Assembly (NCBI GenBank): GCA_038496445.1
Contig: JALMLS010000232.1
Coordinates: 124,001 to 188,000 of the forward strand
Direction of reading: 5' to 3'
DNA: 64,000 bases
Source of the DNA: Trichosphaerium sp. ATCC 40318
Taxonomy: Eukaryota; Protista; Tubulinea
Part shown: one piece after another, positions 1 through 64,000 of the stretch
How the letters are laid out: every line of letters begins with the position of its first letter
Position numbering within the stretch: the stretch's first letter is position 1
Program-made: the position numbers and the translations under genes
The notes under the pieces: model-generated
What the model saw: only the letters and a program-made list of their open reading frames with translations
Databases searched by the model: none
Told to the model about the DNA's origin: nothing

Positions 1-381
1 CCTTGGTTCAAGCCTTCGGTACGCCTAACAAAACACGTTTGTAAACAAAAAAATACCTGACAACCTGCTACTAGTGTTAAACCTGCCAATGCCCTACCAA
101 TGTATGGCTATTCTTGGCTATGGCCTTCGCATAAGCTAGTTATAGTTAACCTTCAAAAAACACCTTTTGATGCTCAGTGTGCCATCCGAATATTTGCACG
201 TGTTGACACGTAAGAACTACATTCACGTTCTAACTTTGAGAATATTAATAATAAATATTTTAGGGTGATGGAGATGCTATGTAAAAAACTCGGTGTAGAC
301 ATAGAAAAATGGAGTGATACTGGTTATACTAGAACGCCAGAATTTGCAAATTCATTTCCTGAAAAGTGGCCCTTCAGGTGA
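1..381 (+). CDS. NAD-dependent deacylase, sirtuin class IV (SIRT6/7-like), 3' part only
   Basis: Splicing two short GT-AG introns gives LGSSLRVKPANALP...KLVIVNLQKTPFDAQCAIRIFARVDTVMEMLCKKLG...WPFR*. The LGSSL and VIVNLQxTP motifs are typical of sirtuin C-terminal halves. Confidence 0.85.
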
Positions 382-1236
382 CCTACATTCGCAAAGTTTG
401 TGCGTACCTAACTGCTAATGTATTTGTAGGTCTAAAGGATCTCAATGGAAATAACCTTGTACTTCTGTATGTTCAATTGTAGCTATAAACATGTGTCTAT
501 GTTATTCGGCTCTTTTTATTCTGCTCTTGCGAAGCAATTCAATATTTCTAGCGATATTTATATCAAGGTCTTTATAAAAACGACAAGTCACTTGCCTTAG
601 ATTCTTGTAAGGTTTGTATATCCTTGAAGTTGATTGATTCGGTGTGGACCTTTGTTTAGGTGTCAGTGATCACATGTAAACGTTGAGAAATAAGATGAAA
701 TGTCACTAATCATAGAACGGAGCATCGCGTCACCAGTTAATAGCGATACCTGTTATGCGTATCATGGATCTAGAGCCCAGCGTACACTAAGAGCTATGAA
801 TCAAATATTTTTAAAAAAGGAATAACAGTTTCACGTGTACAGTATGGATAACCACGTGCTACAAGCGAAACTTCTCAATAGAAATAGGGCGGCTCTTCTT
901 GCCAAATTAAGATGAATCTTACTTACAAGATACACTACCCAAACACAATAGTGTAGAAGCTGTCGTATATTCACTAGGCTCTCTATGTACCTCTTCGCTC
1001 CTCGAAAAATCACTTAACAAGAGGTGCTACACCACATTGTTTGTTATCTTGGTAAAGGGCATATTTGTTTTAATCAACTAGAAATGTGGGAAAGCCAGAT
1101 TTCAATCACATGAAAACACATGTGTACCATTACGCCAACAGTCCAAAACCGTCATATAAGAAGTTAGCAATAACGCTTATACGCCATCAAAAAAACAAGC
1201 GATTTTAACTCACTTTGGTTCTATAAGCTTCAAAAC

Positions 1237-2592
1237 ATGCATACATTCGTCGCTCTTATTTTAGCGTTAGTGGGTACATACTGTTGTCAGCGACCCCCTA
1301 GCTTCATTGCTGCTATCCCCAATGTACTTTCAACAGAAAGTAGGGTAGTTACACAAACAATAGGAGATTTTACTAGTAGTACGTATCTCCATTTCAACAA
1401 CGCCACGTGCTAATAAGACAAGTGGCAGAATCTTTCGATGTGACATTCACAGATCTTACAATGGTATCTGGAAGACCTGTATCTAAGGCACTAAGTACGC
1501 AGTTTACAATTAGAAAAGTCTTTCATCAGTATTTTCTTGAAAGAAACCAAAACTGTTTTTGTAGTGGTTGCTCTTGATGGTTCTCTTTTGGTGTTTTTCC
1601 AAGGGGACGAATTTGTAGTAAAGACACAAGATGATGTTGAAATATGTAGAGGCAATAATGGGTTGGACAGAGCAAATGATCCATATAATGGCGGGAGCTT
1701 TGTCTCTGAAAACAAGTTCTTCATACTCGGGACCTTAATAGGCAACAGCCATTTTATTGAGTATACTCTTGACACCTCTTCGCCGGATTGCATTTCAGCG
1801 CCTGTAACATCATGTACTGCGCCAAACGGAGCTTCAGATTGTAAGTGCGGTATTATGTTTTTGGGTCAAGTCTACATCTACTTTTAGGCTCACTTAGTAA
1901 GAAAACTATGAGTTTGATACATTCTTGAGAATCGGAAATTACTAACGAACAGTCTTGTTAAATTCTAACATCTAATTAACTTTACCTAGTTGTGATTGAT
2001 GGTGATACAGTTTACGTGTTACTAAGCATCTCTGGAACAGCACAAGTACATAAGTATCCAACGTCAGCTTTAGTTTCTGGAGCACCATGCGAGTTTACAA
2101 ATCAAGAAGCATCACGTTTGGTTATTTTGCCATTCGTTTCATTAATAGAAGTACTCGATGAAGATAGCCTCATTGTTGTAACCTCAAGTGCTACTATTTC
2201 CCAGATAGACAAGATGACAGGTACACTTGAGCAAGTGACAGCGGTTTTAGCTAATTATTTTCGAAAAAAGGTGCCGTAACTTCACTTGGACCAACCACTC
2301 TTCCAATATTCACTTACTACCCTGGATTTACTCCACCACCGCCTCTACCAGTATGTGTTTCACGGTAAGATGCAGACTTTTTGGAGAGAATATTCTTTCT
2401 TCTTTTTTTCCTTTTTTTAGTTACTACCCAAACTCATTCTCATTTATTGGGTAGCAAACGATCAATACATTCTGACAAAGAACGAATACAGCTTTTACAC
2501 CGTTAAATTTATTCAGTATTATCAATCTAATAAATCAATATTACGTCATAAAGGTTTACGTTGAAGTAGTCCCAAGCAACTTAAATGTCTGA
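1237..2592 (+). CDS. Hypothetical secreted protein (multi-exon)
   Basis: ATG at 1237 opens a signal peptide (MHTFVALILALVGTYC). Exons match ORFs 1537-1887 and 1992-2279, followed by a Pro-rich segment (PGFTPPPPLP). The 3' end is approximate. Confidence 0.6.
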
Positions 2593-2781
2593 AGTGTAAG
2601 TGACCTCTCTTACTTAGTTGTTGGATCAAATTATGAATTCTTCAACTTAAATGCCAGTTGGTTATCATAGCACAAATCAACAGTAGAAGACGAGAAACTG
2701 TAGTGATTTGAGATTGCATGAAGACAGACCGAGCAAATGTTTCACTTTTTCAATGGCATCACAAAGCAAAACATGTGGTTT

Positions 2782-4191
2782 CTAGGTTGATGGAAACGAG
2801 TTGGTGAATACAAAGCATGGTAGCAATGTTAATTAACAACTGAAGACACAATTCATGAGTGCTGATGGCATAAAACATAGTAGGATTGAGGACTGTGATT
2901 AATTATTCAGAAGACTTTGTATGATACACTAGATTAGTACATTTCCCTGTAAAGCTAGAAACATCTGATGTTTTAAACTCGAAGTCTGCTATCCCCTTTG
3001 TAGAGTTCTTTTTGGCTAGTTCAGCCAAGAAACTATTCAGTGGACTCTTCTCTTCACCAATATAATCCTCAAGCTAAAAAAAAACCACTTAGTACTTGCG
3101 AATGAAACAGCCTTAGAATAAACTGATTTTACCTTCATCCACTTGCACTCAGCTATTTCTCCTTCTTCAATAGTAATATCAAAAGATACTGGCTTTAATC
3201 TAGCAACAAAGTAGATGTCGTCCCTAACATGACAATTAGATTTTTTAATAAAGCAACACAAAAAATATAGTCAGAAAAGCTTTTAAAGTGTTATTGCAAT
3301 AGCGTGAATACGAAGATAAAATAAGCCATTACGTACTGGTCAAAAGGACCTTTATGGCTATGACGAAATCCAAGCAATGAGATAAACTCTGTATCAATAT
3401 TCGTCTCTAATACCATGTTAAAAGAAAGAAAAAAGAGAGAAACAACAAAAAAAAACGATTGCATAAAGAACAACTTCATTGATAGTATTCTATGTACCTT
3501 CTTTAACTTCACGTATTGCAGCATCCACAATGCTTTCGCCTGATATAATAATTAGATTATCAGAGAGCATGGTAGAACAAGCGAATTCTGTTCCGCTTGT
3601 TTGTTCACGTGATTGTTACAAACCTGCATCAATAGTGCCTCCTGGCATCTTCCACATGCGTGCTGAAGAGTATACTTCTTTTATAGCTAGAATCTCATTC
3701 TTTTCATTAATAACAAGTCCACCAACGCCTTGGAACGATCAACAAAAACGGAGAAACTCGACTTAGAAAGTGGGAAAAAAAAGCTTGTTTTTTGTTGTTT
3801 ACCAGTGTATGTGTGCGCTTTCAATGGTAACTTATTTGGTTCGTCTTTTGGGAGCCATCTTGTGAGCATTATGTACTCTGGGGTGCAGTGATGAAGTATG
3901 AATTCGTTCTGCGTGTGTATTTATATTTAGTACTGTTTTATGGTATGTGAACGCACGCTTATAGCGTCTGATACATATTTAGCTGCCGATGAAGGGATTT
4001 TAAGCCAAATTCCCCTACGAGAGTCTTTTTGATACTGCTCGAGTATTGCTAGCGTTATTAGGCGATAAAGTAAGCGTAGGAGTAGAATTACCAGCGAGAT
4101 TTGTGGAGAAGTCTTTGTTTGATAGCGAAGTATCATAAACAGTAAGCTTCATGCCTCCATATCTATCAGGACCTGTTTCATCAAGTGCCAT
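2782..4191 (-). CDS. Nudix hydrolase (NUDT6 / plant NUDT2-8-like)
   Basis: The spliced product starts with DRYGG and contains RRGIWLKIP, MLTRWLPKDEPNKLP, GVGGLVINEKNEIL, the Nudix box WKMPGGTIDAGESIVDAAIREVKEETNI, and DIYFVARLKP. Confidence 0.88.
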
Positions 4192-4281
4192 TTTGATCTG
4201 TCAGTAAAAAACGTTCAACAAAACACCTTAAGTCCAAACAAACAACTTAATTTATACTACACTTGTGCACTTTAATGTACA

Positions 4282-7160
4282 TCACAACTTAGCCTCTAAA
4301 AGCGGTTTCACGCCTGAATTCCAATAACTAGTTTCCATAGATCCTTTTCTACTATCAAATAACGTTAGAAACTTGTACAAGCTCATCACGTGAGACAACA
4401 GCAAAGTATTTTTAAAATATAAAATACGAACCTTTTGACATGTTCAAAGTATTTCTCGTAGATATTCCCGTCATAGTTTCCTAGAGTTGATAGCATCCAA
4501 TCTGGATAATTGAATGCGTCTACAAGAGATATAATTTCACTTTTAAAGGAACATGACATCTCGATAAATTTTCTCTTAACAAAAGTACTCTACCCCAATT
4601 TAGAAAAAAATTGTCTGGTAATTCTGACATTCTTGCCTGATGTGGGAGTAACATAGACGACTCAAGAAGCTCGGGTATTAATTTGTACACGCAATATAAA
4701 CTGTAGTATTCACATAAAGTACGTATGATGCGTGTGAGAGCGTTATCTTGTGAGTAATGTCAAAAATAATTCGTATTTTGTAAGCGATAAATGAGTGAAC
4801 ACTTACCTTCTAATTGCTTGCTCATTTTCTCATACGCAAGTTTTAATTGTATATAAATCGTATGAGGTTTACTAGCTTCAACGAGTTCTACTTGATATTC
4901 ATTCCACTAAAGAATTTCAGCAAACCAAAAAAAAGTTACTGTTCTTACAACATCTTTACCAGTATCTGAAAACATAGCGACTTTCAAGCTCAAAGACTGC
5001 ACCTAAAAGTTGTATCAATATTTAATATGCACTATCCATATACTCACAGTATGACAGGACAACCTACGTAATAATTCCAAACATACCAAAGGCGACAAAT
5101 CTTCTACAAAAGAAATTAATATTATTTTCCGAGAAAAGCTTAATCTGTCATGTACTTGTAGAAAATGAGAAAGGCATGCTCAAAATCTCTTCTGTATCTG
5201 CTAAGTAACTGGCAAAACCTTGTACAGCTATAGCTTTTCCTTCGTAAACTTGTATTAAGTAACGTGCACACTGCTGTGCAAGAACCTATGCTCATATGTG
5301 AGCTTTGGTTTTAACAAAAAAAAAACTTACAATGTTGTCTCCACCGCCTGTTGTGATAACAGCAAAGTCGTTTGTGAGAGTAGGTAAACCACTACATAAA
5401 GGCTATGTTATTCAATAAAAACATAGTTTCAAGCGTACCTGTACTTAGAGTAAGCATGTCCTCCCATTGCTCTTCTAATTGTTTCTAAATCGTCCATTGC
5501 TTGCCATCCCATCCAAGCCTTATGAAGAAATAAGCACATGGATGATAATACGATTACTAAAGGTACCTTACAACCAGCACTAACAGCGTGGTAATCCTGA
5601 GCAGCAATTAGGAAATCTGTTGTTGTATTCTTGTCACGAGACAACAAGTAAGCATCATTCCAGCCTTCACGAAGCGAACTAGAGAGTTCAGTTAATAAAT
5701 TAAAAATAGAATTGTTTTCAAGGATTATTTACGTTGCTATAACCTTTGATGCTATAGTGGATGCAATAATAGGCATTAATCGGACTTGATGGGTCTGGAA
5801 ATCCATAATATATTGACCACATCCCTACCAACAGAGTAAACGACCTGTGAATAACCTGACGGACATCTTACTTGTCTCCTGACAGAAGCGTATCTCACAG
5901 CTATTGTTACAGCTTGAGACACAGTTATATAAATTCCTGGTAGAACAGCAAGACGCTCTCCAATAAGAGTAGCATAAGAAAGAGATTGATGAGGCATCGG
6001 AGTATATTCACCTTGTTTTTAATAGTTAATGTGAGAAATTACAGTATGCGAATATACCCGATTTACTGATCTTAACACAACGTTAGAAATGGCCCTTTGG
6101 CAAAAATTACTTACTGAAGCCCATCTAGAAAGCATATTTTCGTGTGGAATACGAACAGAGGAGAACTGTATCCATCCGTTATCTAGCCCATGTCGCCCCA
6201 GTTTTTCACCTGTAGAATATCAATAAACCAACAATAACAAAAGCATTTTGTTACCAACATCTCCTGCAGAAACCCCAGGCATTAACTTTCCATCACGTGA
6301 TCGCAGAGGTACAATAAACCAATGTAATCCTAATTTCTCCCCATCCACAATAAGTTGTGCCAAGCAAACTGTATGCGTTGCACTTTGCCCTGCCATACCA
6401 ATCCACCATTTTGTGCCTGTTAGGCTATTTCTAGTAAGTACGTCTATTCATTGTCACGTGCTTACCTCTGCGTAGTAATAACAAACTCACTAGTTGCACG
6501 GTCAAATGTTGCAGTAGTCTCTAGTCCACGTAAATAAGAGCTGTGGCCTAATTCTGTCATTGCAAAACACCCAAGCACATTCCAGCTATCAATATCTTCT
6601 TGCCACTTCTCAAACTGCTCATCAGTGCCTAAATAAAACACTCAGCACGCTGTAAACACCAATAAACTGGTGACAACCTTGAGCCCATATAGTTTCTCTA
6701 AACAGCACAAGATGAACATAGATACGCATACCAAATGACCTAAAGTTCAACCGTTAATTCAGCACGTGTTTTAAGGAAAAAAAGCACCCGTACTTGTCAT
6801 ATTTTTGCATGGTTATATAAAATGATCTAACAAACTCTTGGTCGTGTTTATGAGCGCTCACAATCTCAGCACAACGATGCATACGCGCCATTGTCCTTGG
6901 GGCATTTAAGGTTACCAAAACGTTACGTAAATCGACACATACTGTTCTTTCTCTTGATTTGAAGTTAAATCGAATGGTCGTGAGCCACATAGTACTTTAT
7001 CTCGTTTTATTATACGGAAAGCACGCTCCTGTTGTACGTTATCGGTTTATAGCACTCCATTGAAGCGTACCTGACGCTCTGTTTCTTCTTTAGAGCCATC
7101 AAGCCAATAAGTGAGTTTTCTTCTGTCAAAAGTAGCCCTAATGCGCCTTCCAACCAGCAT
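4282..7160 (-). CDS. ACOX: Peroxisomal acyl-CoA oxidase
   Basis: The start reads [23 protein letters not shown]. Motifs include [34 protein letters not shown] and [10 protein letters not shown]. The C-terminus ends in the PTS1 signal AKL*. Confidence 0.93.
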
Positions 7161-7326
7161 TGTTGTGTTCACGACTGTTTTATGTATAAAAATTATGTGC
7201 GGAATGTCAATACTTTTTGTTTTGCTTTGGTACCTGGAGAATATGTATAGAGCTAAAAGCTGTTCAAGGTTGAGCGAAATGACACGTTCACGACTTAATC
7301 TGACAGAATTTTCTTGTTGTACAGTC

Positions 7327-8690
7327 ATGGATGTGGGACGAGAGTATGCGAAATTGACCGGCTCAGCAAGCACCGCTATCAAGTTTTTGGAGTTCATACG
7401 CACAAACAAGCTCAGAGAATCCCACTTAGTTTATAAGTGCGGAAAACCATTGATACAGCGTAGTAGTAGTAGTTTAGGCAACCAAAGTACTGTATTACAG
7501 TTTTTTGAAGCGAAATTTATTCAAAATAGTTTGGACTGCTCTAGAACAAGTAGCTGTAGCTTCACTAGATGTAGGTGACTTAGAATTTGCGGAAGTACGT
7601 TCGAAAACCTTTATAACCACACTAACGATCCCAAGGAGTGCTATAATAAACTGTTGAAGCAATTTACTAAAACGCCACGAGTTTTGCGTCTACGTGTACG
7701 TGGTGCTTTTTGATAACACCCAAACGTGCCATAAAACCATCAGCCAATCATACGACGACAAGTGTCAACTAATTGAAATGAATTAGGCGTTGTGTCTCGA
7801 AGCAGTTGGAGACCTTGATAGGGCCCGTAGCATATACGAGGCACTCGTGCTAAAGGATCCGACGGATCAAGAATCAATGAAGAGACAGATTGCTATTTGT
7901 CTTCAAAAAGGCAATACAGCACAGTACGTATACGTGCATTCGCGCAGAATTACAGCCCTCTAGCGCTTTACAGTACCTAACATCGATTTAGAGCAATTGA
8001 AAAATTAAATCAGTATTTGAGCGTTTTCATGTCTGACGTTGGTATGACTTTCCTCTAAACTGCATAAAAACCTTTTAAATAATATTATGTAGATGCTTGG
8101 AGGACTCTAGGAGATATTTACATCAAACAACAAAAGTAAGTTATCATTCTTTGGTTTTTTTTTTATTTTACTTTTTGTGATTTTGCAATTTCTTCGGTTG
8201 TACGACTAGTTATTGCGGTTTTTTAATGTTTTTATAGGTTCACATATGCTCTTCATTGTTACGAAATGCTCATACTTGCTGAACCGAACAACCATAGATT
8301 GTATAATCAATTAGCAGACGTATGATGTTTGAAAAATACAAAAAAGAAGAATGTTGATAATTTATTCTCTATCTAGATCCTCTATACTATAGGTGGTCGC
8401 GAAAAGCTCAAGTTAGCAAACCAATATTACTCATATTCTCTTGAACTATGTGCTGAAAATAATCCAAGAGCATTATACGGAGTGATACTGGTGCGATCAA
8501 ACTGGTTGTGAATTTTTTTTTAACTTTTTTTTTCAAAGACCGCCGCAGAACGCAAACCACTTGAATCAAAGAAGAATGTTACTACACTCAATGAACTAAC
8601 AAAATTGAGTAAAGAGAAGCTAATCGCAGCATACGATAAAAAAAATGTAAAGCTGGCTAGTGCTGTCAAAGAAACCTTGAAACAATTTTA
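7327..8690 (+). CDS. EMC2: ER membrane protein complex subunit 2 (TPR protein, TTC35)
   Basis: Spliced exons read WTALEQVAVASLD, RVLRLRALCLEA, AIEKLNQYLSVFMSDVDAW, ALHCYEMLILAEPNNH, ADILYTIGG and NPRALYG. Confidence 0.88.
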
Positions 8691-8885
8691 AAAACAGAGA
8701 ACAAATAATAATAAAACAACACTTCAAAAAAAATAGTGTGCTTTCAACTTACCAAGAACAAGTTGGGAGTCCTAGTTACCCTCCAAGATACTGCAAGTAT
8801 AGGGTGTTGATATGCAGCTCAAAACAAAAAGATCCATGGAACCGAAGCTCCAAGATTAATTAGACAATTTAATAAGGAATTACTG

Positions 8886-9356
8886 ATGGATCTGGGAGGA
8901 GTACATACCATCAATCTTGAGAAGACTTCAGTGACAAATGAAGGTGTCAAAGCTATTGCAGGAGTACATACTATCAATCTTAACAACACTTCAGTGACAG
9001 ATGAAGGTGTCAAAGCTATTGCAGGAGTACATACTATTTCCCTTCGCAGCACTTCAGTAACTGATGAAGGTGTCAAAGCTCTTGCAGGAGTACATACTAT
9101 CAATCTTGACTACACTTCAGTGACAGATGAAGGTGTCAAAGCTATTGCAGGAGTACATACTATTAATCTTGGCAACACTTCAGTGACAGATGAAGGTGTC
9201 AAAGCTCTTGCAGGAGTACATACTATCAATCTTAACTACACTTCCGTGACAGATGAAAGCATCAAAGAACTTGTTGGTGCTCATAAAATTAGCGCTTGGG
9301 GTACAAATGGAGTAACAAATGAAGCTATCAGATCTTGCACACATAAAAATCGTTAA
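8886..9356 (+). CDS. Intronless leucine-rich repeat protein (21-aa repeats), possibly 5'-truncated
   Basis: Six near-identical GVHTINLxxTSVTDEGVKA(I/L)A units plus one degenerate unit. It is the same repeat as in the gene at 21686 but has no F-box N-terminus. Confidence 0.7.
   Translation: MDLGGVHTINLEKTSVTNEGVKAIAGVHTINLNNTSVTDEGVKAIAGVHTISLRSTSVTDEGVKALAGVHTINLDYTSVTDEGVKAIAGVHTINLGNTSVTDEGVKALAGVHTINLNYTSVTDESIKELVGAHKISAWGTNGVTNEAIRSCTHKNR
8898..9275 (+). repeat. 63-bp coding tandem repeat, 6 copies
   Basis: Unit GGAGTACATACTATCAATCTT-NNNNNN-ACTTCAGTGACAGATGAAGGTGTCAAAGCT(A/C)TTGCA is read directly from the sequence. Confidence 0.95.
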
Positions 9357-9761
9357 GGTTGCTCAATTTTTAGTATCAAAGCTCTTTTGACAGCAGGTTG
9401 AATCAGGAAAAGATCAATGAATAATTCTTCATTTTATTTCAATAATAATAAATAACAAAATAATGTTGTTTTGCACTATCAATATATCCTTTTGTTGCCA
9501 TGTGACCAATGTAATATAGCCCCGTGTCCAGTGGATGTAACAGTGAGCATGAGTGTTTTAAAGGAACTCAGCAGGGAATCTAGCTGAAGCAGGACATAAA
9601 GTCAAGATATTCAAGAGCAGAAACTTGTATTCAGTATTTTTTATTATTTGATAGTAAAAAAAAAACGAAAGGGTTGGATATCTTTTGAATAGTTTAGTGA
9701 GTTTCATCTTCGTTTTTTTTCCATTATTGAAGTTTTTGCTAAATTACATTTTGTGGTAATA

Positions 9762-12700
9762 CTAAGCTATTGGCTTGGTTGATTTATCAATAAGGTAAAA
9801 TATAGACTTATATGATACACCACCAGCATGTAAACTGAGAGCCATTTCACATGTCCTACTTGAGGAATAACCTACAAAAAAAAATCAGTACAAACAATAA
9901 CATGTTGTTTTTTCGTGTTGAATCACTGACCTTGTAATGAGTTTGGATCAGTTGCTGTTCTCTTTAAGTGTGGTTCAAGTGTAGTCAAACCCTGTTTTGT
10001 AAGCTCTGGGAATAGTAATCCACGGTCACCAGCCATACCACAGCATGCAACTTGTGAATCAATAACACGCTTACTGCATAATGATGCAAGCGACATATGC
10101 ATTGCTTCATTTCCCATTTTCTTTCCTGAGCATGGTGTATGAATAGTAACTTCATCTTCAGTCTTCTCCCAAGACAGTCTGTCAACCAGGAAGTCGTTGG
10201 CAAACTGAACAGGGTCCACGATATTCAACTTTTTCTTCCCTTCCTAAAACATCAAAACATTAAAAAAAACAGAATCTAAATGAAGTGAATGACGTACAGG
10301 TACATGTGTAAGTGTATGTAAAGCGCAAGGGCTCATATCACTAAGGATAGGAATAGTACCACCTTCTGAGGCCTTATACATAGCATCATAAAACTCAGAT
10401 CCTTTGGTTTTTGTTGTATCAACAAACCCCTAAAAAGTTGTTAGAAAACAAGAAAGTACATGTAACTTCTTCAGTTTTTTTGTTCAAGCTCATCACTCTT
10501 TTGAGATTATAGCGCTTTACTGCTATTTGGGAAATATAGGGTGCATACCTTACTGTCAAATGCCATACCACAACATAAGTTATCTACATTATTTGGAATA
10601 ACAACATCAAAATTTGCTTTCTTTAATACATTGAATAATGTATTTTGTATAGGTTCAACTTGTGGTCCTTTTGCAGGTGATCCCATAAGCCTATTAGCAC
10701 ATCCGCTAAAGTAAACAACCTTCTTCTTATCAATAGAGGAAGAAGAGCTAGAAGGTTCACTTGTAGCTGCAGGAGAAGGTGAAGAAGCTTCCCTTGAGAA
10801 CGCCGCACGTGGCATCTGATTGTGCCATTCTGGTACAAAAGAAAACACTTTCCTTGCCATCTGAGACATTGATGTCATAGCAGAGTCTCCAATTACTGAT
10901 GATAACATATTTGCAGCATGTAAGCCTCCACGAAGTAAATGAGATACTGTGGAGAAATTATTAGCTATAAATCCAGCTTGCCACTTGTTGATGCTGCTTT
11001 GTTCTGTGCGTCTCATTTCTTTTACCAAGTTTCCGGTGTTGACTAAGATAGAAGTAAGCAATGAAACGTCTGCTCGCTGTTGGTGTATCAATTTAAAAAG
11101 AAGGGTACGTACTCTTAACTGGACACTTTGAAGCGCACATGCCAGTTGTGGCACATGTGGAATCGCCAAGGTAAGGCCAAGCTTTTTTAAATTCGTCTAA
11201 ACGCTCACTGTTGTTGCCTTCTGTTGATGCTGCTTCAAGGCGTGCCATTTCTCTTGTGACTGTGATACGTTGTCGAGGCGTGAGTGTCAATTCGCTAGTA
11301 CAGTGATTAGAAAAAATATAAAGCCAAGGAATTACTAACCGTGAAGGACAAACGCTTTCACAAAAACCGCATTCAATGCAGTTATCAATAATTGGATTAG
11401 CGGCAGGCATTGCCTTTGTATTCTTTCATATGTGTTAGTGACAATAACCAATAGATAGCCATTTATATGTACCTTAACATGAATAAGCGGATCATCATTC
11501 AAAATAACACCAGGGTTCAAAATACCTAAAACAAGTTTAGAATAAAAATTAAAAGGAGAAGAGTAACAAAACCTTGAGGATCAAACAACTTCTTTGTTTG
11601 TTGCATGACCTTGTACGCATCAGATCCCCATTCCATTTCTACGAATGGAGCCACATTTCTTCCAGTACCATGTTCAGCCTTACAAAAGGTGTCAGAGTAC
11701 CATCACATTAACATAAAGAATAGTTTACCTTAAGACTGCCTTCGTACTTATCAGCTACTGTATAACACAAATCATCCATCATATTCTTATATCTTTGTGT
11801 ATCTTTCTCATTTTGGAAAGATTGAGCGAACATAAGATGCAAATTACCATCTTTGGCATGACCAAAGATAATCGCATCATGATAGTTGTGTTTTGCAAAG
11901 ACTTCCTAAATTTTTTTCTTTAGTTGATAAGAACACGATAATTATCTCTTTACCTTCAGTTCCATAGTCATAGGAGCTAGGCGCTCAACATCACATGCAA
12001 CATCTTCAATGATACAGGATGTTGATACAGGCTTTGTAGCACCAGCAGTAGTCAATAGAGCTTTTCTGACATCCCACAACTTGTTGTATTCGGAAGGAAC
12101 ATCAGTAAATTCTAGACAAAAATAATTAGTGCTGAAAGACACTTGTATTTGTGAATAACGCACCAACGTCACGTATAGTCTTGAAACCTTTAAGTGTATT
12201 AGATACACCATCAATTTGTTTGCGTAGTGTAGCAGCAGAGTCAGCGCAAGTCTCAACAAGAAGAGAACAAACATTATCATCTAAGTTGCTTGGAACGCCT
12301 AATACGTTGTTAACAACTAACAGTTTTAAGGCGCCTTGCTTATCCCACGTACAAGAGTCTTTTACTGAGCGTAAACTGGCACTATCCATAAGCTCTACAG
12401 CATCTAATGAAGCGCCTTGTTTCAACATTTGAACTGCTTCACAAGCAGTTCCGATTGTATCAAAGAACAATAATGATGAAGCTTTATGTCGCTTCTCTTC
12501 TACTGTCTTTAAGATAACTTCGCCTATAGCCTTCATCAATACTTGTATTCAAGAGACTTCTTTACATACCTATGAATCCGAGGGTTCCTTCACTACCAAT
12601 CATAATATGCTTCAAGATTTCCAAAGGATCGTTGTAGTCAACAAAAGCATTTAAACTGTATCCGGTGGTATTTTTAATTTGATACTTCCGTTTAACCTTT

Positions 12701-14117
12701 GCAAGCAACTCTTTGTTTCCTCTTACTTTATCACGGACTTCAGCTAGTCCATCAAGAAGCTTGACATGAGATTTTTTGAATTCTGCAACACTCTTATCGC
12801 TAAAGAAAGACGAGAATATTAGCTTGATTCGTGAATGCCAAATTCAACGAAAAAAAAGAATCGTGTAGATCTTTTTGTAAATGTGGATTTTTAAATCAAG
12901 ACGTACGATTCTGTATCAAGTATTGTGCCTATAAATTGAAATATTAGATATTACGATTTTTGTAATACACGTGTTGCACAAAGTGGCAAACAGAAAAAAA
13001 GAAAAAAGCTAAAACATAAAAAAAAATACAAAAGGAAGTTCTTTAACATTCACGTACCATCTGCCAGTACAAGTTTTAACTCTTGTATTGTTTTATACGC
13101 ATTTGCTTCTGTACCACAACACATACCACTTGAATTATTAGCAGTGATACCTAATGAACCAATTAACAACCTTTTTCTTCAACATTCACTTAATTTTTAT
13201 AAAAGAATAAAATAACGCACCTCCAATCATACAAGAATCAATACTCGATGGATCTGGACCAATTTTCTTGTTGTACATTTTCAACGTCTGTAAAGAAGAA
13301 AAAAGTTAAGATTTTTATTGACATGACTGCGTCCTTGTGACCTAAGAGTTGTCGCAAATGCATTATTAAATTGCTAAGTATTATACGTACACGATTAGCA
13401 TGGCCACCAACAACTCCAGGCTCGAGTCTAACAGTGTCGGCATTTTTGCCAATTGGCGTACACTTGTTCCATTTGGAAGGTATTATACGAACAAGTACAG
13501 AGTCTGTTACGGCTTGGCCTAGTTTATCGTTTAGAAAAAATCGAGCAAACGGAAGAAATAAAGTCCGTTCGTATCAAGAAAACGCTCAAGTGACTATGCA
13601 AGCGATTTTTTAGTGCGTTTTTACGCATAGACGCTTCGAAAAATCGCAGACTTTGTGTTTGCAACTAGTTCTTTTTTTTATACCTGATAAGCTCGTTCCA
13701 GCGGCACGGAATGTGATTGGAGTGTGGTGAATGTTCCCAAGTTCCATGATACGCGATACTTGCTTCATATCAGCTACCTATACGTAAAAAGTTGGTATAT
13801 GCACTATTCAGGCGTAAACGTACGTTTACGACCATTTTCGGGACAAGCCTTTCATTAATGTTAGTGTCATCATTTGTCGCATTGTTAATTTACCTGTAGA
13901 AACTCGCATCTGTACTATAGGCGTATGTGCGAACCGCATCAGTTACAATTTGTTTTGTGGGAATAAAAGACGCTACTTCATTATAGAACGCTTGATAATT
14001 ATCTGGTAGCGCCTGTGTGCCTCTCGCTGTTACTGTGGCTTTATTGCGATTAAATGAGCGAGTTTTAACACGTTGTGTATTACGAAGATGCACAGCAGCG
14101 CGCGATAACGTGTGCAT
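9762..14117 (-). CDS. FAD-binding + Fe-S cluster D-lactate/glycolate dehydrogenase (fused GlcD/GlcF type), probable mitochondrial presequence
   Basis: Motifs include AYSTDASFYR, TFRAAGTSLSGQA, GPDPSSIDSC, IFGHAKDGNLH, KAEHGTGRNVAPF, MNPGVILNDD, CIECGFCESVCPS, CATTGMCASKCP and the CCG domains (CCGMAFDSK, CCGMAGDRG). The N-terminus is Arg-rich and lacks acidic residues. Confidence 0.92.
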
Positions 14118-14388
14118 ATTAGCTACGGTGCCAAAAGCTCACAATATGCGTGTCAGGTAGACTATTAAAGACCACTACTCTAAAACCATCCATAGCGGGT
14201 CGACTATCTTATCATATAGATTCTCACACGTTGTAGTGATTCTAAAGTCCATCTTGATTGTTTTTATCGCAAAATGACGTTCATTGTAGAAAAAAAGCGA
14301 GTTTTCTGCCGTTTTGAACGTCACTTTATTTTAGTCACCTATTTTCGACAGATATCTTATTAATAACTGCCTTCGCAACGCTTCTTCA

Positions 14389-16747
14389 ATGGCACGCACA
14401 AAACAAACAGCACGTAGGAGCACTGGCGGTAAAGCACCACGCAAAACTAACCAAGCAACACACTTCTTTAAGAATGTTGCTCCAAAGCTGAGACAACAAG
14501 GGCGCACTCAACAACAAGTAGAAGAGGTAAGCGAGTTTCTTCATTAGGCGATTTAAATAGCATTTCTCTTATTTTGAGTATAGATGGCGCCTGTCGAAGT
14601 AAAGTTTGATGTGTCACCTGAAACTTCTTTTTTTGCTCATTTCTTTGAAACTGGTTCTGAGGAAAATAAAGACTTTGCCCCTAGATATGCTGGTAAAGTT
14701 AAAAATCTCTTCAGTAATCTTTATCTTATTGTTACTATGTAGTTGCGAGTGCTTGTGATCCAATATCTGGAAAAGAAGAGAATTGGCTGTCAGTTTATTT
14801 CAACTCAAAATACGACGGAGACGGCATTAAAACCCACAAAAGACCTATTCTGAACCTTGTTGTATGCTTGGATATCTCAGGTAGTATGTGCTGTAATTTT
14901 GAAGGAGAGGAAAATAAAAGTAAGATACAAGTAGCCAAGGTACACCAACAACTCTTTCCTCCATTTTTCTTAGTTTTTTTTTTTAGGATTGCCTGCTCTC
15001 GTTGATTGAAAGACTTAACCCTAACGATTCCTTTGGGTACAGCATTGGTTTCTTTTTCGAGCGACTTTAGTTAATATTTATTAATAGGCTGGTTCTGTTT
15101 AATGAAAGCACAAGCGTTGTTCAAAAATTACAGCGTTGGTCTAAAATTAACAAAACTAAACTTAAACAAAAAATAAGATGTTTGCGTGCTAATGGAGGAA
15201 CTTGTATTTGTCCAGGTTTGTGTTTTATTGTTTGCTATCCCAAGATTCAAAGTTAACATGTTTATTAGCTATGGAAGCTGCTACAGAATTATATAAAGAC
15301 TTTGAGGAAGTACCAAACAGCTCAAATCGTGTTTTTTGTTTGACAGGTACAAACAGTCATTTCAATTGTAGCTTAAGCTCTTTGTAGATATGGAAGTAGA
15401 TCGTTCTGACGGGGACAAATTTTCTAAAGTTGTAGCTAAGAATGCAGAGAACGCAATGTGGTCCACAATAACTGGTAAACAGCCAAAGAATTCTTTGACG
15501 ATTCTAACACTTTACTTAAGGTATCGGATTAGACTTAACTTCAAATGTCATAGAAGAAGTTTCCAAGACTCCAGGATGTAACTACAGTAACGTAAGGAAT
15601 ACAAAAAACTTTCAGGTACATACTACATACTTGTCTTTATAACAAGAGTAACACGAGATCGTAGGAAATCGTTACAAAAGAATTTGATTTCATGGTTACA
15701 CCAATAGCTTTCTCTATTAATGTAGCACTTGAGGGTGACTTTGAGATTGCAAAAGGTACCCAATACAGGGGTTTTTTATAGTAACTCACTCTTTAAAGGT
15801 TACGGAAGTTATGAATTTCGTAAATTGAAGAAGGGCGATGACATAACTTTCTCTTCTCATTTTCCAAGCGCCAAAAATTCTAAAGGTGAAACACGTTCAG
15901 GTGTCTTTCTGTTCAAGCTCGCTCAGAAGAAAAGATCAAGAGGAAGAAACTTTCAAATAACGTACACTACCTAAAGGACTGTAATGACCAATAACTCACT
16001 GCTTTTTCATAGTACTTCTTGGCAAAACAAGAACGGAATCCCTTTCGATGAAGAACAAACACTGACAATTCCAGAGCCTGAACACTTTGATGACATGGGT
16101 ATCCGAAAGGCTATACTCTTGACAAACTACAGTGTATTCTTGAGAGAATATATTGAAGTTAGAGGTGGAACAGGAAATACAGTAAAACGTTTCACAGCAC
16201 TTCGTAAGGCTTTCCCTAAAATGTTCAAATACTTTTGCGAGTAAGTACAACATAGTCTCCTTGTATCATCTTGTCTCATGAGTTTTTTAAACTAGGTCAG
16301 CAAAGGCAATAGGTGATAAGAGTCTTCATATTGAGATATCTCATCTTAAGACCCAAAGTACTGGTGATGATATACCGATAGAGTCTGATCTACTAAACTT
16401 CGATTTGGTAAAAGAAATAACACAAGCGGGAGACAATATGGACATTGACACGGAGCCAAAAAGGTACAGCGTTACTTATACTATATTATATTAATACCTT
16501 CTGTTACAGTACAAAGAGAAAAGCGAATGACAATGCATCTCCAAGACCTGCAAAGAAGCAAAAGACATCGATTAAACTTGAAAACATAGTCGGATTTGAG
16601 GAACTTGACAACATACCTTATCGGACTCTCCAGGAGCACGCTAAGAATAATGGTATAAGAGCAAACCTTAAAGCTAAAAAACTACGGGATATGCTAAAAG
16701 CAAAATGGAGCTTGGATGGACTCAAAGCGATTCCAGATCTCGAATAA
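14389..16747 (+). CDS. Histone H3-tail / vWA (MIDAS) / SAP-like fusion protein
   Basis: Exon 1 (14389-14526) is MARTKQTARRSTGGKAPRKTNQ...VEE. A phase-0 intron (GTAAGC...TATAG) leads to exon 2 at 14584. Later exons give RPILNLVVCLDISGSM, ANGGT, NRVFCLTD, GIGLD, TRSGVFLFKL and GIRKAILL. The last exon has a basic NLS and LDNIPYRTLQEHAKNNGIRANLKAKKLRDMLK. Confidence 0.85.
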
Positions 16748-16817
16748 GGAGCAACTCGACAACTCCAATTGTATTTTAATAAAAAGTTGTTAAGTTTAGA
16801 TACACTTTGAGTACCTT

Positions 16818-18440
16818 TTATTGCAATCTGTTCACAAAAACACCAGAAACGTCGTCAAAACATGTCTTTTTGGTCATGTTCTGCAAAGAGACAGACCTCA
16901 ACGACAGCGAAGAGTGGATCTCACTGGCATACTTTTCAAACCACTAAATAAAGGACACTGTTACTGTTAGCAGGGCCGTTTATTGATAAAGAGACAACTT
17001 GTATTACGAGCATAATATATGACATTATTCTTGTAAACCATACTGTGTATATCATAAAGCCCTTCTACTGCTATTTTAATAATATCTCCGGATTCTACAA
17101 ATACTCTGAATAGTCCTTTACTACTAGCTACAAAAAGGCACCCTAAGAAAGATTAGTTTAACGAGATCATCGCTTCAAAACAAGTTACAAAAAAATTTAT
17201 ATGTGAAGATTTTAATTTGCCTCACCAACAAACAAAGTGAAGTCTTACCTTTTCCAAAGCAAGTTGCTTTAGGCTTCCCAAAAGATGTCTTTAATAATGT
17301 GCTTGTATTACCACAATCAGCGCCTTCTCTGAATACGTCTATTGTACTGCTTGTAACCAAGTATATATTCTCTTTATCATCTATTTCCATACGGTATATT
17401 CTACCATTGTAGCACTTTATTTTATACTGTTGCTGAAATCCATCATTTATATGAATAACATCTAATAAAAAAGTGTTTGGTTCTTCATCAAAATTAATGT
17501 TGAATGCTGTTTCTCCACAAAATACTTTCTTCCCACATGTGGTCATGCATGTATATGCCGAGTTTTTTAAATCTGATACAGTCAAGGTTATAGTATCAAT
17601 GAGTATAACACTTTGCTAATAGCAAACAATAAGAAGTCACAACAAAACATTGTACAAATTAGTGTTAAGTGAGCGATTTGCGATGAAATCAAGTCAAGTT
17701 GTAAGTACACAAAAAACAAACAAGTGAGTACCAAACCCAATACTACTAGAAAACCATCTGTGACTTTCATATCAAGTATTATAACAACATTAAAATCAAC
17801 TTTTAGCATATCAAATGTTTTTGTTTCCAAACACAAAGTTTGAATAGTTTGTGTACTATCAGAACCAACGTATACCTTTTATACAATTAACAACCTTATC
17901 ATAGAGTGAAATCATTGACTTGAAGAAACAGGATACCTAGCATATCAAATGGACAAGTTAAACGTCTTGTCAAAGTTTAACTAGCTTCTGAAAACGTCCT
18001 TTAAAAACATGAAAGGAAACTAACAAACGTCGGCTTTTGATAAAATTTAACTAAGCCACTGCGAGATATCCTGTTTTTTTCTTGGTTTTGAGTTACTCAC
18101 CTTTTCTTGTCCACATGCAACCATTCTAGGCCGTGATAAATGCACGTATTTTGTTTTTGCTAGTAGTGCTGTTAGTATTACCACTCACTAATAAGAGCAA
18201 TACTTTTCCAGTCGGGACAGTCTCTCTTCGATGTGAATACTGCAGAATTAACAGGCTTTGATGCTAGGTCCTAATGTATTGTAAGCGAAAATATTACAGC
18301 TCACTTACTTTATACAAAACGGATAATTTGACTATGTTAGAACACATCCAAGACGTCAAAGCGACGCTAGTAAGGTCTGATGGCGTTGAAATGTTATCTA
18401 TAATCCCAACCATTATTTCAGTTGGCATAGACGATAACAT
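16818..18440 (-). CDS. F-box protein with probable beta-propeller C-terminal region (multi-exon)
   Basis: The N-terminus MLSSMPTEIMVGIIDNISTPSDLTSVALTSWMCSNIV fits the F-box pattern. Downstream exons are rich in predicted beta-strands (ORF 17175-17585), and the protein ends FVNRLQ*. Confidence 0.65.
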
Positions 18441-18606
18441 GCTATAAGCACGTCAGCGAGTGTCAAAGTGTTAATATAGTCCGTTAAACTTGTACTTTGC
18501 ATCATTGTTGTTCATTGTTGCTGTAAAGTGACCTCGTGTTCTGGAACAACGAAGTTTGAGCGTTCAACGATCAAACAAGTTACTGTCTTGCTTAAGTACA
18601 CTAACG

Positions 18607-21165
18607 AATGTCATTTACCCTTTTATTTGTGTACAACATTCCCTTACGTACAACGTACTATATTGGCTGCGTTTCCGCTCACATGGTACGGATAGTGAAT
18701 AAAATTGTTGTTTTGTTTGTTTTATTACGTGTTTACGCTCCCTCGCAACTGTGTGGAACTTATAGCGCGTGCGATACGCTCCTTTTTAATAATCTTTTAC
18801 TAATTAGCGTATTGAGGTACTAAACACCGTGGAACTGTTCTGTATAGTGCAAAAATGAAAGTGATAGGCGGCCAGCTTCCTACTGTACCAAATGGACATT
18901 GGCGTTCCCTTGTAAATCAACGCTCTGCTTTCGAAAGTTTGGCGAAAAAAATTGCTATTAAAGAGCTAGACGGATTTTACAATATCACAAGCGCCAGGGC
19001 ACTGAAGGAACCAGGTGTTAGTAGTATAATTAAATGCTATGATGGGTCTATTGCTAAAAGCTTGCACGTGCTTTATGACAAGCACACGTGGAAACCATGG
19101 CGATTTAGGTACTTTTTTTTTGAAACATTTTTTCGCTTTGTTGACACCTATATTGGTTTTGACGCCTTTTTTTTATTAATAGGAGCGTTCCTCAACGTTA
19201 TTGGAATGATCCTCATAACCAAAGGCTTGCTATTGATGATATTGCGGAGTGTATGAACATAAAATTACTTGATGGATTCTACAAGATTACAAAGTCAGAA
19301 ATGCACGAACTTGGTGCTGGTGGATTCTTAGCCAGGTACTTTTATTAAAGCGCCACAACCTAATACATCACTCACGCGTCACAATAGTAAATACAACGAT
19401 GTATTATCTTCTTGCCTGCAAACTCTTTACCCGAACTACAGTTGGGAGCCTTGGAGATTCTCGTAAGTGGTGACAAGATGTAAACCTCCTTCTACTCACC
19501 TATTGTCATAGAAGCGCACCAGTTGGTTATGTCCATGAAGAGGATAACCAAAGAAAGATACTTAATGGTATAGCACGCAGGATAAATCTTAAGTGCCTAG
19601 ATGATTGGTACTTCGTATCAAGCAAAGTTCTTAGAGATCAACAATGCTACAGCACTCTAGTAAAGTAAGTATTTAAGTTTTCTTGCTCCCTTTCTAACTG
19701 GCAAGTGATACAAGTGATATTCAACAGCTTTAGTTATGGCGGATCTTTGTCTAAAGCGCTTTGCGTATTATATCCAAATCACAATTGGTCTATGCTCTCC
19801 TTCAAGTACAACATCTTCGTTTTACTGAATTTTTTGTTTAAGTGCACGTGTTTCTTACAACGATTGTTTTAGCAACCTACCGCGAAATTATTGGACAAAT
19901 AAAACCAAGTTATCGTTCCTTGATAAACTAAAAAAGACACTTCGCATCACAGAACCACAGCAATGGTATTTCGGTTTTTGTTAATTTTTTTTAAAGGCTC
20001 ACTTTTTCGTTTAGGTACAATGTTTCCATGCGGCAAATCGCAGAACTTGGTGGCGCTGGATTTGCAAGAAGAGGTTGGCAAGAGTTACTACCCCACATAG
20101 AACCCAATTTCACTTGGCAGTGGAGTAACTTTAAATGGATATCAAAGCAATCAACACAAAAGTATTTTGTTGTTAATTTTTTTCGCGGATATAATTGTTG
20201 GTATTAATTTTTCTTCTGTCGTTAGGTTGCTTACAAAACACCTTCAATCTATATTCCCCGGAAGTCAAATTATGCAAGAAGTCGCAATAGAACTACGTGG
20301 TTACTCTCAGCAGTCATTAGTGGTGGATATCTTCATACCAGAACATAATATTGGCATAGAATATCAAGGTAAGTGTTTAGACACAAAACTCACGTAACTT
20401 CTAACGCTATTTAAAGGTGAGCAGCATTACTTGGATATATACAAATGGCATCCGTCAGATATTCAAGTTATAAGAGACCAAGAAAAGGTTGAGCAGTGTC
20501 AAAGCGCAGGTATGCAAAGTGATTGTGTTATTTTTTTTAGTCACAATGTGCTCTTCTAGAAGTTCTAATGACTTTCGTAGGTATTTGTTATATTCCTATT
20601 CCTTACTGGTGGAATGGAGATAAAGAATCTATCGTATCAACACTAAAGTGCGTTGCATTGACGCTTTGTATAGAGTACTACCCAGAGCTCTGACTTTCTT
20701 TTTTTCTTAGGTTTTATAAACCGTCATTAAACCTTAAAACAAAAGGAGATGTGCCACCTCTTTTGGAGGTTTCTACTCAAACCAATTCATTGCCTTCAAA
20801 GCAAAGACTTATGGGACCAAATTACGCCATATTAGCATAATCGTTCGAACAAAATGGAATACAGATGGCGACGATGTTAGTTACGACATGATTTATTTCT
20901 TCAAATTGAACAAAGGGCTCCAAGCACGCCAAGGCTATGATCTGTTCATAAACCTTTTGACAAGCAATTTCTTGGCGTACACACAAAAACCTGTTTTGTC
21001 CAGGATCTCTAAAAAGTCAGGATTCGTGCTCAAACAAAAACTGAGGCTTGTACTGATTGGTTCTCTATTCCATCAATGTCATCAGGTACTCCACAAGATC
21101 TACCAATAGCCCATCCTATAGCACAACGGGTTGTGAAATGTGCCGTCTCGACAAATGCTGGCTAA
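18607..21165 (+). CDS. Tandem PWxF..P..(Y/H)W repeat protein with C-terminal PD-(D/E)xK/Vsr-like nuclease domain (both ends uncertain)
   Basis: Repeats include VPNGHW..NQR, WKPWRF.SVPQRYW..HNQR, WEPWRF and LPRNYW. They are followed by LVVDIFIPEHNIGIEYQGEQHY...RDQEKVEQCQSAGICYIPIPYWW. Confidence 0.7.
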
Positions 21166-21685
21166 TACTTGTTAAATAACAGTGCGACAAATGCTGGCTA
21201 AACAAAAAACAGTGGAAGAAAAAAATGGAACTTGTCACATACGCTTTTTACAAAATACTCTAGATCCTGTAGTATAAAATCCACAATTATGAAATAATGC
21301 CATTGTTGTGGCTCCACAACACTGAGGATATCATTTTATGCCATCCAGCATTACTTAGGGTTCACACGATTTGCCCCATTTCATACGCTACACGTGATAA
21401 TATTACTGTAACTTTAACTACAATAAAAGCTATTTGTGTAGCGGATTCAGATCCATGAGATGGTTAAAAATTTAGCACAATCATGAGCACTTTTTTTATC
21501 CATGGAATCTAATAAAGTCGTTTGATTTCAACACAGAAAGAGTAGTAATATTACCAGCACAACAAGTCATGGCCAATCATTCAGCGGCAAATATTGAGAG
21601 GTACCACACAACAGTTGCCTAAACGCTGCTTTGTTCTAAAATAAAGTCTTTCAGTGCTAGTGCTACCCAACAGAGTATTTTGGAG

Positions 21686-22888
21686 ATGCCTGTAGAGATT
21701 CTATCGAAAATTCTAAGATTTACTAAAAAATCGCGATTTGCGGCTTGTCAAACATGCCGTTTCTTCTCTTCTATCGTTCATGACATTATTGGATACCACA
21801 GTATTAAAATAACAACAAAAAATCAAGCACGAGAGGTTGTGAAACATAATGGTATTCTTCGAAACACAACAATCAGATTAATCAATCAGTCTCGTTATTT
21901 TTCTTCAGACGTCATAAAACTATTTGCTGGTGTTCATTCAATCAATCTTTATGGCATGCTTGTAAAAGCCGGTATTAAAGCACTTTCTGGAGTTCACTAC
22001 ATTAACTTATCTCACACTCGAGTAACAGACAAAGGTGTAAAAGCGCTTGCTGGTGTTCATACTATATACCTCGCCTGGACTCAGGTAACAGATGAGGGTG
22101 CACGATCACTTGCTGGCGTTCATACTATCAATCTAAGCAGCACTTCAGTAACAGATGAAGGCGTAAAACCACTTGCTGGCGTTCACACTATACATCTTGG
22201 CTGGACTAAGGTAACAGATGAAGGTGTACGAGCACTTGCTGGCGTTCATACTATTTATCTTGAGAACACCCAAGTAACAGATGAGGGAATTAAAGCGCTT
22301 AGTGGTGTTCATACTATAAACCTCCCAGACACTAAAGTTACAGATAAGGGTATTAAAGCACTCACAGGAGTACATAACATAAACCTTAATGGTACTATTG
22401 TAACAGATAAAGGTGTAAAAGCACTTGCAGGAGTTCATACTATAAGGCTTTCTCGTACTAAAGTCACAGATGAAGGTATAAGAGCACTTGTTGGTGTACA
22501 TGAGATTTCCCTTGACAATACTTCAGTTACAGATGATGGTGTAAAAGCGCTTGTGGGTGTTCATACTATTAACCTCGCATTTACTTCAATCACAGACAAT
22601 GGTGTAAAAGCACTACAAGGTGTTCACACCATCAGCCTTATTTCCACTTCAGTCACAGATGATGGTGTAAGAGCTCTAGCGGGTGTTCATACTATTAACC
22701 TCACATGTACTTCAGTCACAGACAATGGTGTAAAAGCACTACAAGGTGTTCACTCCATTAGCCTCATTTGCACTTCAGTTACAGATGATGGTGTAAAAGC
22801 TCTAGCTGGTGTTCATACAATACATGTAGGAGGCTCTTTGGTAACAACAGAATGTATTAAATTACTCTCTCGTGTTCCCAACCATTAA
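21686..22888 (+). CDS. Intronless F-box/LRR-repeat protein
   Basis: The start MPVEILSKILRF...ACQTCRFFSSIV is F-box-like. It is followed by 15 GVHxIxLxxTxVTDxGVKAL repeats in one open frame. Confidence 0.88.
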   Translation: MPVEILSKILRFTKKSRFAACQTCRFFSSIVHDIIGYHSIKITTKNQAREVVKHNGILRNTTIRLINQSRYFSSDVIKLFAGVHSINLYGMLVKAGIKALSGVHYINLSHTRVTDKGVKALAGVHTIYLAWTQVTDEGARSLAGVHTINLSSTSVTDEGVKPLAGVHTIHLGWTKVTDEGVRALAGVHTIYLENTQVTDEGIKALSGVHTINLPDTKVTDKGIKALTGVHNINLNGTIVTDKGVKALAGVHTIRLSRTKVTDEGIRALVGVHEISLDNTSVTDDGVKALVGVHTINLAFTSITDNGVKALQGVHTISLISTSVTDDGVRALAGVHTINLTCTSVTDNGVKALQGVHSISLICTSVTDDGVKALAGVHTIHVGGSLVTTECIKLLSRVPNH

Positions 22889-23252
22889 ACACAACTCAAG
22901 GGCAGCATAATTAGTGCGTACCAATTTAAGTGCAGTTTTTAGCTGTGGCTATTGGCAACAAAACGTTTTGGTTAATTTTGGTTAATAATGCCAGAGTTCC
23001 AAATAACTAGAGCCGTCGACAATAATTGTTCAGTCAATTTCATTATAAACAAGTACAAAAAATTAACCTATTGACCATTTAAATGTATAGCTTTGATACT
23101 TTGGTGCCACAATAAAACGTACGTACTCATGCAAAAACTGCTCGCACATGTGCAAAAAAATACTATTTCATCTCGAATCTGAAGTGAAGTGAATTGACTT
23201 TGTGGTTTTTTATTTCGTACCAAAGTGCAATAGTCGAAAATAGGATCCAGAT

Positions 23253-25706
23253 ATGCTACCAATATGGGCTTTTAGTGTAATGTTATTTTTGGGTTGTAAC
23301 GTACTCGCACAAACAAACCAAAGTAAGCGTCTCGTAAAACAATTTTAATTTAACTTATTTAGCCGTTGAGGCTTCGCTTGAACATGCTTGTACAAACGAT
23401 TTGGGTTGTTACATGGGACTACAAGATGTGGTTATAATTGTAACGCGAATAAATTTAGTGGTGAAAAATAGAGTAGAACTACGAGCAGACAAAGAACTGA
23501 TAGCAAGTGTGTTTTTAGACGATATATTTTTACACGTCCATTTTCATCCCTTTTCATAGTTTTTAGATACGACGTGTACTGATTTAGAGTTACCAAGTAT
23601 CACGTGCGATGGGTTACCTATATTACTCGTTGGTAACGGACATGACCTGACAATCAGAGGTCTCAATATTAAATGTCCGACACAGGTTATAGCTGTCGAA
23701 AAGCTTAAACTAGAGCAAGTATTTTGTTTTGTCAAAATATTGAAAGTCTGACACTTCTTGTTCAGGTCGTGTATCTTCAATTCGATCAATACTGACACAT
23801 TTTTACCTTTACCGCTTCTCAATTTGGCTGCGTACATAGTCTGACGCTTTTAAAACGCTTACATAGTTTAGTACCGAAGTAATAATTGCAAAAACAGTTT
23901 TTATTGGAAACACAATTGCGGGAGACCTACTTCGATTCGAGAACAGCAATGAAGCTGCTACTGTTACCAATTGTAAATTCGAAAACAACACAATTACACA
24001 CAGTACTATGGACTGTGTACCTATTAGCGTAATCCGCAAACGATACGGAACAGTACGTACAATCACGTGATATTTTTTAACCAAATTGACTTTAGCTTGC
24101 TATCAATGGCTCCCTTTTTCAGAATAATGCTGTCTATTCAAATGGCTGTACGTAGGATGTGACATTGTCAGCTAATACTTGAAAGGCCCTCCGATTGGAC
24201 TTATCAATGCCTTTGATGTAGATTCTGGGATAATTGATAGCACCGCTTTTGTGGCAAATACAATTCACTCTACTTACCCTGGTACACTTTTGTGAACGAG
24301 AAGAAGTTGGATTGAAGGTAATAAATGAATAGGATGCGCAGTCAATATCATGGCTTATAATGAAGCAAGAATACAATCATCTGTTTTTTCGAAGAACATC
24401 TGTGGTTCAAGGTACGTTCATAACCGTTTTGTTGCCTTATACTAACATCTGTAGCATCTTTTCTCTGAGGTACATCAAACAATTTGTTATCTTTCACTAA
24501 CGTTGGTACTGGCAGTGCGCAAGATGCCAATATTGAGTACGTAGCATAGAGTAATTTATTTTCTTCTTACTTTGTTTCATAGAAACGTCTACATGGAAGG
24601 TATGTGCTGATGATGCTACTTATCTAAACATATATGTAGATGGTTCAATTCACTGCAACTCCGGTGATATACCTTTTCCAGATGGTGCGTTTCTTCCAAT
24701 ATTATAAGTACCGTTCACATTATATACAGCTACCCTCATTATCAAATTTAATTGTGCTATTGGACCATTTCCAATTCCTCTTTGTAGTGTATCAGAGGCC
24801 ACATGTTGTAATAGTACGTTATTCAACATCTTATTTATTATAAAAAATCAAAGTAGCTACTTTTGCGTTTGAGAACTATTTTTATGACCACCCGTGTGGT
24901 GGAGCGATGACAACAATCAAAGAATCAGATGAGGTAAATGGTATGTCTTTAATTCCGAACATGCAAGCGTTAACCACAAATAAGATTGTACCACAACACC
25001 ATTGGGCCCTGTACCAATTGTCGGAGGTCCTACTGAAGTACCACCTGTAGATGTACATCCATCTACAGAAGAATGTATCTTTTGTGAATCTATTTGTAGT
25101 ATCATAGCCAATTGTAGTTCAGACATAGTTATCGTGGGCGATGTTGTGATTGATAGAGATACCAACATCGATGGAGATTTCACAAATAACGGGAAAGTAA
25201 CTCTTGTGTTGAGAGACAACACAAAGATAAAAGTCGCTGGTAATTAAATTTATCTCTTTTCATTGCCAGATCCACTGACTAGTTGTAAAAAAAGGATGTA
25301 TTGTTCTTGGTAACTTCACTGTTGATGTATCAAATATTGATACGTCATCATCCGATCGTATTCCTATCATTGAAAGTACATGTGTTAATGGAACAGTGGT
25401 TGTCGTTGGGGCTGATGAGTGTACATCAACTTCTCAAGAACATGATGGAAACAGGTAAGTCTATCAGTTAAGTACTCAAACTGAGAACGTGTTTATTTAG
25501 ATTCCACTTGATATTTAACACTGATACATGTGGTTCTTCTAATTTGGGAATAATTCTCGGTGTTGTTCTTGGACTTGTTTTCATAGTAAGTATCATAAAT
25601 CGAATTTATTCTTATTTACATTTAGATTGCAGTCGCGGGTTTAGTTATTGTCTTGTTGGTTCCTTCTTTACGAGAGGAGGTACTACCTTATGCAAAAAAT
25701 AGATAA
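23253..25706 (+). CDS. Type I surface glycoprotein, tandem array copy 1 (subfamily A)
   Basis: Signal peptide MLPIWAFSVMLFLGCNVLA, beta-helix-like xNCKFENNT/FVANT turns, a Pro-rich stalk, a Cys-rich CIFCESICSIIANCSS domain, TM segment LGIILGVVLGLVFI.., and tail VPSLREEVLPY. Confidence 0.8.
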
Positions 25707-26303
25707 ACAAGCACAAGAGAATTCACGGTAATGATGCAGCAGCTGTGAAACCAACATAAAATAATATCAATAAATCGAAACATAGAAGAACATTCATTTC
25801 TGACTGCTTTATTTATAATTAGAAATTTTGCGACTTTTGTCACCTTTGTTTTGTTGACAGATAATACTAAGTTAAGTACCATTGCAAACTGTAATCTGGT
25901 ACTTGAAAACAAGTTCTAACATGCAATTGTCAGCGATACACCAATGCAATAGTGCCGTGAGTACATGGTATGAGCAATTACCAGCAGTGACTAACTAGTT
26001 CACAGTGTCTAAAGGAATCGTTGTTAGTACTTACGTCGACATGTTTATCATTGAATATGTGGATTGGTAATAAATAATTTTGTAAGTAAATGATATGTAC
26101 CTACAGTATCAACCAAATCTATTTTTTAGGATATGGCGGTTAGTGAGGTTGAGCATTACACATGCTGTTAAAAAATGAAAGAAAAAAAAGCAGAAACAAG
26201 CACGTGACGATCAAAAGTACACACAAAGAACAGTACTTGAACATGGCAATAAGAACGTATCAGTTAATCTAAGCTTGCCAAGCCACTTCTTTGAATAAAC
26301 AGT

Positions 26304-27590
26304 TTACTTTTTAATCTCATCATCAACATACATGAGATCTTGGGCAAGTCTTCCATTGCTGTGCCATTCTTTGTACACACCATTTTTTTTACCTTCCAGG
26401 TAATTGCATTGAACTCTTAATTGTCCGTTTATATACCATTCTCTATACTTTCCATTCTCTTCATCATTATTGTATGAGATATTAACACTAAGTTGTCCAT
26501 TATTGTGCCATCTTTTCAATTCTCCGTGATGTTTACCTTCAACAAACCAACACTGACAACCAAGTTGTCCATCATCATACCACTCACTATACTTTCCATT
26601 TTGTTTATCATTTATGAATGAGGTATGAACATGAAGTTGTCCATTTTGGTACCACCTTTTCAATTCTCCATGTCTTTTACCATCGATGTAAGTGTACTTG
26701 AATTTTAATTGCCCATCATCATACCATTCACAAAACTTTCCATTCTCCTTATCATTAACATATGAGATACGAAGACAAAGTTGTCCATTCTTGTGCCACA
26801 ATTTATACTCACCACAGATCTTGTCATTAATGCAATTGTGCTGGTATTTTAATTGTCCATTATTATACCACTCTTTATTCTCGCCATTCTTCTTGTCATC
26901 AACATACCAAGTTTGCTTCTCAAGTTGCCCATTGTTAAACCACTGCCTCAATTCACCGTTCTTCTTATCGTCAACAAACATTTTTTGTACCTCAAGTTGT
27001 CCATTATCATGCCACTTTTTAAACTCACCATTTAGTTTACCATTAATAAACCAATGGTGACGGTTAATCTGGCCATTAATATACCATGCCTTATACTCAC
27101 CTTCAATTCTACCATCAACATTCCATAGATGAATCTTCAGTTGTCCGTTTTCATACCACACTTTTAACTCGCCATCATTGTTGCCATTAGCAACCCAAGT
27201 TTGCATTTCAAGTTGTCCATTATCATACCACTCTTTGTATTCACCATTAATTATATCATCAACACACCAACTTTGCAGCATAAGCTGTCCATTTTCATGC
27301 CACCATCTACACTCACCATTTTTCTTACCACCAACAAAATTGTATTTTTTCTTTAACTGCCCACTGCCAGTATACCACTCCATCCAAATACCATGTTTCT
27401 CAAGTTTTGTATTGTAGAGTGTGTTGATTGCAGCACGTTTTGATAGTTTATGGAATTTGAAGAATACTTCCTCATCAAATGTGCATAGATAGCGTTGAAT
27501 CTCGCAAGGGATATCCAACAAATAAGTATATCCAGAACTCTGAGAAGAGCGTGATCCAGGCTTTGATGGTATCAGCGCTTGTTCCAGCAT
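26304..27590 (-). CDS. Intronless MORN-variant (YwqK-like) repeat protein with F-box-like N-terminus
   Basis: LLDIPCEIQRYLCTF is followed by 15 24-aa G(E/K)xxxW(Y/H)xNGQL units in a single open frame. Confidence 0.88.
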   Translation of the reverse strand: MLEQALIPSKPGSRSSQSSGYTYLLDIPCEIQRYLCTFDEEVFFKFHKLSKRAAINTLYNTKLEKHGIWMEWYTGSGQLKKKYNFVGGKKNGECRWWHENGQLMLQSWCVDDIINGEYKEWYDNGQLEMQTWVANGNNDGELKVWYENGQLKIHLWNVDGRIEGEYKAWYINGQINRHHWFINGKLNGEFKKWHDNGQLEVQKMFVDDKKNGELRQWFNNGQLEKQTWYVDDKKNGENKEWYNNGQLKYQHNCINDKICGEYKLWHKNGQLCLRISYVNDKENGKFCEWYDDGQLKFKYTYIDGKRHGELKRWYQNGQLHVHTSFINDKQNGKYSEWYDDGQLGCQCWFVEGKHHGELKRWHNNGQLSVNISYNNDEENGKYREWYINGQLRVQCNYLEGKKNGVYKEWHSNGRLAQDLMYVDDEIKK

Positions 27591-28570
27591 ATCTATCAAA
27601 ACTCATTACCTTTCGAAATTGAACATAAAAAACAAAAATGAGCCTCAAAATGACACGATCAAATAAAATTCAAAGAAATGAGCCATGGACGCCTCGTTGG
27701 ACGAACGGGTGTTAAATAACAAAAAATCTCAGGATATTGTTGCTTGTTCAATTGAACACGTGGATACTGCTGGGATCGACGGAAGATACAATAATTTAAA
27801 TCTGTGTCAAAAAAACTTCAAACAACTTTTAAAAACCAACCAACCACTAAATTATGACGTACCTTGCGCAAATTAAGATTAACAATGTTAACAGCGGTTG
27901 ATAAATGAAGAGTGGCCAAAGAAAATTGGAAAAGTTCAGTCACCCGGAGCAGGTTTAAGTCCTCTGACAATTAAGTATTGCAGTTACATTTGATTTTATT
28001 TTTTCTACTACTTTACACTACCGACGCAAGCGCAAGTATTATCATAAGGGATAAAGCCTTCAAGCCTTGTTGTGGCAATTATTCAAGTTGTTTCCGCAAA
28101 GTCAATTTTTCAGAGTCATAAAACACTCTACAAACCACGCACTGCGCACAGGACTGCTTTATATTAAATTTTCTTTAAAAAAAGATTACAATTCGTGTCA
28201 AAGCACAGTACTACATATGTACGCAAGAGATTGAAGCCTACAAAGACTTGACGCTAGTTTCTGAAAAACTTTAAGCAAAACGTTTGTCACGTGATCCTTA
28301 TAGTACCGTTACGCCTGAATTCTGTTATTCAGCGTTAATAAACCGAGTGAGTTGGCTTTTATTTATCAATAACCGCACCTGATCTGAAACGCATTAAACA
28401 AGTGAAAAAACGGATTAGTTTGCTGTAGTATTGTGGTTGCTTCTCAAGGCGTGGATTCTATTAAATCCCTTACCTTTTTTTGTGACGTTCCATAAAAACA
28501 TGTGAACAAACAGCTACTTCATACTACAATTGACTTTGTGTTTTTGTATTTTGGAAAACAGGAGCCAGAA

Positions 28571-31126
28571 ATGCTACCAATATGGGCTTTTAGTGTAATG
28601 TTATTTTTGGGTTGTAACGTACTCGCACAAACAAACCGAAGTACGCGCCTTGTACACCAAATTTAATTTAACTTTATTTAGCTGTTGAGACTTCGCTTGA
28701 ACATGCTTGTACAAACGATTTGGCTTGTTACATGAGACTACAAGAGCCAGTCATAATTGTAACACGAATAAATTTAGTGGTGAAAAATACATTAACACTA
28801 CAAGGAGACAAAGAACTGATAGCAAGTGCGTTTTATGGATACATTCCATTTCATCCCTTTTCATAGTTTTTAGATACGACGTGTACTGATTTAGAGTTAC
28901 CAAGTATCACGTGCGATGGGGTTACTACAATAATAATCATTGGGGACAAGCATGACCTGACAATCAGAGGTCTCGATATTAAATGTCCGATACAGGTAGA
29001 TGTCGAAAAGCTTAAACTAGAGTAAGTCTTTTTTTATAGTGCTAAGAAAAACCAAGTGGAAGTGTTGTTAACGTCAAGGAAAAAAGGACTTAAACCATTC
29101 GTACTGTTTAAGCCGCTTCCGTCCTACAACGATACTAGTCCTATTGTAGATGAATGTTGCAAAGTCTGACACTTCTTGTTCAGGTCGTGTATCTTTAATT
29201 CAATCAACACTTCACCATTTATGACTCTACCGCTTCTCAAGCTTGATGCGTACATTTACATGTTAGCTCTTTAAAATGCTTATTTAGTTTAGTACCGAAG
29301 TTATATTAGACAAAGTACTTTTTATCGGGAACACAATATTCGGAGATCTTGTTCGATTAGAGAACAGCAATGAAGCTGCTACTGTTACCAACTGTAAATT
29401 CGAAAACAACACCATCACTCACAGTACTATGAACTGTGAGCGTATTAGCATAATCCGCAAATTTTATGGAATAGTACGTTACAATCACGTGATGTTGTTT
29501 AACCAATTGCATTTAGCTTGACATAGACGGGTCACTTTTTCAAAATAATGTTGTTGATGCAAATGACTGTATGCATACAGCATGTATAATTGTCTACTTA
29601 TTTCGAAACAAGGCTCCTTAGATCGAATTATTAATGCTTTTGATATTGATTCCATGACTATTAATAGCACAGCTTTTGTGGCAAATACAATTTACTCTAC
29701 TATTTCCCCTGGTAATTTTGTGACAAGACCCTAGATCGAAAGTAATAAACGGATAGGACCTTGTGTAATCAATGTCGACATTAATTTAGAAGCGAGAATA
29801 CTGTCATCTATTTTTGCGAACAATGACTGTGCTGGTTCAAGGTACGTTCATAATCGTTGTTTGTTACTAACATCTTTAGCACGTTTTCTCTGAGGTACAT
29901 CAAACCATTCTTTATCTATCACTACTAACGTTGGTACTGCCAGTGCGCAAGATGCCAATATTGAGTACGTTAATATAATAATGTACTACTTGCCTTACTT
30001 TGTTTCATAGAAACGTGTACATGGGTGGTATGTGTTGATTGATGACTTTACCTAAAATTATGTATTTAGGTGGTACATTTCAATGCAACAGTAATACTGG
30101 ATTGGCAACACAGGGTAAGCAAATTACAATATGTACCACGGCATATTCACAGTTGATATAGCTACATTTATTACCAAATTTAATTGTGATGGACCGATTC
30201 CTCCTTGTAATATAGGCGACATATGTTGTAATGGTACGGAATTTGATTATCTGCCACACTTTACAAACCAACTAGCTACTTTTGTGTTTGAGAACTATTT
30301 TTATGACCACCCCTGTGGTGGAGCGATGACCACGATTAAAGAACCAGATGAGGTCGATGGTATGTTTTTAATTCTAAATATGCAAGCGTTAACCACAAAT
30401 AAGGCTGTAACACAACACCATTGAGCCTTGTACCAATTGCCGAAGGTCCTACTGAAGTTCCACCTGTAGATGAAATACATCCATCTACAAAAGAATGTAT
30501 CTTTTGTGAATCTATTTGTAGTATCGTAGCCAATTGTAGTTCAGACATAGTTATCGTGGATGATGTTGTGATTGATAGGGAGATCATTATCGATGGAGAT
30601 TTCACAAATAACGGGAAAGTGACTCTTGTTTTGATAGACAACATAAAGGTCAAAGTCGCTGGTAATTAAATCTATCTCTTTTCATTGCCAGGTCCACTGA
30701 CTAGTTGTAAAAAGGATGTATTGTTCTTGGTAACTTCACTGTTGATGTATCAAATATTGATACGTCATCATCTGATCGTATCCCTATTATTGAAAGTACA
30801 TGTGTCAATGGAACAGTGGTTGTCGTTGGCGCTGATGAGTGTACATCAACTTCTCAAGAACATGATGGAAACAGGTAAGTCTAGCAGTTAAGTACTAAAA
30901 CTGAGAACGTGTTTATTTAGATACCACTTGATCTTTAACACTGATACATGTGGTTCTTCTAATATGGGAATAATTCTCGGTGTTGTTCTTGGACTTGCTT
31001 TCATAGTAAGTATCATAAATCGAATTTATTCTCAAGTACATTTAGATTGTAGTTGCTGCTTTAGTTATTGTCTTGTTGGTTCCTTCTTTACGAGAGAAGG
31101 TACTACCTTATTCAAGAAATAGATAA
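28571..31126 (+). CDS. Type I surface glycoprotein, tandem array copy 2 (subfamily A)
   Basis: It has the same exon/intron architecture as copies 1 and 3 and high nucleotide similarity to them. Confidence 0.8.
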
Positions 31127-31609
31127 ACAAGCACAAGAGTATTCACGGTAATGATGCCAACTGTGAAACCAAAATAAAATACATCTCAATAAATAGAATT
31201 CATTTATGACTGCTTTATTCATTATTAGAAAACTCACCTTGTTTTTTTGACAGATAATACTAAGTACAGAAGCAAACTACAATCTGGTACTTGAAAACAA
31301 GTTTCTAAACATGCAATCATCAGCGATACACCAATGTAACAGTGCTGTGAGTACATGGTATGAGCAATTACCAGCAGTGACTAACTAGTTCACAGTGTCT
31401 AAAGGAATCGTTGCTAGTACTTACTACTCGTCCACATGTTTATCAATTGCTAAATAATATATTTAAGTAAATGTACTTGTAGTATCAACCAAATCTTTTT
31501 TTAAGAAAATGGTGTTTAGTGAGGTTGACGCATGCCAGAAACAAGCACGTGATACTTTGGAGATCAAAAGTACTCACACAAAGAACAGTACTTGGACATG
31601 GAAATATAA

Positions 31610-31918
31610 AGAGATGTTGTGATTATCTAGATATCTAGATATCTAGTTTTGAGAAAAAAAAAAAAAGTAGATATCTAGATATCTAGATATTTTCGCGGGT
31701 AAAAAAAATATCTAGATATCTAGATATCTGGTTTTTAGTATGTCTTAAAATGGTGTGCTCTACGATACCCTGAAATATATCTAGTTTTTATTGACCCCTA
31801 AAAACTAGATATCTAGATATTTTTTTTACCCGCGAAAATATCTAGATATCTAGATATCTACTTTTTTTTTTTTTCTCAAAACTAGATATCTAGATATCTA
31901 GATAATCACAACATCTCT
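31610..31918. mobile_element. 309-bp MITE/foldback element with perfect 114-bp terminal inverted repeats and apparent TAA target-site duplication
   Basis: 31610-31723 is the exact reverse complement of 31805-31918, including the A13 and A8 tracts. TAA lies at 31607-31609 and 31919-31921. The element is absent from the paralogous flank near 26240-26262. Confidence 0.9.
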
Positions 31919-31979
31919 TAAGAATGTATCGGTCAATGTAAGATTGAAGGAATAGCCCAACATTCATGCTAGTGCTTCT

Positions 31980-32090
31980 TTTTAATCTCATCATCAACGT
32001 ACATAGATCTTGAACAAGTTTCCCATTGCTGTGCTCGAAAAGTTAACTTCGCGAAAGTATAAAGAATGGTATATAATGGGAAATTACACG
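31980..32090 (-). pseudogene. Relic of the MORN-repeat gene (3' end only, plus an inverted fragment)
   Basis: 31980-32033 matches 26309-26363. 32053-32090 is a MORN unit in the opposite orientation. Homology then resumes with the spacer near 28105. Confidence 0.75.
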
Positions 32091-32346
32091 GACAAATTTT
32101 TCAGAGTCATAAAACAATCGACAAACCTCTTTGCTCACAGGACTGCTTTACATGAAATTTTCTTCGAAAAACATGATCAGTCAAAGCACAGCACTACATA
32201 TGTACGCAAGAGGTTCAGCCTACAAAGACTTGACGCTAGTTTCTGAAAAACTTCAAGCACGTGATGCTTATAATACCGTTAGAGTCCTGAACTCTGGGCC
32301 TGTTATTCAGCGTTAGTAAAGCGATTGAGTTGGCTTTTACTAAACA

Positions 32347-32609
32347 GAGTTTCTTAATTTTGGCATCGAACAAAATCTAATTTAACCTATCCCACGCTAA
32401 TCACGTGGAGTGTAAAGCTACATCCGTGATACTCAACAGCCAATAGAACCAGAATTGACAGCCTACAGGTTTACTTTAGCTAACCTTTTCATGCTGTGAG
32501 GTGAGAGTTTTATGGCTGACAAACGCAGTGTAAATTACTCAATAGTGTGACGTATACGGTCATTAATATCGCCATAATGGGAACTGTTCTCGTACAAATT
32601 AAGAAGCTC
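32347..32609. mobile_element. Putative older MITE with imperfect TIRs
   Basis: This segment is absent from the paralogous spacer (~28360-28372). Its ends are GAGTTTCTTAATTT... and ...AAATTAAGAAGCTC, a 13/14 inverted match. No clear TSD is visible. Confidence 0.5.
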
Positions 32610-32891
32610 ACGGAAGCAATCGTACCTGATGTAACGCATTAAACAAGTGAAAAAAAGGAAGAGTAGTTTGCTGTCTAGTATTGTGCTTGCTTCTCAAGAC
32701 GTGGAGTCTATTGGATCCCAAATTTTTTTTGTGATACGACTCTTCCATGCACCACTTTAAAATCTACTAAGCTAGCTTTTTTTGGTTCTCACCCTTCCCT
32801 AAAAACTTGTGAACAAACAGCTACTTCATACTACAATTGACTTTGTGTTTTTGTATTTCGTACCAAAGTCATGGCGCAAAGAGAACTGAAC

Positions 32892-35308
32892 ATGTTACCA
32901 ATATGGGCTTTTACCGTATTGTTATGGTTGGGTTGTAGCGTACTCGCACAAACAAACCGAAGTACGCGTCTTGTACACCAAATTTAATTTAACTTTATTT
33001 AGCTGTTGAGGCTTCGCTTGAACATGCTTGTACAAACGATTTGGCTTGTTACATGAGACTACTAGATACGGTTACAATTGTAACACGAATAAATTTAGTG
33101 GTGAAAAATACAATAACGCTACAAAGAGACAAAGAACTGATAGCAAGTGTGTTTTATGGAGACACATTCCACCCCTTTTCATAGTTTTTAGATACGACAT
33201 GTACTGATTTAAAGCTACCAAGTATCACGTGCGATGGGGTTCCTACAATAACAATCATTGGAAACAAGCATGACCTGGCAATCAGAGGTCTCGATATTAA
33301 ATGTCCAATACAGGTTGTAGTCGAAAAGCTTAAACTAGAGTAAGTCGTTTTTTCTTAACTTTCGAAAGTTGAAAACGTTGACAGTTGGTTTTAAAGGTCG
33401 TGTATCTTCAATTCAATCAACACTTCACCACATGTGACTCTACCACTTCTCAAGCTTGATGCGTACATTTACATGTTAGCTTTAAAACGCTTATTTAGTT
33501 TAGTACCGAAGTTATATTAGACAAAGTACTTTTTATCGGGAACACAATATTCGGAGATCTAGTTCGATTAGAGAACAGCAATGATGCAACTGTTACCAAC
33601 TGTAAATTCGAAAACAACACTATTGCACACAATAATACGAATTGTGTGCCTATTAGCGTTATCCAGCAACAATACGGAACAGTACGTTACAATCACGTGA
33701 TGTTATTTAACCAAATTGCATTTAGCTTGACATAGATGGGTCACTTTTTCAAAATAATGTTGTTGATGCAAACGGCTGTATGCAGCATGTACAATTGTCT
33801 ACTTATTTCGAATAGGCTCCTCTGATCGAATTATCAATGCTTTTGATGTTGATACCATGACTATTGATAGCACAGCTTTTGTGGCAAATACAATTCACTC
33901 TACTATTTCTTCCGGTAAATTTTATGACAAGAACTTTGATCAAAGAGTAATGAATGGATAGGGCCATGCATAATCAAAGTTGAGAGTAGCAACCAAGCTA
34001 GAATACAATCGTCTTTTTTTTCGAAAAACTACTGTGCTGGTTCAACGTACATTCATGATCGTTGTTTGTTACTAACATCTTTAGCACGTTTTCTCTGAGG
34101 TACATCAAACCATTACTCGTCTTTTATTACTAACATTGGTACTGGAACAGTGCACCATTTTCCAATATAGAGTAAGTAACATTTATTAATAAATTGTTTC
34201 CTTACTTTGTTTCATAGAAACGTCTACAACGGTATGTGTTGACTATGTACTTGCCTAAATTATATTTAGATGGTTCATATCTTTGCAACGATGGCAGTGC
34301 ATTGCCAACACAGGGTAAGCTAATTACAATATGAACCGCGGCATATTCACAGTTGATATAGCTACATTTATTACCAAATTTAATTGTGATGGACCTATTC
34401 CTCCTTGTAATACAGGCGACATATGTTGTAATGGTACGGAATTTGACTATCTACCACACTTTACAAAACCAACTAGCTACTTTTGTGTTTGAGAACTATT
34501 TTTACGACCACCCCTGTGGTGGAGCGATGACCACAATCAAAGAATCAGATGAGGCCGATGGTATGTCTTTAATTCTAAACATGCAAGCGTTAACCACAAA
34601 CAAGATTGTACCACAACACCATTGAGCCCTGTACCAGAAGTACCACCTGTAGATGAAATACATCCATCTACAAAAGAATGTATCTTTTGTGAATCTATTT
34701 GTAGTATCATAGCCAATTGTAGTTCAGACATAGTTATCGTGGGCGATGTTGTGATTGATAGGGAGGTCACTATCGATGGAGATTTTACAAACAACGGGAA
34801 AGTAACTCTTGTTTTGATAGACAACATAAAGGTCAAAGTAGCCGGTAATTAAATCTCTTTTCATTGCCAAGTACACTGACTAGTTGTAAAAAGGATGTAT
34901 TGTTCTTGGTAACTTCACTGTTGATGTATCAAATATTGATACGTCATCATCTGATCGTATCCCTATTATTGAAAGTACATGTGTTAATGGAACAGTCATT
35001 GTCGTTGGGGCTGATGAGTGTACATCAACTTCTCAAGAACATGATGGAAACAGGTAAGTCTATCAGTTCAGTACTCAAACTGAGAACGTCTTTATTTAGA
35101 TACCACTTGATCTTTAACACTGATACATGTGGTTCTTCTAATATGGGAATAATTCTCGGTGTTGTTCTTGGACTTGCTTTCATAGTAAGTATCATAAATC
35201 AACTTTATTCTCAAGTACATTTAGATTGTAGTTGCGGCTTTAGTTATTATCTTGTTGGTTCCTTCTTTACGAGAGAAGGTATTACCTTATGCAAAAAGAA
35301 ATAGATAA
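32892..35308 (+). CDS. Type I surface glycoprotein, tandem array copy 3 (subfamily A)
   Basis: Paralog of copies 1 and 2, with signal peptide MLPIWAFTVLLWLGCSVLA and tail VPSLREKVLPY. Confidence 0.8.
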
Positions 35309-35623
35309 ACAAGCACAAGTATTCACGGTAATGATGCAGTTGTGAAACCAAAATAAACATTTCTCAAAACATTCATTTGTGACTGCCGTATTCACGAAAT
35401 AGGTGCAAAAACTCACGGTTATGAAACTAAATAAATACTGCTTTCAACTATGGTTTAATCCCTCAAATCACTTTTGAAATATCTTTTTGGCGTTTTGACT
35501 AGATCACGTGTGCAGAGATCATTTATTAAACAACACCCCAAGAAAACAAGTACAATCTGCGAAGCTATTAAGTAAGACCATCATTGACTTATATAGTCCA
35601 AATTTCAGCAAAACACGTGAAAG

Positions 35624-38247
35624 ATGCTATCTTTAAGACTTTTCCCATTTGTCTTATTGTTGGTTGGTAACATTTCCTACGCACAAACACAGGGTAGTTG
35701 TCAATCTATTGGGATACTTTCAAACAGTGAAAACATTAAATTTGTGTAGTTATTACGACGTCATATGACCACCTTTGCGGAGACGACTTGGGTTGTTACT
35801 TGGGACAACCACAGTCAGAAGTTATTCATTTGTCATGTATGAATTTCGTGATTAAATCTACACCGTCAATGAATTCAAACAAGCAATTACTCACAACACG
35901 TGCGTATTTAGAAAGTGGTAACTCGTTTTAAATAGGTTTCTTCGACAAGCCCATTTCGTCCCATTTAATAATTGTAGCGGACAATATTAGTTTTACGCCT
36001 TCTTCATATCTACCCAATGTAACTTGTGAGGGGGTCACCAGAATAGATATAATTGGAAACAACCGCGACCTTACAATTAGAGGTCTAAACATTAAATGTC
36101 CAATGAGAGTTAATAACATAAACTCCTTGAAGCTTGAGTAAGTCGCCTGTCATAATCGTTAATTTTGACGCTTGATTGTTTAGTTCTTGTAGTTTCAATT
36201 CTATTACGGCTCCTGAGCCAGTACTGTCCATCCAAAACACGGTGTATACTTACCTATTCAGTTGTAAACGCTTACTTACCTGTAGAGCCGAAGCGTTAAT
36301 TTCGCAAAACAATTTTTGGGGAAACTCGATCACTGGATGCCGGAGTCTTTCCATAAGTTTACTCGTATCTGAAAGCAACAACATGACTACAATTCGAAAT
36401 TGTAAATTCGAAAACAATTCTATTCAAACAAATGCGAACTGTCCAAGGCGAGGTTTCATCTTTAAACAATATGGAAATGTACAATCACGTGATACTTTTT
36501 CTTTCAACTTATTAGTTCAGCTTGTTGTCAATGGCTCTTTTTTTCAGGATAATACACTCGAACCGAGCAATACAGGCATGATCAATTGTTTTTTTACAGG
36601 TTCATTAATCCCTTTGTTTAAGTTCTTTTGTCGGATAGCATCATCAATACAGTAAATACTATTTCTGTGAATATAGAAGGCACCAGTTTTGTGGGAAATA
36701 ATCTTGATATCGCTAGTGTTATTGACAACGCAAATAGCTCAAATACTAGTATAGTCCTTTGAACAGAAACAAAAATAATTGATAAGAATAGGATTTGTAG
36801 TATACACCGTGGATGGGGATGAAACGATAGTAAGATCATCGGTTTTTAAAGACAACATTGGATTAGAGTACGTTTCAACTATTTTTTGGAATGATGTGTC
36901 TTCTTTGCTACCATGCCTCAAAATTTAACAGTCTTCTAGCGTCATGTCATTACGGTACTCTGCAAATTAGTTTACCTCATTCACTAACTCTGAGACAGTA
37001 CGCAGTTTTCCAATATTGAGTAAGTGACGCAAATGAAACTAAAAGTATAAATGACGTCTAACTTTTCGTTTTTAGAGACGTCCACATTAATACGGATGGT
37101 ACAGTTACCACTAAACTTACAAAACTCTAAATCATATTCAGTTTCTCGGGTTCGTGTGGGTTGTAACTCTTGTAACTCTTCGATTTTACTACAGCGTACG
37201 TTAGAGATAGTCTTTCAAAGTAGTACTAAAGAATTATAAAGAAGGTTTTGCATTTATTACCCACTATGATTGTGAAAATGTAGATTTGTGTAATGATAAG
37301 AGAGTCGGCCTGTGTTGTTCAAGTACCCTTGAACAAGTAATTACAGTTATTAACAACCAACAGGGACACGTAATTTTACATACGAGAACTATTTTTATCC
37401 GCACCCTTGTGATAACATACTAACCTCAAGCGTACTACCTGCGGAATTTAAAGGTACGTCTAATGATTATTAAGTATACAAGCACAAAGTAACAATAAAA
37501 TAAGGTTGTAACACAACGCCGATGACGATTGCACCAGTTTTTGAAGACCCAACTTTAGCACCAGCAGATGAAAATTCTTGTCTCATTTGCGAACTCAACC
37601 GTTGTACTATTGTAGCCAATTGTAGTTCTGATGTTGTCGTTGTTGGTGATGTTGTGATTGATAAGGAGATCATTGTCAAAGGTGACTTCATAAACTACGG
37701 GGAAGTAACGCTTGTGTTGAATGATAATATAAATCTCAAGGTTACGGGTAATATCAACACCTTGGTACACAATCAATAGCTCACTTTTTTGCTCACAAAG
37801 GATGTGCTTTCCTTGGTAACTTCACTGTTGATGTATCAAATATTGATACGTCATCATCTGATCGTATTCCTATCATTGAAAGCACATGTGTTAATGGAAC
37901 AGTGGTTGTCGTTGGCGCTGATGAGTGTACATCAACTTCTCAAGAACATGATGGAAACAGGTAAATCTATCAGTTTCGTACTCAAATGATAACAAAGAAC
38001 CTTTTATTCAAACTGAGAACATGTTTATTTAGATTCCACTTGATATTTAATAGTGCCACATGTGATTCTTCGAATTTGGGTATAATCATCGGTGTTGTTC
38101 TTGGGCTTACTTTTGTGGTAAATGCAGTGTATTACCGTGTGTACCCTTATTCTTATTTAGATTGTTGTTGCAACGTTACTTATTGCCTTTTTCGTTCCTT
38201 CTTTGCGCAAGAAGATCTTCCCTTTCACACTAAGGAAAGGTAAGTAA
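35624..38247 (+). CDS. Type I surface glycoprotein, tandem array copy 4 (subfamily B)
   Basis: Signal peptide MLSLRLFPFVLLLVGNISYA, shared LTIRGLNIKCP, NCKFENN and ANCSSD motifs, a TM segment, and tail FVPSLRKKIFPF. Confidence 0.8.
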
Positions 38248-38695
38248 ATATCTAAGCATGTACTTAATAAAACACATTTGTTGCAAGATTTCCTAATGAC
38301 CACCATTTCTAAGAATCTTTTTCGGTTTTGTACTAATATGTTAAAAATCTCTACCTTTGAACGTACATCAACATAAGATTGTATTATTGGTTGCTTCTGT
38401 ACGTGAGGAGGTACTACCTTTTTCAGGAAATAGGTGAAAAAAAAAACAGAGTACTCGCGGTAATGAAACTAAATAAATTGCTTTTAGTTGTGGTTAAGCC
38501 CACTATTTTTTGACTATTTGAGTTGATACGTGTGTGGAATATCCATTTAACGGACATACCCAAGGATATAAATACAACAAGCTAAGTATAACCCTCATCA
38601 CACCCCAAGAAAATAAGTACAATCTGCGAAGCTATTAAGTAAGACCATCATTGACTTAAAATAGTCCAAATTTCAGAAAGCAAAACACGTGAAAG

Positions 38696-41335
38696 ATGCT
38701 ATCTGTAAGGCTTTTCACATTTGTCTTATTGTTGGTTGGTAACATTTCCTACGCACAAACACAGGGTAGTTGTCAATCTATTGGGATACTTTCAAATAGT
38801 GAAAACACTAAATTTTTGTAGTTATTACGACGTCGTACGAGCACCTTTGTGGAGATAACTTGGGTTGTTACTTGGAGCTGCCACAGCCAGAAGTTATTCA
38901 TTTGTCGTGTATGAATTTCGTGATTAACACCACTTCAACAATGAATTCAAACAAACAATTACTCACAACACGTGCGTATTTAGAAAGTGATAACTCGTTT
39001 TCTTTTACAAAGCCCATTTCGTCCCATTTAATAATTGTAGCGGACAATATTAGTTTTACGCCTTCTTCATATCTACCCAATGTAACTTGTGAGGGGGTTA
39101 CCATAATACATATAATTGGAAACAACCGCAACCTCACAATTAGAGGTCTAAACATTAAATGTCCAATGAGAGTTAATAACATAAACTCCTTGGAGCTTGA
39201 GTAAGTCGCCTGTCATAATTGTTAATTTTGACGCTTGATTGTTTAGTTCTTGTAGTTTCAATTCAATTACGGATCCTGAGCCAGTACTGTCAATCCAGGA
39301 TACGGTGTATACTTTCTATTCGGTTGCTAAAGCTTATTTACCTGTAGCGCCGAAGTACTGATTTCTCGGAACAATTTTTGGGGAAATACGATCTCTGGTT
39401 GTGGCCAGGATCTTTTGCTTAATTTGCTCGTATCTGAAAGCAACAACGTGACTACAATTCGAAATTGTAAATTCGAAAACAATACGATTAGAACAACAAA
39501 CTGTCCGCTTCAAGGTTTCATCTTTAAACAATATGGAAATGTACAATCACGTGATACTTTTTCTTTCAACTTATTAGTTCAGCTTGTTGTCAATGGCTCT
39601 TTTTTTCACAACAATACATTTGATTCGAAAAATACAGGTATGATCAAGTGTTGTTCAAAAGCTCTATTAACACGAATCTGAGTTCTTTCGTTGCATGGCA
39701 TCATTCAGACAGTAGATACTGTTTCTGTGAATATTGAAGGCACCAGTTTTGTAGGAAATAATCTTGATAACGCCAATGGCCTAGACATCGGTATTGTCTT
39801 TTGAACAGAACAAAATAATTGATAAGAATAGATTTTGCAGTAGTGTATGTGGTGAATGGAGATGAAACGATAGTAAGATCATCTGTTTTTAAAGACAACA
39901 TCGGATTAGAGTACGTTTCAACTATTGTTGGGCATGTTGTTCCAGCTGTATCCGTCGTGACCCTCACTGCCAGATATCGATCTAACCTTCTTCTAGCGTC
40001 ATGTCATTAAGGTGCTCTAAAAACTAGTTTACCTCCTTCACTACTAACTCTGACGCTGAAACAGAACAAATTCTTCTACTATTGAGTAAGTCTAAAGAAA
40101 TTAAAAGTACTGAATGAAATCTTACTTTATTTGTTTAGAGATGTCCATATTCGCATGGATGGTACAGTTGATATAAACGCACAAAAATCTAAACAGTATT
40201 TCTAGGTGCCATGGTTGTTGTTCATGTGGGCTGTAACACTAATAACAAAACAATTATACTACAGCGTACGTTAGAGATAGTCTTTCAAAGTAGTACTAAA
40301 GAATTATAAAGAAGGTTTTGATTCATTTATTACCCACTATGATTGTGGGAATGTAGATTGGTGTACTGAAACGAGAGCGAACTTGTGTTGTCCAAGTACC
40401 TTATACAAGTTGATTTACTAATAAATAATCAACAGGGACACAAAATTTTACATACGAGAACTATTTTTATCCGCACCCTTGTGATAACATACTAACCTCA
40501 AGCGTACTACCTGCGGAATTTAAAGGTAAGTTTAATGATTATTAAGTATACAAGCACAAAATGACAACAACCAAAGGTTGTAACACAACGATGACGATTG
40601 CACCAGTTTTTGAAGACCCAACTTTAGCACCAGCAGATGAAAATTCTTGTCTCATATGTGAACCCAACAGTGTTGGCTGTAGTATTGTAGCCAATTGTAG
40701 TTCTGATGTTGTCGTTGTTGGTGATGTTGTGATTGATAGGGAGATTACTATCATCATTGGTGATTTCATAAATTACGGGGAAGTAACGCTTGCATTGAAT
40801 GATAACACAAACCTCAAAGTCACAGGTTCTATCAACATCTTGAAAAAAAATAACTTTTCACAACTCACTCGTTTACTAAGGATGTGTTGTTCTCGGTAAC
40901 TTCACTGTTGATGTATCAAATATTGATACGTCATCACCCGATCGTATCCCTATTATTGAAAGTACATGTGTTAATGGAACAGTGGTTGTCGTTGGGGCTG
41001 ATGAGTGTACATCAACTTCTCAAGAACATGATGGAAGCAGGCGAGTATATCACTTTTATTCACTTTATTGAACTCTAGTTACAGTATTCTAATGTAAGGT
41101 TTGTTCAGATTCCACTTGATATTTAACAGTGACACGTGTGGTGATCCTTCGAATTTGGGAATAATCATCGGTGTTGTTCTTGGGCTTACTTTTGTGGTAA
41201 GTGCAGTGTATTACCGTGTGTACCCTTATTCTTGTTTAGATTGTTGTTGCAACGTTACTTATTGCCTTTTTCGTTCCTCCTTTGCGCAAGAAGATCTTCC
41301 CTTTCGCACTCAGGGACAGGCAAGCAAATATCTAA
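38696..41335 (+). CDS. Type I surface glycoprotein, tandem array copy 5 (subfamily B)
   Basis: Close paralog of copy 4, including the upstream region. Confidence 0.8.
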
Positions 41336-41607
41336 ACGACTGACAATAAAACACATTTATTTCAAGATTTGCTAGTGCCCACCATTTCGAAACAAAGAAA
41401 CGGCAATTAATACTATACACTGCAGTACCTTTGTGACATGAGCCATCTATTTTTGGTTTAATAAGTTAACAGCAGAAAACTTAAGAGCGTTTTGGGAATA
41501 CTTGATTAAAAATACATGCTAGTGTTTACATATGATACAGGCCTCATGCGGCTCGTGGAGAAAGTGGTAACAAGCTTCTGGGTGTTATGTTTTCGTATAT
41601 AAACCTA

Positions 41608-42042
41608 TCACCAGGATACTGTGCATAAGGGACTTTCTGAGCAGTTGCTCGTGGAATAACACCCGATACCATAATACTATTATCGTTACTTAACTCTGTG
41701 GAGGCGATAACAAAAACACGACCAAAACATCCCTAAAAAGATATTAACCACAAAGTGTACACTCTAGACTGTAGTACATTTTTTTTGCATGTAACGTAGT
41801 AGTCAATTACAGGTATTCCATTATCGGAAGATTGCCATCTATCTCATGTTTTAGATAAAGAACGAGAAAGAAGACAACGTACTGGTATTTGCAAATAGTT
41901 TGATGGTTTACTAGTAAGAACTCGCCACAATTCTTGCATTGGCACTTGCGAACCCAATTCTTTTTTGCTGCTCTACCTAGCGAGGGAGTAAGTACACCAT
42001 AATAAACAGATAGTTCTAGGTACGTTTTGAAAAGAATGCCAT
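41608..42042 (-). CDS. Small Cys-rich hypothetical protein (~100 aa, 4 exons)
   Basis: Three GT-AG introns splice in frame to MAFFSKRRAAKKNWVRKCQCKNCGEFLLVNHQ...IDYYVTCKK...GCFGRVFV...LCTVSW*. Confidence 0.55.
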
Positions 42043-42331
42043 AAGATATGAGTAGGAGTTGTTGTGTGTTTGAGTTTTTTATGATTTTTATGAATGTACG
42101 AAAATCCAAAAGTAATAAAATCCATTTTTAGGTTTTCTGTCTTTGCAAAAACGTAGATGGTACACATAATCACTATTCATGTTTAAAACAAAAGCTATCG
42201 CTTCATTTCGACATGAACAAAGGTTTACACGAAAACAGGGTTTTCGTGTCGGAGATTAAAAACTCCCAAAAAAAAAACTGGGCAAGTTTTCTCTAATGTA
42301 CAAGCAGTTTTCTTTTTCTTGCTGATTTATT

Positions 42332-44005
42332 TTAGCTTTGCAGTATTTCTGCTACTGCAGGAGATAAATGCATAGCTTTTAACGCGTGATTAAAGTGCCA
42401 CACAACGCGTAATTCATAATCTACATCACATAATGTTAGCACTCTCTTCCATCCAGTATACCACCGTAGTACTTCTTCAAAGTCAGGAGAAGCTTTAAGC
42501 CAATTTTCAAGACCAGTGTGCCATTTTGGGAAAAAAAAAGTTTCGAGCATTTTCGCCATGTATGTTGACCCAATAACGCCCTTCCACGCTATGAATACTT
42601 CAAAAACATGTAAGTCTTGATTATGAGGGTTCATAACAAAATTATCAGAAAGCCAAGCCAATAATTTAGGAAGCAAAACTTCCTCAAGTAATCGTCTAGC
42701 AATAAGTCGTGATGTATGACTTAACATATCAATCACAGGTAAAACTGAAATATCATCTGCTTTCCATTCTTCCCTTAGCATAGGTATGAGCTTAACACAT
42801 AACGCTAAACTGACTTGTTCCATGTCGTTACCAAGAAATACTGACCAAGGCATCATACGGTCCAAGACAACTTTGTTTTTGCCATCCCATACCTCAGCAT
42901 GACTCTCGAGAGTTGGTACAATAGTATTAATTATAACATTGTCCAAATGAAGCGGTTTAAACCAAGCTTTAACAAGGTAAAAACACTTTATATTAATCGC
43001 TTCAACATTCTGAAAATCGGCACGCCAGTCGCACCAAACAAATCTACGAATATCCTCCTGTATAATTCCAGATATCGCAGACCACAGCCGATGTGTTCTG
43101 AAAGACATTTGATTCTTCATAAAGTCTTTCCAAACGTAAAACTTGTCAACATGTTTTTCGATCCTCCTTCTAAATGAAGCACTTTTTATACCTTTTATAT
43201 CATCGTATTGCCATGAAAATACCTCGATACACATAATAGGGAACGCCCATATCGTTGCAAGCTCTTTAAGCTGTAGTTTAGCGTAATCATCGAACATGTG
43301 TAGAAAAATTGTAAAACAATGTGACAACGTCTTGAACGACACGCGTTCACCTTGCTTTTCTGATCCTTGCGTAGGTATAAAGCGTTGTAGAGCCTGTAGA
43401 ACGTCACCAAGCGCTTTGAATTTATCTGGGCCATCATTGGAAATGTTCAAGAGTGTTTGTATACGTTCTGAAAGGTCTGGATGGTTGTTGTTTATAGGAC
43501 AAGCAGTAAACGTAGTTTTAAGTTCGTGTGTTTTGTTGACATCTACCAACGTGTCCAGACGCTCGTATTCGCTATCAACCAACGTTTTTATTCTGTTAGA
43601 GAAGTCATCAATCTGTGAAAGCTCTTCTGTGGAAAACTGTGGTTCTGGCTCGCGGTTGGGCGTAGAAGTAGTTCTTGCGCGTTCTCCGTTCCCTGGAACA
43701 CACGATAGATAATGAACAGGCTCAAAATCGTAATTTTCCTCCTGTTGAAGTGGTCTGTTTCGTGTCCGTTGTTTAGGCACATAAAAGGTTTGGCGAGGTG
43801 GTTCTTCGTTGTTTTTCGCTTGTTGAGAGATTACAGTGCTGGATAAACCAGTTGTCCCAGGATTATTAAATGGAAGTACGGGCGCAGCTCTACCATCCTC
43901 GTTTAGTCCTATACCACCAGAACCCTTGTAGCCCCATTTTTTCATTAATTTGTAACCAACGCCTGTAGTGTGACGTTGCCATCCGCCCCTTTCCACTGTT
44001 GCCAT
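42332..44005 (-). CDS. TFIP11: Tuftelin-interacting protein 11 (Ntr1/Spp382)-like, G-patch + GCFC, intronless and shortened
   Basis: The G-patch reads WQRHTTGVGYKLMKKWGYKGSGGIGLNEDGRAAPV. The C-terminal region has MNPHNQDL, FFFPKWHTGLENWL and PDFEEVLRWYTGWK. Confidence 0.85.
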   Translation of the reverse strand: MATVERGGWQRHTTGVGYKLMKKWGYKGSGGIGLNEDGRAAPVLPFNNPGTTGLSSTVISQQAKNNEEPPRQTFYVPKQRTRNRPLQQEENYDFEPVHYLSCVPGNGERARTTSTPNREPEPQFSTEELSQIDDFSNRIKTLVDSEYERLDTLVDVNKTHELKTTFTACPINNNHPDLSERIQTLLNISNDGPDKFKALGDVLQALQRFIPTQGSEKQGERVSFKTLSHCFTIFLHMFDDYAKLQLKELATIWAFPIMCIEVFSWQYDDIKGIKSASFRRRIEKHVDKFYVWKDFMKNQMSFRTHRLWSAISGIIQEDIRRFVWCDWRADFQNVEAINIKCFYLVKAWFKPLHLDNVIINTIVPTLESHAEVWDGKNKVVLDRMMPWSVFLGNDMEQVSLALCVKLIPMLREEWKADDISVLPVIDMLSHTSRLIARRLLEEVLLPKLLAWLSDNFVMNPHNQDLHVFEVFIAWKGVIGSTYMAKMLETFFFPKWHTGLENWLKASPDFEEVLRWYTGWKRVLTLCDVDYELRVVWHFNHALKAMHLSPAVAEILQS

Positions 44006-44208
44006 TGCTTGGATAATTAAATAAATAAATCAATAAATTGGCTGTACAATTTGCTGAAAGCGCTTTAAGCAATGCGAAGGCGCAACACTAATCACCGAAC
44101 CTAGTCTACAATATTTGCTGTTTTAACGTCTTAATTTCAAGGCTTAGAATGAAAAAGTAGCGAAATTTAAGTGCGATTTTTCACGCTGTTTGTTCCACGA
44201 GCAGTGCA

Positions 44209-45425
44209 ATGTCTAATGTTGGGCGTGGATCAGCACGTATAAAGAAAGAAATAAAAGAGGAACCTACACTGTTTGGCGAGATAAACGTTACACGGTAATT
44301 ACCAAAGCCTCAATTATTAACTAAATTATGCACTTTCAGAGCAAATACGAACGTTTGGTTAGTAAAAGTCCCAGCATTTGTCGCTTCAGAGTGGGATAAC
44401 GCAAAAAATGGCGACGATTTAGGCCAATTAAAGGTTGTACGCAAAAATCGCACCACAGACGTACGTACTACACCAAAAAAAGATTATTTATTATGAGTAC
44501 TCAATACATACGCTGAACGTAATACTTTACGCTATGCGTGCGTAAAGTATTTAAATTATTAATTAAATTTTGAAATATTAGCAACTTTTAACCAATTCCT
44601 TATCTGTCGCCTTCTCACGCTCTATCAGGTTACTGCCGATTTAATTATGCCAGTGAATCTCGAAAGGCAATTTAAAATGACAGTACAGGCTCCCGCCGAT
44701 CCAACTTTTGTTTTCACAGAGGTACATTTCAACAAAAAATTATTGTGCTTGACACCATGATTGATATTCTTTGTAGACATTGAGAACTGGATCCCTCGGG
44801 ATGGAAGGCAAAGTTACATATCGATGTGATTTAAAACCAGCCAACACTGCCAAATACAGGTTAAAATATTCCCTTACGCCTCCATTGCTAACTAAAAGCG
44901 TAGAAACCTCATCAAAAGTCGTGTAACAGAAGCAAACAAAAAAGGTCCTCCTCTTGTGCGTTTCTTCAAATATCAAGCGCTCTACCCTTCTAAAACAAAG
45001 ACTACAGGTACAAATAAAAGGTAGACCTAGTACAAATCTCGAAGTTAAAAAATGGGAGAATCCACTCGCTAGGAAGGTATGAAGAACAAATTTTCTACAT
45101 TTGATGGCGTTTATAAAGTTAAATCATCACCTTGGGATTTTTTTTGTTAATGTCCACTAGCGTTACGAGAGAAGAGAACGTAGAGATAAAAACCAGCTTA
45201 TTCAAGAGCTTTTGGACCTATTCGCTAAACAAGAATTCTTTCATGTCAAACAACTTAACGAAGTTGTAGAACAACCTATTGTGCGTAATAGGTGTATAAG
45301 AGAGAACACTAATTATTACTCAGACTTGGCTAAAAGAAGTCTTGGTAGATATTTGCGATCTACACACGTCAGGACCACATAAGAGCTTGTATAGTTTGAA
45401 AAAAGAGTATAGGACACCTGCATAA
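44209..45425 (+). CDS. GTF2F2: General transcription factor IIF subunit beta (RAP30/Tfg2)
   Basis: Exons read VWLVKVPAFVASEW, RRERRDKNQLIQELLDLF and QPI-TWLKEVLVDICDLHTSGPHKSLYSLKKEYR. Confidence 0.88.
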
Positions 45426-46326
45426 GTACTATGAAATAAGGTACAACCGACTTTAGGAATTTTTTAATGGATTACTAAATGGTTATCAACTTTAACTTAC
45501 AATTCGTGCCTCCAGTAGCAATTTGCTCACTTTTTGTTTGCTTTACAACAGAAGAAAATTTAAACGCAGTGTATATTCACCATACGTTAGGATGTCATTG
45601 ATGTTTGGATACTTCTATGGGCATTGCAATGTGAAAATGAAATGTCCTTGACTTGACGCCTCCCATCATTTTTTTATAACCTCTCTACAACGTTGTAGAT
45701 ATAAACCGCAATTGTAAATTTCCTACTTTTTGTTGCGTCAAAAAACAAGGCACTAGTGATTTAATTGGTGCACTTAATCCAAACGAGTACACAACCACGC
45801 CAGACGCAAAGGCGAGGTATACGGCATTGAAACCAAACATTGGCAATTGCGGCCAGTTTCAAGCACGCGTGAATTGCAAGGAAAACAACGTGGTACGCTT
45901 GTATGCGCTTTTGGACCTACGAGGTGTACCAAAAACAATCAACGCCGCTATTTGGTTCAGCTTGATAGAGTTTCAGTTTTGCGCTCAAGGCATGAAAGAA
46001 GGTTTCAACCTACGCTCGGCCGCGAACGCTAAGCTACAAAACCTAACGGTTAATCTACACTCTGTATCAGGCTGAAGGCGTTTTTTTGCCGTAAAACCTT
46101 CGCAAAATGACACCAGAACCATTGGTAGTTGTGCTACGGGTTCCTTTTGAGCTTTTTGACGATTTGCGTGCACCTTTGTAAAACTTCCCAAAAACCCTCT
46201 TGTTGTATTTGCCTAACGTCTTGTCAGTGCACAAGATTGACTAGCACGTCTGAACGGCAATAACAGGCATAAATCCTCAAAGCTGCCCAAACATAACCAA
46301 CGTTTCCGTAGCTACGCACCTACGCG

Positions 46327-49311
46327 ATGACGTCCGAGCTTGCGGCTATGAACACCTCTCCCAGTTCTTTTGAAGCCACGGTATGCTTTTGCCGCGATTG
46401 GCATGTTGTCTCACACTCTCCGCGTAGGATGATACGATTTTAACGATACCACCAGTTCCCAACGCAAACCAGTCTTTGACAAACCAAAAAACCCCTCCAA
46501 AGATTGCGACGCAGAAACTGGTGGAGCTGACGCCTCAAGGTACACATTCTTTTTTCCGCCTTTCAGTGGTGTCTTACACGCCTTTCAAAACGTTGTTCCC
46601 AGTCCTCTTTTCTGTTCTCTTTTTTAGTAAAATCTGTTTCCATAATTCCCAAAATCCTCAACTCACGCGCGCAACAAAGCATATTTGCCGCCAAAGGCTA
46701 TTCAAAACAGAAATAAGTCAAATAGAACAGACAATAAGAAAAAAATTTCCGACGGTGACGCAATGGACGTTGACTCGTCTGCAACGTCCCAAACGCCAAT
46801 AAAAGGTGCGTTTCCGTCTTTTTTTGTTCTTACAGAGAATAGTTTCAAATTCCCTTTTTATTTTTTTTTTGGTTTATAAAAGCCTTTCTACTTACCTCCG
46901 CTCAGAAGAAACTCCCCACATTGATGCAATGGTAACTGATGCAACAGAACTTAACGGTGGCGCTGAAGATGGTACAGTTGAAGATCAGCTTGTTGATATA
47001 ATGGGAGATGATAAGTCTGGTTAGTTTTTTTTTTTTAAAGGAGGAAGTTGTTGTTTTTTTTTATCTTGTTAACATGATGTACTCAAAGCAGTTGAAGTAA
47101 AACAAGAGTCAGTTAATATAGATGAGTTGAAACAAAGGCGAGATGCGCTATTAGCACGCAAACAATCAATTTTACGTGAAGTATGCTTTCTGGAACTTTA
47201 TTTATTTTGTAAATATTTATGTACGATTAGTTGGCTGATTCTGAAGCGATTGAACTAAGTCACAAACGAAAAAGAGGTAGACCAAGAAAGTTGCATGGCG
47301 ATGATTCTGTAAGTTGTTTACAGTGTTTCTTTCAATGTACCTTGCTTATGGTATTTGTGTAGCCTGTTACAGATCTATCAGTGTCTCCGCCCAGCTATAA
47401 ACGGCGAAAACGTGGGCGACCAAAGAAAGGTGACCCGTATGATTCTGGTGCGTGTTTCTTTATTTTTTTTTTTTGAAACAAAAATGGTTCGCATGTGTTT
47501 TGTTTCTAAATTATTTCAAGGGTACTATCAAGACACCTTGATCGGTGACAGTGCAGATTCGTCCTCAGGTAAGCCGAGTACGCCATATCATTTATGTCCA
47601 TACGTCCTTCCTATCTCGGTATCTTTATTATCCATTCTTATTATTTGTAACCCCACCCTATTCTCTAACCTATCAAAGTTTTTTTATTTCATTTTTTTTC
47701 TACAAAGTACCACTCACTTAGCTTATCTCTCAATACGCTTCTTCAAAAAAAAAAAAACGAAGACTCTCCAAAAATTGTTGTTACAACATCTTTTTGTTGT
47801 TTTTGTTTTAACAACTTTTTTTGGGCTTTTTTTTTTGGAGTTGTGTTGTTGGTTATTTGGATAGTTGGTGGTAGTTAAGAAAAATGATATAAAAACTATA
47901 TAAAGAATACCCTAAAACCTGGAAGCTAAATTGTTTTGCTAATACACGACAAATATAGGGAAACGCCCTAGATGTACATGGTCTTTGGAAGAGAGCAAAT
48001 TTTTACTTTCCTTGTTCGAGAGGGGCATGACGGATCCACATGAGGTAATTTTAACTTTATATAATTTCCTCCCTATCATATGCTGTCTTATGTGATATTT
48101 TTCCTTCTTACTCAGGATGAAAGTATACTAATGTGTACTTATTTTAGTTGTTTGAAGAATTCCAAAAATTATCACAGAATTCTAAAACATTTGAACACGT
48201 CAAGAACAAGAAATGTAATTTATTTGCAAAAGCATCACAAAGAAGGGTATCAGTCATAGAAGTATTGAGGGAAGATATCAAGAAGCTAGGTACGTTTAAT
48301 AAGTCATTTGACTTGAAGTTTGCAAAGATCTTTTGGCGCTTATTTGCTCAGAAAAGCTTGTTTTTTTTGTTTTTTTTTTGTTTTCTCTTTGTTTTTTTTT
48401 TTGCTTTTCTTATAAGTTTGTTTTGCGCCTACTCTACTTTATTCCTTCTTTGCAATCTTCCACGGTACTTTATATCAGTGGAGGGTCTTTACGGCTTTTA
48501 GTTAACGTGGCTATTGAGCCTGCGGTAACGCCTACAGGCCCTCCGCCCCTCAAGAGACGTGGGCCAGGTAGAGTAAATTTCCGAGTATCCTTAACCTTTG
48601 TAGGGAGACCGAGGAGACGATCTGGCACTGGTGAAAATGGAGGAGGTGATTATAGCCCACCTGCCTTTGCTCCACCTACTGATGACGAGTATATAGTAGC
48701 TACAGCTGATAATAAGAAATCCAAAAGAAACGTAACTAATGTAACCCAACACTTTTTTTTTCAGAATTATCTTTTTCGTTTTCTTTCTTGGTATTAATCC
48801 GTCTTCATTAGATATATCGTAAACGATATTATGATGGTGATGTTGATGGCGCAATAGAAGAGGCGATGCAGGAGATACGAGCCGTTATTACAGATAAATT
48901 CCATGAGATACACCAAGTACGGCTTTGATTAGCAAAAAATTTGTTGCAACTGAGATAAAAAAAAACCAAACACACCTAATGTCTTGTGTGATAGATTATG
49001 GTTCAACAAAAAACTATTATGAGCATGATGGTTCATGAACTTAGAGATATTAACAAACGCATGCATCCACGACGAGGGGTATGTTGGTCCACAAACCTTT
49101 TCTTCTTGTTTTTTTTTATAATTTCTAAATTCGAGTTTTTTTGTAGGACGCTTCTCTTTCTAATGTTCCTGTGACTCAGGCTCAAGAGGTTGTTGCTGTT
49201 GGATCAGAAAATGGAAAAACTTCAGAGGTAACTAAAGATACACCTGTTACATCTGGAGCACCATTGGCCGAAGCACAGCCTAAAGAAGATGTTACGAGTG
49301 TGAAGGAATGA
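46327..49311 (+). CDS. AT-hook and Myb/SANT-like domain nuclear protein (multi-exon)
   Basis: AT-hooks KRKRGRPRK, RKRGRPKK and GRPRRR. The segment RCTWSLEESKFLLSLFERG...KTFEHVKNKKCNL is Myb-like. Confidence 0.65.
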
Positions 49312-49632
49312 AGATGATGTAAATTTTATGATTTTTGGCGTGATTTTCAAACAAACAAAAAACAAAACTTTAAAAAAAACGCCTGTAACGAGCGCCAAAG
49401 AGCGTCCGTATGTACTTGTAATCAATCAAGGAATCGAGATATATACGCTAATTGTAACTTAAAGAGTGTAGATTCAGTGTACAGAATAGAACATTTGACT
49501 GAGATGCATCTGTATTTTTTTTTGTATGCTTTTTTGGCTTCTTGTTATTTTCTGCTTTAGAAGCGCCTGGCGTTTTCATTGAAAAATTGTAGATGATTAT
49601 CTACGTGTAGTTGGAACGTTGTTTATGACACT

Positions 49633-52085
49633 ATGGCTTCTCTTCTGTTTGCTAAAATACGGAATTCAGTGCAAAGCAACTACAAAGAGCTGCGTGAAGC
49701 CAAGGTTGGATGTTCATTTACTTTTTGTTAAACTGGTTTTGTAGACTCAATGCACAACCGCTCATACGCGTATAAAGCACTTGGAGAAGCAGTCAATAGA
49801 GCTTGAAGCTTCTTCTAAAACAAATAGCGAAAAAACGGTACAAAAAGACGTTACAGTCATAAAACTCATCTAGCGTAGCTAAACACCAACGACAGTGTAA
49901 TACAATGGAAGCGAGAATGTGACATTTTACGTGAGAAGATTTCAACTCTAAAGGACGCACTCAACGAAACAGAGCAAATATCATACAGCAAGTCTGATTT
50001 GATTAAATCTCTGAAATTCGCCGAGTACGAATTCGAGAGCAAACTCGAAACTAAGGATAAAGAGATAAGAGAGCTGCGAGAACGTTATAACGTAACACTA
50101 CTAATTTTTTATGGCTCTGACACCTTCGTAAGCGTCAAGCAGAATTGATACACGCTTTTGAAGAAAAGTACTCTGTATTGCAGAACGAAGTGAATGCATG
50201 CACGGCTGAGTGCGAGAGAAATGTGTCTTTGAGTAAGTTGGTTTGTTTGATAGTTTTTAACTTCTTCGCAGCTAGTGACCTACAAGCTAAGTATTGTTCC
50301 TTGAAATCATCGCATGATAACCTAAGTGGTAATGATATTGCTCTAACCACTTGTTGTAACTATTTGTAGACCAGCTTTCTTCGGCAGAGGATGGGAACGC
50401 AAGGAAAGAAAAACAAATCTCAACTCTTCAGCTTGAGATTGCAGCTATTACAGACGACCGTTTACGAGAGCAACAACATTCCCTTGATATAAAATCATCA
50501 CTGGAGGAGGTTTGCACAAAGAAACACTATTTCTTGATTAAAACTTGCTGTCATAGGCTACAAAAACCATTGAAGAGTCTCAACAGGCGTTAGATTCAGT
50601 ATCAAATCAAAAAGAAGTACGAAGTAATCTCAATACAATCTGACTCACAACAAGTGTAGTGTCTGTTTGACGATTTGAAAAACGCAGAAGAATTACGTGC
50701 TACTGCACTAAATTTCCTTGAAGAAAAGCAAGCAAAAATTGAGAAACTTCACAAAGAGCTATCCGTTGAAAAATTAAACAAACACGAAGCTGACAAGGTA
50801 TAGCAAACCAGAAATATGTTGTACTAACAAATTACTCAAGGCTGCCATGGAAAGACAACTAGGTCTCTTGAACGAAGCTAAGCTTGAGTTCCATACAGCA
50901 CACCAAGAAGAGGTATCAAAGCTGAAGGGTGAGATACAAAAGCTCAAAGAATCTATTCCTGCGTTTGAAGCAAAGTAAGTCATGAGACTTCTCAGAATGT
51001 ATTCTTTGCTCAACTCTGTGTTTGTAGAGCTCATGTTGCCACCAAGCATAGTGAGCAGTGGGAGGTTAGATGTGAAAAAATGCGTTTAAACACTGAAGCA
51101 GTATTGAATACTTCTAATGCATACAAGAATAAGATGCATAAGTTAGAAAAGAAGTGTAGAGCGCTTGAGATAGAAGCAGTCAAATTTAGAAGCAGTACAC
51201 TGTTTGAATTGTTGTTAGCACCTAAGTGGTTTACACAGGCAAGCAAGCAGCTCAAAAACCTACAAAGGAGTCTTGGCGAAGCATAAGTAACTTCCGTGAC
51301 AATGAGCACCACCAGTCCTTGTCTAGTGAAACGAATACTGGAACACTACTCTCAATCGATGATGACGCTGACCGAATTCTAACTCAAGTACGTACTGCTA
51401 GAAAAGAATGACAAACCAACTTTCTCTAAGAATGACAATCACCATACTAATATTCGTGCTACATTGGATTTTGATGAAAGCGTCTGGTGTGACAATGCAT
51501 TTAATGGTGGTTTTGCTGTTACGACGAAAGCAAAGCATGCCGATACTCGCACGCAAGCTGTTGCAACAAAAAAGTACGCTGAACGTCCACCACTACTAAC
51601 TGAGACATTTAAAGAACTCCACATGGGAATAGTAGTAAACAAAACAGGGGGTTGCGCCTAAACCTAACTACTACGCCTGTGAGGAAAGTTGTCCGTCCAC
51701 GCAATAAATCTGTTGCTTCTACCCGAAGAGGTAAGCGTAAATTATCCATTACGAAGGGTATTGCGTGTTGTGAAAAGCCGGAATTTGGATTGATGGTACA
51801 ACACAACTTGTAATAATAAGACTAATCTAATACCCTTAGATTGATTGTTCTGTGTGTAAAAAACGATTTCATGCTACTTGTTTACCTGGCGTAGTACCAC
51901 TTGGTACGTAAACAAGTTTTGGTTGTTCGATTGCTACAACTTTTTCAAATCGTACAAGTTCAATGAAATTGTAGTTTGGAATTGTAATTTTAGTATTAGG
52001 GCCTTTTACGTGTAATAGTTGTGCGTCAAAACCTCCAAAAAAGAGCCGACGTACTAGAGCGAGAAATAGCGTGAAGAAAAACTGA
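49633..52085 (+). CDS. Long coiled-coil protein with C-terminal PHD finger
   Basis: Many heptad-rich exons. The last three exons splice to CCEKPEFGLM-IDCSVCKKRFHATCLPGVVPL-GPFTCNSC (C4HC3), followed by a basic tail. Confidence 0.7.
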
Positions 52086-52813
52086 AATGAAAAGATATTA
52101 GTTTTGTGCGCTTTAAATAATCTTTTACGCTTCTTTACGCATATTAATGGCGTAAAATAGTATTATTAAAGGCGAGTAGACGAATTCTTATTTCAAACTA
52201 CATTCTTCCTTACTTCTCCACTTTCTTTCAAATATTTTTTCCCTTTAGAAGCTGTTTCAAGGTGACATATCACCATACGTTGTTGTTCTTTTGTTCTTCC
52301 CACAATTTATTTTATCAAAAACGCAAAAAACAAATTTGTTTTACAGCTTATTTCTTGGCTCACTTTCGTAGCGTAATACTCCTTCACGAGTTTACAACAC
52401 GTTCCTTTTTTTGATGCATAAGTCTTGTCATGAACTTCTATGATTATGACCTGCAGAGAGCAACGCGCAAGTCGTTCTCTGTATAGCTGATCCGCCCATT
52501 TTTTCAAAAAAAAAAAAAGAAATACGACAGAAAGCACCCAAAAAATCCTTCACGCAAGCTTGAACTGCTCGCACGTGTTCTTATAAGTATCTGTGAGGAT
52601 TCTTCAGTGTTTTCTACGCGTTTTGAGAGCATGTACATCTTCATAGTAAACGAAAGCCGCTTTCAAGAAAAAACACTCGCAAAAACGGAGTATGTCACTT
52701 AAAAATACAATTGTGAAAGTGTACAATGAGATGGCAAACACATACAAATTACTATTAACATCACGCACTATGCTGTTTACACGGTTCTTTTTTAACCTTA
52801 AGAGTACATTTGT

Positions 52814-54185
52814 TTAACAACAACAATACCCACCAGCGAACTTGTCTGTTTTCTCGCGTACAACGGCAAGTGAGATTGCTATTGCAGCGAAAACGACTAT
52901 AGCCACGACAAATACAATTGGCTGCCATATAGGAGGTACTAGAGCGATTATTAATATCGGATCTAGTATGAAAGAACGCCAAACGTCATTGGCTAAAGAG
53001 TTGATTATAATTATTGTTCGTACTTGTTTCAATGTGGAATTTAGAACCGTCATGTACAAATGTGACATTTTCAGAAACATAACGTGGAATTCTGACCCAT
53101 ATCTCCTTGTTCTTCTTATTCTCATCATCAGAAAGACCTTCAAAATCTTCTTTTGAGGCTTCAACTTTGAGCTTTTACAAATAAATTAGCAAGAAAGTAA
53201 TAAATCAACACTCATTTTACCTCTACAGAAGTTTCTCCATCTGGTGTAACAGTAGCTGCAGTTGCAGATACTTCTAGGCCAAACCTATTAAAACTCTATT
53301 AGCTAACGCAAACAACAGGAAAATCCTATTCAATGATAGCTAGGAAAAACGTCTTGGAAGACATTGTTGCTTAACGAGATATCTTAAAAACTTGATTCTT
53401 TTTTAGTTTAGTGTATGTACCTAGCTTTTGTAAATGTATCCCCTGAAGCTTTCGTTTCAGCTTTACTGGTAGTGTTCAAGTGGTACAGCATGACCTTTAA
53501 AAACATCATTTTAAAAAAATGTCCAGTCAAGTTTTTTTGGCGTAGAGACTTACCAAATTACTTGTTTGCTCAGCTGTAGCTTGCCACGTATAACCATCTA
53601 TCATTACACCAAAATTCGCTGCGCATAATTCTGGTGATGGACTAGAAACGTTATTAGACGACATGGAATTTTTTTTCAAAATTACAAAAAAAATGTTTGT
53701 TGTGTTTCTCCATTTTAACGTACTCAGATAACGCTGTAAGTGTAAAAGATATTTCTGATACGCGTGATTCACCCCATAGACCGGTTATTTCAAAGAGTAT
53801 ATTTTCAGTGTTATCTATCGTTATTTTTGATTAGAATCGTTTAGGAGGTATTATTTACGAGCGTACTGGGTGTTGAATGCTGTATTGTCCATGTTGCGTT
53901 TGATTGTAAAAAATCAATGACATCTGGCGCTGTTGTCGTGCCTGTTTCAGTATCAATGCGCTCAAATAGCTTGTTAGGCGAGTAAATAAAGCTTTCCGAC
54001 TCTTTCTCTGGTAACGAAATGCGCCACTGAAGAAAATTTGTAACGTTCATCACATCTAAATTACAAGCCTCTCCATAGGATTCTTTCGAATAAACAACGC
54101 GAAATAAAACATTCTCCTCTGGGTTAGTTTCTACTGTTAAAGCGGATACGAGCGCCACTAGAGCAAGTAAAATCAGTGCTCGCAT
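52814..54185 (-). CDS. Hypothetical type I membrane protein
   Basis: Signal peptide MRALILLALVALVSA, a C-terminal TM segment (PIWQPIVFVVAIVVFAAIAISLAVV) and tail GGYCCC*. Confidence 0.7.
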
Positions 54186-54452
54186 TGCTGTCAGTTACCA
54201 ACGCTAAAAATGTTTTAACAAATAAGTTGAACTTAACTATATTTTGTAGTGCCTAGTTAACCCTGTAAACGAGTTATAAACAGCCGTTGGAACACTTATT
54301 TTAGTAAGTCTAGTTTAGTCATTTTTGCCTCAATATAAGACAACCTCACTCAACGCCATAGCTCCTACTATTAGATACTTGGGCTGTGTTTTACAACGAA
54401 ACTTGTACTGTAAACAACTAAACAAGTAAACTGTACTTTAAACCTGCGCCCT

Positions 54453-57275
54453 ATGAGCTCTAGTGACACATCTGGAGTAACATTGGGTACGTACAGAATT
54501 ACCCTTTATCGTAATTTAAAACACCATATCACGGCACTCTTACACTCTCGTGTGTCGACACAGAGCTCAGTTTTAGCAAAAAAAAAGTTTAACGTTGATT
54601 AGATAACCTTGAAACGTTCCTTGGCCCTGATGAAACTTCACTGGAAGCTCAACCGCCAGGTGACTGCGTTGCTACACCAATAGGAAACAAAACGAACATA
54701 GTTCGGCCTGTTCCGCCTGGTGCACAACTTGACTGTACCAGCACGGCTCAAGGAAGCGACGAGAAGTCGAATACATCACAAAACGTAATTGAAAATACAA
54801 ACGAAACTGGTAGCTCGTCCCCATCACGCACCAGAAAGCGCTCAGTAACAGAAGGTGGAGCGGGTGCTGTTGAACCAACGAATCTACCTAAGAAGTCCAG
54901 AAGCACTCTAACTACCACCAGAAAACGCTCAGTCACTGCAGACGAGGGTTATAAAGGCAGTATAGAGCCCACACTTTCTACTCAACCAGTTATGGTTGAT
55001 ACTGTTGAACCTCATCGTTTTACTTCTCGTGCTAGCAGCAAAGCCAGTAGATTACTACTACCAACCCAGCACTCATCAAGCAGGCTGAGCAGTTCAGTAC
55101 TGAGGACATCCGGTGTTGTGGATGTTGAAAACGGTATAGATTTAAGTTTTTTGCCTGAGCATAGCGTCCACGATGGCGTTGGTGAGTCAAAGAAACAATG
55201 GAAGTACGTGAAGACGTTTTTTTTTTCTGAAATTACACTTGTGCTTATGATTGGTTAGGCTTGAGAATGGTCTTGTTCTAGTGTCTCAGAATTGGCAAAT
55301 AGTAGTTAAAGGTATTGACGCGTAGTCAGTAGTTGTTTTTTTTATAATTGACGTTTTCGTGCTTTAGGTGGTTTGTTGGATTCTCTGATTGAAAGGCTGA
55401 CTTATGAATCACTTGCGGTTGATCCTGATATGAAACTTGTTGATATCTTCTTGAAGACCTACCGCACATTTATTCCGCCTATACAACTAATGACTAAGCT
55501 ATTTGAGCGTTTTAAATCACCAGTGATTCAAGAACAAGCAGAAACAAACATTATGAACGAAGAGACACCTGAAAAGCGAGTAAAGATTATTCGTCTACGT
55601 GTTGGTAATGTAATGAAACAGTGGTTGAAATATCATTTTCCAGACTTTGCAGAGGACACAGACGTTATGGCTTGCTTTGATAATAATATGCATGCGTTAA
55701 GAGATATGGGATTTGGGCAGCTTGCAGATCAATGTACACGCATGAGAGATGACGCTATGACCAAGATGAAGAACGATACTCGACGTAGTCTTGTTTTCTC
55801 TAAAAAAGCCCCACCATCATACGAGCCAAGCACAAACGATTTTTCTGATTTCCACGAGTTGGAGATTGCACGTCAGCTTTGTTTGTTAGAAGAAAAACAT
55901 TACAAAGCAATCAAGCCTAGAGAGTGTCTTAACCAAAATTGGCTTAAACATAAAGAACTCGCTACAAATATTTGTGCGTTTACTCAGCATTTTAATCAAG
56001 TCAGTGGATGGGTAGCAACCACAATGGTTGGTTGTGGAGATGTTAAAGAACGTACCAAACTACTAAGAAAGTTTATCAGAATAGCTGATGTACGTTGTTG
56101 TTTTTTATCAAGCAAACTGCTATTATAGTGTTCCTTCTTCTTACGCTTTATTCCTAGCATTGTAAGGAGCTTAATAACTTTAACGCTACTCAAGAGATAC
56201 TCGCTGGTCTTGCTAATGCATCTGTGCATCGATTGAAGCAGACTTGGGCGGTACGCATCTTGTTTCTTGGTTTCTTTTTTTTTTTGATTGTTTTACTACG
56301 TACTAATCTCTATTGTTTGCAGCGTCTTGATACTAAAACAATGCAAAAATTTGAGGCTTTGCATGCACTTATGACAACAAAGCATTATGAATTATATACG
56401 AAGCATCTTGCTAGTATTAATCCTCCTTGTGTCCCATTCGTTGGTAAGCTTTTTTTTAAATGAAAAAAATACTCAAAAAACTTTATTGGTTTTATTGTGA
56501 CCAAGTTCTCGCTTTTTTTTTCCAATTGATACGCTTGATATCACTTGTATATGGGAGTATGCTTGTATACGTTGTTTAACCCATTTTTGTAGGTATGTGG
56601 CTTACACAATTGACGTTTATTGAAGATGGTAATAAAAATTATTTGGAACTTGTTGAAGGTGGTGTAGAGGGAGTAATCAACTTTGATAAGATGCGTAGCA
56701 TCGCTTCAGTTATTATGAAAATTCAACAGTACCAGCAAGCACCTTATAACTTCGAGAAGGTACAAACATGCCAAGACATTTTTGAATTAAAAAATACTTT
56801 TTATTTTTTTTTCGTTTATCAAATATCTTACTCTTCTGCTTTCAGGTTGATATTATCTATGAGTACTTGATTGATCTCGAACGAATAGAGTCCGAGGATG
56901 CACTTTATAAGCTGTCGTGTATTGTTGAGCCTAAAGTAAGTAAGGATAGTATCAACAGTTCACAAAACGGGTACGAATATTTATTTGTTTTGTTTCGAAA
57001 CAAACTTTTTTTTTAGGCGTAGCAAGCTTCGCTCTTCACTTTCTAAGAGCGCTACTGCTTCTTATAAAAGACTTGGTCTTTTTAGTAGTAGGAAGAAAAA
57101 GAAGGGAGGTACATCACCTAGAGGTGATAAGGTTACGTCACCTAGAAGTTCAAAGAACTTAAAAAGTTCGAAGGGTGATAAAAGTTCAAAAAGTCTTAAA
57201 AATTCTAAGAGTTCTAAAAGTGACAAGAGTGTATTATCACCTGGTCGTAGTGGTGAAAAGAAGTCTAATACTTAG
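54453..57275 (+). CDS. Ras guanine nucleotide exchange factor (REM + CDC25 domains)
   Basis: Motifs include LIERLT, FLKTYRTF, RLRVGNVMKQWL, EIARQLCL, FNQVSGWVA, RLKQTW, PPCVPFVG, TFIEDGN and INFDKMR. Both termini are low-complexity. Confidence 0.93.
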
Positions 57276-57707
57276 AAAGAAAGAAGAAAAGAAAAAGAAA
57301 AGCCCACCAACGTTGGACTGCCCGACCCCCTTTACCTGTTTTAGTAGATAAAAAATTAAATATCAGCAGAAAAAAAGAAGATTAATTGTCAATAAATCTT
57401 GTTCTGCTCCACATAGTGATGACTTTAATTTGAATCTTGTATGGTAACTTGCCCGTGTATTGATGCCTTGCTAATACTAGTATAAACTCGGTGCAACACT
57501 CAGAACTTGTGCATTCCGTGAATGTTCAGTCACTGTCTGGTGGACTATGTGAACGATCTAGTCAGCTGTGTACTGCCTACGTGGAGCTGACTCTACAAAA
57601 CAATAAGTTTACACTCTACCGCAGGTTTAGACAGGTTGTCGTGTAGTAAATAGTGGTGGAGCACTTAAGTGCAGTTTGAACGGTTTTTTTAAACAAACTG
57701 CTACGCA

Positions 57708-60407
57708 ATGAGTGGACCACGCGGCATACGAGGTACACCAAGCAATGGCTTGTGCGTTAACGGCGTGTATAAAGGATCTGCAAGAGATCGCGTTCAAAAC
57801 CTCTCCAGCGGTTTCTACGGGCGTCATTGGGTATTAAAAAAGATTATACGATGGGTGGAGAGTGATAGGACGGAAAAAGTATTGGTTATTAACGCCCCAG
57901 CAGGTTTGAACGAATTGATCGTGTTGACAGAGCGTTTTGTTTTTTTGCCTATCAAAAAACTTTCTTGTATTTACAAAAAAATAGGTTATGGAAAGTCAGC
58001 ACTCGCTTCATATTTAGTAAAACATGAACCTTTTAAAGATATGATATTGGCGTACCATTTTTGTCAGTATGATAATTTTAACACGTGCGTATCCTTGACA
58101 GATTTTAGTGTAAACTAAAATGATGTCAATCTGGTTTTTTTCCTAAATGTTAACGGATTTTATTCTACAGGTGTTCAGAGGCACAACTTGTGATAAATAT
58201 TGCTGAAATGGTTTCTAGAAAAATACCTGATATGGCGGATGTCCCTTCTGATCTTGAGGATTTGCTTAAACGTCGTGTAGTGTCTCCAATAGAAGGTTTC
58301 GCAGAATGTGTTTTGTTGAGACTTCCTTCGACTCATGACAATATGATTATCCTCATAGATGCATTAGATGAAGCTCTAAGTGTACGCCCTGGTGTCACGA
58401 ATAGTAAAACGATAATTATCTAACGATAAAAAGGGAGTTGGTGAAAACAAAAAGGAAGGACAGAAAATAGTAGATTTTGTTAAAAGAATCGAGCCAATAC
58501 TCCCGGAATGGTTAAAGCTTATAGTTACATCTAGACCTTCTGTAGCTGTTTCCTCAGCGTACGTGATCTCTTTTTTTACCACGGGGATTACTAACGATCG
58601 TTTAAGTTTCTCAGAAACAGGTGATCGTCCTGTGGCGATTATTGACCTTCGTCAACCTGAGGCATTGTCAGACATTGAAAGTTTCATTTTAGAGAAAGGT
58701 GGCATTACTGCTTACTCATCAAAAGAACTTGCCCTTTGGACAAAGGTAAACATATTCACCCATTAAGTTAATACAACGTCTCAACTAAACCATGATCAGG
58801 GTAACTTCCTTCTCGCAACAGCTGTTGTTGACGCTGCTAATTTTTCGATGTTGAAGAATATTGATTTTAGTGCAAGTGTCTCCTGCTTGGATACAATTTA
58901 CACATGCTGCTTTAATATGATATTCAAAGGTACCGAAATTTAACAAAATGCTGTGTATATCGTTTCAACTGATCATGTTCTTTAGGGCAAGTACCAAAAG
59001 CAACTGAGACCATTTTAAAAGTGCTCGTTTCACTAAATGTTCCTCCAACTTTAGATGAACTTTCCTTCTTAACACAACTCTCACGTGGTTCTATCATAGA
59101 TTCTTTGACGAAATTACGCTATTTTGTATTTACAACAAGAGGGCGCATTCATTTCTCTCACAAATCAATCTATGATTGGTTGACGAATGATACTAATCCA
59201 CAGTACTTTATTCCAATCTTGGAAAAAAACGACTTATTTTCTGAACAACTTAAAAACCTCAAGTTAATTTCAAAGTCACTACATAACCTTAGACCATCCT
59301 TTCTATCATATTTGGGATTCAAAAATTGGGAAGAGATTGATACTGAGTTAGTACAATGGACAGAAATGAAGTTAGATAATATTGATAAATTACATTTTTT
59401 CTTGGAACAACAAGTTGGTTATCGTCGTACACAAGAGTTCTTTAGAAATCTTCCTATCCATCTAATAGCTCCAATACAATTCTTAAAAAATTACATGACA
59501 CCGAGGATACTATCAGTACTAATTGCTTGTCGCTATTCTAGAATTAATGAATTCTCTCCAAAAGAGATTTTAGAAAACTTAAGAAACAGTGGTTGTTGGG
59601 GCTTGCACAACCTACTACGTTTTTGTGGGTATACGAGATTATCTCAATGTGATCCGAAAGACGTATCAGCTAAGTTACGTATCATTGGCGGAGAGGGGTT
59701 ACTTGTTTTGGGCAAAGCAGGGTTTTCAAGATGGGATGAGATTAAATATGATTCAAACTTTGATTACTCAGTTCTTTATGCTCTTTCTATTAATAGAGTA
59801 TCTGTACTCAAGTCATGCAAGAAAGATGTACCAGATATTCAACAAGATAAAAGGCTTTTCTCTAGTGAGTGGGTGGAGTATATGTTGCATCCCGGGGACG
59901 TTGAACTAACTGTACAACAGTTCAGAGAAAAGATTGATCCTTCTCTTTGTAAGAAGGACTTATCGCCAGCAGAGTTTGAAAGAATACGTTCTCGTTCTAG
60001 GATACATGGTTATGAAGGTTTGGAAGTATTATTGATACAAGTGGCTTTATATGTATTGTATATATTGGTTCTTGATGAACCTATGATAGTATGGGTTATG
60101 TCGTGTTTCGTTTCTTGTTCGCTTTGTTTGTCTTCATCGGTGTGTCTTTTTTTTTCTTTGTTGGTACTTAAAATCCTGTCTTCTAATATATATTTTTTTA
60201 GTTGCCACATATTTGGCGTAATAGAACAGACACCGAAAAGAGAAATTGGCTGGAATTCTTTTTTGTTTCTCTGATATCTCTTTTTTCTAAAATAGGTATT
60301 ACGTATTTGGTGAGCTACATCATGGTACAGATTGTTTAAACTTCCAGTGAAGGTTTTTTATTACAGATACAATAAGCAACAGCCGAAGAGGGCAAAAGGT
60401 TCAGTAA
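57708..60407 (+). CDS. STAND-class (NACHT/TANC-like) P-loop NTPase
   Basis: FYGRHWV, Walker A APAGYGKS (split by an intron), AYHFCQYDN, Walker B IILIDALDEA, LKLIVTSRP, GNFLLA and the winged-helix FSHKSIYDWL. The 3' end is approximate. Confidence 0.8.
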
Positions 60408-60480
60408 CAAGAAATAAATATACGGTTTGTGGTATGCACTCGAGGACTTGCACTTTTTCTTTTGTTTTTCACGCGGATTT

Positions 60481-60890
60481 TTGCGTTTTTTTCCTTTAAC
60501 TAACCACTACGGTTACACCACTCCATCCAAATACCATGTTTCTCAAGTTCGGTATTGTAGAGTGTTGATTGCAGCACGTTTTGATAGTTTATGTTCACAT
60601 GATACTTCACAAATAAAATTCAAAGAAACGACCGCCGTTGAAAGGTTGTTAAATAACCAGAAAATCACACAGGTTATTGTTGCTTGTTCAATTGAACACG
60701 TGGACACTGCTGGGATCGACGGAAGATACGATAATTTAAATCTGCATCAAAAACTTTTCAAACAACTTTTAACAACCAACCACGTATTATGACGTACCTT
60801 GCGTAAATTAAGACTAGGAATCTTTACAGACGGCTAATAAATGAAGAGTCCTACGATGAAAATAAGATCAACGTTAAATGTTCAGTCAAC
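60481..60890 (-). pseudogene. Dispersed relic of the MORN-gene 5' region and upstream flank
   Basis: 60481-60593 matches 27341-27452 and 60599-60890 matches ~27650-27942. The ~200 bp in between, which hold the start codon and F-box, are deleted. Confidence 0.8.
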
Positions 60891-61026
60891 TGCAAGATGT
60901 TCACGTAATGTTGTTAAGTCAGGGACGTGGATTTTTCCATTGGTGACGTCTTGGGTTGTTGATAAAATTCGTAAGTTTTTCTCAGTTTCACATAATCAGT
61001 ACGTCAAACTGAACAAGCCATAAGAC

Positions 61027-63005
61027 ATGTCAGAGCCAGAGAAAACAACGCCTCCACCTACAGGTGGCGATAAACCGCAACCTAAACAGCAGAACAAGAA
61101 GCCAAGAGGCAAAAAAGTAAAAAAGGGCAAAAATACAAACAAAGGAGGCAGAGGGCGCTCAAAGTTCCTTATTGAAACGGAAAGTGTCGTTGGTACTCGT
61201 GATTGTTACCCTGATGATATGCGTTTACGCAATTGGCTGTTTGACCACTTCAAGGCTGTTGGTGAGATGTTTGCGTTCCAGGTACGCTAATTAAAAGCGT
61301 TTATAAACAGAAATACTTATCTTTGTAGAATTACGACGCTCCTATCCTTGAATTACAGGAGCTGTACAAGAGAAAAGCCGGTGAAGAAATTACAGACCAA
61401 ATGTATTGCTTTGAAGACAAAGAAAAATATCAGGTCGCTTTACGCCCTGAAATGACGCCGACATTAGCTAGGTTAGCTATTTCGTGAACGATTTGATATT
61501 TTAACGCTAATAAAAACTAACGACGGCTAGAATGATATTGAAGGCTGGAAAACGTATGCTATTCCCTATTCGCTGGTACTCTGTCCCTCAATGCTGGAGA
61601 TTTGAAACTATGACTCGTGGACGCAAACGAGAGCACTACCAATGGAACATGGACATTGTTGGTGTAAAAGACGTACGTTATAAAGCAAGTACAACGTGCA
61701 CTAAGCTTTTTTTTTTGTAGATTTCTGGCGAAGCTGAACTCTTGGCTGCTGTCACAACGTTCTTTATGAGACTAGGACTAACATCAAAAGACGTTGGTAC
61801 GTAATACACGAACAGACAACATAATTTTTTACTTGGTTGTTTCGCGTGTTAGACCCTTTGTACGCGTTTCTTACGCTATCTAGGTATTAAAGTTAACTCT
61901 AGAAAGATCCTACAAATGGTTCTTGAGCCTCTTGGAGTAGTAGGCGATAAGTTCGCTAAAGTTTGCGTCATTGTTGATAAAATGGACAAACTTGAAGCTG
62001 AGGAGGTTGAGAAGCAATTGTTGGACCTAGAACTTGAAGGAAATGTTATTGAAGAGATTACCAAGTCATTGGCTATAAAGTCAATAGAAGAATTGAAAGA
62101 GAGGTTTGGTGAAGACAATGTTGTTGTAAAAGAGTTACAAACATTATGGAAATTAGCTGAAGCTTACGGATATCAAGAATGGTATGTATTTTTGTTTTAT
62201 GTCACGTGATTTCATATATTATATTTATTTATAATAATATTAGGCTTGTATTAGATTGTAGTGTAGTTAGAGGACTTGCTTACTACACTGGTGTCGTTTT
62301 TGAGGCCTTTGATAGGTGTGTATTTTTTTATTGTTGTTTATTTGTTTTCTTTTTCGTTTGCTTGTTCTTTTCTTGCTTTTTTGTTACTTATTTTTGATTC
62401 TAGAGGTGCTACACTCCGTGCTATTTGTGGTGGAGGGCGTTATGATAAGTTATTGAGTATCTATGGCGGTCAGGTATGTATTTTGTGAACTGACATTTTT
62501 TGCTTTTTGAGAAACTTATTTTCTTTAGGATAAACCAGCTTGTGGTTTTGGATTTGGTGATTGCGTAATTATTGAGCTTCTCAAGGACAAAAAGTTATTA
62601 CCAAAACTTGATAGATCAATAGATGACTTTATCATCCCATTCAATGAGGACTTACGCCCTCAAGCATGCAAGGTTGCAGCCAAGTAAGAAACTTTGTAAA
62701 TTTTATCTTAGTCGTAACTTTCTTTACAGATTACGTTCTCAAGGACGTACTGTTGATGTACAACTTATGCCAAAGAAGAGAGTACCTTGGTGTCTCAACT
62801 ATGCTGATCGCGTTGGAGCAGAAAGAGCAATCTTTGTACGTCTTCTGTTTTTGTATCTACAACATGAATAGCAACATCTATCTAACTTCGTTTTTTCTTA
62901 AAGGTTGCCCCTGATGAATGGGCAAATGGAGAAGTTCGTATTAAGTACTTACGTGAAACTGATGAAGCCAAAAAGCAAGTCAACGTCAAATTTGAAGATT
63001 TGTAA
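61027..63005 (+). CDS. HARS: Histidyl-tRNA synthetase
   Basis: Motifs include [63 protein letters not shown] and GFGFGD, plus an anticodon-binding domain. Confidence 0.95.
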
Positions 63006-63266
63006 GAGAAAACAAAAGAAGGCCAATGGTTTGACTGAGATACAAGATAGTTACGATAACAGACAAACAAAAATAAAATTTGCAATTCAACCTTTTCTTC
63101 TCCCTTATCTCGGGGTACAACAATTAACGACCCTTTTCTAAATCAAAAGCTAATGATTTTCTTTGTGACGCAAAACGTGTTTTTCAAGCTGTTCAGAAAT
63201 CTGCGTGAACTTAAACTGTTAAGTGATTGTTTTGCTTTTACTTTTTTTGTGCTTCAAGCGTATACA

Positions 63267-64000
63267 ATGAAAACAGCGTACAGTGTCGTTTTTTGCATTG
63301 TATTGTTGCATGCGTACACACAAACGTTTAAAAAGGGTTCAATAACGATATGGAATACCGAACCAAATACAATACGGTGCTACGGTATATACAGACGGTA
63401 CCATGCGGTTTTCAACGCCTAAACGCTTTTTTTAACAAGTATTGGTATATTCGAGTCTGATGTAACTTAGGACAGAGAAATCGCTCAATAAGGAAGCCGT
63501 TATGGTACCTACAGGATCACAATGTATTCACTACTTGGGTCAAATCACATACCACCTGTCAGACATCAGTTATAGTTTTCTCTACACAGGAGACCTTAAC
63601 GCCACTTACGTTGCAACAAAGTACGTACCACTGTTACTCTTGTTTTTTACAGAAACTTGTAAAGTTGGCTAAACTTTTTTTACAGCACAGTCAAAACAGA
63701 TTCTTTTTTCACTTTTGTGTTAAGAACGGATGCTGAATGGTCTTTGTCCAAAGGTAAGATTTATAGCTTATTTTATTTCTCCACGTGCTACTCAACTGTG
63801 TAATCAAATTCTTTTTCTACAGTACCTGAACTTGGTCAACTTGGAGAAGTTATTGTTGAGATTAAGGCTACAGAGAATAATGAAGTGGAACGAGCACTAA
63901 GTATAAAACAACTTGGCTTAGGTTGGATATCTAGAGAAGCAACAAGAGACAAGTATTATAATGGTCGACGTATTGATATAACTGTAAACCTTCAAATCTA
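63267..64000 (+). CDS. Hypothetical secreted protein, 5' part (runs off window)
   Basis: Signal peptide MKTAYSVVFCIVLLHAYT is followed by short GT-AG introns and open exons. Confidence 0.55.

Follow-up and report, generated by a model that had tools for sequence, protein, structure and literature searches.

The locus described here raises the question of why a protein that is not a histone should begin with a nearly complete copy of the histone H3 tail. It lies in a stretch of 64,000 nucleotides from Trichosphaerium sp. ATCC 40318 (the window). The original prediction, made from the letters alone, was that the gene is a host-encoded histone mimic in which the first 18 residues of H3 are joined to a vWA-domain protein with an intact metal-ion site. 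This reading, of a selected H3-tail mimic carried by a MIDAS vWA protein, is supported by splicing, by the existence of tailed orthologs and by purifying selection, as set out below.

A spliced gene joining an H3 tail to a vWA core

The gene comprises 13 exons on the forward strand (14389..16747) that, after splicing, form an open frame without internal stops for a protein of 589 aa and 66.5 kDa (Table 1). All 12 introns are GT-AG introns of 41-57 nt, and all are skipped in spliced public contigs, which span about 14350-16797; intron 3 is skipped in one run only, and each of the others in two to four runs. The first joint, 14526^14584, which splices exon 1 to exon 2, is present in contigs of all four runs examined (three samples, three studies), with short-side overlaps of 104 and 109 letters in runs X1 and X4, as the original prediction had anticipated. 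A contig from X1 starts at 14350, crosses the ATG and continues into exon 2, and in a contig from X4 position 14397 is joined to 14940, connecting the tail to the exon that encodes DISGS. The runs are not recorded as RNA, and we infer their mRNA origin from the missing introns; the joints are seen in contigs, which are silent on the start of transcription. The first ATG is at 14389, the closest one upstream (14274) lies in another frame, and the contig that begins at 14350 covers the start codon. Ten coding differences were found between runs, seven synonymous and three replacement, with none in exon 1 (some at low depth). At a Vermamoeba-like locus (L014), a phase-0 intron lies, as judged by eye, no more than one codon from the place of intron 1. 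The fusion of the H3 tail to the vWA protein is a real spliced gene.

Table 1. Features of the tailed vWA gene, in positions of the window.
Feature	Position	Strand	Remarks
Exons 1-13	14389-14526, 14584-14692, 14743-14939, 14987-15036, 15088-15215, 15269-15346, 15388-15474, 15521-15615, 15665-15755, 15799-15961, 16013-16240, 16296-16463, 16510-16747	+	
Met and copy of histone H3 residues 1-18	14389..14445	+	Arg at position 9
Variable linker, rest of exon 1 (aa 20-46)	14446..14526	+	without histone fold
Intron 1	14527..14583	+	57 nt, phase 0; links tail exon to core; joint in 4/4 runs
vWA / beta-sandwich / helical core (aa 56-425)	14611..16151	+	introns included
MIDAS DxSxS (D126, S128, S130)	14871..14885	+	
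Other MIDAS residues: T203	15200-15202	+	
Other MIDAS residues: D234		+	split by intron 6
Bipartite basic stretch, putative NLS (aa 513-529)	16514..16564	+	from sequence
SAP/HeH-like helix-extension-helix (about aa 540-579)	16595..16714	+	predicted nucleic-acid binding; no RING after

Seventeen of the 18 tail residues are identical to H3 peptides of PDB structures, and the sole mismatch is at position 9, which bears out the predicted K9R match. In a search of PDB sequences, a 25-mer H3 peptide was matched with E 3.5e-6, and the number of chance matches of at least 17/18 expected over all six reading frames of the window is 1.5e-16. No histone fold follows the tail in the spliced protein, which runs on into the vWA core, nor was one found in a Pfam scan of the exons; together with the intact MIDAS, the spliced frame confirms the predicted arrangement of a tail without a fold leading into a MIDAS (DISGS) vWA protein. 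The same Pfam scan, made on 12 single exons that are each too short for VWA, gave no match above cutoff, and 41 of the 41 relatives that were scanned match a VWA family. The core (aa 56-425) is homologous to that of the haloarchaeal VWA proteins WP_247010685.1 and WP_262342754.1 (31% identity, E 1e-49), which also have an intact MIDAS. The five MIDAS residues are invariant in 110/110 tailed and 26/26 untailed cores (136/136, including that of the window). An alignment of the exons onto the haloarchaeal proteins was poor and was set aside.

A predicted model of one relative (P0018, pLDDT 84) contains a vWA domain, a beta-sandwich and a helical core, and its fold resembles those of ArnB (fold match E 2e-17), ITIH1 and the Sec23/24 core, with a TM score of about 0.5 by target length. 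Residues 1-42 of the model are disordered (pLDDT below 50), and the window copy's N-terminal arm is probably disordered as well.

The original account missed two features, namely the RING or U-box with which members of the family usually end and the NLS-like and SAP-like end of this copy. The basic stretch at aa 513-529 is one that we take to be a bipartite NLS, from its likeness to the nucleoplasmin-type pattern; a loose basic motif is found past aa 430 in 71/106 tailed relatives, a count made without a chance control. The segment at aa 540-579 is common to bdelloid-type members and is modelled as a helix-extension-helix (pLDDT 76). Its comparison with Rho-N, Hcc-1, Ku70 and FAN1 SAP domains gives Z scores of 5.3-7.0, which are below 8 and serve as a lead, and SAP/HeH domains dominate its structure matches at similarly lead-level scores (E above 3 in Foldseek, Z up to 7.0 in VIA, 0.87 in Atlas). 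The SAP-like end has no match in Pfam, and a search of PDB sequences with the C-terminus gave chance matches only, such as epsin and Cor1. Family-built profiles detect neither a RING nor a U-box in the window's copy. A hidden RING exon was considered and rejected: the 600 bases around and past the stop encode no CxxC, and the contigs stop by 16797 without a further joint.

Tailed and untailed members of the family

Relatives were collected by a search blind to the tail, in which HMMER was used with exon 3 alone, giving 140 representatives after clustering at 50%; with the same exon, a word-based search yielded no homolog (four candidates). A repeat protein of 2940 aa (P0001) was excluded from all counts, leaving 139. 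Proteins were scored as tailed if at least 7 of the 18 residues were present at the start, or at least 12 of 18 nearby. By this measure 38/139 begin with an H3 tail and 46/139 begin otherwise, and the remaining 55/139 begin in or near the core, so that they are uninformative on the tail. With the addition of two profile searches, whose profiles include tails and one of which listed 120 of its 425 matches, 127/266 relatives are tailed; among these, the tail matches at 18/18 positions in 46 and at 17/18 in 40, and the cores are 23-51% identical to the window's core. The tail is therefore kept in orthologs, and the suggestion in the original prediction that it might be absent from them fails.

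The tailed relatives carry labels of amoebae (Cavostelium, Rhizamoeba, Protostelium, Vermamoeba, Paramoeba and a Physarum-style transcript id), of sponges (Sycon, Corticium, Oscarella) and bdelloid rotifers (Adineta, Rotaria), of a choanoflagellate (Acanthoecidae) and the Mucoromycota Endogone and Jimgerdemannia, and, in the rhizarian and algal range, of Amorphochlora, Paulinella, Nonionella and Cymbomonas; source labels of transcriptomes can reflect contaminants. A Chrysochromulina protein, the model of which lacks a start, belongs to one tailed cluster as well. Unlike sequences known by transcriptome labels only, those of the sponges and of Adineta vaga are placed in contigs 4-98 Mb long. 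Each named species has one or two copies in the searches made, and human, yeast, plant, fly and Dictyostelium are absent from the named matches listed (120 of 425 in one search, with few rows named).

For a phylogeny based on the core only, 58 of 156 cores were used, comprising 32 tailed cores chosen for spread and all 26 untailed ones. In this unrooted tree, whose bootstrap was not fully settled, a 100/100 branch separates the 32 tailed cores and two untailed ones from 24 untailed cores, both eukaryote-type and prokaryotic, and a FastTree of all 156 rows agrees with the split. Of the two untailed proteins on the tailed side, one (P0057) has the last part of the tail as its start and seems to be truncated. 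The 95/90 set that contains the window's protein also includes Rhizamoeba, Vermamoeba, Physarum-style, foraminiferan and bdelloid rows, a placement in keeping with an amoebozoan host.

The bdelloid-type copies (L003-L011) are intronless and nested among amoebozoan rows, as would be expected if rotifers had acquired them by horizontal transfer. In a second bdelloid paralog (P0184, P0187) the tail is eroded. Metagenome loci, found with an alignment free of the tail, include intronless copies in which tail, core, SAP-like motif and RING lie in one ORF.

The amount of histone sequence varies among members, some of which carry H3 to about residue 28 or 41, while most stop at residue 18-26 without an H4 piece. 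An additional H3 alphaN motif follows the H3 tip in P0049, P0090 and P0127, and an H4-tail piece is present in P0078, P0090 and P0127; in P0090, residues 56-74 match an H4K20 peptide (E 1.2e-4) and are followed by an acidic stretch.

A RING or U-box was detected with family-built profiles in 74/107 tailed proteins of at least 450 aa, as against 2/23 untailed ones, and Pfam agrees on these ligase domains (PF13920, PF04564, PF00097). The RING occurs mostly in the amoeba-rotifer branch and the U-box mostly in the algal branch, and this use of different domains in different branches suggests that a ligase role has been selected. No ligase domain was detected in 33/107 long tailed members (12/26 within the tail-blind set), at least one of which is a profile miss; the window's copy and the three sponge copies are among the proteins with neither domain.

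The prokaryotic VWA relatives differ from the tailed family in having no tail and mostly hydrophobic leaders, and they lie across the 100/100 branch. Of the untailed proteins, 20/23 of prokaryote type have a hydrophobic leader, and 18/24 with short leaders have Gly2 or an early Cys, residues that may be lipidation sites. These sequences suggest that address tags occupy the N-terminal slot of the family. Proteins of an untailed eukaryote-type sister branch (P0038, P0054, P0092, P0109, P0283 and others), whose named members are Pyxidicula and Anaeramoeba, start with Gly2 or early Cys, which are possible lipid anchors. Another protein, P0098, has an N-terminal ubiquitin domain. The haloarchaeal genes (L001:1316-8153, L002:1302-8138) stand between an AAA ATPase gene and genes for HEAT-repeat and ADP-ribosylglycohydrolase proteins, in a cluster that is conserved and unstudied.

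Conservation of the tail and variation at position 9

Conservation within the protein is highest in the tail. Across five genomic copies, pN is 0.000 and dS 0.74 in codons 2-18 (pooled over 10 non-independent pairs); past the tail, w is 0.27 in the next 20 codons and then 0.136, and it is 0.155 in the core. These five were taken from 13 loci, the rest being duplicates, fragments, one locus with an eroded tail and intron-bearing loci. The window's tail differs from those of the genomic loci at 8-12 synonymous codons and by one replacement. Such strong purifying selection is at odds with an unconstrained recent fragment, the other way in which the original prediction might have failed. Both an assembly chimera and an H3 pseudogene fragment are ruled out by the spliced contigs, the tailed orthologs and the selection on the tail.

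Among 30 well-kept tails of the tail-blind set, R2, T3, Q5, T6, A7, R8, G12 and G13 are kept in all 30, which is more than a charge signal requires; K14 is kept in 27/30, and K4 is replaced by Arg in 3/30. K9 is kept in 18/30 of these tails, compared with 460/480 for the other sites among positions 1-17 (Fisher p 1.7e-8, ignoring kinship), and its substitutes in intact tails are R, V, L, Q, C, A, M and F. In a larger and more redundant set K9 is kept in 72/78, similarly to T11, K14 and P16, so that only in the divergent, tail-blind set does it vary more than any other of positions 1-17. Arg itself is found in 2/30 and 5/78 of the tails. These counts indicate that K9R is one of several tolerated states rather than the design of the family, and the defining role first given to it does not hold; as a trait of the whole family it was rejected, being a minority state.

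In some branches the tail is eroded to 7-11/18. The nearest tree neighbours of the window's protein, P0003 and P0189, retain 9-10/18, which indicates that some branches can do without a full tail.

Known H3 mimics and the possible role of the tail

Several known proteins resemble parts of this architecture. The H3 tail mimics VRK1, BCL11B, MEF2C and PCLAF (H3TMs; Chen et al. 2021, PMC8166343) are likewise host proteins, with an iM-Z-R-X-K motif at the true N-terminus of a disordered arm, and the window's protein conforms to this sequence rule. That paper reports in vitro binding of H3-mimic peptides to PHD and Tudor domains; its search covered the human proteome only, and direct in vivo evidence of K4me3 was lacking for the human mimics. 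H3TMs share a four-residue motif, whereas distant eukaryotes of the present family retain 17-18 of 18 residues, and the scaffold is a vWA protein with a RING or U-box. PAF15/PCLAF is similar in having an extended H3-like N-terminus tied to ubiquitin signalling, and this N-terminus is described as binding the UHRF1 PHD as tightly as H3 (PMC7060239). PAF15 is a small, disordered, PCNA-binding substrate of UHRF1; the tailed family in contrast has a folded scaffold of 500-900 aa, usually with a ligase domain of its own. Exon 1 scores 12.2 bits (E 0.33) against Pfam PAF, under the cutoff of 23.4. By analogy, the window's protein would work like PAF15 in principle, while being a member of neither H3 nor PAF15. 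To our knowledge no H3 tail is known for the plant RGLG ligases, and none of these appeared among the named matches of the family searches. They are alike in combining a vWA domain with a RING (PMC12647413 and PMC10504590). Influenza NS1 is a further non-histone protein whose H3 tail sequence interacts with the H3K4 machinery (PMC12937675), but that mimic is short, C-terminal and viral, whereas the tail of the present family is long, N-terminal, cellular and old. We found no prior description of the tailed vWA family in the literature searched, which was mostly without subscription papers and without supplements, where a comparative-genomics table could list the architecture; it goes unmentioned in the accessible parts of PMC12937675, PMC3417536 and PMC8015243.

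The reading that we favour, to which we give an even chance, is that of a broad eukaryotic family in which a selected H3 tail on a metal-binding vWA scaffold acts as nucleosome-free bait for readers and writers of H3, which are ubiquitylated by the RING or U-box of most members. Removal of the Met would expose Ala1, the basic stretch at aa 513-529 would carry the protein into the nucleus, and the SAP-like end would anchor it on DNA. The tail would then be bound by H3 readers and writers and would probably be modified as H3 is, while the vWA core may bind a further partner and the C-terminal RING or U-box of most members would ubiquitylate what has been captured. The ligase-less copy in the window could act as a non-catalytic adaptor or competitor, or be paired with a ligase in trans, and the relaxed position 9 could keep the protein off the K9-methyl/HP1 pathway. 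We propose more tentatively, as somewhat short of probable, a history in which a prokaryotic vWA scaffold exchanged its membrane leader for an H3 tail once, early in eukaryotes, gained a RING or U-box, and came to capture and ubiquitylate the H3 readers and writers of the cell or of an invader; it would have survived in amoebae, algae, early fungi, choanoflagellates and sponges and been transferred to bdelloids, and the window's copy would be a ligase-less regulator.

Other readings account for some of these observations. The tail might have no function, its likeness to H3 being restored time and again by gene conversion or re-fusion from histone genes, and the variable histone lengths and H4 pieces of some members do suggest repeated copying. 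We regard this as highly improbable: identity stops near codon 19 in distant members, the tail is confined to one side of the 100/100 branch, many different residues occupy position 9 within intact tails, and related genomic copies differ at 5-10 synonymous codons and no replacement codon in codons 2-18. Alternatively, the tail could act as a sensor of histone supply, binding chaperones or importins as new histone does and coupling them to ubiquitin turnover. The members with longer H3, an alphaN motif or an H4 piece (P0090, P0127, P0078) fit such a role, as soluble H3-H4 is the form that chaperones meet. Most histone chaperones require the histone fold, however, and most members, the window's copy included, end at residue 18-26 without an H4 piece, so we consider a supply sensor improbable.

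We think it slightly less probable again that the tail is a nuclear import signal and nothing else. Residues 1-28 of H3 are an NLS for Kap123 that acts via K14 and a second lysine and is unharmed by K9Q (PMC5677370), K14 is largely kept here, and address tags apparently occupy the N-terminal slot of other branches. The same source finds little specificity past the two lysines, yet T3, Q5, T6 and A7 do not vary among the well-kept tails of this family, and the window's copy has a separate basic stretch. A role in defence, in which histone-modifying or histone-binding proteins from intracellular bacteria or giant viruses are caught by the tail, after which the ligase eliminates them or sets off an alarm, seems to us unlikely, if less so than an import signal or a supply sensor. 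The patchy spread of the family, rich in phagotrophs, sponges and bdelloids, and the intronless bdelloid copies nested among amoebozoan ones, as if transferred, are in its favour. So too is a bacterial SET effector active in amoebae that grips H3 at T3-A7 and G13-R17 (PMC10653858), close to the conserved footprint of the tail, where 9-11 is relaxed. Yet host readers account for the same footprint, rapid evolution is lacking (core w 0.155), and with so few copies per named species there are no expansions.

If our favoured reading of the tail as bait is correct, cells maintain a pool of H3 tails outside nucleosomes through which chromatin readers can be handled. The cellular H3 mimics known so far have few residues in common with H3, and here a near-complete tail is almost fixed across several eukaryotic supergroups, animals included; H3 N-terminal peptides or antibody signals in carrier organisms may thus derive from non-histones. 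The question is testable in culturable carriers (Adineta vaga, Vermamoeba vermiformis and the source of the Physarum-labelled transcript) and through natural variants, such as changes of K9, added H4 pieces and ligase-less copies.

The original prediction had also pointed to an AAA+ ATPase as a frequent partner of a vWA protein. None was found among the 24 of 86 long window ORFs that were scanned, so a local partner gene was rejected, and AAA genes adjoin the haloarchaeal relatives only. The window contains no Rfam match or tRNA. The studied gene is head to head, at a distance of about 250 bases, with an intron-rich gene on the reverse strand (9926-14138) for an FAD-linked oxidase with a 4Fe-4S domain (Pfam FAD-oxidase_C, Fer4), which is presumably D-lactate dehydrogenase-like. 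Long single-ORF genes with LRR, F-box-LRR and MORN_2 repeats (8811-9353, 21623-22885, 26307-27602) stand amid intron-rich genes; such repeat genes are common in amoebae and their giant viruses. Tandem similar copies of one gene occupy about 24900-40900 (shared ORFs at 24920, 30339, 34540, 37504 and 40546), and two of their ORFs that were scanned had no Pfam match. Further along are genes for a G-patch/GCFC protein (42335-44029, reverse strand), a RasGEF (55352-56867, forward strand) and a protein with a weak match to NPHP3_N, which is NACHT-like (57693-60271, forward strand).
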